A DNA stretch of 64,000 nt from Phaeosaccion multiseriatum (taxonomy: Eukaryota; Protista; Ochrophyta, other classes), in the NCBI GenBank assembly GCA_965112735.1, contig OZ218958.1:3563894-3627893 (forward strand), in the 5' to 3' direction. Shown piece after piece: positions 1 to 64,000 of the stretch (its first letter is position 1; the number at the start of each line of letters is the position of its first letter). A program made the position numbers and the translations under genes. The notes beneath the pieces were generated by a model. That model was not told where the DNA came from. It saw only the letters and a program-made list of their open reading frames with translations, and did not search any database.

Positions 1-76
1 CCCTGTTCTGTGGCTACCCTGTTCTGTGGCTACCCTGTTCTGTGGCTACCCTGTTCTGTGGCTACCCTGTTCTGTG
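1..76. repeat. 16-bp tandem repeat (CCCTGTTCTGTGGCTA) x ~4.75, probably intronic, cut by the window edge
   Basis: Perfect copies visible directly. Confidence 0.95.
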
Positions 77-221
77 AAGCCTCACCCGCCCCCCCCCCCT
101 CCCTCTGAACCTCCAACCCCCTCTGAACCTCCACCCCCTTCTATCTATGGCCGATGGACAGTCGCATACTCGGATCGAAGCATGCATGGTCGATACAGAG
201 AGGGAGACATTGTCACTGTAC

Positions 222-1127
222 CTGAGATTGCCGCAAGCCGCACCGCTTGCCGACGATGCCGCGTAGCCTTTCCTCACGTCCGACCCGGCGATGGAGAGCA
301 CCCCGCACCTGCGCTTGCCTGCCACTCCCGCCTTGCCTGCCGCTCCCGCTGCTCCTACTACCCGGTGTGGGTGGAGGTCTGATACCCTTCCCTGCCCGTA
401 CCCGGAGGCCGGGGAGCTGCTCCAGGAAGACGGGGGGGGGGGTGTATCGATGACGAGTCAAGGGGAGGAACGTGACCCGTACAGCAACGATAACGACTCA
501 TATCGGTAATGGGCAGGGGTATTGACACCTGGGGGTGAGAGGAGCCTAGTTTCTCACACACGATGGACTGACTGACCTGCGTGGTGTACAGTCTTCGTCT
601 CCCACGAGACTGAGGAGAGCATCGATGTCATCGACGGCTCGCTGCCCCGCCGCCGCTCCCCTAGGCGCTCCTCCCACCGTGCTGCTGGTGTGGCCTTTAT
701 AGCTGCTACCATTGCTACTGCCGTACTTACTGTAGGAAGAGCGCAAGGAGGAAGGAGTGAGGAGTAAGGAGGTGGACGAGGTCCCATCCGCAGAGGAGCA
801 AGTATGTGCAATTAGGGAGCTGTGGATGGCGTCGTTGCTGCCCTGCTGTGGTAAGACTTGTCGTCTTCAGCGAAGAGGCCAACGTTCTGGGGATCCTAAT
901 AAGAAGATTTTCCCGAAGAGGAAAGCTTGGTTTGTCAGAGCTTTCCGAGTTTTCCCCAGTCGCTCAATCGATCGGTGTCCTTCGTGTCCCCCTCACCTTT
1001 GGCCGCAACCGAAGCCGCCACTGCTGCTGCTCGCGCTGCTGCTCCTCCCCTCCACGGCGCCCTCAACCTCATCGATCAACGCGTCGATATCCACAGAGCC
1101 GTGGCGGTGGCTGCTATCGAACGCCAT
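222..1127 (-). CDS. CFAP418: CFAP418/C8orf37-like cilia-associated protein, 5' part; spliced gene continues beyond the left edge
   Basis: Minus-strand pieces MAFDSS..DIDALIDEVEG (ATG 1127), ..DDIDALLSLV.. and KRRCGVLSIAGSDVRKGYAASSASGAACGNLR followed by a GT donor at 221. These resemble the recalled C8orf37 pattern (DLDELLDEVE; C..vylGG....G......ACd.LRC). Internal exon boundaries unresolved. Confidence 0.6.
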
Positions 1128-1618
1128 CCGTTCAATTACTAATTTTGCAGGTGAGGGTTTGGTGAGGGTTTGGGAGAAGAGGTAGAATCCTGAGTAACGT
1201 CGACTACTCACAAATGCCATCTATGGTTGTCTAAAAGTAATGTCTCACCGCCCCGGGGAACTTAGCCCTCGAGGTCGTGTCCCTCTGACTCATCAGGGGA
1301 GCCATAAAATTTGTATCCTTTCTTTAATCCGTTAACTGCCTGCAGCTACCTGCCCAATCCATTCCATCTAGTCCCTGCCCAATCCATCCCATCGGTGTCC
1401 TTCGTGTCCCTGTCCCTGCCCCTGCCCCTGCCTCGGTCCCCGCTACCCCACGACAAGCGGTACCCCACGAAAAGCGGTACCCCCCTCCATCCTATGCTAT
1501 ATGCGGCCCCACCGGTGCCTCCCTCCCTCCGGCCCCACCAGTGCCGCCCTCCTGCCTGTACAGTGCCATCCCTTTAGCGCCTCTGTAGCGTAGAGTGTGC
1601 CAATGTCGCGATGGGAAC

Positions 1619-4121
1619 TCAGTCGTTCTGCGGCAGCCCCTGCTGTGCTTGCATCTGCATGCTGGCCTGTATCTTCTGAGTGATGAGGTGCTGCGCCGTC
1701 TGTGCGGCCATCGCTGAACCGATGATGGTCACTGTGGGGTGGATGGGTGGATGGATATACATGTCAGCATGCAGCACATGCGAAAGTTAGAAGCCATCTT
1801 CATGCACGGGGGGAGAACAAGAGAATGAGGACAGAGAGACAAGGAGGGAAGGCGAAAAGCGCCAGGCGGTGGTAGGAAGGGCAGGGGCGGGAATGAGCCC
1901 CGACTCGAGCCGAGCTCCGGCACACGCTCACGCACGCTATACACACACGCGCGCGCGCACACACACACAAACACGTACACACACGCACACACACACACAC
2001 ACAAACACACAAAACAAACACGCACACACCTGTCCGGTTGTTGCTGCCAGGCACGAATTCGCCCCTCCGCGACACGGTAATGCGGGCACCGCTGAGGGCC
2101 TGCAGCTCGTGGATCGTGGCGCCGCCCTGTGTGTGTGTGTGCATTGCATGGGGCAGAGGCGAGGCAAGTGAGTAGTTAGTCAGTAGTGGCACTGGGCACA
2201 AGGAGGGACACCGAATACACTTGCACACGCCCACACGCAGCAGTGCCATCCAGTGCCATCGCGAGGCGGACACCTCCCCTCCCCTCAGCTCAGCTCAGCT
2301 CACCTTGCCCACGACGACGCCCACCATGGAGTCAGGCACAGCAAGAGGGATGGTGGTTTGGTCCCCACTCGCTGCCCCGCCCACCACCTGCACTCCCGCC
2401 CCCCCCTGGCCGCTCCCTCCCCCCCCCATGCCGTAACCGCCGCCCATACCCGGCGCCTGCGGTGGCGCATAACCCCCCCCTCCGCCTCCTCCCACTCCCA
2501 TACCGTACCCGCCGTGCCCCGCTCCCCCCATGCCCCCCCCCCCGTAGCCCCCCCCCCCGGGCTGCCCGTACGGCATTCCTCCCATTGGGGCCTGCTCTCT
2601 GTAGTTGACGCTCGGGTTTTGGTACTTGGCTGCCGTCTCGTCCTCCTGCCAAGGGGGGGAAAGGGAAGGGAAGGCACGAGTCAGCGGAGGGCAGGAGAGG
2701 AGCAAGTGAGGAGCAAGTGAGGAGCAAGAGAGGAGCAAGTGAGGAGCAAGTGAGGAGCAGGAGAGGAGCAAGTGAGGAGCAAGAGAGGAGCAAGTGAGGA
2801 GCAAGTGAGGAGCAAGAGGGGAGCAAGTGAGGAGCAGGAGAGGAGCAAGTGAGACGCGAGTCTAGTGTGCGTGTGTGCGTGTGTGCGTGGCCGTCTGCGT
2901 CTCTCGGAGAGGCGCCAAGATAGACCTCATTATTCTATGACTGATAGACCTCCTTTGACTTTGACTGGCGTGGGAGGTGCATGGCTCGCCCCCTTCCCCA
3001 CCCCAGAGAGTGAGAGGCTCCTTTCCAACACACCTGGAGCTTGTCCAGCAGCACCTGCACGGCGGCCTGTATGGTGTGCAGCGGGCCTTGAATCGTGGCC
3101 ACGCGCTCCATCGTCATGCTTCCGTCCTGCATGGAGGCAAGGGCCAAGCGAGCGCCTGACGCTTCCGACAGGGCCTGTCATAAGTCATAAGCATACGCAG
3201 AAGGAGGGGGGGGGGGGTCAGCTCATTCGCTGGCATGCAGCAGTGTAACTGCATTGTAACTGCATTGAGCATTAAGTGCCGCAGGCTCCGCCCCCTCTCT
3301 CTCGTCGGGGGCAAGAGCGAGGCGGCCAGGGGGGCTTCACCCACCCCCTTTCTCTTCCCTCTCTCTCACCTTGATATTTGCTCCTCCCCGTCCGATGACG
3401 AGCCCCCCTGCAGAGGAGGGTACGAGAACCTTCTGCACGAGCTCAGCGGCGGGGTCGGGGGCGGTGTCGGAGGGGCCCCCCTCGGCGGACGGGTCCGAGG
3501 ACTGCACTTGGTGCACGCGCGTCAACACAAGAGCCACCGCCAGCTTGACGTCCACAAGGTCACCGCCAACCATCACCACTCTGGAGGATGGCGGGGGCGG
3601 GGAGGAGGGTCAGCGGTGTCGCTACATTCACTACACAGGTAGTGGAGAGGGTGGGTTGTTTTGTCAGTGGCCGCAAGGGACAAGAGGAATTCATAGATGG
3701 CCTCTCCTCTCAAAGCACAGCACAGCACCAACACCCACCTCTCCTGCGTGCCCGGGTAGTACATGCCGTTGGCGCTGACTCGCACCGTGGCCCCGGACTG
3801 CGTTTGGATCTCTCGGATGTTGGCCCCGCCCTTACCGATGAGGCTCCCCGCGCTCTTGCCGATGAGCAGCTTGATGGCGCAAGCGGGAGGGGCGGCCCTC
3901 TCTGAGCACGGCAGCAGCAGCAGCAGGGGCGGGGGCAAGGTGAGGAGGAAACACCCGCCAGTAGATAATTCGAGTCCATCGTTTAGTCGCCCCCTTCCCT
4001 TCCGTTTTCTCACTCAGGCGTGTGTGTACTCACGTCGCTTGTTAGCCCTGTCATCTCCATCGCGGTGCCCCCCGGGCGAGCCGTGCGCGCCCTGGTCTCC
4101 TCCTCCTGCAGTAGGGTCCAT
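1619..4121 (-). CDS. NOVA/BTR1-like triple KH-domain RNA-binding protein (multi-exon)
   Basis: Three KH domains with GxxG loops: IKLLIGKSAGSLIGKGGANIREIQ..YYPGTQER, QKVLVPSSAGGLVIGRGGANIK and LAVPDSMVGVVVGKGGATIHELQALSGARITVSRRGEFVPGSNNRTVTIIG. The YYPGT/EFVPG motifs are NOVA-type. ATG 4121, stop 1619-1621, GT-AG introns. Confidence 0.9.
2695..2852. repeat. 11-bp intronic minisatellite (GAGGAGCAAGW)n
   Basis: About 14 visible copies in an intron of the KH gene. Confidence 0.9.
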
Positions 4122-4370
4122 CCTTGGACGCTTCTCTTACTTTACTTCTACTTCCTCTTCTACTCTATCAGGTACTTCGATTCGGTGGTCTCTCGGGTGG
4201 TGGGGGAGACTAGAAGTTGGTCAGGATCGTAGTAGTGAAGGATCAGCGGCGGGCGACGTGTGTGCGGCGGTCGGAGAGAGCGAGGAAGAGGGCCAGCGGG
4301 TGGAGCGGTGCATGTGTTGGGAGTGGGATCACGAGAGTGAGAGGAGAGGGAGGAGAGAGAGAGAGAGAGG

Positions 4371-4420
<50 letters not shown>

Positions 4421-4870
4421 GGGTGAAGGTGAGGAGCGAGATCAAGGACTGGGTCGGGGAGAGAGGGGAAAGAGAGGAGAGGGGTTGTAGAGGACAAGAA
4501 ACGGAGATCGATCGATAAGCCACCCGTCCTCAACCTCCGCGCTACATCACTGCACCACAATTCACAGGCGCAGCGGCGGGGAAGGAACAGAAGAGAGGTC
4601 AGCCCATCTCGGCCGCTCTCCCCTGCCCTTCCCTCTCTCCCTCATACCTAAAATCAGCTGAAAAAAACTCTTCCAAAATCTACCGCCGGTCCAGATCCCC
4701 AGCGCCAGATTTGCGAGAGGGTTTCCTGGCCGGGATGTTGATCAGATGGCCGGACACAGCGACACAAAGAAAAAACAAAAAGAAGAAGGAGAAGGAGGAG
4801 GAGGAGGAGGAGGAGGAGGAGGAGGAGGAGGACGAGGAGGAGGAGGAAGAGGAGGAGGTGAAGGTAAAAG

Positions 4871-4896
4871 ATGCAGCAGCCACATCCTCCACCTCC

Positions 4897-4938
<42 letters not shown>

Positions 4939-5044
4939 CTTTCCACAGCCACCTCCCTTCACTCCTGTGCAACAACACCAACCACCGCAGCCAATGCCAC
5001 CACAACAGCAACAACTACAACCCCATCTTCATCATCCACAACAA

Positions 5045-5088
<44 letters not shown>

Positions 5089-6090
5089 CGGGCCCGGTGG
5101 CATTGCGCCACCCTATCCGGCAGCACCCTACCCGATGATGCCTCAACAGCATCCCCAGCAGGCAGCGCCAGCAGCCCCGCCGCCCTTCCAAGGAGCGCCT
5201 CCCCAGCACGCTTACCCTCCTCACCCTCAGGCTTACCCGCAGGCCTACCCCCAGTCGGGTCCTGCGATGCAAGCCGCTGTCCGTCCCCGCGGGGCCGTGC
5301 CTCCCTGCGGCCCTCCCGAGGCGGCCATGAAGGACGTGGTGGACAAGCTCGCGCCCTTCGTAGTGCGCAACGGAGAGGCCTTCGCGGACAAGATCAAGGC
5401 CAAGGAGGGAGGCAACCCCAAGTAAGTCACTAAGGCAGTGAGTGAAGGAGTAGGAGTGAGACAGACTGGAGCTAAAAGTGTTTTCAATGCGCGCAGATTC
5501 TCGTTCCTGTTTGGCGGAGAGGGTGCCGCGTACTACCGCTGGTGCCTGGACTGCAGTCGGAGGGGCCTCTCTCCCGAGCAGAAGGCCGCGGAGCTGGCGG
5601 AGCACCAGGTCAGTCAAAGATTTAGCTTAGGGACGTTCGCGTGGGCATGGCGTGACATGGGTATGGGCATGGGTTCGGGTACTGGTACGGTTCCCCTCTC
5701 GCTCACCTCTGCGGATGGTGCTGGACCGGTCCATCCATCTTCGGCTCTGAGGCGGGGAGCCCTACGGGTGGGGTAGTCTCTCCCGTCGGGGCCTGTCTGC
5801 ATGCCTCCAATCCGTCGTTCCACATGCCCCCCTATGCCCTAGCCGGCGCTATGCGTTTCATCAGCTCATTCCCTTCCCACCTGCACCTGCCCCCCTCTGA
5901 CGCCGTTCTATGCCCCCCTGTGACCGCAGGCCCGTTTGTCCACGACGGAGCTTGGTCCTACCGATGATCAGGCCCTGCAGGTAGGTCTCTCCTTCTCTCA
6001 CTCTCTTTCTCTCTCTCCCCCTCTCCCTCTCTTTCTCTCTCTCTCTCCCTCTCCCTATCTTTCTCTCTCTCTCTCCCTCTCTTTTCTCTT

Positions 6091-6141
<51 letters not shown>

Positions 6142-7475
6142 CCTTTCACTCTCTCTCTCCCTCACTCTCTCTCTCTCTCTCTCCCAGCGCCCTCGGCCTC
6201 CTGCTGCCCAGCCGCCCCCCCTCTCTAACCTGTGCCCACCCTTCCGCTGTACCCTACCCCTTGTGCAGGATCTGCTGCTGGCGCTTGACGGCACTCGCGA
6301 GTCCATCTCCTCAGCGCGTCAGTGGGTCACGAAGCGCTTCCCCACACACGGCAACGCCATGGCCCTCAAGCTGCACACCTTCGCCTCCTCTGTGGCCACC
6401 GCCGCCAGACAGGCCAAGTGCACCGGGGAAGAGGTGAGTGCTTGGGCTTGGGCCTAGGGTGAATACGTTAATAAGGGCATATGGGCACATGTGTGAGAGG
6501 CAGGCAGTGCAATGCAGAGGCATGTCACACACCCTCCGCAGGAGTGCGCATGATGCTCACCTCTTTGCTTGTGTGTGTGTTTGTCGCTGACCTCTGGGCT
6601 TGTGTGTGTGTTTGTCGCTTCCTCTGTTCTATCTTCCACACATGATGCACCTCTTTCTCTGCGGGGGTGCACTCTCCCCTCTGGTGCCATCCGTCATAGG
6701 GCTTCAAGAAGCTGCTGCACGTGCTGTACCTGCTCAACGACATCCTATTCAACTGCGTGGGGCTCGCCAGCAAGGCGGGGGAGGGCTTCCGCCTCGAGAC
6801 GCTTCGGCAGCTGCCGGGCCTTATGGCCGCCGTGGGGGAGGTGTGCAGGCAGAGCGACGCAGGTACGGACGGAGGCAGCGGCTTGCAGATGGAAGCAGAT
6901 GGGTGTGGACAGGACAGGACACATGAGCGCCAAGGTGGACGGACACACGGCCCGTTTTATCGTACGTTTGCCTCAACGCGCCGCACGTACCTCCTTGCAC
7001 TCTCCCGCGCTCCACAGAGAAGCACCCCCGTGCCTTGTCCGGCAAGGTCAAGGAGGTCAAGGAGGAGGGAGGCCCCGCCAGCAGCAGCGAGGGTAACGCG
7101 GAAGGGGGGGGGGGGGGAGACGGCGCGACGAAGGCAGAGGAAGGCGGGGAGCAGCTGCAGAAGGCTTCGGCCCCCGTGCTGCGGCTGTTGGGGCTGTGGG
7201 TGGACAAGGCGGTGGTGCCTGCGCACCTCGCCAACCACCTCAGACACGTCGTGGAGCATGGCCCCACACCTGCAGGACAGCAGCAGGGGCACCAGCAGGG
7301 GCAGGGGCAGGGGGAGCAGCAGGGGCAGCAGCCGCAGGGGTACCCTACCCCGCCCCCCGCCAACGGTGCGCACCTCCTCCCTCCAGGCCAGACTCAGCCT
7401 CAGCTCCACCCCGCGGCAGTGTCAGGACCAGGAGTGTCAGGACCAGGGCCGCAGCAGCCCCTCCCTCCGCACATT

Positions 7476-7507
<32 letters not shown>

Positions 7508-9113
7508 GATCCCCCCTCACCTGCAGCAACAACAGCAACAACAGCAACAACAGCAACAACAGCCACAACAGCAGCAACAGCAACAACAGCAACAACAGCC
7601 ACAACAGCATGCCCACCTGCCGCCCCCCCATGTGCAACACCCGGCCATGTCTATGTCTGGGGCTTCCCCCCCGGGATGGCCCGCCCCCTCCCTCTCCTCC
7701 CACCCCAACGCCATGCCCATGCAGGGCGTCCTGCCCGGTGCCCCGCCCCCCCGGGGCGTGGTGATGCCGATGGTGACCATCTCGCCCCCCATGCCGCTCC
7801 CCTCCAAGCCTCCTGCTCTCATCGTAGAGAAGAGCGCGCCTCTGCGGATAGACAAGGTGCGAGGGAGGGGGTGGGGAAGTGATGCTCTTGTCTGTCTGTC
7901 TCTCTCTACGTGTAGCGGCGAGTGGTGGGCCCGACGCGACTGACTGACGAGCGCCCGCCCCCCCCTCTCCTCTCTCTTCTCTCTGTTTGTGTGTGAACCT
8001 CTACCTCTCTATCGGTATCTTTCTTTCACTCTGTGTCTTACCTCTCCCCCTCTCAGGTGACGGTGGGCGTCATGGTGAGCATGGTCAAGGCTGCCCTCGC
8101 TGCCGGGCACCCCAAGTATGCCCCCATCGACACGTCCAAGCTGCCCGTGCTGCCCGTGGCGCACATGGAGCCAGGCAGGCTGCAGGTGGGGTACTCACTC
8201 GACTCACTCACTCACTCACTCACTCACTCACTCACGTTCCTCACGCACCCACCTCACTCCCTCGGGAACCCGTTAAGTTCGCCCACTCACGCACCGACTC
8301 AATCCTCATTCCCTCGTCTTGTTAACCCACCTCACACACTCACACACTCACAACACTCACTCGCTTCACTCCCTCACACTCACTCACTCACTCACACACA
8401 CACTCACTCACCTCACTCACTCACTCACACACCCACCCACTCCCTCACCCCGCTCCCTCCCTCCCTCACTCACTCACTCACTCACTCACTCACTCACCCT
8501 TACCACTCACACACTCACACGCTCACCACCCCACCCGCCCACCCACTGACTTACGCAGGTGCGCTTGAAGCAGTTTTACTCGCAGCTGGAGCGGCCCTCC
8601 GATGGCGGTCACGACACCGCCCCTACTGTAGTGAAGGCGTCGGACTTGTTGCTGCCGCAGGTGAAGGACATTATCAACGGGGCGGGCTTGGGCAGGGACA
8701 GCAGGGGGGAGCGCAGGCGCAGCAGAAGCAGGAGCAGAGAGCGCGACGGCAAGCAGCAGGCAAGAAGAGAGGCAACAAGAGAGGGGCCGCACAGCTCGAC
8801 CAGCAGTGGTGGTGGAGGTAGCAGGCAGCAGCAACGGGAGGCGGAGGCAGCGGCCCGAGCAGCAGCAGACGCCGCGGCGGCCGCGAAGCTTGGGGACGAC
8901 AACATAGGACACGAGATGCTCAAGCGTATGGGCTGGAGCGGACAGGAGGGCAAGGGGCTCGGGGCTAACGAGGAGGGACGGGCAGACAACATTGCCGACG
9001 CGGGACAGCAGGCGCAGGATAAGACGGGCGTGGGGGGGGCATCAGCCAAGACTGCGGCGGTTGATGCCTACGAGGAGTTCCGGCGGCAGCGCTCCTACAC
9101 GTACGGCCGGTAG
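4871..9113 (+). CDS. CHERP: CHERP-like splicing factor (polyQ, SURP, CID, G-patch)
   Basis: SURP (VVDKLAPFVVRNGEAFADKIKAKEGGNPKFSFLFGGEGAAYYRW), CID (LDGTRESISSARQWV..LHVLYLLNDILF), VTVGVMVSMVK..YAPID..RLKQFY, G-patch (NIGHEMLKRMGWSGQEGKGLG) and C-terminal DAYEEFRRQRSYTY. This domain order matches CHERP. Confidence 0.88.
5985..6185. repeat. Intronic (CT)n-rich tract
   Basis: Seen directly. Confidence 0.9.
8193..8545. repeat. Intronic degenerate (ACTC)n tract
   Basis: Seen directly. Confidence 0.85.
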
Positions 9114-9334
9114 TGCAGGCATGGAGGGGAGAGCTGTTTACTTGATACAGTCTATTAGTCTTAAGACATAACTCCTATTCCCTCGCTCTATGTGTATATA
9201 AATGAGTCACCCCCCACCCCCCCCTTCAACTGTACAATCCCTGGAAGTATCTTTGTCCGGCGGCGATTTGTCACCCCGGACAATGAAGCGCACTCTAAAA
9301 ACACACGCCCACCCCCTCCCCCCTCCCATCCACT

Positions 9335-10729
9335 TCACTTGGAGGCGGTCTTTCGAGCCTTGTCCGTGTCCTTGTCCGCCTCTGGGGGGGCCTGCTTGGT
9401 CCTGCGTGAAGGCCGCACCACGGCTTCCGGCTTGGGGATGTCGAGGAGGGTCTTGACTCCCTTGACCATGACATAGCTGTGGTCGTAGTCCGGCGCCCAG
9501 TAGTTGTGTCCACCAGGGCCGTGAACTTGCACACCGCACAGCACGGCGTAGTCCTCCTTCTCGCTGTCAACGGTGCTCTGTAGGTAGCGCTCGATCTGCT
9601 GCACGATGACGTTCTTGGCGAGCTTGGTAAGCTCCGCCAGGTCCTCGCCGCCCTTGCCCTTGTTGGCGTTGAGCTCCTCGATGAGAATGGCCGACATAGA
9701 GGTCATCTCAAGATCGGGGTCGCTGCAGAAGGAACGAGGGAATGGAAAGGAGAGAGAAAAGGGGGGAGTGTGAGCAAGCACGAATCCCGTGGTGTAGCCC
9801 TCAACATGACACCCTGCAACTGCCCCGTGCACCCCGCTCCTCTCTCGCACTCACGCCGGCTCGAGCTTGGGCACGTCCAGTGGCGTCTTGCCCTCGCACT
9901 TGCTCAGCTGCCCGTGCAGCCCCGCCAGGGCCCCGCATGCCTTGGAGTGGGCCATCATGTGCTCCCTCTCGCAAGTCCCGAGCTCCCCCTTGGTCCCGAT
10001 GCCGATGTGCGGGGCGAAGAAGTACACGTACTTGGGCCGGCAGCCCTCGGGCCCGGTGGTGGGTGCGTGCGCGTGCATGGCGCCGAAGGCCGTGTTGCCA
10101 GCGAAGCAGAGCCCGCCCAGGCCCCGCATGGAGAAGGGCTCCCCGAGCTCCTCCTTGACGAGCCTCACCAAAGTAGTGCAGATTTCGTCACGGCAGACGC
10201 CCACGCAAGGGATGCACGTGTTGTGGGCAAAGCCGTGCGTGCTGAGGGCTGCGGCGGCCAGCTTTACGAACTTGGCCTCCTGTGTGAGTAGCGAGAGGGA
10301 GGGGGGAAAGTCAGTAGCAGCACAGCAGCAGCGGCATAGAGACGGACGGAGCGGGCGGTATTTGTTTTCGTTCCCCACTGTCTCTCCTCTTCTCTTCTTT
10401 CAAGGCGAGCTCGACCTACCTCAAACGCATGGCCGAAGTGCTCCGCAACCTGGTCGTGGAAGCCCGCCGGTGTGCGATTGAAGCTCACGGCCCTTTCCAA
10501 GACCCCTATCTGCCAATTCCAGTCGGGCAGGCGCAGACGCAGTGAAAAAGAGGCGGTGCGGTGGGAGGGGGGTAAGCAGGCGCAGGAGCAACACGGAAGG
10601 TAAAAAAGAGCATGAAAGGAAGGAGAGAGGCTGGCACCAATAGGCCGGAAGGGCGGCGACGGACAGGGCAACTGCAGGCAGCCACAGCGCAGTGCGCATC
10701 CTCACCTTTTCCTCCCCATCCTTGCTCAT
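9335..10729 (-). CDS. LCIB: LCIB/LCIC-family (theta-type carbonic anhydrase-like) protein, copy 1, 308 aa, 4 exons
   Basis: Exons 10729-10706, 10509-10420, 10279-9855 and 9722-9335 splice in frame (927 nt). Motifs CVGVCRDE, GLGGLCFAGNTAFGAMHAHAP, FFAPHIGI, ACGAL, DPDLEM, LAELTK and DYAVLCGVQVHGP match the LCIB family, including the Cys/His/Cys Zn ligands. Confidence 0.9.
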
Positions 10730-11052
10730 CGTCGTCCTTGCCTTCGCTGTCGTACTCAGCTCAAAGATAGTAGTGAGTGAGGAGGAGTGAGGCCAATGCA
10801 AGACAGGGAGTATGATGTAAAAGCAACCAGGAGGCTATAATGCAAGGCAGGGAGTATGATGTCAGATGGAGGGGGCAGAGAGGATATTGGAAAACTCTCC
10901 CAATCGTATCCCCCGCCTTCCAACAGTGTCCAATTTAAGGTGCGTACTTTTTTACGTAACGCCGATTTGACCCGATTTTCGATGTCCAAAATGAGAGGCA
11001 GATGGCTTCACATATTGGAACCCAGCCGTCCGGAGCTCCCCGTGTCGTCATT

Positions 11053-11088
11053 GCGTCACTAACGGGCGGATGTCGAGGATGCTGACGC
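11053..11088. promoter_or_regulatory. Paired TGACGC/GCGTCA (CRE/CCRE-like bZIP) motifs upstream of LCIB copy 1
   Basis: GCGTCA 11053-58 and TGACGC 11083-88 flank GGGCGG. The same arrangement is retained upstream of copy 2. Confidence 0.4.
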
Positions 11089-11183
11089 CATTATGATACG
11101 CTTGTACTGAATACTGAGTCGACCCACCCGACGAATGAAGATGGTGCGGTGCGTTTCACCCCCCCCCACATCCTCGCTGAGAT

Positions 11184-11357
11184 CGGACAGGAGGGCAAGG
11201 GGCTCGGGGTTAACGAGAAGGGACGGGCAGACAACATTGCCGACGCGGGACAGCAGGCGCAGGATAAGACGCGTGGGGGGGGCATCCGCTAAGGCTGCGG
11301 CGGCTGATGCCTACGAGCAGTTCCGCGCGGCAGCGCTCCTGCACGTACGGCCGGTAG
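11184..11357 (+). pseudogene. Duplicated, frameshifted 3' fragment of CHERP (G-patch tail)
   Basis: Near copy of 8939-9113 (GQEGKGLGVNEKGRADNIADAGQQAQDKT) with indels. Confidence 0.85.
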
Positions 11358-11597
11358 TGCAGGCATGCAGGTGCGAGCTGTTTAGATGATACAGTCCATT
11401 AGTCTACAACATTACTCCTACATACTCGCTACATAAATAAGCGAGTTAAAACATCCCTTCCCCCCTTCAACTGTACAATCCTGACAAGTGTCTCTTTGTC
11501 CGGCGGCGATTTGTCACCCCGGACGGCGATTTGTCACCCCGGACAATGAAGCGCACTCTAAAAACACACGCCCACCCCCTCCCCCCTCCCATCCACT

Positions 11598-13027
11598 TCA
11601 CTTGGAGGCGGTCTTTCGAGCCTTGTCCGTGTCCTTGTCCGCCTCTGGGAGGGCCTGCTTGGTCCTGCGTGAAGGCCGCACCACGGCTTCCGGCTTGGGG
11701 ATGTCGAGGAGGGTCTTGACTCCCTTGACCATGACGTAGCTGTGCTCGTAGTCCGGCGCCCAGTAGTTGTGTCTGCCCGGGCCGTGAACTTGCACACCGC
11801 ACAGCACGGCGTAGTCCTCCTTCTCGCTGTCAACGGTGCTCTGCAGGTAGCGCTCGATCTGCTTCACAATGACGTTCTTGGCGAGCTTGGTGAGCTCCGC
11901 CAGGTCCTCGCCGCCCTTGCCCTTGTTGGCGTTGAGCGCCTCGATGAGCATGGCCGACAGAGCCGTCATCTCAAGGTCAGGGTCGCTGCAGAAGGAACGA
12001 GCGAATGCGAAGAGAAAAGGATATGAGGGGGGGAGTGTGAGCAAGCACGAATCCCGCAGTGTAGCCCTCAACATGACACCCTGTCTCTTCCCCGTCCATC
12101 CCGCTCCTCTCTCGCACTCACCTCGTCTCGAGCTTGGGCACGTCCAGTGGCGTCTTGCCCTCGCACTTGCTCAGCTGCCCGTGCAGCCCCGCCAGAGCCC
12201 CGCATGCCTTGGAGTGGGACTTCATGTGCTCCCTCTCGCAAGTCCCGAGCTCCCCCTTGGCCCCAATGCCGATGTGCGGGGCGAAGAAGTACACGTACTT
12301 GGGCCGGCAGCCCTCGGGCCCGGTGGTGGGTGCGTGCGCGTGCATGGCGCCGAAGGCCGTGTTGCCAGCGAAGCAGAGCCCGCCCAGGCCCCTCATGGAG
12401 AAGGGCTCCCCGAGCTCCTCCTTGACGAGCCTCAACAAAGTAGTGCAGATCTCGTCGCGGCAGACGCCCACGCAAGGGATGCACGTGTTGTGGGCAAAGC
12501 CGTGCGTCCTGAGGGCCGCGGCGGCCAGCTTTACGAACTTGGCCTCCTGTATGAGTAGCGAGAGGGAGCGGGGAAAGTCAGTAGCAGCACAGCAGCAGCG
12601 GTATAGAGACGGACGGAGCGGGTGGTATCTTCCTTTCGTTCCCCACTCTCAATCCTCAAAGGCGAGCTCGCCCTACCTCAAACGCATGGCCAAAGTGCTC
12701 CGCAACCTTGTCGTGGAAGCCCGCCGGTGTGCGGTCGAAGCTGAAAGCCCTTTGCAAGAACTCCATCTGCAAATCCACGCAGTGAAAATGAGGCGGTGGG
12801 GTGGGAGGGGGACTAAGTAGGCGCGGGAGCAAAACGAAAGGTAAAGAAAGCAGGAAAAGAAAGAGGGAGGGGAGAAGGATAGGTCGCAAGGGCGGCGGCG
12901 GACAGAGGGGCCGCAGGCAGCCAAAGCGTTGTGTGCGCATCCTCACCTTCTTCTTCACATCCTTGCTCATCGTCGTCGTCATTGCCGTCGTCGTCGTCGT
13001 CCTCTCCGTCGCCATTGAAGTTGCCAT
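11598..13027 (-). CDS. LCIB: LCIB/theta-CA-like protein, copy 2
   Basis: Same exon structure and motifs as copy 1. N-terminus MATSMATERTTTTTAMTTTMSKDVKKK; start codon choice uncertain. Confidence 0.88.
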
Positions 13028-13317
13028 TGTCCGTTTGCAGCCGTAGACCTCTGTTCGGGTGTGAAGGGTTTATGGTAGCGCGTCGCAGAAAGGTAAGCAG
13101 CTCAAAGCAGCTCAAAGATAACAGTGAGTGAGGAGGAGTGAGGCTAAGGCAAGGCAGGGACTATAATATCAGGTGGAGGTAAATTGATTGATCCCCCTTC
13201 CCCTCCAAAAAAAGCAGACAGTGTCCAGTTTCAGCGCGCTGTCCGCTTCTAAACGGCAGCTGGCCGGCCAACCGCCAACAAAATGGAAGGCTCTTGCGCC
13301 CGGAACTCCGTATAATT

Positions 13318-13352
13318 GCGTCACCAATGGGCGGTGTTGACGATGCTGACGC
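13318..13352. promoter_or_regulatory. Paired GCGTCA/TGACGC motifs with CCAAT and GC box upstream of LCIB copy 2
   Basis: GCGTCA 13318-23, then CCAAT and GGGCGG, then TGACGC 13347-52. Confidence 0.4.
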
Positions 13353-13410
13353 CATTATGATACAGCTTAGTACTGAGTCGACGAAGATGGCACCCCCCTC
13401 TAGGAGAGCC

Positions 13411-13860
13411 GACAGGAGGGCAGAAGGCCCCGGCCGCTCCCCTGACGTGATACCGGCCGAGCGATTCTCGGTAGCAGCAGCCATCATGCTACCGGGCCCT
13501 CCAGGTCCGGGCCGGTAGCAGCCACGCTACTGGAAATCGGCCGGTAGCAGGTAGCACAGGACGCCGGCTGGCGCCGGCAGTAGCAGGGGCAGGGAGCACG
13601 TTGGCTGACGCCGACGGTAGCTTGTAGGTGGTAGCGTGGTAGCAAGCCGGCTGACGCCGGCGATAGTAGGCCTACAGGTAGCTGGTGACACCTCAGTGGT
13701 CGAGTAGCTAACGAGGAGGGACAGGCAGCCAGACAACATGCTGAAGCGGGACAGCAGGCGCAGGACAAGACGGTCGTGGGGGGGGCATCAGCCAAGACTG
13801 GCGGTTGATGCCTACTACGAGCAGTTCCGGCGGCAGCGCTCCTACACGTACGGCCGGTAG
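13411..13860 (+). pseudogene. Degenerate CHERP G-patch 3' fragment interrupted by a ~270-bp insertion
   Basis: gacaggagggca (13411) and gctaacgaggaggga..tacggccggtag (13707-13860) match the CHERP 3' end and are separated by unrelated sequence. Confidence 0.75.
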
Positions 13861-14083
13861 TGCAGGCATGGAGGGGAGAGCTGTTTACTTGATACAGTCC
13901 ATTGGTCTACAACATTAAAATTAAAACGTCCTACTCGCTCTATATGTATATAAATGACTCAACCCCTCCCCAAAAACTGCTGTACAATCCTTACAAGTGT
14001 CTTTGTCCGGCGGCGACTTGTCACCCCGGACTGGTTAGCGCACTCTAAAACACACGCGCACCCCCTCCCCCCTCCCATCCACT

Positions 14084-15495
14084 TCACTTGGAGACGGTCT
14101 TTCGAGCCTTGTCCGTGTCCTTGTCCGCCTCTGGGGGGGCCTGCTTGGTCCTGCGTGAAGGCCGCACCACGGCTTCCGGCTTGGGGATGTCGAGGAGGGT
14201 CTTGACTCCCTCGACCATGACGTAGCTGTGCTCGTAGTCCGGCGCCCAGTAGTTGTGTCCGCCCGGGCCGTGAACTTGCACACCGCACAGCACGGCGTAG
14301 TCCTCCTTCTCGCTGTCAACGGTGCTCTGCAGGTAGCGCTCGATCTGCTGCACGATGACGTTCTTGGCGAGCTTGGTGAGCTCCGCCAGGTCCTCGCCGC
14401 CCTTGCCCTTGTTGGCGTTGAGCGCCTCGATGAGCATGGCCGACAGAGCCGTCATCTCAAGGTCAGGGTCGCTGCAGAAGGAACGAGCGAATGGGAAGAG
14501 AAAAGGATATGAGGGGGGGATTGGGAGCAAGCACGAATCCCGCAGTGCAGCCCTCAACATGACACCCTGCCTCTGCCCCGTCCATCCCGCTCCTCTCTCG
14601 CACTCACTTCGTCTCGAGCTTGGGCACGTCCAGTGGCGTCTTGCCCTCGCACTTGCTCAGCTGCCCGTGCAGCCCCGCCAGAGCCCCGCATGCCTTGGAG
14701 TGGGCCTTCATGTGCTCCCTCTCGCAAGTCCCGAGCTCCCCCTTGGCCCCGATGCCGATGTGCGGGGCGAAGAAATACACGTACTTGGGCCGGCAGCCCT
14801 CGGGCCCGGTGGTGGGTGCGTGCGCGTGCATGGCGCCGAAGGCCGTGTTGCCAGCGAAGCAGAGCCCGCCCAGGCCCCTCATGGAGAAGGGCTCCCCGAG
14901 CTCCTCCTTGACGAGCCTCAACAAAGTAGTGCAGATCTCGTCGCGGCAGACGCCCACGCAAGGGATGCACGTGTTGTGGGCAAAGCCGTGCGTGCTGAGG
15001 GCTGCGGCGGCCAGCTTTACGAACTTGGCCTCCTGTATGAGTAGCGAGAGGGAGCGGGGAAAGTCAGTAGCAGCACAGCAGCAGCGGCATAGAGACGGAC
15101 GGAGCGGGCGGTATCTTCCTTTCGTTCCCCACTCTCACTCCTCAAAGGCGAGCTCGACCTACCTCAAACGCATGGCCAAAGTGCTCCGCAACCTTGTCGT
15201 GGAAGCCCGGCGGTGTGCGTTCGAAGCTGAAAGCCCTTTGCAAGAACTCCATCTACCAAATCCAATCAGGCAGGCGCAGTAAAAAGAGTGGTGGGGTGGA
15301 ACGGTGGGTAAGCGGGCGGCAGAACGGAAGGGAACGACAGAGGGTGGCACCGATAGGTCGCAAGGGCGGCGTGGACAGAGAGGGGCCACAGGCAGCCACA
15401 GCCACCAGCGCTGTGCGCATCCTCACCTTCTTCCTCCTCATCGTCGTTGCCGTCCCCGTCGCCGTCGTCCTCTCCGTCGCCATTGAAGTTGCCAT
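14084..15495 (-). CDS. LCIB: LCIB/theta-CA-like protein, copy 3
   Basis: Same exons and motifs. N-terminus MATSMATERTTATGTATTMRRKK. Confidence 0.88.
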
Positions 15496-15793
15496 TGTCC
15501 GTTTAGTACAGCCGGTGTAGTAGCCAGAGCGTCGTTCGGGTGTGAAGGGTTTATGGTAGTAGCAGTAGTAGGGCGTTGAATTGTAGTGGCTGATTGAGGA
15601 GGAGTGAGGCAAGTCAGGATTGATGTTGATGATGTCAGGTGGGAGGGTGGAAGCGGGAGAGAGGAATAAAATAAAGCCATTGAATAAATAACCCGCCGCC
15701 AGGGGCCTCCACGGGGTCAAGCAGCAACTTCCAGACAGTTTCAGTTTCAGCGCGCTGTCCACTTTTCGCGCCGATTTTGCCAAAATCATCGAC

Positions 15794-18179
15794 CACATGC
15801 ACGCCGGCCGCTCGGCCGATCTGGGCCTAGGCCGGCGGCCTCTAGCCCGCCTCTAGTTAGACAGCCTTTAGGCAGCCACTAGACAGCCTCCGCCCCCCTG
15901 ACCGCGGCCGGCCGGCCGGCCCGCCCAGCCAGTGGTAGCAGCACAACTGTAGGCTAGGCATGCACTCCTCGCAGGGCAGCCAGGCGAGGCGGAAAGAGAC
16001 AACACGAACCCAGTCTACTCCTCAGTTCCAATCCCATATATTGGCTTGCTTAAAGTGACTACTATGTGCACTCTGGTGGGCACTCCCACCGTCCTCCCGG
16101 TCCTGCTGGCTGGCTGGCTGGAGGGAAGGTCGAGGCAACGAAGGTAGTACTCTCTTCCGCAGGTGCCCTCGTTGTGGCAGATAATGGTGTTGCTCGGGTT
16201 GGTACTCTGCGACAGATGTTGCTTGCAGAAGGTTTCCTTGGCAGCAGCCATTGACTTGGTTCTTGGCTTGGGCTGGCTGTTTAGTTCCTCCTTCCTCGCA
16301 AGTGCCTGGCTGGCTCGCTGGGCCTGTAGCTACCAGCGCTCGTACCGGTGCGGCATAGTTTTGACCCCTTCTTACCCGACCCTTCGAGCTGACTTCCCTA
16401 GGGAGGTGCGCGTGGTCCCCTCTGTCGCTACCCTCATCGCTACTCTCCCCTTCGTTACACTCCCTCCGCTCCCTGCCTCTAGCTACTGCCTCGCTCCCTC
16501 GCTCCCGTCCTCCGTCCTCACTGCTATCGCTCACGCCTTGACTTGCGCGTCCATTGCTTCTGCCCAGGTCTTGAGACAAGGCGCCGTCTTCACCTTCCTA
16601 TTGGCTGACGAGAGTGCTGTACTCTTCGAACTGCTCTGTCGAGATGCAAAAGCTCTCCAGCCATGGTTGTTGTCGGGCCCCCAGTGGCGTTGCTGTACAA
16701 GAAGGCCTGGAAACTGACCGCTGAAACGAGCTCAAAAGCATACTCAATGTTGCCATCGCCAGCGTCGCCTCCATCGTCAACTTTGCTCTCAGCCAACTTT
16801 GTCGAAGCCGCGAATCTGAGGCTTGTTGGGCTTGATGTACTTGCTTGCGCTGTTTCCTGCTTGGTGCGCCCCCCTCTCTTCCATGACACGTCAACACATG
16901 CTCCAACAAGAGCTCAGCAAGATAAAAAGGCTGATCAGCACCCTTCTCCGCCTTTGCTTACCACGTACACTTGATGGGCCCTGGGCTGAGCAAAAGCTTC
17001 TTCGATTGCTGCTTCCTCTGTGTAAGAGCACTGCCGGCCGAGCGGGCCTGGCTGGTTGCTTGCCTCTTCTTGCCTGCCCCCCCCCTTCCCTTGAGCATCC
17101 TCTGCTGCTTTCGCCTGCGCTGTTTGCTCCACGATGCATGGCGAGAGGGGCGGTGCCTTGCTGAAAACACCCATGTTCAGTGACTCTCTTCTGTTTGGCA
17201 GAGGCCTAACCCTAACCCTTCGCCACATCTCTCAGAGCTCTCAATTGCGTTATTCCCTCACTTCTCTACTCATTTGATAAAGTCGGCTTTGGAGAGCCCT
17301 TTCGTCTGCGGGCAGTATGTAGGACAACAGTTAGGAAGGGAAGGGTGTATTGTGAAGGTCCGAGTACAGTGAAGGGTGGACTCACCCACTCACTCACACA
17401 CACACACCCACTCACACACACACCCACTCACTCACTCACTCGCTGTCTCAATTACTCACTCACCTACTCACTCTCCCTCACTCACTCACTCACTCACTCA
17501 CTCACTCACTCACTCACTCTCCCACTTACTCACCCACTCAAATCACTCACTCACCCACTCACTCACCCACTCACTCCCTCTCCCACTCACTCACTACCTC
17601 ACTCCCTCTCCCACTCACTCACTGCCTCACTCCCTCCCCAACTCACTCACTACCTCCCTCCCTCCCCCTTTCACTCACTACCTCACTCCCTCGCCCGCTC
17701 ACTCACTTTCTCACTCACCCACTCACCCACTCACCCACTCACTCACTCACTCGCTCACTCACTCACTCACTCACTCACTCACTCACTCACTCACTCACTC
17801 ACTCACTCACTCACTCACTCACTCACTCACTCACTCACTCACTCACTCACTCACTCACTCACCTCCCAGCCACCCAAAGGAAGTGTACCCTCTCACTGAC
17901 CTTATGTACAGGGTTCCACGCCAGCGGCGACAGGGGCCTGGCTGCTTGCAGGTGTGGTAGCCTCTCCCATGCTGTCGGCTCTTCTGCGAGGCCGGATAGT
18001 CCCATGAGAGCGCTGAGCTCTCCTTCTTCGTCCGCTCACGGATCGACATTCCTCTTTTTTTCTCCATGTGCCTCAGAAGAGTGAGATGCCCGTCCTTCTC
18101 CCGGCCGCCCTACTAGGCGCCGGTAGGCGCCGGACAATTCTCCCAATAGGCCTTGGGCGCGAGGCTAGGCGTGCATGTG
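15794..18179 (-). mobile_element. Putative degenerate DNA-transposon-like insertion (2386 bp) with 12-bp terminal inverted repeats
   Basis: CACATGCACGCC at 15794-15805 and GGCGTGCATGTG at 18168-18179. Absent from the homologous spacer between copies 1 and 2 (ccaaaat..ggcagatggcttcaca). Contains broken ORF-like segments. No TSD recognised. Confidence 0.5.
17380..17862. repeat. (ACTC)n microsatellite-rich tract inside the insertion
   Basis: Seen directly. Confidence 0.9.
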
Positions 18180-18276
18180 CGTGTGACACGTCAGTGGCAG
18201 ATAGCTTCACAGCCAACCACCCGACGAATGAAGATGGTGCGGTGCGTTTCACCCCCCCCCACATCCTCGCTGAGAT

Positions 18277-18416
18277 CGGACAGGAGGGCAAGGGGCTCGG
18301 GGTTAACGAGAAGGGACGGGCAGACAACATTGCCGACGCGGGACAGCAGGCGCAGGACAAGACGCGTGGGGGGGGCATCCGCTAAGGCTGCGGCGGCTGA
18401 TGCCTACGAGGAGTAG
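18277..18416 (+). pseudogene. Third duplicated CHERP G-patch 3' fragment
   Basis: GQEGKGLGVNEKGRADNIADAGQQAQDKT, then a frameshift and truncation. Confidence 0.8.
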
Positions 18417-18693
18417 GGATGGAGGGAAAAGGTGTTACTTGTTACTTGGTTCTAAAACATTAAAATTAAAAAAAAAAATCCTACTCGCTCGGTATGTATA
18501 TAAATGAGTCAACCCCCGCCCGCCCAAAACTGCTGTACAATCGTTACAAAAAGATACAAAAATGTCCCTGTCCGGCGGCGATTTGTCACCCCGGACCATT
18601 GTATGTAGCGCCTTCAAAAACCCATGCCCACCCCCTCCCCCCTCCCCTCTCCCTTCTTTGTATCAAAACTCCCCCTCCCCCCTCCCATCCACT

Positions 18694-20120
18694 TCACTTG
18701 GAGGCGGTCTTTCGAGCCCTGTCCGTGTCCTTGTCCGCCTCTGGGGGGGCCTGCTTGGTCCTGCGTGAAGGCCGCACCACGGCTTCCGGCTTGGGGATGT
18801 CGAGGAGGGTCTTAACTCCCTCGACCATGACGTAGCTGTGGTCGTAGTCCGGCGCCCAGTAGTTGTGTCCGCCCGGGCCGTGAACTTGCACACCGCACAG
18901 CACGGCGTAGTCCTCCTTCTCGCTGTCAACGGTGCTCTGCAGGTAGCGCTCGATCTGCTGCACGATGACGTTCTTGGCGAGCTTGGTGAGCTCCGCCAGG
19001 TCCTCGCCGCCCTTGCCCTTCTTGGCGTTGAGCGCCTCGATGAGCATGGCCGACAGAGCCGTCATCTCAAGGTCAGGGTCGCTGCAGAAGGAACGAGCGA
19101 ATGCGAAGAGAAAAAGGATATGAGGGGGGGAGTGGGAGCAAGCACGAATCCCGCAGTGTAGCCCTCAACATGACACCCTGCCTCTGCCCCGTCCATCCCG
19201 CTCCTCTCTCGCACTCACCTCGTCTCGAGCTTGGGCACGTCCAGTGGCGTCTTGCCCTCGCACTTGCTCAGCTGCCCGTGCAGCCCCGCCAGAGCCCCGC
19301 ACGCCTTGGAGTGGGACTTCATGTGCTCCCTCTCGCAAGTCCCGAGCTCCCCCTTGGCCCCAATGCCGATGTGCGGGGCGAAGAAGTACACGTACTTGGG
19401 CCGGCAGCCCTCGGGCCCGGTGGTGGGTGCGTGCGCGTGCATGGCGCCGAAGGCCGTGTTGCCAGCGAAGCAGAGCCCGCCCAGGCCCCTCATGGAGAAG
19501 GGCTCCCCGAGCTCCTCCTTGACGAGCCTCACCAAAGTAGTGCAGATTTCGTCACGGCAGACGCCCACGCAAGGGATGCACGTGTTGTGGGCAAAGCCGT
19601 GCGTCCTGAGGGCTGCGGCGGCCAGCTTTACGAACTTGGCCTCCTGTATGAGTAGCGAGAGGGAGGGGGGAAAGTCAGTAGCAGCACAGCAGCAGCGGCA
19701 TAGAGACGGACGGAGCGGGCGGTATCTTCCTTTCGTTCCCCACTCTCACTCCTCTTGTCCCCTTCGAAGGCGAGCTCGACCTACCTCAAACGCATGGCCG
19801 AAGTGCTCCGCAACCTGGTCGTGGAAGCCCGGCGGCGTGCGTTCGAAGCTGAAAGCCCTTTGCAAGAACTCCATCTACCAGATCCAATCAGGCAGGCGCA
19901 GTAAAAAAGAGGTGGGGGGGGGAAGGGGGGTAAGCGGGCGGCAGAACGGAAGGTGGAAGACAACAGGAAGGGAAGGACAGCAAGCAAACAGCAAGGTGGA
20001 CAGAGGGGTCAGCCAGCCATTGGTTGGCAGCCACAGCGCTGTGCGCATCCTCACCTTCTTCCTCCTCATCGTTGTTGCCGTCCCCGTCGCCGTCGTTTTC
20101 GTCGCCATTGCAGGTGCCAT
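18694..20120 (-). CDS. LCIB: LCIB/theta-CA-like protein, copy 4
   Basis: Same exons and motifs. N-terminus MAPAMATKTTATGTATTMRRKK. Confidence 0.88.
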
Positions 20121-20738
20121 TGTCCGTTTACAGCTGGTGTGTTCGCCAGAGCTTCGTTCGGGTTTGAAGGGGGTATGGTGGTGTGTCGCAGAGAAGAAGC
20201 AAACAGCTCAAGCAAAGATATTGTGAGTGAGGAGGAGAGAGAGTGAAGATAAACGCCCCGCGCTATACCTGGCGCTACCAGCTCTACTCTCACCCGCTCT
20301 AACGCGGTGTAAAAAAATGTGGTGTGGTGGCGGCCTAATCCCTATCCACCGCACGAAAACAGATTCGGTTCGCGGAACGCTCCGCGCACTCTATCCTAAC
20401 AATAGTCCCTCGCGAGAAACCCACTCGTCACGAGTTTTTTTCCTCTCTCAGGAGGCCTCACTCTGCAGGAGAGAGATCATACGTGAATACAAAAGGATCC
20501 GTTTTAAATTGTCGAAGGCCGTATATAGGCCTGAGGAGGTGGAGAGCCCGAGGCTGGCGAGGAGCTTTTTATTCAGTGCGGAGGAGGCAGGGGCTTGTCA
20601 ACGCTTTGTGCCACCGCAGAGGAATAGAGGAGGAGGAGGAGGACGAGGACGAGAAGTAGGGTAGGAGGAGGAGGAGGAAAGGAGGAGGAGGAGGAGCGTG
20701 GGGACGTGGCTGCATCACCTCTTAGCCCTTGGGTTAGG

Positions 20739-23700
20739 ATGCGCACCCGTGGTAGAGAAGGGGGGGCAGCGGCAGTGGCATCGGCAACGTGGTCAGTAGC
20801 TGCCATTGTCCTGGGCGTACTGGCGACCAGCCAGGCCAGCTGCGACGCGCCCATCAGCAGCTCAAGAGCGGCGTACAAGTACCAGCACCTGGGAGGATGC
20901 GACTCGGTCAGCGACGTTGAGATAGTCGTAGATATAGATCATAACAACGTTGGAGACCTGACAGTCTCTGTCTTCTCGCCCTCAGGGAGGGAGGTGGTCT
21001 TGTCCAAGGAGAGGGGTTCCTTGGGGAACAACATGAAAACGCGGTTCGCTGACGCGTCCAAATCGCACATCAAGTGAGTGAGGGGAGGGGGGGGGGGAGA
21101 TGGCTCTCTGTCTTGATATGCCCGGACCCCTCCGCTTGCTCACCTCACCTCTTTCCCGCTTGTCCGCCCTCCCCTTAATCCAGGAATGTGAGAGCTTGGG
21201 ACGACCCTTTCCGTGGCCCGTACACCCCGGAGGAACTGCTGAGTGACTTCGAGGGGGAGGCCGGCAGCGGCTACTGGGCGCTCAAGGTTACGGGTGAGTT
21301 ATGACCTGCCTAGTCGAGTGCCTGAGTCGAGTGAATGACGCACTCCACCTGTTCCTGCCCCTGAGTAGAGAAGTGTGGACCCCGCTGACTCTCTTCTCCT
21401 CTCCATGTCTAACTTGTTCTCTCCTCTGGCCCTGCCGTGCCACCCTCCGAAAACTGAAGACTCCAACTACTTCTTCGACGGGTGCATCGACGGTCTCACC
21501 ATCGACGCCGAGTGCGACACAGGGGGCGCGAGCTGCAGCGGAAGGTGCGGAGAGGACTCGTCCGACGGCAGCTGCGCCTGCGACGAGTCGTGCGTGGCCA
21601 ACGGCAACTGCTGCTCCAACTACATGCCCTCGTGTGCGGACTCCCAAGACACCGCGGCGGATCTCGGGAGCGACTTTCCCATCTCCGTGAGGGGCGACAC
21701 GCGAGGTAGGTACCGTAGGGGGGAGAGCTGGGCAAGGGAGAACCGGGCGGCAGGCCTTCCTTCGCTCCGGGTCTCTGCTTGCTCCATCCCTTGTTCTGTG
21801 CTCTGATGTTGGCCGTACCCCGTGCCGCCCTGTGCTCTACACTGCTCTGCACTACTCTCTGCAGGTGCGACGCTCGATGGCGTGAGTACGTGCAGCTACT
21901 TTGGGCCCGCCAGTGAGGCCGAGGGGGTGTGGTTCAAAGTCGATGGAAAGGAAGGCATCAGCTTCCTAGCGACCACCTGTAGCGACAATACCGACTTCGA
22001 CGCCACCGTGGATGTGTACAGAGGGGATGGGGAGTGCGTGGCGACGAGCAGCAACGCTCCGAACGGGCACAGCACGTGCAGCACTGGGGTGGATACATCC
22101 ACAGTGACGTGGGAGGCGGAGGAGGGGGGCGAGTATTTCGTGCGAGTGTCTGGGCTGAATCCCCTCCAGGTGGGAGGAGACGCGTCCGCGGGGGCCTTCG
22201 AGCTGACGGTGGATGAATTCAGCACTAACCCGACAGAACCTCCGACGGCAGCCCCAACGGCCGCCCCGACAGTAGCTCCGACAGCAGCTCCGACTGCGAT
22301 GCTTACAGAGGTACGGAGGGAGGCCTCGATGATGCTTGGCTTCGGCTGATGGGTTTTTCTTGTTCGTTCAGGGGATGAGAGGTCTGTCGCCGCGGTTGCA
22401 GAGGGGATGGGTCCAGTGCTTAGGGCAGGGGATGGGTCTAGTGCTCTCTCAATTTTCTTCTCATCTATTCTCGTTTCTCTCTTCTCTCCCTTCGCCAGGC
22501 ACCAACCGCCGCACCGACAAAAGCTCCAACAGCGGCTCCAACAGGGGCTCCAACAGCCGCTCCAACAGCGCTCTCTACGCAATCATCGACGACGGATGAG
22601 GAGGACACGCCGGCCCCGACAGCAGCCGAAGAGGGGGGGGGAGAGGAGGATGAAACACCAGCACCCACCGCAGCGGAGGAGGAGGAGGAGGAGGAGGAGG
22701 AGGAGGAGGAGGAGGAGGAGGAGGCTGGCACATCGGCACCCACAGCAGCTGACGAAGAAGAGGAGGTCACACCGGCACCCACAGCAGCTGAGGACGAAGA
22801 AGAGGAAGGCACGCCGACGCCAACTCCTACTGTTTTGCCTACCCAATACGCCACGCGGCCGCCTCCTGAGGCAGAGGAGGAGGCGAGCGACGGGAGCGAG
22901 GAGGTGGAGGAGGAGGAGGAGGAGGAGGAGGACGAGGAGGAGGAGGTGGTGGAGCAGCGCGCCGTGGTGCTTGACTTTGAGGGGCCTGTGGACTCCTTCT
23001 CCGCCACCGAGAATTTCGAAGTGGGCAGTGTATACGAGGAGGACTTCGGAGTGAGTTTCAGCGAGGGGGTCAGGAGGGTGGTGAGCGAGGGCGCCGGAGG
23101 AGACGCGGGAGAGGGAGACTTCACCAACCTGCCCGACGGGGGAGACGCCGCCCTCCTGCTCACGGAGCCTGTCTCCTCCATGACATCCGACGAGGGCTTC
23201 ACAGATGGCGTGGTGTTCTACTACTCAAGTGCTGTGCCGCTCATCGTCACGGCGTATACAGAGAGCCCTGATGTGGAGACGGCAGGGGCGCCACAGGGGG
23301 CTGGCGGGAGGAGGGTGCTGAGGATGGGCGGGAGGCGTCTCGAGGCCCTGACGTCACAGATCCTGCCGCCGCAAAACGACGGAGGGGGCTGCTCCGGCGC
23401 GGAGTTCTGCAACTGGTAAGTAGTATGGATCCTCCGCTCTCTCCCGTACCTCGTGGCTGACCCCCGCCCCGTCTCCCCTCCGCGCGACAGGTCGGAGACA
23501 GGTCTCGCCTTCGACGACGCCACTGCGCGAGTGCTGACCTTCGAGCACGGCTCCAGCAGCGAGGGACGGGCCTTTTACGTAGACAGCCTCACCGTGGGGT
23601 CGTCTGCCCTGCAAGGCGGAGGCGAGGACAGGGGAGTGGGCCCGGCCGTAGCGGAGGAGGGGCCCGAGGCAGGCGGCGGGTCGGCTGACTCATACTGGGT

Positions 23701-24397
23701 CATCGTGGGAGCATGCGTGGCTGGGGCCATTGCGTGCTGCTTCGCTTGCGGCTGCGTACAGCACAGACGGAGGGGAAAGTCGGCCACGCGCGAAGACGCC
23801 TACTTGGCAGAGGCAGCAGGCGGCGGAGCCAGCATGGATGCGGAGGACAGGGCGTGGGAGGGGCAGCCCTACAAGGAGCCCTACAAGGAGGGACAGCACA
23901 CAGCCTCAGTGCCGGGTTGGGATTTGGAGGGGGGCAAGTTGGAGGGGGGGACGCTGGTCGGCGCCGAAGAGAGTCCCTTCTCTTGCAGCCCCTCGGACCC
24001 GCAGGACTCGAGGTTCCTCTCAGACAGAGGCACTGCAGCAGCAGTTGCAGTAGGCTCTGCTGGCATGGGGGACGTGGAGGAAGAGAGTTCACAAGAAGGC
24101 ACGGAAGATGGTTCAGACTCCGACGAGGAGGACGAGGAGGAGGAGGAGGAGAGAGAGCAGAGAGATGGGGACGGCGCTGCTAGCAGTCACGGCACCACCT
24201 CCAGCGCAGCCACGCCCCAGTACCGCAGCCATGAGACGGAAGGAGACGAGAGCAGGCCCGCCACGCCCCCTCCCCCCAGGGCCGAGCAGTATAGGCAGCA
24301 AGCGGAGCTCTATCACAGCAACGCCACGGACGGCAGCAGCGTGCCCTACACCGCCCCCGCGGACCTGCGCCTCTACGCCTGGCCAAGCAGCCCTTAG
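20739..24397 (+). CDS. Type I membrane/cell-surface protein: signal peptide, proprotein-convertase P-domain, somatomedin-B domain, beta-sandwich domain, PT and acidic repeats, TM helix, acidic tail
   Basis: VEIVVDIDHNNVGDLTVSVFSPSG..LSDFEGEAGSGYWALKVTD (P-domain); SCSGRCGEDSSDGSCACDESCVANGNCCSNY (SMB Cys pattern); PTAAPT repeats; TM YWVIVGACVAGAIACCFAC followed by basic residues. Confidence 0.75.
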
Positions 24398-24433
24398 GAC
24401 CTGCGCCTCTACGCCTGGCCAAGCAGCCCTTAG
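24361..24433 (+). repeat. Tandem duplication of the last 36 bp of the CDS including the stop codon
   Basis: gacctgcgcctctacgcctggccaagcagcccttag occurs twice. Confidence 0.9.
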
Positions 24434-24766
24434 ATCTGAGGCTGAAGCCGAAGCCGGTCTGACGAAGTGACACGCGCTTTTCGCCGTGCTACATGTATCT
24501 GTAGATAGAGTGGTGTTACGTTAACGCTCGATTAGCGTAAAAATCGCGCAAGTTTCTGACACACAAAAGAAAGGAAGCTGGGAGAAGCGCCGCTGTTAAT
24601 TACGCGTTTCACAGGTGGGCGACGGCAAACCGCCAACTTCTTTTTCACTCGGTGAGCTTCAACTGGAGCGGGTTTTGTTGTTTTGTTTGGAGAGAGGAGA
24701 TCTCTCTCTTCTTTCAAGCTATACTTTGTTCTTCCCCAAAGTTCCACAGGCACTGGACATTAAGAG

Positions 24767-25582
24767 ATGGTTCATCTTCTGCAAAGGATGAAGGAGAGGC
24801 CAGCCTGGGCCATGGCTTTTGGGCTCTCTCTTCTCTACGGCGTCGTGTTTTTTTATGCGGCCTCGGGCGGCTACGAGACGGGCCTGCTTTACGGCTTCTG
24901 CGTGGCCGGGCATCCCGGGATGCCAAGCAAATCAGAAGGCTGTTCCAATGCACGTGTCAACTCGCATATCATCGCTTTCGGGGTCGATCTCGCCATGGGG
25001 GGGATTGCAGTTCCTGTGCTCTGCTGGCGGGACCGCGCCAAGAGCGGCACAGGCCCTTATTGGAGCAACGGTTTCATCATCTTGTCCCACGGCTTTCTGC
25101 ATTTCTTTCTGCAGCTGGAAAATGGGTTTAATTGCTACGATCCAGACGTTAGTGGCGGGATGAAAGCACTCGGAAACGCTCTACTCGTGGCCTTTTCTCT
25201 CGCTCTCGCTCTCCTCATTCTTAAGGACGGCTTTGGCCTGAGCTGGTACACTGGCATTGGGAGCGTCTTCTTTGCGGCCAGTGTTTTGGCTATTTGCACT
25301 AAAACAGGAGGGGGTGGGGAGGAATTTGCTCTCCCAGCCCTCTTTTGCGTCTCGCACCCCTTGTCATCCTTCACGGGGCTCTTCTCGGAGGCACCACCGC
25401 TGGCGCAGCCGTGGGTTGCGCGGTTTTTCTTGATTTGCACTGTCGTCGGTGTTTTGGAGCTGTCCGCTTGCCCCCTCTTCTTCAGAGCCGTGGGGGGGCA
25501 CTTTTGGTATGACCTCACTCTCCATGCCGCTGCGCTGGCGTCTTTGCCGTACTTCCGGCCCCAGAAGAGCAAAGCATCTTGA
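24767..25582 (+). CDS. Intronless 271-aa multi-pass membrane protein of unknown function
   Basis: Complete ATG-to-stop ORF with about 7-8 hydrophobic segments. Motifs NSH..FGVD, SHGFLH and ELSAC..GGHFWYD. Confidence 0.75.
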   Translation: MVHLLQRMKERPAWAMAFGLSLLYGVVFFYAASGGYETGLLYGFCVAGHPGMPSKSEGCSNARVNSHIIAFGVDLAMGGIAVPVLCWRDRAKSGTGPYWSNGFIILSHGFLHFFLQLENGFNCYDPDVSGGMKALGNALLVAFSLALALLILKDGFGLSWYTGIGSVFFAASVLAICTKTGGGGEEFALPALFCVSHPLSSFTGLFSEAPPLAQPWVARFFLICTVVGVLELSACPLFFRAVGGHFWYDLTLHAAALASLPYFRPQKSKAS

Positions 25583-26183
25583 GGCTGTTTGGGTGTCGGG
25601 CCCATACAGTGCAAGGAGGAGCGCAGCGGTCGGGGGCAGCCGTCACAGCAGGCGGGGGGGACACTGTCGGATGGGCAGCCCCCCTCTCCCTCTCGTCCAC
25701 GGCCTTTCTGTGAGTCGAGGGCCGCAGAGTGCCCTCATGTACATAGAAGCGAAGGCACTCCACGGACAGTTGTGGGGAAGGGAAGCTCAAGAGCAAAGCT
25801 TTGTCATGCAGGCTGCTTCACTGCTTCAGTTCTCAGACGTCTTTCGGCTGAGAGGGGGCGAAGGTTGGAAGGTATTGAGGCATAGTCTGTACATTTGTAT
25901 ATGCTGTTGTAAGAAGAATGCGTGTCAAGTGAATAAAAGAAAAGTAACATGTGCCATGGCACCCAAGCCCCCCCCCCCCCAATGGGGAAGGGTCCAAGGG
26001 CACTTGTTGGCAGCGAGCTCCAGCGCGAGTTGGGCTGTCTGTCCGGCGGAGAGAGAGAGCTTCTCTTCTCCCCTGTCGGTGCCCCCCCCTTAAGGTGCTG
26101 TCCCTCCCGCTGCACACGCCCCTCTGGCCCCGCCTACCAGGACTCAAGTCCCGCCGCCCGTTAGCCCTGCAGCCCTCGTAGCC

Positions 26184-28832
26184 TTAGCTCTGCAGCCCGA
26201 GCACCCTGAGCCAATCCACGATGGTCGTGGCCCCTACATAGAGGTTGGCGGTGCGCACTGCGAAGGAGGCGGCGCTGTTGGCCACCGGAGAGGGCAGCAG
26301 AACCGACAGCCAGCGCTGCTCCACCAGCCCGGAGATGACCTGGTAGCGCAGGTTGGAGGACACCGCCAGGAACACGCCGATGGCCACGCTGCTCTGCAGG
26401 AGAGGCGGCCCCCCCACCTGGGCCTGAGCCTCAACCTCAGCCTGCAAGGGATGGGGCGACACGTGCAGCAGAAGCTGAGGGTAGGCATGCGGGCACGCGC
26501 AAGAAAAGAAAAGTGGCCTCAAAGTCCACACTCCAAATTGCAAGTCTCCACATCTCAAAGCTCGTTCGCTCACGTACTCAGTCCACTCACTCATTTACTC
26601 ACCTGCCCTTCTGGCGCGGGGTTGAGGCTCCTTCGTGCCTTGGCAAGGACGGTGGTGAGCCCACACCCCGCCGCACAAGCCCCAAAGCCGATGGCGAAGA
26701 GCAGCGGCATGGGCAGAAACAACGCCGCCACGCGCTCCTTCATGGAAAAGGCGGCCTGCCCCCCTCCCACCGTCTGGAAGGCGTTGGCGGGGCACTTTGA
26801 CACGAATTTCTGAAACGCACTCGCGGAGGAGGAGGCCGGGCCCGCCCCACCGAGGGAGAGCTGAGGGCATGTCGTCCACACAGCAGCGAAGTTGGCGAAC
26901 AGAGAGGTGAGAATGTCCTGAGAGGGTTGAGAGGGGTGGAGAGGGCAAGGGGGGAGGAGAGGGGAGGGGGTAAGGAGAGAGGCACGCGCTTCATTGCTCT
27001 AGAACGCAGTCCGCGCAGCACCACTGAAGCTTCCCTTCCTGCACCACAGAAGCTTCTCTTCCTGCCTTTTTCTTCCCCAAGGCCAGTCCCTTCAATCCCT
27101 TCCCTCTCCTTTGCCCTGCCTGCGTCCGTGCAGGCCCCCATCACCCCCAATCACACCCAATCACACCCAATCACACCAGCCGTCCGCAGTCAACACAACG
27201 CGGCAGTGAGTAGTCAAGGAAGCGCACGGCGAGTTCCTGCCGTCTCTCTCTCTCTCACTCTCTTGAGTTCCTGCCGTCTCTCTCTCTCTCACTCTCTTGA
27301 CTTCCTGCCGTCTCTCTCTCTCTCACTCTCTTGAGTTCCTGCCGTCTCTCTCTCTCTCACTCTCTTGACTTCCTGCCGTCTCTCTCTGCCCTGCCCCCTG
27401 CCCGGCGTGGTGGCCTCCCTCTAGTCCCTCGCCTCCCTCCCCTCGCCTCCCTCTCCTCGACTTACTCACCGCGAGCACGTAATCGAACTCCGGAAAGAAG
27501 TTGCTCCGCCTGAGGTGTGGTGCGGTGTGTTGATCGATCGATCGATTGATTGGTGCAGTGTGGTGTGGTTGGCCGGGTGTGGGTGAGGGTGTTTAGGAGA
27601 GATGAATGAGGAGATGCACAGATAGATAGACATCGAGGGATGGATAGATGGATGAGGGGATGGGTAGAGGCATGGATAGACGGGTGAAGGGAAGGAGGGA
27701 GGGATGGAGGCAAGGCCTACCTCTTGTCGTACTCCGCTATTACTTGGGCCACCACCCCGTTGAACATCTCCATACCGAGCTTCACCAAGAAGGCCGCATC
27801 CCCCAGCAGTCGCAAGCGCCAAGCTTGGAGAGGAGGAAAAGGAGGAGAAGAAAAAGAAGAAGAACAAGAACGACGACGACAACAACAACAACAACAAGAA
27901 GAAGAAGAAGAGGTTAATGGTGCACCACACGGCTCGTGGGAGGCGCGTGGCCGGCAACAGATAGACAAACAGGGCCCGCCATGGCTCAGCACTCTACAGC
28001 CCTCCTGCTGCCCTCCCCCCCTCGCTTCCCACGCATTCCACAAGTGAGGCCAGCGGAGGCGCTACTCCGCCCTTCCCTTCCATGACTCACGTTGAGACTG
28101 CAGCAAAAAGGCCACGAGGGGCGACTTGGCCAAGGCCAGGTACTGCTCGATGGTGTCCGAAGGGAGCTGCGGGGGGGGGGGGGGCGGGGCGGCAGGGTCA
28201 GAGCAGCAGGAGAGGGGAGCGGAGGAAGGATTGATAGGCGCAGACTGCATACTCAAGCACTTACCACTCCGTCGTCTACCAGTTGTCTAATCTGTGTCGG
28301 TATTCGTGGTGGCGGCGGCGGGGGAGGAGGGGGAGGTGAATCGTCCCCCCCTCTACCCCCTCCCCCACCTCCTCCCTCGCCCCCCTCCCCCTCCCGCCCC
28401 CCCCCCCCCCCCCCTTGGCGCGGTGGTCGTCTTATACCAGCGATGGTCTACAGAGGGGGTGAAGGTGAAGATGAGAAGAGAACAGAGAACAGAGGGGATG
28501 GGATGATGACTTAATTAGCAATGCATTTACGCATTCGTGAATCCTTGCGGAAGAGGGGAGACGCTACTCTCGCATCCGGCGAGATGAAGCCTTGCTGAGC
28601 ACGCTAGTCCCGTACTCACCGTGGAGAAGGCTCTGGTGAAAGACCGGCGTTTGCTGGTCCTGCTGCTGCTCGCGCCTCTACTATTCGTCCTGCTGCTGCT
28701 CAGCCGACTGAGGTGCGGGCAGCTCCGACTTCCGCATCTCCGACTGGCGGGTGCCATACTCTTCGAGGCGGTGGGGGCGAAGGCATGGCTGCAATGGTGA
28801 GGAAAACACACGAAGAGGAGGCTTGCTTTCAT
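26184..28832 (-). CDS. RETICULATA-related (DUF3411) plastid envelope protein
   Basis: Gly-rich linker; WRLRLLGDAAFLVKLGMEMFNGVVAQVIAEYDKR; PANAFQ; SSNLRYQVISGLVEQR; SFAVRTANLYVG..DWLRVLGLQ. N-terminus MKASLLFVCFPHHCSHAFAP is bipartite-like. Confidence 0.85.
27229..27388. repeat. ~33-35-bp intronic tandem repeat (GASTTCCTGCCG(TC)nACTCTCTT)
   Basis: About 5 visible copies. Confidence 0.85.
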
Positions 28833-29274
28833 GAATGGAACCTCCTCCTAACCCGACCCTGCCGCCGACCGCCGCCGCCTTTGCTGCTGCTGCTAATACT
28901 GCTACTACTGCTGGATGTGCTTGAAGGGTGATACCCTTGGAGGGTTATCTTGCTGATGCACTTTTCATTGCTCTGTGCGGAAAGGAGGGAGGAGGCTGAA
29001 GAGCTGAAACTGAGAAAGCCGCCTTTTTCCCTTTTTCGACACTTTTCGACACTTTCTCGACCCTGACCTCTCACACACGCCCACACCCCGTCCCTCGCGT
29101 CGCAGTCTGTGTGCGCACACCCTTCTTACTTCACCCTGTATCACTCGCTCGCCCGCCCGCCCGCCCGCCCGCCCACCCGCCCGTCGGAACGTACGCACGC
29201 ACGCACGCACGCCTCCCTCCCTGTCCTCTCTGAGCGCGTCCGAGGCCCTCTCCTTTCGCTCTCCTTCCTCCGCA

Positions 29275-29320
<46 letters not shown>

Positions 29321-29496
29321 CTGGAAGAAGGACAGAGAGCCAGAGAGTGGCCCGACTGGTCGCAGGGGAGGAAGAGGCACCAGCCGCGGGGGGCAGTTGC
29401 ACGTCCGACGGCGGGCAGCGTCGCAGTTCCTGCCTTCCTGCCTGGTGTGGCGGGGCCCTAAGTTAGGCGGTGGGGGCCGTGCAGAGACACAGAGAG

Positions 29497-29523
29497 CCTA
29501 ACCCTAATCCTAACCCTAACCCC
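29497..29523 (-). repeat. Interstitial telomeric repeat, ~4 CCCTAA units (one variant)
   Basis: CCTAACCCTAATCCTAACCCTAACCCC. Confidence 0.85.
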
Positions 29524-30129
29524 CTGCCCTTATGGACAAACCTTGTGGACAAGCTGCAGGGGATGCGATTTGTCAAGGGCCAGCGAGTGAGAGGGTCGGC
29601 CGAGTGCCGAGGAGCGATGAATACAGGAGGGTGGGGTGCCACTCCTCACGATCATTCAGACTTCACCTCTCCGTTCGACTCTGCAGAGGCCGAATGGCAT
29701 TGAGTATCCTCCCTCCTGCTCTTGTATTTATTGTCTTACTGTACAATTGAGGCAACCCCTTTACCCTGCTGCCCTTCGCTCCGGCTCCTTCCTTCATAAT
29801 ACACAAATTGGTGCTACATGTTGTTGCCCTTGCTTGTCGTGCCCCAGACCCCATCACGAACGCACCCAGGCATACCACTCCGATCACATACGACTCTCCC
29901 TTGTACAGATTGCTCTCGCTACTGCTTCACTACTCGCTAATGCTTCACTGCTCGCTAATGTTTCACTGCTCGTCAGCTAACAAGTGCCCGGCCCCCCTCC
30001 TCACTCCCCCCCCCCCCTACCCGAGCGAACCACGCATGCACAATGATGAAGGAATGGATGAATAGCCCACACACACTCCATGACTGACCCTCCCCCGCCT
30101 CTATAGCTGACTCTAACCCGACTCTAGCT

Positions 30130-30196
30130 GCTCTAGATGGCCCTAGATGGCTCTAGATGGCTCTAGATGGCTCTAGATGGCTCTAGATGGCTCTAG
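30130..30196. repeat. 10-bp tandem repeat (CTCTAGATGG)n overlapping the TPPP stop codon
   Basis: About 6 visible copies. Confidence 0.9.
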
Positions 30197-33066
30197 CTGC
30201 CGGCCTTGGCAGCGGCGGCCGCTCCTCGCATGCTCGACTTCCTCCTCGTGCTGCTCTGCACCCCGCGCACGTCTGCATCGGACCTGTCGGCGAGGTTTCC
30301 GAGGCTGATGCGGTCATCAACGTGCGTGGGCCCTCCCGCCTGGTGCACTCCCGTGTACGTGGACTTGTCGTCGTGGAAGCGCGTGGCCTGCGCGATGGTG
30401 CCGGTCATGGCGATGCCGGGGCACGCAGCGACGATGTCTTGCACCTGTTGGTGATACGCGGGGGTGGGGGAGGGAGGCAGGGAGGGGCAGGGAGGGGCCG
30501 GGAGGGGCAGAACATATGGAAAGCCCGTTAGACGACGCGAGCAATTACTCAGGAGGAAACAGGACGGACAGGACTGGCTGGGCGTGGATGGTGAGAGTGG
30601 TCAGCTGAGTACGCACCCTCTGTTGCCATCTGACTACGGACCACTGACCACTTCTCTAGTCTGCCATCTGAGCACTGATCACTCTCCCAGTCTACCATTT
30701 GCTACCATCTGCTGCCATCTGAGCACTAACCTCGCTCTCCGTGACGTGCTTGGCGTCGGCGATCATGGGCAGGGCATAGGTCCTGAACAGGCTCAGGGAC
30801 ATCTTCTTGCCCCCCCCACGCTGGCACACCTGTTGGTCATGCGGCCACAAGACAGCACAGCACAGCACAGCACAGCACAGCCGCAGCCGAGACGGAAGCG
30901 AGGGGAGGGGAGGCAGCGTGAGAGCGAGGCCCAACACACACGCCGGGGGGAGGGGGAGTACTCAAGCTATAGGCCTTCATAGGCCTTCATAGGCCTTCAG
31001 CAACGCACCTTGGTGAAGAGGAGGTCCCCGTCGGTCTTGGTGAACTTGGCGTCGAAGAGGCCGCAGTCCTTGCACAGCTTCGTGAACCTAGAGGGAGGGA
31101 GCAGGCGGACTCTGGGGTAAGCAGTTGGGGGGGGGCACGAGGGCAAAAGACTCCAGCACCACCCCTCTCTCTCTCTTCGGAGCTCCAGACGAAGGGCTCC
31201 CTGCCCCCTCCTGCCCCTGTCGGTCCTGAGTGATCGGTGGCAAGCAAGAGGCCAAAGACGCGCGTCTACGGCAAACATCCATCCATCCACCCAGTGCCTT
31301 CAGCTCTCGTGTATAGCCCTACCCAGTCCCCCGCACGGCCACCACTCCACTCACTTGCTGCTGTCCATCTCACTGGCGCTCTTGGTGACACTGCTGGCGA
31401 AGGCGAGGAACACCTCCGCCACACGCTTGTCCACGCCCTCCAGGCCCTCGCTGGACAGGGACAGACGGGTTATGGCGGCGGCGGCTTGCGAGGCGGCGCT
31501 GCCCGTGCTGGACTTGCGCTGAGAGACGGAGACGCCGCTGCCCCGGCGGGAGTCCACGCCAGGCGCAGCGCTGCCCCTGCGCGAGTCCACACTCATGCCC
31601 TGTGAAGGGAAGGGAGGACAGCGACGAGAGCGGGGAGGCGATGATCGATGAGCGACGGGGAAGCATGTGAGAGCTAGCACACACTCTCTTCCCCCCTCTC
31701 CTGTACAAGCTCTTACCGCAGTGCTGGTGCTGCTGCCCCTCCTGAGGGGAGAGCCCCCCTTGACGGCCGCGGCCCCTGCGCTGCTGAGGGCACTCTGGCG
31801 GCGGGGGGAGGAGGTGGAGCCCGTTCTGCTCGTCCTGCGAGCGCCGGTGGGGGCGGGAGCGTCGTCGTATGTTTTGACACCGCGCACGTCGTGTCCGCTG
31901 TCGCGGTGGAGCTGAGTCTCCATGTTCACCTAAGGTAGAGAGGGGCGGGGAGGAGGGGGGGGGGGGCGGGCACCAGCGGCTCGTGGGTCTCTCTCCCTCC
32001 CCTCTCCATATGCATCCATATGCATCCAGTGTCCCCTCTCCATATGCATCCAGTGTCCCCTCTCCATATGCATCCAGTGTCCCCTCTCCATATGCATCCA
32101 GTGTCCCCTACGCGTCGCAGGCAGAGTCGAGGGTCGGGGCGGAAGTGGTCTTGGCGCCGCTCTGATGCTCTGACCTCCCCTCACCCCCCCTACACGACAC
32201 GAGACGAGACACCTCTCCCTGGACGTATCCTCTGAGGCGGATTGACTTTGGGCACTTTGGGCACTTTGGGCACTTTGGGCACTTACGTTGTGGTGGTCGA
32301 TGGTGGTGGGGCCTCCCGCCGTGTGCACACCTGCAGAAGATAAGTAAGAGGGAGCAGCGGTGTCAGTTACGGTGTCAGTTACGGAGTCAGTTACCAGCTT
32401 CTTGTTCTCTCTCCCTCTCTCTCCCCTCTCTCTCCCTCTCCCTCCACCGCCCAGACTGTAAAAATGTCTTTTGCCTGCTTCGCGCTCTTTCGTTACAATA
32501 GTGCAAGCATGGACGGGTCTTCTTCTCTTCTGCGTGCCGTGACGTGGGGCAGACTGCACTTTGTGACTGACTGAAGAACCAACCTGTGTACGTGCTTTGG
32601 TCGTCGTGGAAGCGCACATTGTCCGCAATGGTCCCGGACGTGCTGATGGAAGGAAGTAAACATGGAGAATCGGCACGCGACACAGCAGTGTGTTAGACAA
32701 AACGAAGCAGATGACAGTGCCGGCGGTGGATCAAGCGCTTCTCCCCCCACCCCCCCCGCCCGCTTCAATTGCTTACGTGGGTCCTCCGGCCTTGATCACG
32801 GCCGCGCACAAGTTGTCGAAGGGCACACCTCGCTTGGCCGCGATCATCTCCAGCGCCTGCTCGAAGGCGGCGAAGTTGATGGTCTTCTCCTTGCCCTCCT
32901 TGACCTGCGTGAAGATGAGGTCAATGTCGGTGGTGGTCACCTTCTTGTTGAGCAAGCCGCAGTCCCTAGCCACCTTGACGAACTTGGCGCTGTCCATCAT
33001 GTCGGAGCCGACCTGGCCCTTGCCGAAGGCGCAGAAGTCCGAGAACACAGCTTGGAGGGTCGTCAT
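30193..33066 (-). CDS. TPPP: TPPP/p25alpha-family protein with two tandem p25alpha domains (~8 exons)
   Basis: Domain 1: FSDFCAFG..MDSAKFVKVARDCGLLNKKVTTTDIDLIFTQVK..RFHDDQSTYTGVHTAGGPT..DVRGV. Domain 2: MDSSKFTKLCKDCGLFDAKFTKTDGDLLFTKV..RFHDDKSTYTGVHQAGGPT..ADVRGV. Joined by GT-AG introns and a Ser/Arg-rich linker. Confidence 0.85.
32017..32109. repeat. 24-bp intronic tandem repeat (CCATATGCATCCAGTGTCCCCTCT)
   Basis: About 4 visible copies. Confidence 0.9.
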
Positions 33067-34318
33067 TTTGTTTGTCTTTGTCTCGTCTTATTTCACCCAA
33101 GGACGAGAGAGGGGGGGGGTCGGGGGTAGGCGGGGAGGGATTGGAGAGTGAGGGTCGTCAATGACTGCCAAGTGCACGTACGCTCCAAAGAACAGGAAAG
33201 GACAATCCCGCAGGAGATTGGGCCTGCTGCTGCTGCTTGGGAACCCCTCAGCCAGCCAGGGCGGCTCCTATTTGTTCCGGCAAACCGCACCGGGCGGCGG
33301 AGCGGGGGGCTGGGCGAGTGAGGAGGAGGCAAGCATTTACTTCAGATAGACAGAGACGCCAAGCACAAATGCAATTGAGGCGGCTCCCAACCGATTCCCC
33401 TTCATCCCCTCGCTGCCCTCTCCCCCCCGCTTACCTGGGCAGAGTTGCGGCGCTTGTTTTGTTTTTGAGATGAATTTATCTCTTGTTGCCACGACACAAT
33501 TTTACCTCTTTAATGTAAAACCCCGAACTAAAACTCTTCTATTCTCCTCTCAATGCTCTACCAGTTCTGCCGAGAGCTTGAGTTAGGCCGTAACCAGGGA
33601 GGAGAAGGGGAGCTTATCGCTTGTCTGTACTTCGGATGTCGCCTAAACAAGTGCCAAGTGTAGTGCTCGACCTCAACTGAGGTACGAGTGCTACTGAAAC
33701 ATGCAGGGCCCTTCCCTATTAGTATGGGCAGCGCACACACAACAGCATCCTCGTGTGCTGCTATCTTTGTCGTCGTAATCATCTACATTTGTAACGCCCA
33801 ACTCGTAGTTGGTCATACGGCCTGTCTCACAGAGACCGGATGGCAGCTGAAGGTATATCATTTCTCTACTTTGTCTCCCCCAACTCCAAGAAGCTCCGAG
33901 TTGTCATCCCTGTGCCTGCTGTCGATGGAGTAGTCACACATGGCCTTGACTTGCTACTCCACTGGGGCGTGGCAGGGGTGGGCGTAGGGTGGGGCAGCCT
34001 CATTGAGAAGAGAAATTCCCTATTTAAAAGAGGCACGCGAACGCTGCTGACCAGCTGGGAGGGAGGGGAGGGCTGCTGAGGTGAGCCGGTGCCGGTAGCT
34101 TGTACCTATTCAGCTGCTGCGGGGTGGTGTGGTGATTGGGTTGGCCCTTGCATGCTGCTGTTGGAACAAGACCTCAACCTCAAAGCGCGCCCCCTTCGCT
34201 CTTCTCTCTTACCCTCCTTCCGCCCCCACCGTACCCCCCTTCTCCAATCGCCTTGTTCGTGCATGTACTCTCCTTCATGGTCTCGCACAACTGCACCCCG
34301 TACCGCAACCTCGCAGCC

Positions 34319-37300
34319 ATGTCACTTGGAGCATCAGGAGTCGGGGAAAGTGGGGGGGCTATTGGAATGCCTCCCCCCAGCAGCTCCACGGCAAGCACTG
34401 GTCAAGAGAGTGCCACAAATGAGGCAGATAGCGCCGACACGGGTAAGGGACACGAGAGAAGTGGCGTTGAGCAGGAGAGGACTCCAGAAAAGGGGGGGAG
34501 GCCTGCTCTCGGCGGGCACGTTTCGTGAGAGCAACATACCTCTTCCTTTCTGTGTGCGTGTGTATAGGCAGATGCATGCGAGCATCTTCCTCGTCCCTTT
34601 CTCCAGCTTTCCTTAACCCACAATCTGCGCCCATATGCCCCGCCCCCAGCATCAACATCAGCAGCAGCATCAGCAGCATCAGGATCTGGTGCCAAGGAGG
34701 AGGAGGACGATGAGGATTGGTCGATAGTTGACTACACTCGGATGATTGACTATTTCGGGGTGGTGGGGATGGACGAGGAGGACGAAGAGGCGGACTGCGA
34801 GCCTCTGGAGGGGCAGAAGGACGCAGCGGAGGCCCTGCTGGAGGCGTGGGAGCACTCCATTACAGACATGGTGGCGTGTGTGGAGGGGAAGGAGGAGGTG
34901 CCACCGGGCTACACGCTCGTAGAGACCACCGTCTCCGGAAAGGTGCGTCGCAGTCTCATCTGGCAAGAGGCACACTTTGGTGGGGGAGAGGGCACGGGAG
35001 TGGGACGTTGCGGTCCTGCCGGGGGGAGTGCCTGGTGTGGGGGGCAAGGCTTAAGGGGGGGGAGCTTGTGATTGTGTTTGGGTCGCACCCTAAGAGCGCC
35101 TTTCCGGGGGGGGGGCTCTCCTCGCAAAGGCCACTTCGATGATCAAAGGCCCGCCCCGTGCCTCACAGTTGGCTTTTAGTCGCTGCAAGGAGGGGCGGAT
35201 CCTGACTTCGGCAGCTTTTGTGCCTCTCTTGTACTTCCAAGTACTTGACTTTGTGCTCCCTCTCTTGTACTTCCAAGTACGAAGTACTTGACTTTGTGCT
35301 CCCTCTCTTGTACTTCCAAGTACGAAGTACTTGACTTTGTGCTCCCTCTCTTGTACTTCCAAGTACTTGACTTTGTGCTCCCTCTCTTGTACTTCCAAGT
35401 ACTTGACTTTGTGCTCCCTCTCTTGTGCTTCCAAGTACTTGACTTTGTGCTCCCTCTCTTGTACTTCCAAGTACTTGACTTTGTGACTTTGTGCGTTACT
35501 GCGCACCCCCGAGTGATGAATGTCTCTGCGTGTCCTTGCTGAGCGGCCCTTCCTACCCTGTGACGGAGGTATGCTGTGTTCGCCTCGCTTGCTCTACTCA
35601 TATGCATGCCTGTAGCGCTCTAACCGACACACGCCCCCACCACGGCACCATCCCTGCCCTCCTCCTCTCCCCTCCTCTGCTCTCCTGTCCAACTTCGATG
35701 CAGTTCAAAGCGGACCTGAACCACGGCGCCATGCTGTCGTCCTCCATCCTGCTGGCCATCCGAAGACAGCGCACCTCCCAAGGCAACAAGTACATCGCCG
35801 GGGTGCGCGTGGTGACGGCCAAGCAGCTGGGGCAGCCGGGTTGGAAGGGCAACGAGAGCGGATGGCAGCTCATGTGCACGGCCTCTGGCAAGCCCGCCAA
35901 CCTCAATAAGAGCGCGGGCAGGACGTCGTCTTCCAAGGGCAGCTACCTTGCCCTGCGTGTGGTGGAGAGGGATCTCCTGTCCTGCCCGCCCCCTCTGCAC
36001 GAGGTGTGCGTGGTGCTGCCTCAGAAGGACCCCCTGGAGCTTCCCCCCCCGGGCTTTGCGCTGCTCAGCACGGATCTGAACGAGGACCGCTCCTTCGCGG
36101 ATGTGGTGAAGCTCGGCTATCTCACGGGGCCGGGCATCAGCGCGTGCTCCGTGCCGTACCGGAGTGCGGTGCTGCAGCGCCACCCCGACAATGTGTCTGC
36201 CGACCGATACTTCCCCCGCGAGCAACTGCCCATGTTCATCTTCCCCGAGGGGGTCTTCCTACAGTATATCACAGACAGGAAGGGGGAGGAGGAGGGTGAG
36301 GGGTGCTCTACCCCGTCTGGAAGCGGAGGCGCCTTGCTGGGGGCCTCAGGTGACACAAGCTTAGGCACGCCCCCTGCTGCTCCCGGCACGCCCCCCCCTC
36401 ACTCAGCGGCTTCTCCGTCGTCTCGCTGGCCAGTGTCGCCCTCCAGAGCCTTCGCAAGCTTCTCCAGCCCGGCAACCCCCTCGCCGCCGCCGCCGCTCAC
36501 CCCTCTCCCTTCACCACCCACAGCGCCTCCAGAGCCGGCCTTCTTCACCTTTGTGTTCACCAACATCGACGGGCAGCACAACTACGCCGCCGCACTCGTG
36601 TTCTACGAGCCCCTCAGCCCCGCCAATGTGCGCCGCTTGGCCACCACCACTGAGGAGGCCATACTGCAGGCCATGCAGAGGGCAAGGGAAGGCGAAGGGG
36701 CGGCAGGGGGGGCGGGACGCGCTGGGGGGGGGGGGGGAGGGGGGGGGTCAGGGGTGGGGTCAGGCTACGCATCTCACGCGAGTAGTCCCAGCCACACCGG
36801 CCACAGCAAGCTTGTGGAAGAGCTGGCACAGCTGGTGAGGGGGTGAGGGGATGGGGGAGGGAGGGAGGGGTAGGAAGAGGGGAAAGGGGGAGGGGGTGAT
36901 GTGGTGTGCTATGATGAAGGTATTGCTCCTCCTCTATCTCTCATACCGATACTGAATCACTGTGTCTTGCTTGTGCGTCTTGCCTGTATCTGGGTCTGCG
37001 TACGTGCTCGTATGCGTATGCGTGTGCGTGTGCATGTGCGTGTGTGTGCGTGTGTGCGTGCGTGTGTGTGTGCGTGTGCGTATGGGCAGGGCGAGTACGA
37101 CTCCGAGGGGGAAGAAAGCTCCACAGAGGAGGACAGCGGTACAGAGGACGACCACGAGGAGGGGGAGGGGGAGCAGAAGGAGGAGGCGGCGGAGGAGCAG
37201 CAGCAGGATCGGGGGGGGATGGAGGTGAGTCGGCCAGAGCGATTCAGAGTCATTCAGGCAGGCGGAGGCACTCAGTCATCAGTCATATGTATACATGCAC

Positions 37301-40300
37301 TCAGTCAGAGGCATGCAGGCACTGCCCGCCATACCAATTGATGATGGCCCACGGCTGCAGGGCATCTGGCTTGGCTTGCCAATGGCATCGTCTTTGCTTC
37401 TCACGCATACTCCTTGTTCCCTACTGTCTGTTTCGCTTCTCGTCTCGGCTGCACACGCATTCGCTCCACTCTCACACTCACACATACACGCCCACACGCC
37501 CACACACACGCACACACGCACACACACACACACACACCTACACACTCACACATACATGCACACACGCACACGCTCACAAAACACACACACTCAAACACAC
37601 ACGCCCACATCCACACGTACATACCTACACACACGCACCTACACACACGCACAAACACACACACACCAACCCACATACATGCACACCCGCACACGATCAC
37701 AAAACACACACACTCAAACACACACGCCTACATACACACGTACATACCTACACACACGCACCTACACACACACACGAACACGCACACATGGGTACAGTCG
37801 GCGCAAGTCTCGCATACAGAGAGCCTCCCTGCCTCAGCATTAGCACATACCAATAGAGGGCAGCAAGCGAGCCCCGCCACGAAGCTGTGTGAGTGTGCGG
37901 CGCTGAAGGAGGGCACCATCTACGCCCCCAAGGCCATTTGCGTCATCACGCGCGTGCCCATCTACAACACGCTGGATCAGCTGCTGCACCACCTCTATGA
38001 CGAGGCCATGGGCCCTCCCGACCCCCTCCACACGCTCGGCACCCTGCCATCGCCTCTCCATCGCCCCCCCTCCGCCTCCCCCGCGATACGCATTAGCGCC
38101 CTGCTGAGGACGGCTTTGTGTCTTCCCATGCCACCCCCCGGGGGGAGGGCCTTCGAGCTAATTCTGGAGGTGGAGGAGGAGGATGAGGAGGAGGAAGAGC
38201 CGAGGGAGGAGGAGGGTAGAGACGGGGAGGAGCAGCAGCTGACGGAGCGCACTTCGGATGGGGTCAGGACGCCTGACAACTTGCTGGATCATGCCCACCC
38301 CGCCAGCACCACCCCGCCCCCTCCCGTGTCGCTGCTGCTGAAGGTGCGATGTGCGATGGTGTGATTGTGGGGGGGGATAGGGCCCACACCCATGTCATGT
38401 GATTGCTTTGCCACCTGCGGGCTTGAGTGCCCATGAATTGAGGGGAAATTGCGACCCCGCCCCTGCCCCTGCCCCTGTCTAGTTCCAACCCTCACCCGCA
38501 CTGTTGCTGGCCCCATATGCTCTCCCCCATGCTCAGCTGCCGCCCTCCACATGGCTGCCGTACACGGAGGTTGACTTCGAGGCCCTGTTCGGCGCCCTGT
38601 CCATCCCCAACATCATCGGCGCCTTCACACTGATGCTCAACGAAGAGCGCCTCCTGTTCCTGTCAAGCAAGCAGGACGTGCTCACCTCCTCGATGGAGGC
38701 ACTGCGCAGCTTGCTCTTTCCCCTCGAGTGGCAGAGCCTGTACGTGGTGAGTGAGAGGAAAGAGAGAAAGAGAGAGAGAGGTCTAACCCTATCCCCGCCC
38801 TTCGGCATCGAAACACCCTCGGTACCCCTAAGGTAGAGGTGTGTGTGTGTGTGCCCTTCGTCCTGCCTAATGCCGGCCCATCCGTCTGCCCATATGCCTG
38901 CATGCCCCTCCTGCCTGCCCGTATTCCCACCCGAAGCCCCGCCTCCCCCGAGCGCTGTACGGGTGCCTGGAGGCCCCAGGGGGGTTTATGCTCGGAATCC
39001 CCCTCCCCAAGCAGCAGATGGGCAGCAGCACCACACAGGCCCTGCGCAACTTGCAGCTCGAGGGCATTGCCCACTCCGTCAACCTCGACACGGACGAGGT
39101 GGTGCTCGACTCAGGCGTGCCCTTCTCGGAGGCCCTCAGCACGGAGAGAAGGAGACTGGCCAAGCTCGAGGCCAAGCAGCACAGGAGGCATGTGTCTGCC
39201 TCCACGAACGATACGGCGGGAGGGGGAGGGGGAGGAGGTGTCGGGACGGCGAGTGGACACAGCAGCCACAGCGGGCATGGGAACGACAGCTCTCACTCAT
39301 CGCACTCTTCAGGGCAGGCCTCATCGCCGCAGCTGAGTGTGAGCTTCCTGCCCGAGGGGATGGAGGCGGAACTCACGGCGCGCCTCACGCTGATGATGAA
39401 GGACCTCTCCCCGCATGCCCCGCCCGGCACTGTTAGCGGCAGCGGCACTGCTCACACGCACTCGTCCTCCCCCTCCCGGCGGTCGGGCTCCCTCACTTCC
39501 TCCCAGGCCATGAGCCTGCAGGCCTCTCTCCAGGCCTCGTCTCTGCCCGCCTCTGCGCTCAGTTCGCCCCTGCGGCACGCCCATGTTTCGCCGTCCAAGA
39601 AGGGCACTCTCAGCGGCTCGTCCCCTGCCAAGGCCTTCTTTTCATCGACGGCACCAGCAGGAGCAGCAGCTGCAGCAGGAGGAGGAGATGGCGCCGAGCC
39701 CCCCGCGACGCCTTTGACAAGTAGCACGGGCCGCTCTGGGCTGCGCTGGTTCAAGGACGGGTGGCCAGGCACCTCCTCCAAGGCGGGGCAAGAGACCAAT
39801 GGAAATAGCAATCGCAGCGGCGGCAGGGGCAGGGTCAGGGGTAGGGGTAGGGGCAGCAGCGGCAGAGAGGACGGGGCGACGGCCGCTCCCCACGATGGAA
39901 GAGAGGACAGCAGTAGAGACAGCAAAGGGGACGCGCACCTGATCATGAGTGCAGTGAACAAGGCCTTGGGGGGCGAGGAGGACGACGCGCATGGAGGGAG
40001 CACTACGGAGGAGAGCATCGAGGAGGACGTGCGCAACGCCTTCATCTGCACCATGTCGGAGCTGCTTGGGGACATTGGCTCCTTCGTCATCCCCAAGCAA
40101 CTCACACGGAACGGGGGGGACATGCTCGAGGGAGGGGGGGGAGGCGGGTTGGGCGGGCCGGGGGGGAAGTCCACGGGCAGGATACGCATGCCCATGTCTC
40201 AGCTCTTCAGCGAACAGGCCTTCCTGGACCAGTGGGCCACGGACCCGGCCACGAGAAGCTTCGCGGCGCGGCTCACCTGCTCGCAGATGTTCTGGGTGCT

Positions 40301-42145
40301 GATCCAGCAGTGGGTGGAGGGCTCGGAGGTGATGACGGGGCACCTCGCCTTCTTCGAGCGGTGTGCGCAGGTGTGGAGGCAGCGGAGGGCCAAGCAGCAA
40401 CAGCAAGGCCGACGCCCCTCCTGGCACACCAACACCAACGTGCCCTCCGTCATCAGCCAAGTACGGGCGCACAGCAGAGTGGTCACGGCGGGTGCGCTCC
40501 AGAGCCTTCAGCGCAGGAAGAAGGACGACCCGTCTGACGGGGGAGAGGGAGGGGGTGAGGGCAGCGGGGACGAGGACGGCGAGGGGGCATGGCAGCGGAG
40601 CGGCAACTTTGACTCACCCGCGTGGGGCAGGAGCGGCTCCATGGGCCGAAAGCTCAGGCTCATGGGGGGAAGCGGCAGGCAGGGCGACAGCATAGGAATG
40701 ATGAAGGGCGAGGAAGGGGCGGAGGGCGCCGGGGGGGGATCTAGTTCGGCCGTGAGAATGGCCAGCAAGATTTCTGCCCAGCTGGAACTGTACGACGACA
40801 AGGCCCCGCCCCTCATCATTGGCATCGGCCTCGGTAGTGGCGTAAGGCGCAGGAGGGATGGCCAGGGCCGCGGTGCAGAGGAAACTGGGGCAGGAGGGGC
40901 AGGCGGGCAGGTAGGCGGGGGGTCTGTTGTGAGCGAGGTTGCTGTGCATGCACCGCCACCGCCACCGCCTCTGGAGCTTCTCCCCTCCCCCCCTCCCCCC
41001 GACAAGGAGAGCAAGGAGAGGCAGCGCTGGCCCGTGTGTCTGGTTCCATCCGAGCTGCAGAGGCCTCTCAAGGCCCTCTCCCCCGTGCTGCAGCAGCTCG
41101 TGCGCTACGTCAGGCTCAAGGGCAAGGAGGGCGGCCACGGGACCCAGGGGGGTGGCACCCAGGGGGGTGGTGGTGCTGCCCAGGGGGGCGGGGGCGGCGG
41201 GCAGGGGGGCAGGCTGCACGACGCACAGTTCCAGACCGCGGGGCTGCAGCACCCTTTGGGCGGCGGACGGGCAAGGGCCCTGGACAACGTCGACGAGGTC
41301 CTGCAGGTGTACGTGTCTGCGCATGCCGTGTTCCTCCTGTGCCTGCCCACCGCCGTGTCCAGGGAGGGGGCAGCGGTGACGACCACGATGGGCATAGGGG
41401 GAGGGGGGGGCGGCAAGAGGGGAGAGAGGGGAGAGAGGGGCGGGGCGGGGGGTTCTGGAGCGGGGGGCGCCACACACACCATGCCCTTTATGATGGCTGC
41501 GCTCGGCGTCATCAATCACCTGCAGAGCGTGGGAGCCGGCAACCTGCTCGACGAGATGATGTGGAGGTGAGTGGTGTGAGTGGAGGGACGAGAGACTTGA
41601 GCAGACACTATCCAACCCACAGGGGTATTGGACTGTTGATGAACAAACTCAACTCCACTGTGAGATGAGAGAGTGAGCAGCGGACACGACTCGACTGGGC
41701 TTCCATCGGGGGGGGTGTTGTGGTGCGTGGTGTATGGTGATGTGTGAGAGAGAGAGTTCCTCTCTCTCTGTGAGTGTGAGTGTCTGTATGTGTGGTGTGT
41801 GTGTGTGCTGTGTGTGAGAGTGTCTGTGTGAATGTCTGTGTGTGTGTGAGAGTGTCTGGGTGAATGTCTGTGTGTGCGTGGTGTGTGTGTGAGAGTGTCT
41901 GTGTGAATGTCTGTGTGTGTGTGGTGTGAGTGAGAGAGTGTCTCTGTGTGTGGTATGTATGTGTACGTGCGAGTGTCTGTGTGTGTGGTGTGTGTGAGAG
42001 TGTCTGTGTGTGAGTGTCTGTGTGAGTGTCTGTGTGTGTGGTGTGTGTGTGAGTGTCTGTGTGTGTCTGTGTGAGTGTCTGTGTGTGTGGTGTCTCTGTG
42101 TGGTGTGTGTGTGTGTGTGAGAGTGCCTCTGTGTGTGTGTGGTGT

Positions 42146-42201
<56 letters not shown>

Positions 42202-43022
42202 GTCTGTGTGTGTGGTGTCTCTGTGTGTGGTGTGTGTATGTGTGTGAGAGAGTGCCTCTCTGTGTGTGTGGTGTGTGTGAGTGTCTGTGTGTGTGTATGT
42301 ATATATGTATGTGTGTGTGTGTGTGGCGTTTGTGAGTGTCTGTGTGAGAGTCTGTGTGAGAGTCTGTGTGTGTGGTGTCTGTGAGAGTGTCTGTGTGAGT
42401 GTCTGTGTGTGTGGTGTGTGTGAGAGTGTCTGTGTGAGTATCTGTGTGTGAGAGTGTCTGTGTGAGTGTCTGTGTGTGTGGTGTGTGTGAGAGAGTCTGT
42501 GTGAGTATCTGTGTTTGAGAGTGTCTGTGTGAGTGTCTGTGTGTGAGAGTATCTGTGTGAGTGTCTGTGTGTGTGGTGTGTGTGAAAATGTCCGTGTGCA
42601 TGGTGTGTGTGAGAGTGTCTGCGTGAGTGTCCGTATGTGTGGGTGTGAGTGAGAGTGTCTGTGAGTGTCCTTGTGTGTGTGGTGTCTGTGAGAGTGTCTG
42701 TGTGTGTGAGTCTGTGTGTGTGTGTGTGTGGTGTGTGTGTGTGTGAGAGAGAGAGAGAGTGCCTCTCTGTGTGTGGTGTCTGTGTGAGTGTCTGTGTGAG
42801 TGTCCGTGTGTGTGGTGTGTGTGTGAGTGTGTATGTGTGTGTGTGTGTGTGAGTCTGTGTGTGCGTGTGGTGTTTGTGAGAGTGTCTGTGAGAGTGTCTG
42901 TGTGTGTGGTGTCTGTGTGTGTGGTGTGTGTGTGAGTGAGTGTGTGAGTGTCTGTGTGTGTGGTGTGTCTGTGTGTTGTGTGTGTGTGAGTGTCTGTGTG
43001 AGTGTCCGTGTGTGTGGTGTGT

Positions 43023-43059
<37 letters not shown>

Positions 43060-46000
43060 TCTGTGTGTGCGTGTGGTGTTTGTGAGAGTGTCTGTGAGAG
43101 TGTCTGTGTGTGTGGTGTCTGTGTGTGTGTGTGTCTGTGTGTGTGGTGTGTGTGTGAGTGAGTGTGTGAGTGTCTGTGTGTGTGTGGTGTGTCTGTGTGT
43201 TGTGTCTGTGTGAGTGTCTGTGTGAGTGTCCGTGTGTGTGGTGTGTGTGTGAGTGTGTGTGTGTGTGTGTGTGAGAGAGAGTCTGTGTGTGCGTGTGGTG
43301 TTTGTGAGAGTGTCTGTGTGTGTGGTGTCTGTGTGTGTGGTGTCTGTGTGTGTGGTGTGTGTGTGTGTGCGTGTGCGTGCGTGTGTGTGTGTGTGTGTGT
43401 GTGTGCGTGTGGTGTGTGTGAGAGTGTCTGTGAGAGTGTCTGTGTGTGTCTGTGTGAGTGTCCGTGTTGGTGTGGTGTCTGTGTGTCTGTGTGCGGGGTG
43501 TGTGTGAGAGTGTCTGTGTGAGTGTCCGTGTGTGTGAGTGTCCTTGTGTGTGTGGTGATGAGGTATTTGGTCTGTGTGTGTGTGTGATGTGTGTGCGTGA
43601 GTCTCTCTCTCTCTGTGTGTGTGAGTCTGCCTCTCCGCTGCTCGCTGCCGCGTCTCGTCTCACTCCTCGCCCACTGCCCTTTTTTTGTTTCTCTCTGTGT
43701 GCCCTTCCTCTGCTGTGTGCACTGTGCAGGTACGTGTTGGTAGCTGCAGGGCGCATCGGTGGCGAGCTGATGCGGCTTGTGGCGGCGGCCATCTTCGAGG
43801 CGATGAGGGCAGAGAAGATTGCGCCCAACTCCATCACCTACGGACTGTACACCAAAGCCCTCGGGGAGAACAACGCCAACAACGCCTACAACGCAGCGTC
43901 GTCGAGTGACAAGGCGGGCTACGGGGGGGGGGGGAGGGCAGGAGGGGGGGGAGGGGGGAGCAGTCCGCACAGGCTCCCTGCGAGCCACGCGCACACCCAC
44001 ACCGGGCAGAGCCACGGGCAGGGCCACTGCCAGGGCTACGGACAGGGCGTGTTCGAGGAGCTGGGACTGCAGTGGTGCGAGGCCGTGCTGGGCACCTCCT
44101 CCGCCGCCTCCACCGTGGAGAGGGCGGGGGGCGCACGGAGGGGGAGTGTCATGACCCCAGCCTCAGCCGAGGTGGGGGCAAACATGCCATCCATTGCCAT
44201 CGCCTCCATGGTGGGGGGGGCGGGCTCTCCCTCCACGGCATCATCGGGAGCGATTGGCACGGGCACGCCAAGGGGGGGCGCAGGGCTGTCTGCGCTCTCT
44301 GCAGGGGGGCGCATGCGGAGGGGCTCCGTGCACGTGGGGCAACAGCCGCGCTTCGGCAATGCGTTGGCCAGGAGCGGAGAGGTGCACAGCCTGAAGATTG
44401 ATGTGTCCGCCTCGGCGGAGGGCGCCGGCAGCGGTGCCGGTACGCTCAGCAGGACCCCGCCCAGGGGCAGATCGCCCACCGGCGGGGGCGGGGCAAGGCA
44501 CACACATGCGTCTTCGCCTTCACCCCCCGCCAGGGAGGGGCGCGGGGGGGAGGGCTTTGGTCACGCCGCAGAGGCCAAAGAGGTCCCTGCCAAGCCAACT
44601 GCCAAGGTGTCCAAGGGGGTGGTGGGTATGTGGGCCACCGCCAAGTGCCCGGACCAGGCCTGCGGGTACAACCTCCTCGAGGAGGAAATCATGGCGAGGT
44701 GGAGCCACGCCTGCGAGGAGGACATGCACTTCCAAGTGAGTCAGATGGCAGTGGATCGAGCATGGCTCGCCTTTGTTTGTTCACTTCAAGGAAGGAGGAG
44801 GGGGGGGGGAGGCGAAGCGGCGTATGGGAAAGGGGAAACGAAACCTCCGATGCACTTTGCTGCAGACTGTAGTCCCTTCTCTCTGCCGTCCTCTCTCTTC
44901 CCCTCTCTCCTCTCTCCCTTTCTCTCTTACTCTCTCTCACTCTCTGCCTCTCTCTCTTCTCTCTCACCAACACCCACATACCCACCCCCACCCACCCATG
45001 CACACACCCACTTACACACACTCAAACAACACACTTACCTCTCTCAACGATGTGCCGTCACCTCTGTCTCAATTATCCCGTGTCTCCTGCCGTGTCTCCT
45101 GTGGCCGGCTCTGCAGATAGCGTGTCCCCGCTGCGACTGTTCGTTGCTCCCACACCTCTCGTACTTCGTAGTAAAGCCGAGCAACCCGTCACCGTCAGAC
45201 GGGGAGAGAGTACAAGCGGCGGCACCAGCATCAGCATCAGCAGCAGCATCAGCATCAGCATCAGCAGCAGCAGGAGCAGGAGCGAGTGAGGACACAGGGG
45301 CGGAGACGGAGAAGGTGCGGCAGAGCACGCTGTCCCCCAGAGGCGCGGAGCCTTTGAGTAGTGTGAAGCGAGGCTTATCCACCGCCTCTGTGCTGGTGAT
45401 GTTGGAAGAGGGAGGGGAGGGAGGGGAGGGAGGAGACCGCCTCGACTTGGCGTCTCCATCGGTGGCGGCTGCTTCGCTCCTGGGGGACGATGCGGAAGGC
45501 TTTGTGGTGGAGGAGGGGAGGAGCGGCAGCATTTGCGCCGCGCAGGCTGAGAACCGCAAAGGGTCCATCAGCGGTCACTTGGCGGACTCTGTGGAGGGCA
45601 GGGCCGTGTACCTCAGCCCCATGGTGCTGCGCCATCAGCTCGAGAGGCTCGTGGTCACACACGGGGAGCAAGTGCTCACCATGGAGTGTGTGCGCCGCTA
45701 CCGTAGGCACCTCTTTTGGAATGTGAGTCAGTCTCTTGTTCGTCTGTCGTGTGCTGTTTTTCATTCAGTACTTACTCAATACCCTACCCCGTGTGTGTGT
45801 GTGTGCGTCCACCGATGGATCAGGTGGTGTGGCTAACCACTCGTCTGGGGCTGCCCATGCCGCTGTTCCTGTCGGAGAGCTTTGAGGTGGAGGAGACGGT
45901 CGTCATCGGCTCCTGCAAGGCCGTGGTGAGCGCGCGCTGCCGGCAGCTCCTGGACATACTGTCCCCTCCCTCTCCTTCTCCGACCCCCTCTCTGGCCTCC

Positions 46001-46857
46001 TCCTTGAGCGCCTCGATGGCCTCCCCGGGCATGCAGAAGGCCCTGCTGCCCCCCCTCCCGCTCGAGACGGTGTTCAGCGGGGCCTCCTCCAGGGAGCTTA
46101 AGGTGTGTGCGCTGTGCATGGCGGCGCTTCTCACGCACGGTCGGGCGGGGCTTTCCAACGTCATTAGCCGACTGCAGCGCTTAGACAAGCAACCGGGGGG
46201 GGGGCTGACTCAGGGCAGTCACGCGGGGGGGCTTCTCTCCACGGGCGACGGTCTCTACCTCGTGGTGCTGAAGCTCGTCACCTTCTATCGCCCTCCAAAG
46301 GCCCCAGGGAGCGTGGCGTACATCCAAGAGCTGCGCAGGTACAGAGAGGATGACAGAGAGGTTGCTTTGCTTCGCCCCGTGCTGGGGACCCTCTTGTCGC
46401 GTTGCTGCCTCTGCCTCTGCCTGCCTGACGCCTCTGCCTCGTGCCCTTCTCGTTCTCAGATGTAGTGGGCAACCGCCTTTCGAGCAAGCGTTTGTAGAAG
46501 GTGAGTGCATCGTTACCTTAATCACGTCCTGCCTTGCTGCCTTGCCTGGTGCACCCGTGCCAGCAGCATACGATGCGAAGCGAACCCAACCCCAACTCAA
46601 CCCTGCCCATTCATTGCCTGACTGCCCAAAACATGCCAACAGACCTGCTGCAGATGGTGGAAAGCGTCGGGCCAAGAGAGGTGCACCTGCAGGGCCCACA
46701 TGGACAGGGCGACGAGGCGGACAGAGACAGAGAAAGCCCCGGGGGGGGCGCGGCGCAGGTGCACAGTATCTCTGGCAAGTTGCTCTCTCTCATGAACGAG
46801 GTGCCCACCACCAAGAGTCTCATCTACAGAAGCATCTTTGGAAACGTCATGTGGTAG
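34319..46857 (+). CDS. DENND4: DENND4/CRAG-like Rab GEF (MABP-uDENN-cDENN-dDENN-PPR-like-C-terminal Cys domain), multi-exon; 5' end approximate
   Basis: IDYFGVVG; EEVPPGYTLVETTVSG..ADLNHG (MABP); LPMFIFPEG and FTFVFTNIDG..YAAALVFYE (uDENN); PKAICVITR and LLFPLEWQSLYVP..EAPGGFMLGI (cDENN); FAARLTCSQMF (dDENN); IFEAMRAEKIAPNSITYGLY (PPR-like); C..CGYNLLEEEIMARW..CPRC..YLSPMVLRHQLE..LFWN. Confidence 0.85.
35216..35484. repeat. 33/40-bp intronic minisatellite (CTTTGTGCTCCCTCTCTTGTACTTCCAAGTA[CGAAGTA]CTTGA)
   Basis: About 7-8 copies, two of them with a 7-bp internal duplication. Confidence 0.92.
37470..37790. repeat. Intronic CA-rich compound repeat with an internal duplication
   Basis: Seen directly. 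Confidence 0.85.
41740..43625. repeat. ~1.9-kb intronic TG-rich compound microsatellite (GTGTGA/GTGTCT/GTGTGG modules)
   Basis: Lies in the intron between the donor at ~41568 and the acceptor at ~43729 of the DENN gene. Confidence 0.95.
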
Positions 46858-49800
46858 GGTAGCCAGTACAATGGTAAAGCAGGCTCTATATCAATGTACA
46901 TGAGAGGCACCGGCATTACTGGGAGACTATGTATTTTTGGTAGAGTGGTCTCGGTGTCCAGTGGGCCTGCTTGGTGTCGAAACTACCGACAGCTAGCCTC
47001 AAAGCCAAGCTAGAGCAAAGCAGAAGCTAAAGCAAGCACCCGGAAGCCAGCCCACACGCAGGCTGCGCTTCCTATTATTACTGATTTACCGTCTCGTTGG
47101 CCCGTTTTCCGGCCGTTACACTACTGATTGGGTCCCCAAGAGACCCCAACTAGGCCACTTCTAACATCCACCTCACTATACCCCCGCTTCTTCCTCCAGC
47201 TCCCTCAGAAGCCGAGATGCGAGCGATAGAATTGCGTCTCGTGCGCCAGCCCGCTGCCCCACTTCTCATGTTGCCGCAGGCGGATCGTACTTTCCCGTTG
47301 AGACCTATGCCCTCTTTTGACATTCACTCCTGGATCGAGGTCAATGTGCGGAAGAGCGTTTTCAAACGCCTCTATGGCCTTGGCGTGTCCCCGCTCCAGC
47401 AACCACTCAGCCCATTCCCAGGTCTGGAAAGTGCCTCCGTCCGCCACCGCCCACCGGTGGGTCATCTGGCGCCCGATCGCGACACGGGAGGGTTGAAGTG
47501 TGCTTTCTCTGGGCCAGTGGAGTTGAAATGGTCCCACCATGGTCGTCATGAGTCTACCGTGCGTCTCGGGTGTGCTCGGTGTGGTTGTACACTCTGTTCT
47601 ATGGGGTTGAAATGGCCCATCTGTGAGCCCCGGGGGGTCATTTGGCGCCCGATCGCGACACGGGAGGGTTGAAGTGTGCTTTCTCTGGGCCAGCGGGGTT
47701 GAAATGGTCCCACCACGGTCGTCATGAGTCTGCCGTGCGTCTCTGGTGTGCTCGGTGTGGTTGTACACTCTGTTCTATGGGGTTGAAATGGCCCATCTGT
47801 GAGCCCCGGTGGGTCATCTGGCGCCTGATTTCGACACGGGAGGGTTGAAGTGTGCTTTCTCTGGGCCAGTGGGGTTGAAACGGTCCCACCATGGTCGTCA
47901 TGAGTCTGCCATGCGTCTCTGGTGTGCTCGGTGTGATTGTACACTCTGTTCTGTGGGGTTGAAATGGCCCATCTGTGAGCCCCGGTGGGTCATCTGGCGC
48001 CTGATTTCGACACGGGAGGGTTGAAGAGTGCTTTCTCTGGGCCAGTGGTGTTGAAATGGTCCCACCATGGTCGTCATGAGTCTGCCGGGCGTCTCTGGTG
48101 TGCTCGGTGTGGTTGTACACTCTGTTCTGTGGGGTTGAAATGGCCCATCTGTGAGCCCCGGGGGGCCATCTGTCGCCCCATCGCGACACGGGAGGGTTGA
48201 AGAGTGCTTTCTCTGGGCCAGTGGTGGTGAAATGGTCCCACCATGGTCGTCATGAGTCGGCGGGCCGTTTCTGGGGTGCTCGGTGTGGTTGTACACTCTG
48301 TTCTGTGGGGTTGAAATGGCCCATCTGTGAGCCCCTGTGGGCCATCTGGCGCCTGATTTCGACACGGGAGGGTTGAAGTGTGCTTTCTCTGGGCCAGCGG
48401 GGTTGAAATGGTCCCACCATGGTCGTCACGAGTCAGCCGGGCGTCTCTGGTGTGCTCGGTGTGATTGTACACTCTGTTCTATGGGGTTGAAATGGCCCAT
48501 CTGTGAGCCCCGGTGGGTCATCTGGCGCCTGATTTCGACACGGGAGGGTTGAAGAGTGCTTTCTCTGGGCCAGTGGGGTTGAAATGGTCCCACCATGGTC
48601 GTCATGAGTCTGCCGGGCGTCTCTGGGGTGCTCGGTGTGGTTGTACACTCTGTTCTGTGGGGTTGAAATGGCCCATCTGTGAGCCCCGGGGGGTCATCTG
48701 GCGCCCGATCGCGGCACGGGAGGGTTGAAGTGTGCTTTCTCTGGGCCAGCGGGGTTGAAATGGTTCCACCATGGTCGTCATGAGTCTGCCGGGCGTCTCT
48801 GGTGTGCTCGGTGAGGTTGTACACTCTGTTCTATGGGGTTGAAATGGCCCATCTGTGAGCCCCGGTGGGTCATCTGGCGCCTGATTTTGTCACGGGAGGG
48901 TTGAAGTGTGCTTTCTCTGGGCCAGTGGGGGTGAAACGGTCCCACCATGGTCGTCATGAGTCGGCCGGGCGTCTCTGGTGTGCTCGGTGTGATTGTACAC
49001 TCTGTTCTGTGGGGTTGAAATGGCCCATCTGTGAGCCCCGGTGGGTCATCTGGCGCCTGATTTCGACACGGGAGGGTTGAAGTGAGCTTTCTCCGGGCCA
49101 GTGGGGTTGAAATGGTCCCACCATGGCCGTCATGAGTCCGCCGGGCGTCTCTGGGGTGCTCGGTGTGATTGTACACTCTATTCTGTGGGGTTGAAATGGC
49201 CCATCTGTGAGCCCCGGTGGGTCATCTGGCGCCTGATTTCGACACGGGAGGGTTGAAGTGTGCTATATCTGGGCCAGTGGTGTTGAAATGGTCCCACCAT
49301 GGTCGTCACGAGTCAGCCGGGCGTCTCTGGTGTGCTCGGTGTGATTGTACACTCTGTTCTATGGGGTTGAAATGGCCCATCTGTGAGCCCCGGTGGGTCA
49401 TCTGGCGCCTGACTTCGACACGGGAGGGTTGAAGTGGGCTTTCTCCGGGCCAGTGGGGTTGAAATGGTCCCACCATGGTCGTCATGAGTCTACCGGGCGT
49501 CTCTGGTGTGCTCGGTGTGATTGTACACTCTGTTCTGTGGGGTTGAAATGGCCCATCTGTGAGCCCCGGGGGGCCATCTGGCGCCCGATCGCGACACGGG
49601 AGGGTTGAAGTGTGCTTTCTCTGGGCCGGTGGGGTTGAAATGGTCCCACCATGGTCGTCATGAGTCGGCTGTGCGTCTCTGGTGTGCTCGGTGTGGTTGT
49701 ACACTCTGTTCTGTGGGGTTGAAATGGCCCATCTGTGAGCCCCGGTGGGTCATCTGGCGCCTGATTTCGACACGGGAGGGTTGAAGTGTGCTTTCTCTGG

Positions 49801-50632
49801 GCCGGTGGGGTTGAAATGGTCCCACCATGGTCGTCATGAGTCTGCCGGGCGTCTCTGGTGTGCTCGGTTTGATTGTACACTCTGTTCTGTGGGGTTGAAA
49901 TGGCCCATCTGTGAGCCCCGGGGGGTCATCTGGCGCCTGATTTCGACACGGGAGGGTTGAAGTGTGCTTTCTCTGGGCCAGTGGTGGTGAAATGGTCCCA
50001 CCATGGTCGTCATGAGTCCGCCGGGCGTCTCGGGTGTGCTCGGTGTGGTTGTACACTCTGTTCTGTGGGGTTGAAATGGCCCATCTGTGAGCCCCGGTGG
50101 GTCATCTGGCGCCTGATTTTAACACGGGAGGGTTGAAGTGTGCTTTCTCTGGGCCAGCGGGGTTGAAATGGTCCCACCATGGTCGTCATGAGTCTGCCGG
50201 GCGTCTCTGGTGTGCTCGGTGTGGTTGTACACTCTGTTCTATGGGGTTGAAATGGCCCATCTGTGAGCCCCGGTGGGTCATCTGGCGCCTGATTTCGACA
50301 CGGGAGGGTTGAAGTGTGCTTTCTCTGGGCCAGTGGTGGTGAAATGGTCCCACCATGGTCGTTATGAGTCTGCCGTGCGTCTCTGGTGTGCTCGGTGTGA
50401 TTGTACACTCTGTTCTGTGGGGTTGAAATGGCCCATCTGTGAGCCCCGGTGGGTCATCTGGCGCCTGATTTCGACACGGGAGGGTTGAACTGTGCTTTCT
50501 CTGGGCCAGTGGTGGTGAAATGGTCCCACCATGGTCGTCATGAGTCTGCCGGGCGTCTCTGGTGTGCTCGGTGTGATTGTACACTCTGTTCTGTGGGGTT
50601 GAAATGGCCCATCTGTGAGCCCCGGTGGGTCA

Positions 50633-50935
50633 TGTGGGGCCGCTACCTTCCTCTGCCTAAGAGTAAGAAGGTACCCCCAAGCTGAGCGCTGTGTTCCGGT
50701 CCCAATAGGGGGAGAAGATACCAATGCTAGCACCAAGTGTATTGATAATAAGGACTATCCCACCCTAAGACCCTGGACAGCCTCCTTGTTTAAAGGAGAG
50801 CTATCCACTTGGTCTATACGGGTTCAGGAGTGCGGAGGGGCCAACCAGGCCCTCAAAAAGGCCGCGTCCCACTCATTGACTTACTACTCTGCCTACCTAA
50901 TAATACGTAATTGAGCCTGTCCCACCTCCACCACA
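50633..50935. mobile_element. 303-bp solo-LTR-like insertion in the satellite (TGTGG...CCACA, GTCA target-site duplication)
   Basis: Starts TGTGG and ends CCACA. GTCA at 50629-32 and 50936-39; removing the insert restores an intact monomer. Confidence 0.75.
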
Positions 50936-53226
50936 GTCATCTGGCGCCTGATTTCGACACGGGAGGGTTGAAGTGTGCTTTCTCTGGGCCAGTGGGGTTG
51001 AAACGGTCCCACCATGGTCGTCATGAGTCCGCCAGGCGTCTCTAGTGTGCTCGGTGTGGTTGTACACTCTGTTCTGTGGGGTTGAAATGGCCCATCTGTG
51101 AGCCCCGGTGGGTCATCTGGCGCCTGATTTTGTCACGGGAGGGTTGAAGTGTGCTTTCTCTGGGCCAGTGGGGGTGAAACGGTCCCATCATGGTCGTCAT
51201 GAGTCGGCTGGGCGTCTCTGGTGTGCTCGGTGTGATTGTACACTCAGTTCTGTGGGGTTGAAATGGCCCATCTGTGAGCCCCGGTGGGTCATTTGGCGCC
51301 TGATTTCGACACGGGAGGGTTGAAGTGTGCTTTCTCTGGGCCAGCGGGGGTGAAATGGTCCCACCATGGTCGTCACGAGTCTGCCATGCGTCTCTGGTGT
51401 GCTCGGTGTGGTTGTACACTCTGTTCTGTGGGGTTGAAATGGCCCATCTGTGAGCCCCGGTGGGTCATCTGGCGCCTGACTTCGACACGGGAGGGTTGAA
51501 GTGTGCTTTCTCTGGGCCAGCGGGGTTGAGATGGTCCCACCATGGTCGTCATGAGTCGGCCGGGCGTCTCTGGTGTGCTCGGTGTGGTTGTACACTCTGT
51601 TCTGTGGGGTTGAAATGGCCCATCTGTGAGCCCCGGTGGGTCATCTGGCGCCTGATTTGTCACGGGAGGGTTGAAGTGTGCTTTCTCTGGGCCAGTGGGG
51701 GTGAAACGGTCCCACCATGGTCGTCATGAGTCTGCTGTGCGTCTCTGGTGTGCTCGGTGTGATTGTACACTCAGTTCTGTGGGGTTGAAATGGCCCATCT
51801 GTGAGCCCCGGTGGGTCATTTGGCGCCTGATTTCGACACGGGAGGGTTGAAGTGTTCTTTCTCTGGGCCAGAGGGGTTGAAATGGTCCCACCATGGTCGT
51901 CATGCGTCTGCTGTGCGTCTCTGGTGTGCTCGGTGAGGTTGTACACTCTGTTCTGTGGGGTTGAAATGGCCCATCTGTGAGCCCCGGTGGGTCATCTGGC
52001 GCCTGATTTCGACACGGGAGGGTTGAAGTGGGCTTTCTCCGGGCCAGTGGGGTTGAAATGGTCCCACCATGGTCGTCATGAGTCTACCGGGCGTCTCTGG
52101 TGTGCTCGGTGTGATTGTACACTCTGTTCTGTGGGGTTGAAATGGCCCATCTGTGAGCCCCGGGGGGCCATCTGGCGCCCGATCGCGACACGGGAGGGTT
52201 GAAGTGTGCTTTCTCTGGGCCGGTGGGGTTGAAATGGTCCCACCATGGTCGTCATGAGTCTGCTGTGCGTCTCTGGTGTGCTCGGTGTGGTTGTACACTC
52301 TGTTCTGTGGGGTTGAAATGGCCCATCTGTGAGCCCCGGTGGGTCATCTGGCGCCTGATTTCGACACGGGAGGGTTGAAGTGTGCTTTCTCTGGGCCGGT
52401 GGGGTTGAAATGGTCCCACCATGGTCGTCATGAGTCTGCCGGGCGTCTCTGGTGTGCTCGGTGTGATTGTACACTCTGTTCTGTGGGGTTGAAATGGCCC
52501 ATCTGTGAGCCCCGGGGGGTCATCTGGCGCCTGATTTCGACACGGGAGGGTTGAAGTGTGCTTTCTCTGGGCCAGTGGTGGTGAAATGGTCCCACCATGG
52601 TCGTCATGAGTCCGCCGGGCGTCTCGGGTGTGCTCGGTGTGGTTGTACACTCTGTTCTGTGGGGTTGAAATGGCCCATCTGTGAGCCCCGGTGGGTCATC
52701 TGGCGCCTGATTTTAACACGGGAGGGTTGAAGTGTGCTTTCTCTGGGCCAGCGGGGTTGAAATGGTCCCACCATGGTCGTCATGAGTCTGCCGGGCGTCT
52801 CTGGTGTGCTCGGTGTGGTTGTACACTCTGTTCTATGGGGTTGAAATGGCCCATCTGTGAGCCCCGGTGGGTCATCTGGCGCCTGATTTCGACACGGGAG
52901 GGTTGAAGTGTGCTTTCTCTGGGCCAGTGGTGGTGAAATGGTCCCACCATGGTCGTTATGAGTCTGCCGTGCGTCTCTGGTGTGCTCGGTGTGATTGTAC
53001 ACTCTGTTCTGTGGGGTTGAAATGGCCCATCTGTGAGCCCCGGTGGGTCATCTGGCGCCTGATTTCGACACGGGAGGGTTGAACTGTGCTTTCTCTGGGC
53101 CAGTGGTGGTGAAATGGTCCCACCATGGTCGTCATGAGTCTGCCGGGCGTCTCTGGTGTGCTCGGTGTGATTGTACACTCTGTTCTGTGGGGTTGAAATG
53201 GCCCATCTGTGAGCCCCGGTGGGTCA

Positions 53227-53529
53227 TGTGGGGCCGCTACCTTCCTCTGCCTAAGAGTAAGAAGGTACCCCCAAGCTGAGCGCTGTGTTCCGGTCCCAAT
53301 AGGGGGAGAAGATACCAATGCTAGCACCAAGTGTATTGATAATAAGGACTATCCCACCCTAAGACCCTGGACAGCCTCCTTGTTTAAAGGAGAGCTATCC
53401 ACTTGGTCTATACGGGTTCAGGAGTGCGGAGGGGCCAACCAGGCCCTCAAAAAGGCCGCGTCCCACTCATTGACTTACTACTCTGCCTACCTAATAATAC
53501 GTAATTGAGCCTGTCCCACCTCCACCACA
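53227..53529. mobile_element. Second, apparently identical copy of the solo-LTR-like insertion, created by segmental duplication
   Basis: Same sequence, TSD and flanks, offset by 2594 bp. Confidence 0.75.
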
Positions 53530-55760
53530 GTCATCTGGCGCCTGATTTCGACACGGGAGGGTTGAAGTGTGCTTTCTCTGGGCCAGTGGGGTTGAAACGG
53601 TCCCACCATGGTCGTCATGAGTCCGCCAGGCGTCTCTAGTGTGCTCGGTGTGGTTGTACACTCTGTTCTGTGGGGTTGAAATGGCCCATCTGTGAGCCCC
53701 GGTGGGTCATCTGGCGCCTGATTTTGTCACGGGAGGGTTGAAGTGTGCTTTCTCTGGGCCAGTGGGGGTGAAACGGTCCCATCATGGTCGTCATGAGTCG
53801 GCTGGGCGTCTCTGGTGTGCTCGGTGTGATTGTACACTCAGTTCTGTGGGGTTGAAATGGCCCATCTGTGAGCCCCGGTGGGTCATTTGGCGCCTGATTT
53901 CGACACGGGAGGGTTGAAGTGTGCTTTCTCTGGGCCAGCGGGGGTGAAATGGTCCCACCATGGTCGTCACGAGTCTGCCATGCGTCTCTGGTGTGCTCGG
54001 TGTGGTTGTACACTCTGTTCTGTGGGGTTGAAATGGCCCATCTGTGAGCCCCGGTGGGTCATCTGGCGCCTGACTTCGACACGGGAGGGTTGAAGTGTGC
54101 TTTCTCTGGGCCAGCGGGGTTGAGATGGTCCCACCATGGTCGTCATGAGTCGGCCGGGCGTCTCTGGTGTGCTCGGTGTGATTGTACACTCTGTTCTGTG
54201 GGGTTGAAATGGCCCATCTGTGAGCCCCGGTGGGTCATCTGGCGCCTGATTTGTCACGGGAGGGTTGAAGTGTGCTTTCTCTGGGCCAGTGGGGGTGAAA
54301 CGGTCCCACCATGGTCGTCATGAGTCGGCTGGGCGTCTCTGGTGTGCTCGGTGTGATTGTACACTCAGTTCTGTGGGGTTGAAATGGCCCATCTGTGAGC
54401 CCCGGTGGGTCATTTGGCGCCTGATTTCGACACGGGAGGGTTGAAGTGTTCTTTCTCTGGGCCAGTGGGGTTGAAATGGTCCCACCATGGTCGTCATGCG
54501 TCTGCTGTGCGTCTCTGGTGTGCTCGGTGAGGTTGTACACTCTGTTCTGTGGGGTTGAAATGGCCCATCTGTGAGCCCCGGTGGGCCATCTGGCGCCTGA
54601 TTTCGACACGGGAGGGTTGAAGTGTGCTTTATCTGGGCCAGTCGGGTTGAAATGATCCCACCATAGTCGTCCTGAATATGCCGGGCGTCTCTGGGGTGCT
54701 CGGTGTGGTTGTACACTCTGTTCTGTGGTGTTGAAATGGCCCATCTGTGAGCCCCGGGGGGTCATCTGGCGCCTGATTTCGACACGGGAGGGTTGAACTG
54801 TGCTTTCTCTGGGCCAGTGGGGGTGAAATGATCCCACCATGGTCGTTATGAGTCTGCCGTGCGTCTCTAGTGTGCTCGGTGTGATTGTACACTCTGTTCT
54901 GTGGGGTTGAAATGGCCCATCTGTGAGCCCCGGTGGGTCATCTGCCGCCTGATTTTGACACGGGAGGGTTGAAGTGTGCTTTCTCTGGGCCAGTGGGGGT
55001 GAAACGGTCCCACCATGGTCGTCATGAGTCGGCTGGGCGTCTCTGGTGTGCTCGGTGTGATTGTACACTCTGTTCTGTGGGGTTGAAATGGCCCATCTGT
55101 GAGCCCCGGTGGGTCATCTGGCGCCTGATTTCGACACGGGAGGGTTGAAGTGAGCTTTCTCCGGGCCAGTGGGGGTGAAATGGTCCCACCATGGCCGTCA
55201 TGAGTCCGCCGGGCGTCTCTGGGGTGCTCGGTATGATTGTACACTCTATTCTGTGGGGTTGAAATGGCCCATCTGTGAGCCCCGGTGGGTCATCTGGCGC
55301 CTGATTTCGACACGGGAGGGTTGAACTGTGCTATATCTGGGCCAAGTGGTGTTGAAATGGTCCCACCATGGTCGTCACGAGTCAGCCGAACGTCTCTGGT
55401 GTGCTCGGTGTGATTGTACACTCTGTTCTATGGGGTTGAAATGGCCCATCTGTGAGCCCCGGTGGGTCATCTGGCGCCTGATTTCGACACGGGAGGGTTG
55501 AAGTGGGCTTTCTCCGGGCCAGTGGGGTTGAAATGGTCCCACCATGGTCGTCATGAGTCTACCGGGCGTCTCTGGTGTGCTCGGTGTGATTGTACACTCT
55601 GTTCTGTGGGGTTGAAATGGCCCATCTGTGAGCCCCGGGGGGCCATCTGGCGCCCGATCGCGACACGGGAGGGTTGAAGTGTGCTTTCTCTGGGCCGGTG
55701 GGGTTGAAATGGTCCCACCATGGTCGTCATGAGTCTGCTGTGCGTCTCTGGTGTGCTCGG

Positions 55761-55772
55761 TTAGGGTTAGGG
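55761..55772 (+). repeat. (TTAGGG)2 at the satellite-telomere junction
   Basis: ctcgg|TTAGGGTTAGGG|ccagg. Confidence 0.9.
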
Positions 55773-58700
55773 CCAGGCCAGGGCCAGGCCAGGCCAGGCC
55801 AGGCCAGGCCAGGCCAGGCCAGGCCAGGCCAGGCCAGGCCAGGCCAGGCCAGGCCAGGCCAGGCCAGGCCAGGCCAGGCCAGGCCAGGCCAGGCCAGGCC
55901 AGGCCAGGCCAGGCCAGGCCAGGCCAGGCCAGGCCAGGCCAGGCCAGGCCAGGCCAGGCCAGGCCAGGCCAGGCCAGGCCAGGCCAGGCCAGGCCAGGCC
56001 AGGCCAGGCCAGGCCAGGCCAGGCCAGGCCAGGCCAGGCCAGGCCAGGCCAGGCCAGGCCAGGCCAGGCCAGGCCAGGCCAGGCCAGGCCAGGCCAGGCC
56101 AGGCCAGGCCAGGCCAGGCCAGGCCAGGCCAGGCCAGGCCAGGCCAGGCCAGGCCAGGCCAGGCCAGGCCAGGCCAGGCCAGGCCAGGCCAGGCCAGGCC
56201 AGGCCAGGCCAGGCCAGGCCAGGCCAGGCCAGGCCAGGCCAGGCCAGGCCAGGCCAGGCCAGGCCAGGCCAGGCCAGGCCAGGCCAGGCCAGGCCAGGCC
56301 AGGCCAGGCCAGGCCAGGCCAGGCCAGGCCAGGCCAGGCCAGGCCAGGCCAGGCCAGGCCAGGCCAGGCCAGGCCAGGCCAGGCCAGGCCAGGCCAGGCC
56401 AGGCCAGGCCAGGCCAGGCCAGGCCAGGCCAGGCCAGGCCAGGCCAGGCCAGGCCAGGCCAGGCCAGGCCAGGCCAGGCCAGGCCAGGCCAGGCCAGGCC
56501 AGGCCAGGCCAGGCCAGGCCAGGCCAGGCCAGGCCAGGCCAGGCCAGGCCAGGCCAGGCCAGGCCAGGCCAGGCCAGGCCAGGCCAGGCCAGGCCAGGCC
56601 AGGCCAGGCCAGGCCAGGCCAGGCCAGGCCAGGCCAGGCCAGGCCAGGCCAGGCCAGGCCAGGCCAGGCCAGGCCAGGCCAGGCCAGGCCAGGCCAGGCC
56701 AGGCCAGGCCAGGCCAGGCCAGGCCAGGCCAGGCCAGGCCAGGCCAGGCCAGGCCAGGCCAGGCCAGGCCAGGCCAGGCCAGGCCAGGCCAGGCCAGGCC
56801 AGGCCAGGCCAGGCCAGGCCAGGCCAGGCCAGGCCAGGCCAGGCCAGGCCAGGCCAGGCCAGGCCAGGCCAGGCCAGGCCAGGCCAGGCCAGGCCAGGCC
56901 AGGCCAGGCCAGGCCAGGCCAGGCCAGGCCAGGCCAGGCCAGGCCAGGCCAGGCCAGGCCAGGCCAGGCCAGGCCAGGCCAGGCCAGGCCAGGCCAGGCC
57001 AGGCCAGGCCAGGCCAGGCCAGGCCAGGCCAGGCCAGGCCAGGCCAGGCCAGGCCAGGCCAGGCCAGGCCAGGCCAGGCCAGGCCAGGCCAGGCCAGGCC
57101 AGGCCAGGCCAGGCCAGGCCAGGCCAGGCCAGGCCAGGCCAGGCCAGGCCAGGCCAGGCCAGGCCAGGCCAGGCCAGGCCAGGCCAGGCCAGGCCAGGCC
57201 AGGCCAGGCCAGGCCAGGCCAGGCCAGGCCAGGCCAGGCCAGGCCAGGCCAGGCCAGGCCAGGCCAGGCCAGGCCAGGCCAGGCCAGGCCAGGCCAGGCC
57301 AGGCCAGGCCAGGCCAGGCCAGGCCAGGCCAGGCCAGGCCAGGCCAGGCCAGGCCAGGCCAGGCCAGGCCAGGCCAGGCCAGGCCAGGCCAGGCCAGGCC
57401 AGGCCAGGCCAGGCCAGGCCAGGCCAGGCCAGGCCAGGCCAGGCCAGGCCAGGCCAGGCCAGGCCAGGCCAGGCCAGGCCAGGCCAGGCCAGGCCAGGCC
57501 AGGCCAGGCCAGGCCAGGCCAGGCCAGGCCAGGCCAGGCCAGGCCAGGCCAGGCCAGGCCAGGCCAGGCCAGGCCAGGCCAGGCCAGGCCAGGCCAGGCC
57601 AGGCCAGGCCAGGCCAGGCCAGGCCAGGCCAGGCCAGGCCAGGCCAGGCCAGGCCAGGCCAGGCCAGGCCAGGCCAGGCCAGGCCAGGCCAGGCCAGGCC
57701 AGGCCAGGCCAGGCCAGGCCAGGCCAGGCCAGGCCAGGCCAGGCCAGGCCAGGCCAGGCCAGGCCAGGCCAGGCCAGGCCAGGCCAGGCCAGGCCAGGCC
57801 AGGCCAGGCCAGGCCAGGCCAGGCCAGGCCAGGCCAGGCCAGGCCAGGCCAGGCCAGGCCAGGCCAGGCCAGGCCAGGCCAGGCCAGGCCAGGCCAGGCC
57901 AGGCCAGGCCAGGCCAGGCCAGGCCAGGCCAGGCCAGGCCAGGCCAGGCCAGGCCAGGCCAGGCCAGGCCAGGCCAGGCCAGGCCAGGCCAGGCCAGGCC
58001 AGGCCAGGCCAGGCCAGGCCAGGCCAGGCCAGGCCAGGCCAGGCCAGGCCAGGCCAGGCCAGGCCAGGCCAGGCCAGGCCAGGCCAGGCCAGGCCAGGCC
58101 AGGCCAGGCCAGGCCAGGCCAGGCCAGGCCAGGCCAGGCCAGGCCAGGCCAGGCCAGGCCAGGCCAGGCCAGGCCAGGCCAGGCCAGGCCAGGCCAGGCC
58201 AGGCCAGGCCAGGCCAGGCCAGGCCAGGCCAGGCCAGGCCAGGCCAGGCCAGGCCAGGCCAGGCCAGGCCAGGCCAGGCCAGGCCAGGCCAGGCCAGGCC
58301 AGGCCAGGCCAGGCCAGGCCAGGCCAGGCCAGGCCAGGCCAGGCCAGGCCAGGCCAGGCCAGGCCAGGCCAGGCCAGGCCAGGCCAGGCCAGGCCAGGCC
58401 AGGCCAGGCCAGGCCAGGCCAGGCCAGGCCAGGCCAGGCCAGGCCAGGCCAGGCCAGGCCAGGCCAGGCCAGGCCAGGCCAGGCCAGGCCAGGCCAGGCC
58501 AGGCCAGGCCAGGCCAGGCCAGGCCAGGCCAGGCCAGGCCAGGCCAGGCCAGGCCAGGCCAGGCCAGGCCAGGCCAGGCCAGGCCAGGCCAGGCCAGGCC
58601 AGGCCAGGCCAGGCCAGGCCAGGCCAGGCCAGGCCAGGCCAGGCCAGGCCAGGCCAGGCCAGGCCAGGCCAGGCCAGGCCAGGCCAGGCCAGGCCAGGCC

Positions 58701-61700
58701 AGGCCAGGCCAGGCCAGGCCAGGCCAGGCCAGGCCAGGCCAGGCCAGGCCAGGCCAGGCCAGGCCAGGCCAGGCCAGGCCAGGCCAGGCCAGGCCAGGCC
58801 AGGCCAGGCCAGGCCAGGCCAGGCCAGGCCAGGCCAGGCCAGGCCAGGCCAGGCCAGGCCAGGCCAGGCCAGGCCAGGCCAGGCCAGGCCAGGCCAGGCC
58901 AGGCCAGGCCAGGCCAGGCCAGGCCAGGCCAGGCCAGGCCAGGCCAGGCCAGGCCAGGCCAGGCCAGGCCAGGCCAGGCCAGGCCAGGCCAGGCCAGGCC
59001 AGGCCAGGCCAGGCCAGGCCAGGCCAGGCCAGGCCAGGCCAGGCCAGGCCAGGCCAGGCCAGGCCAGGCCAGGCCAGGCCAGGCCAGGCCAGGCCAGGCC
59101 AGGCCAGGCCAGGCCAGGCCAGGCCAGGCCAGGCCAGGCCAGGCCAGGCCAGGCCAGGCCAGGCCAGGCCAGGCCAGGCCAGGCCAGGCCAGGCCAGGCC
59201 AGGCCAGGCCAGGCCAGGCCAGGCCAGGCCAGGCCAGGCCAGGCCAGGCCAGGCCAGGCCAGGCCAGGCCAGGCCAGGCCAGGCCAGGCCAGGCCAGGCC
59301 AGGCCAGGCCAGGCCAGGCCAGGCCAGGCCAGGCCAGGCCAGGCCAGGCCAGGCCAGGCCAGGCCAGGCCAGGCCAGGCCAGGCCAGGCCAGGCCAGGCC
59401 AGGCCAGGCCAGGCCAGGCCAGGCCAGGCCAGGCCAGGCCAGGCCAGGCCAGGCCAGGCCAGGCCAGGCCAGGCCAGGCCAGGCCAGGCCAGGCCAGGCC
59501 AGGCCAGGCCAGGCCAGGCCAGGCCAGGCCAGGCCAGGCCAGGCCAGGCCAGGCCAGGCCAGGCCAGGCCAGGCCAGGCCAGGCCAGGCCAGGCCAGGCC
59601 AGGCCAGGCCAGGCCAGGCCAGGCCAGGCCAGGCCAGGCCAGGCCAGGCCAGGCCAGGCCAGGCCAGGCCAGGCCAGGCCAGGCCAGGCCAGGCCAGGCC
59701 AGGCCAGGCCAGGCCAGGCCAGGCCAGGCCAGGCCAGGCCAGGCCAGGCCAGGCCAGGCCAGGCCAGGCCAGGCCAGGCCAGGCCAGGCCAGGCCAGGCC
59801 AGGCCAGGCCAGGCCAGGCCAGGCCAGGCCAGGCCAGGCCAGGCCAGGCCAGGCCAGGCCAGGCCAGGCCAGGCCAGGCCAGGCCAGGCCAGGCCAGGCC
59901 AGGCCAGGCCAGGCCAGGCCAGGCCAGGCCAGGCCAGGCCAGGCCAGGCCAGGCCAGGCCAGGCCAGGCCAGGCCAGGCCAGGCCAGGCCAGGCCAGGCC
60001 AGGCCAGGCCAGGCCAGGCCAGGCCAGGCCAGGCCAGGCCAGGCCAGGCCAGGCCAGGCCAGGCCAGGCCAGGCCAGGCCAGGCCAGGCCAGGCCAGGCC
60101 AGGCCAGGCCAGGCCAGGCCAGGCCAGGCCAGGCCAGGCCAGGCCAGGCCAGGCCAGGCCAGGCCAGGCCAGGCCAGGCCAGGCCAGGCCAGGCCAGGCC
60201 AGGCCAGGCCAGGCCAGGCCAGGCCAGGCCAGGCCAGGCCAGGCCAGGCCAGGCCAGGCCAGGCCAGGCCAGGCCAGGCCAGGCCAGGCCAGGCCAGGCC
60301 AGGCCAGGCCAGGCCAGGCCAGGCCAGGCCAGGCCAGGCCAGGCCAGGCCAGGCCAGGCCAGGCCAGGCCAGGCCAGGCCAGGCCAGGCCAGGCCAGGCC
60401 AGGCCAGGCCAGGCCAGGCCAGGCCAGGCCAGGCCAGGCCAGGCCAGGCCAGGCCAGGCCAGGCCAGGCCAGGCCAGGCCAGGCCAGGCCAGGCCAGGCC
60501 AGGCCAGGCCAGGCCAGGCCAGGCCAGGCCAGGCCAGGCCAGGCCAGGCCAGGCCAGGCCAGGCCAGGCCAGGCCAGGCCAGGCCAGGCCAGGCCAGGCC
60601 AGGCCAGGCCAGGCCAGGCCAGGCCAGGCCAGGCCAGGCCAGGCCAGGCCAGGCCAGGCCAGGCCAGGCCAGGCCAGGCCAGGCCAGGCCAGGCCAGGCC
60701 AGGCCAGGCCAGGCCAGGCCAGGCCAGGCCAGGCCAGGCCAGGCCAGGCCAGGCCAGGCCAGGCCAGGCCAGGCCAGGCCAGGCCAGGCCAGGCCAGGCC
60801 AGGCCAGGCCAGGCCAGGCCAGGCCAGGCCAGGCCAGGCCAGGCCAGGCCAGGCCAGGCCAGGCCAGGCCAGGCCAGGCCAGGCCAGGCCAGGCCAGGCC
60901 AGGCCAGGCCAGGCCAGGCCAGGCCAGGCCAGGCCAGGCCAGGCCAGGCCAGGCCAGGCCAGGCCAGGCCAGGCCAGGCCAGGCCAGGCCAGGCCAGGCC
61001 AGGCCAGGCCAGGCCAGGCCAGGCCAGGCCAGGCCAGGCCAGGCCAGGCCAGGCCAGGCCAGGCCAGGCCAGGCCAGGCCAGGCCAGGCCAGGCCAGGCC
61101 AGGCCAGGCCAGGCCAGGCCAGGCCAGGCCAGGCCAGGCCAGGCCAGGCCAGGCCAGGCCAGGCCAGGCCAGGCCAGGCCAGGCCAGGCCAGGCCAGGCC
61201 AGGCCAGGCCAGGCCAGGCCAGGCCAGGCCAGGCCAGGCCAGGCCAGGCCAGGCCAGGCCAGGCCAGGCCAGGCCAGGCCAGGCCAGGCCAGGCCAGGCC
61301 AGGCCAGGCCAGGCCAGGCCAGGCCAGGCCAGGCCAGGCCAGGCCAGGCCAGGCCAGGCCAGGCCAGGCCAGGCCAGGCCAGGCCAGGCCAGGCCAGGCC
61401 AGGCCAGGCCAGGCCAGGCCAGGCCAGGCCAGGCCAGGCCAGGCCAGGCCAGGCCAGGCCAGGCCAGGCCAGGCCAGGCCAGGCCAGGCCAGGCCAGGCC
61501 AGGCCAGGCCAGGCCAGGCCAGGCCAGGCCAGGCCAGGCCAGGCCAGGCCAGGCCAGGCCAGGCCAGGCCAGGCCAGGCCAGGCCAGGCCAGGCCAGGCC
61601 AGGCCAGGCCAGGCCAGGCCAGGCCAGGCCAGGCCAGGCCAGGCCAGGCCAGGCCAGGCCAGGCCAGGCCAGGCCAGGCCAGGCCAGGCCAGGCCAGGCC

Positions 61701-63964
61701 AGGCCAGGCCAGGCCAGGCCAGGCCAGGCCAGGCCAGGCCAGGCCAGGCCAGGCCAGGCCAGGCCAGGCCAGGCCAGGCCAGGCCAGGCCAGGCCAGGCC
61801 AGGCCAGGCCAGGCCAGGCCAGGCCAGGCCAGGCCAGGCCAGGCCAGGCCAGGCCAGGCCAGGCCAGGCCAGGCCAGGCCAGGCCAGGCCAGGCCAGGCC
61901 AGGCCAGGCCAGGCCAGGCCAGGCCAGGCCAGGCCAGGCCAGGCCAGGCCAGGCCAGGCCAGGCCAGGCCAGGCCAGGCCAGGCCAGGCCAGGCCAGGCC
62001 AGGCCAGGCCAGGCCAGGCCAGGCCAGGCCAGGCCAGGCCAGGCCAGGCCAGGCCAGGCCAGGCCAGGCCAGGCCAGGCCAGGCCAGGCCAGGCCAGGCC
62101 AGGCCAGGCCAGGCCAGGCCAGGCCAGGCCAGGCCAGGCCAGGCCAGGCCAGGCCAGGCCAGGCCAGGCCAGGCCAGGCCAGGCCAGGCCAGGCCAGGCC
62201 AGGCCAGGCCAGGCCAGGCCAGGCCAGGCCAGGCCAGGCCAGGCCAGGCCAGGCCAGGCCAGGCCAGGCCAGGCCAGGCCAGGCCAGGCCAGGCCAGGCC
62301 AGGCCAGGCCAGGCCAGGCCAGGCCAGGCCAGGCCAGGCCAGGCCAGGCCAGGCCAGGCCAGGCCAGGCCAGGCCAGGCCAGGCCAGGCCAGGCCAGGCC
62401 AGGCCAGGCCAGGCCAGGCCAGGCCAGGCCAGGCCAGGCCAGGCCAGGCCAGGCCAGGCCAGGCCAGGCCAGGCCAGGCCAGGCCAGGCCAGGCCAGGCC
62501 AGGCCAGGCCAGGCCAGGCCAGGCCAGGCCAGGCCAGGCCAGGCCAGGCCAGGCCAGGCCAGGCCAGGCCAGGCCAGGCCAGGCCAGGCCAGGCCAGGCC
62601 AGGCCAGGCCAGGCCAGGCCAGGCCAGGCCAGGCCAGGCCAGGCCAGGCCAGGCCAGGCCAGGCCAGGCCAGGCCAGGCCAGGCCAGGCCAGGCCAGGCC
62701 AGGCCAGGCCAGGCCAGGCCAGGCCAGGCCAGGCCAGGCCAGGCCAGGCCAGGCCAGGCCAGGCCAGGCCAGGCCAGGCCAGGCCAGGCCAGGCCAGGCC
62801 AGGCCAGGCCAGGCCAGGCCAGGCCAGGCCAGGCCAGGCCAGGCCAGGCCAGGCCAGGCCAGGCCAGGCCAGGCCAGGCCAGGCCAGGCCAGGCCAGGCC
62901 AGGCCAGGCCAGGCCAGGCCAGGCCAGGCCAGGCCAGGCCAGGCCAGGCCAGGCCAGGCCAGGCCAGGCCAGGCCAGGCCAGGCCAGGCCAGGCCAGGCC
63001 AGGCCAGGCCAGGCCAGGCCAGGCCAGGCCAGGCCAGGCCAGGCCAGGCCAGGCCAGGCCAGGCCAGGCCAGGCCAGGCCAGGCCAGGCCAGGCCAGGCC
63101 AGGCCAGGCCAGGCCAGGCCAGGCCAGGCCAGGCCAGGCCAGGCCAGGCCAGGCCAGGCCAGGCCAGGCCAGGCCAGGCCAGGCCAGGCCAGGCCAGGCC
63201 AGGCCAGGCCAGGCCAGGCCAGGCCAGGCCAGGCCAGGCCAGGCCAGGCCAGGCCAGGCCAGGCCAGGCCAGGCCAGGCCAGGCCAGGCCAGGCCAGGCC
63301 AGGCCAGGCCAGGCCAGGCCAGGCCAGGCCAGGCCAGGCCAGGCCAGGCCAGGCCAGGCCAGGCCAGGCCAGGCCAGGCCAGGCCAGGCCAGGCCAGGCC
63401 AGGCCAGGCCAGGCCAGGCCAGGCCAGGCCAGGCCAGGCCAGGCCAGGCCAGGCCAGGCCAGGCCAGGCCAGGCCAGGCCAGGCCAGGCCAGGCCAGGCC
63501 AGGCCAGGCCAGGCCAGGCCAGGCCAGGCCAGGCCAGCCCAGGCCAGGCCAGGCCAGGCCAGGCCAGGCCAGGCCAGGCCAGGCCAGGCCAGGCCAGGCC
63601 AGGCCAGGCCAGGCCAGGCCAGGCCAGGCCAGGCCAGGCCAGGCCAGGCCAGGCCAGGCCAGGCCAGGCCAGGCCAGGCCAGGGCCAGGCCAGGCCAGGC
63701 CAGGCCAGGCCAGGCCAGGCCAGGCCAGGCCAGGCCAGGCCAGGCCAGGCCAGGCCAGGCCAGGCCAGGCCAGGCCAGGCCAGGCCAGGCCAGGCCAGGC
63801 CAGGCCAGGCCAGGCCAGGCCAGGCCAGCCCAGGCCAGGGCCAGGCCAGGCCCAGGCCAGGCCAGCCAGGCCAGGCCAGGCCAGCCCAGGCCAGCCAGGC
63901 CAGGCCAGGGCCAGGCCAGGCCAGGCCAGGCCAGGCCAGGCCAGGCCAGGCCAGGCCAGGCCAG
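55773..63964 (+). repeat. ~8.2-kb (CCAGG)n array in telomeric position (possible miscalled TTAGGG)
   Basis: Near-perfect pentamer array. CCAGGG/CCAG/CCAGC variants occur only near its two ends. Confidence 0.9.
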
Positions 63965-64000
63965 TTAGGGTTAGGGTTAGGGTTAGGGTTAGGGTTAGGG
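63965..64000 (+). repeat. Terminal telomeric repeat (TTAGGG)6
   Basis: G-rich strand runs 5'->3' to the end of the sequence. Confidence 0.95.

What the first reader, a model, noticed from the sequence alone, without database searches (positions are those of the whole stretch)
55761..64000. Compound telomere: ~1640 CCAGG pentamers between canonical TTAGGG repeats
Seen: the chromosome end reads (TTAGGG)2-(CCAGG)n-(TTAGGG)6, in register through the shared AGG core, with occasional CCAGGG hexamers at the transitions. If real, this is a telomere whose bulk is a pentamer I do not know as a telomeric motif. That would imply a second telomerase template or recombinational amplification capped by TTAGGG. 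Known: nanopore basecallers can miscall (CCCTAA)n as (CCCTGG)n, which is CCAGGG on this strand, and CCWGG is also the Dcm methylation motif. Inference: an artefact is the more likely explanation, given the edge hexamers, the extreme homogeneity and interstitial CCCTAA (not CCTGG) tracts at 17206 and 29497.
Basis: partly seen in the sequence, partly recalled or inferred. Interest (0 to 1): 0.75.

Follow-up and report, generated by a model that had tools for sequence, protein, structure and literature searches.

The report
Miscalled telomere at a chromosome end
The 8.2 kb of CCAGG repeats at this chromosome end is almost certainly an ordinary TTAGGG telomere that a nanopore basecaller misread on its C-rich strand and the assembler kept, not a new kind of telomere.

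Summary
After a 176-bp subtelomeric satellite the window reads (TTAGGG)2, then about 1638 CCAGG units (55773-63964), then (TTAGGG)6 at the last base. Within the array, 1550 units (7,750 bp) are uninterrupted and perfect.

On the C-rich strand the unit is CCTGG.
- Tan et al. 2022 showed that nanopore basecallers turn (CCCTAA)n into (CCCTGG)n, on that strand only. They also showed that CCC-containing hexamer repeats contract to pentamers.
- Karimian et al. filter Guppy telomere reads with a period-5 CCTGG string, which is this motif.

The array's anatomy fits a miscall:
- Canonical units survive only next to non-repeat sequence.
- CCAGGG intermediates sit at the transitions.
- All noise lies in the distal 430 bp.
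- There is no G/C strand bias.
- No CCAGG dimer occurs elsewhere in the window.
- The break in the satellite is joined to TTAGGG through a GGT overlap.

Unchecked notes from this scan report the same 7-8 kb array at two other ends of this genome.

I could not do the direct test. Read laying masked the repeat, and the sequencing platform is not on record.

Confidence in the artefact is about 0.9. Interest is low, apart from the need to correct the assembly.

The parts
47454..55760 (+). Subtelomeric satellite with a 176-bp unit (352-bp higher order) that runs up to the telomere junction
   Evidence: TRF gives period 176/352 and 83-94% matches. Logan contigs of runs X2-X4 cover it at high depth.
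55761..55772 (+). Two canonical TTAGGG units joined to a broken satellite unit through a shared GGT. This is the telomere addition site.
   Evidence: intact satellite units read GCTCGGT then GTGATTG (55579-55592), while the junction reads GCTCGGT then TAGGGTTAGGG (55755-55772). One search confirms the units.
55773..63964 (+). About 1638 CCAGG units (CCTGG on the C-rich strand). Read here as miscalled TTAGGG/CCCTAA telomere.
   Evidence: Composition is C 3280, G 3274, A 1638, T 0, and GC skew is 0.00.
55784..63533 (+). Perfectly uniform core of the array: 1550 units, 7,750 bp, no variant
63534..63964 (+). Noisy distal 430 bp. It holds every array variant except the CCAGGG at 55778: three G-to-C changes (read as CCAG followed by CCCAGG), three CCAGGG, one lone CCCAGG and two lone CCAG.
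   Evidence: phase shifts at 63685, 63841, 63852, 63866, 63895, 63911
63965..64000 (+). Six canonical TTAGGG units at the very end of the window and contig
17204..17221 (+). Short interstitial telomere-like tract of the CCCTAA type
29496..29523 (+). Interstitial telomere-like tract of the CCCTAA type, four units with one variant

Best explanation
The chromosome ends in an ordinary telomerase-made (TTAGGG)n telomere. If one pentamer stands for one hexamer, it is roughly 1,650 units, or about 9.9 kb.

Proposed mechanism (inferred, not shown):
1. Nanopore reads of the C-rich strand start at the chromosome tip and run inward.
2. The basecaller called the first few CCCTAA units correctly, where adapter or read-start context was still in view.
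3. It then locked into a repeat-calling error that renders CCCTAA as CCTGG (AA called as GG, CCC shortened to CC).
4. It recovered only two units before the unique subtelomeric satellite.
5. The assembler took this version of the end as the contig path. Polishing made it uniform, because correct TTAGGG reads (long or short) cannot align to a CCAGG array to fix it.

Shown here: the sequence anatomy, and its identity with published error motifs.
Inferred: that the reads were nanopore, that the error sits on one read strand, and the true telomere length.
For: 1. Motif identity.
- Tan et al. 2022 (PMC9414165) report strand-specific miscalling of (CCCTAA)n as (CCCTGG)n. It was absent from HiFi reads of the same sample, was seen in other TTAGGG organisms, and 69.5% of C-strand reads were more than 90% erroneous.
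- The same paper documents (CCCTCA)n called as (CCTCA)n and (CCCTGA)n called as (CCTGA)n, so hexamers do contract to pentamers.
- Karimian et al. (PMC10769321) list CCTGG as a C-strand Guppy error pattern and select telomere reads with a 15-base period-5 CCTGG string.
- Topsicle (PMC12455769) cites CCCTAAA miscalled as CCTGGG in Arabidopsis. This is the same rule: drop one C, and A becomes G.

2. Position of the correct units. Canonical units survive only beside non-repeat context: 2 at the satellite and 6 at the tip. Tan et al. note that error repeats co-occur with true repeats at read ends.

3. Intermediates. CCAGGG hexamers, the published form of the error, sit at or near both transitions.

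4. Where the noise lies. The proximal 7.75 kb is flawless and every variant but one lies in the distal 430 bp. Real telomeres are degenerate proximally. A contig tip covered by few reads is noisy distally.

5. No strand bias. C 3280 against G 3274, skew 0.00. The single strand folds into a perfect hairpin, -45.5 kcal/mol per 100 nt, z = -8.3. That is unlike any G-rich telomerase product.

6. Telomere addition site. The satellite is broken at GCTCGGT and continues as TAGGGTTAGGG. This looks like healing by a TTAGGG-templating telomerase.

7. Rest of the window. No (CCAGG)2 or (CCTGG)2 occurs anywhere in the other 55.7 kb, while interstitial telomere-like tracts are of the CCCTAA type.

8. Other chromosome ends. 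Unchecked scan notes report 7.3-kb and 7.8-kb terminal (CCTGG)n arrays on two other pieces, one with six CCCTAA units. The orientation flips with the chromosome end, so the feature is systematic.

9. Metagenome scan. A scan of JGI metagenome contigs for the TTAGGG-to-CCAGG junction found only two interstitial degenerate tracts, each with two CCAGG units. It found no array.
Against: - The sequencing platform of the assembly is not on record, so nanopore origin is inferred.
- The direct test failed. Read laying masked 55758-55840 as a repeat and dropped the loose ends there, so zero depth over the array says nothing.
- The runs date from 2024. On human DNA, R10 chemistry shows few such errors, so the artefact needs R9/Guppy-era data or a model that fails on this organism.
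- A true telomere of about 10 kb would be long for a unicellular alga. This rests on my own knowledge and was not tested.
- A 7.75-kb stretch without one variant requires very consistent miscalling plus polishing.
Confidence: 0.9

Rival explanations
1. The array is real DNA: a (CCAGG)n tract that makes up the bulk of the telomere. It would be made by a second or mutated telomerase template, or amplified by recombination (ALT-like), and then capped by a short TTAGGG tract.
For: - It is terminal, in register with TTAGGG, and flanked by canonical repeats on both sides.
- Scan notes report it at three or more chromosome ends with similar lengths.
- No read-level evidence against it could be obtained.
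Against: - The motif and its orientation coincide exactly with a published technical error.
- There is no G/C strand asymmetry, and the strand is self-complementary.
- A 36-bp canonical cap is too short to bind shelterin-type proteins. This is established knowledge and was not tested here.
- Telomerase would have to add two TTAGGG units at the healing site, then switch template for about 1640 units, then switch back.
- Variants are distal rather than proximal.
- No interstitial CCAGG tandem occurs in the window.
- The metagenome scan found no such array.
Confidence: 0.05
2. The array is a real subtelomeric pentamer microsatellite, unrelated to telomerase. It would lie between an old interstitial telomere remnant, (TTAGGG)2, and the true telomere, of which only six units were assembled.
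For: - The window is rich in long microsatellites, for example a 1.8-kb TG tract at 41769-43599 and ACTC tracts, so expansions do occur in this genome.
Against: - Those microsatellites are imperfect (62-84% matches), whereas this one is 99-100% uniform.
- Reads long enough to cross 8 kb of array would also have carried a full-length telomere beyond it, yet only 36 bp is present.
- A chance satellite would not be expected to match the miscall motif, register and strand.
- The same array at other ends would need parallel expansions.
Confidence: 0.03
3. It is a technical artefact of another kind, not C-strand basecalling. Examples would be a polishing or consensus error, or a chimeric contig end.
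For: - Other first-reader notes describe fold-back contig ends in this assembly. That hints at long-read artefacts in general.
Against: - No known polishing or consensus process creates a uniform pentamer from a hexamer.
- The exact match to the basecaller error motif makes a separate cause unnecessary.
Confidence: 0.02

Closest known systems
Nanopore repeat-calling errors at telomeres (Tan et al. 2022, Genome Biol 23:180; PMC9414165)
   Same: C-strand CCCTAA rendered with TGG in place of TAA. Error repeats co-occur with true repeats at read ends. The errors are seen on all chromosome arms and in other TTAGGG organisms. Hexamer-to-pentamer contraction of CCC-containing repeats is documented.
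   Different: The paper names the hexamer (CCCTGG)n. Here the bulk is the pentamer, and the hexamer appears only at the transitions. Here the error is also fixed in an assembled contig rather than seen in individual reads.
TeloNP / read filter of Karimian et al. (PMC10769321)
   Same: Lists CCTGG as a Guppy C-strand error pattern and uses a period-5 CCTGG string to recognise telomeric reads. That is this exact motif.
   Different: Those are human telomere-enriched reads, and the paper makes no statement about assemblies or algae.
CCAGG 'telomere motif' in the Apis cerana koreana ONT-hybrid assembly (PMC12289884)
   Same: A long-read assembly in which seven chromosome ends carry CCAGG/CCTGG arrays where the expected TTAGG/CCTAA is absent. 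It is the same AA-to-GG substitution on the C strand.
   Different: The authors treat it as biological. The native unit there is already a pentamer. I did not test that data set, so calling it an artefact is my inference.
CCTGGG 'derivative telomere repeats' in Chenopodium nanopore reads (PMC10521516) and CCCTAAA called as CCTGGG in Arabidopsis (PMC12455769)
   Same: The same rule applied to the plant heptamer: one C lost and A read as G.
   Different: A different native repeat. The Chenopodium authors report FISH signal for CCTGGG at pericentromeric sites, so some such arrays may be real there.

Membership tests
Nanopore C-strand telomere repeat-calling artefact | The error motif is CCCTAA with AA read as GG (CCCTGG, or contracted CCTGG) on the C-rich strand | tested here: met
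   The array is CCAGG on the G-strand orientation, which is CCTGG on the C strand. CCAGGG occurs at the transitions. The motifs are documented.
Nanopore C-strand telomere repeat-calling artefact | It co-occurs with canonical repeats at a chromosome or read end, in telomere orientation | tested here: met
   (TTAGGG)2 lies proximal and (TTAGGG)6 lies at the contig tip. Scan notes report mirror-image CCTGG arrays at other ends (those were not checked).
Nanopore C-strand telomere repeat-calling artefact | It is confined to reads of one strand | not testable with these tools
   Only Logan contigs were available, and they carry no strand or read information.
Nanopore C-strand telomere repeat-calling artefact | It is absent from Illumina or HiFi reads of the same sample | tested here: inconclusive
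   Read laying masked 55758-55840 and dropped the loose ends there. Run libraries are not on record.
Nanopore C-strand telomere repeat-calling artefact | The assembly was built from nanopore reads | not testable with these tools
   The platform is not on record. There is one weak hint: runs X2-X4 give 4-7.5 million Logan contigs averaging about 50 nt, as noisy long reads would.
Telomerase-synthesised telomere repeat | G-rich 3' strand and C-rich 5' strand | tested here: not met
   C 3280 against G 3274 and GC skew 0.00. The strand is self-complementary and folds as a hairpin.
Telomerase-synthesised telomere repeat | Variant repeats are proximal and the distal part is homogeneous | tested here: not met
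   The proximal 7.75 kb is perfect. All variants but one lie in the distal 430 bp.
Telomerase-synthesised telomere repeat | The same unit is added at healing sites and found in interstitial telomere-like tracts | tested here: not met
   The healing junction and the interstitial tracts carry TTAGGG/CCCTAA. There is no tandem CCAGG outside the array.
Telomerase-synthesised telomere repeat | The tract is terminal and BAL31-sensitive in genomic DNA | not testable with these tools
   This needs bench work.

The most novel reading that the evidence does not exclude
The alga really carries 7-8 kb of (CCAGG)n between short TTAGGG tracts at several chromosome ends. That would be a strand-symmetric, hairpin-prone telomere bulk maintained by template switching or recombination.
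Probability: 0.05. Interest if true: 0.85.

Novelty: not a real feature. Interest (0 to 1): 0.1.

Why it matters
As biology it does not matter much. The chromosome most likely ends in a normal TTAGGG telomere healed onto a subtelomeric satellite.

It matters for data quality:
- At least three chromosome ends of a public assembly appear to carry kilobases of sequence that do not exist in the cell.
- Telomere-finding scripts that look for TTAGGG would score these ends as nearly telomere-less.
- The stop-free array can also spawn false ORFs.
- Similar arrays have been described as biological motifs in at least one published assembly. A clear statement of the signature helps others recognise it: a CCTGG pentamer, canonical units only at the edges, zero GC skew and distal noise.

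If the array were real against these odds, it would be the first strand-symmetric telomere repeat.

Tried and rejected
- **Read-level test.**
  - The look-up of sequencing runs found five 2024 runs of one organism in two studies.
  - The second request, with fewer copies as the tool advised, ran, but it masked 55758-55840 and dropped four loose ends. The junction therefore could not be read.
  - Run X1, from the other study, has no contig at 55725-55774.
- **Metagenome scan for the 22-base junction.** It gave two hits. Both are short interstitial degenerate telomere-like tracts, so they neither support nor refute. I take neither contig for human.
- **Naming the organism and the platform.**
  - Pfam confirms only LCIB carbonic anhydrase and a uDENN domain.
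  - The Atlas and PDB searches gave no lineage.
  - Rfam found nothing.
  - An exact-protein look-up found nothing.
  - A paper search for LCIB plus T2T plus nanopore found nothing.
  - The pelagophyte and Ectocarpus genome papers do not match this genome: six chromosomes of 4-6 Mb, and a 98-bp TTAGGG-bearing satellite.
- **Searches not run.** I did not run the large protein searches on the array's translation. A five-residue repeat is a poor query, and hits might have led to human contigs.
- **Dcm methylation idea.** Rejected, because it applies to E. coli and not to a eukaryotic alga.
Full report
**What is there**

- A 176-bp satellite (352-bp higher order) fills 47454-55760.
- 55761-55772 is (TTAGGG)2.
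- 55773-63964 is a period-5 array of about 1638 units: 1624 perfect CCAGG, 4 CCAGGG, 4 CCCAGG and 5 CCAG.
- 63965-64000 is (TTAGGG)6, ending on the last base of the window.
- The window end is probably the contig end, because the neighbouring window of the scan is offset by 29,893 rather than a round step.
- One stretch, 55784-63533, is 1550 perfect units without a single variant.
- Shuffles give no such repeats.

**Anatomy that bears on the cause**

1. Read on the C-rich strand, the unit is CCTGG.
2. The array differs from the canonical repeat by TT to CC on this strand (AA to GG on the C strand) plus the loss of one G (one C).
3. The full-length intermediate CCAGGG occurs four times: once as the second unit of the array, and three times within 290 bp of the distal transition.
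4. Canonical units survive only where non-repeat sequence is close: two next to the satellite and six at the tip.
5. The proximal 7.75 kb is flawless, and every variant but one is in the last 430 bp. Real telomeres are degenerate at the proximal side and uniform distally. A contig tip supported by few reads is noisy distally.
6. Composition is C 3280, G 3274, A 1638, T 0, and GC skew is 0.00. There is therefore no G-rich strand.
7. Each strand is self-complementary apart from an A-A mismatch and folds into a perfect hairpin (-45.5 kcal/mol per 100 nt, z = -8.3).
8. The satellite unit is broken at GCTCGGT, where intact units continue GTGATTG. Here it continues TAGGGTTAGGG, so GGT is shared with the telomere repeat. 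That is the footprint of telomerase healing with a TTAGGG template.
9. The other 55.7 kb hold no tandem dimer of CCAGG or CCTGG. The two interstitial telomere-like tracts (17204-17221, 29496-29523) are of the CCCTAA type.

**What is known**

- Tan et al. 2022 (PMC9414165) showed the following.
  - Nanopore basecallers (Guppy and Bonito, several models) miscall telomeres in a strand-specific way. (TTAGGG)n becomes (TTAAAA)n, and (CCCTAA)n becomes (CTTCTT)n or (CCCTGG)n.
  - The errors are absent from HiFi reads of the same sample. They occur on all chromosome arms, co-occur with true repeats at read ends, and are seen in other TTAGGG organisms.
  - 69.5% of C-strand reads are more than 90% erroneous.
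  - (CCCTCA)n is called as (CCTCA)n and (CCCTGA)n as (CCTGA)n, so CCC-containing hexamers contract to pentamers.
- Karimian et al. (PMC10769321) list CCTGG as a C-strand Guppy error pattern. They pick out telomeric reads with a 15-base period-5 CCTGG string, which is exactly the motif here.
- Topsicle (PMC12455769) cites CCCTAAA miscalled as CCTGGG in Arabidopsis. That is the same rule applied to a heptamer.
- An ONT-hybrid assembly of Apis cerana reports CCAGG arrays at seven ends where TTAGG is missing (PMC12289884). I suspect the same cause but did not test it.
- On human DNA the error is said to be minimal with R10 chemistry, though Dorado 0.7 still produces telomeric artefacts.

**Other ends of this genome**

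Unchecked first-reader notes of this scan describe a 7.3-kb terminal (CCTGG)n array and a 7.8-kb (CCTGG)n array next to six CCCTAA units on two other pieces. The scan has therefore met this feature before, on other DNA of the same genome.

The orientation flips with the chromosome end, as both a telomere and a C-strand artefact would. Other ends are described as healed directly at TAGGGT-like seeds. Follow-up agents call the organism a stramenopile alga. I did not test that. TTAGGG is the telomere repeat reported for brown algae and used to find telomeres in pelagophytes.

**The direct test, and why it failed**

- The look-up of sequencing runs found five 2024 runs of one organism in two studies.
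- On the shorter stretch that the tool advised, it masked 55758-55840 and dropped four loose ends.
- Contigs of X2-X4 reach the 55750-55774 bin. The zero depth beyond that is a product of the mask, not evidence.
- X1, the only run from another study, has nothing at 55725-55774.
- Library types are not on record. X2-X4 yield 4-7.5 million contigs averaging about 50 nt, which is what noisy long reads would give. That is only a weak hint.

**An attempt to falsify the artefact reading**

A scan of JGI metagenome contigs for the 22-base TTAGGG-to-CCAGG junction gave two hits. Both are short interstitial degenerate telomere-like tracts with just two CCAGG units and then other sequence. No orthogonal data set shows a compound telomere.

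**Verdict**

The most likely account is an ordinary (TTAGGG)n telomere, about 9.9 kb if one pentamer stands for one hexamer. TARPON warns that miscalled stretches may not keep their length. The telomere's C-strand nanopore reads were miscalled as (CCTGG)n, except for the units nearest the read start and the subtelomere. The assembler kept that version, and polishing made it uniform because correct reads cannot align to it.

I put this at 0.9. A real CCAGG array, telomeric or satellite, keeps about 0.08 in total. It would need an exact coincidence with a published error motif, register and strand. It would also need a telomerase that switches template twice and a strand-symmetric repeat with a 36-bp canonical cap. 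The remaining doubt comes from the unknown platform and the failed read test.

**Novelty and interest**

This is not a real feature of the genome. It is of low scientific interest, but it is worth flagging to the assembly's users, and the affected ends should be re-basecalled or trimmed.

Noticed in passing
window 47454-55760: Subtelomeric satellite with a 176-bp unit and a 352-bp higher-order period. The inner part (47454-50641) is 94% uniform and the outer part (50936-55761) is 84% uniform. It is very abundant in runs X2-X4, and a related strain or run (X1) holds only fragments of it.
   Followed up: partly
window 55755-55772: The telomere is joined to a broken satellite unit through a shared GGT, which looks like a de novo telomere addition (healing) site. 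Scan notes mention other ends healed at TAGGGT-like seeds inside retrotransposon genes.
   Followed up: partly
window 9335-16579, minus strand: Tandem LCIB/theta-carbonic-anhydrase genes. Pfam LCIB_C_CA hits on ORFs at 9335-10378, 11598-12074 and 14084-14560. The closest solved structures are the LCIB entry 5k5w and LCIC (5b5x), with diatom PtLCIB4 further off.
   Followed up: partly
window 41769-43599: A 1.8-kb imperfect TG dinucleotide tract (about 936 copies, 72% matches) that gives the 40-44 kb bin a GC skew of +0.40. Long spurious ORFs run over it on both strands.
   Followed up: no
window 38988-41570, plus strand: An 860-aa ATG ORF with no Pfam family and no exact copy on record in the public gene collection.
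   Followed up: no
L002 240-520 and 680-740 (JGI metagenome contig Ga0115005_10063807): A GC-rich eukaryote-like contig in which ordinary-looking GC-rich sequence is interrupted by short blocks of degenerate telomere-like repeats (TTAGGG, TCAGGG, TTGGGG, CTAGGG) that start with GT and end with AG. They may be introns built from telomere-like repeats. The window tract at 29496-29523 and scan notes on telomere-like tracts in introns of this genome look similar.
   Followed up: no
PMC12289884 (Apis cerana koreana assembly): That paper describes CCAGG arrays at seven chromosome ends, where TTAGG is absent, as a telomere motif. The pattern matches the nanopore C-strand error (CCTAA read as CCTGG) and deserves the same read-level check.
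   Followed up: no
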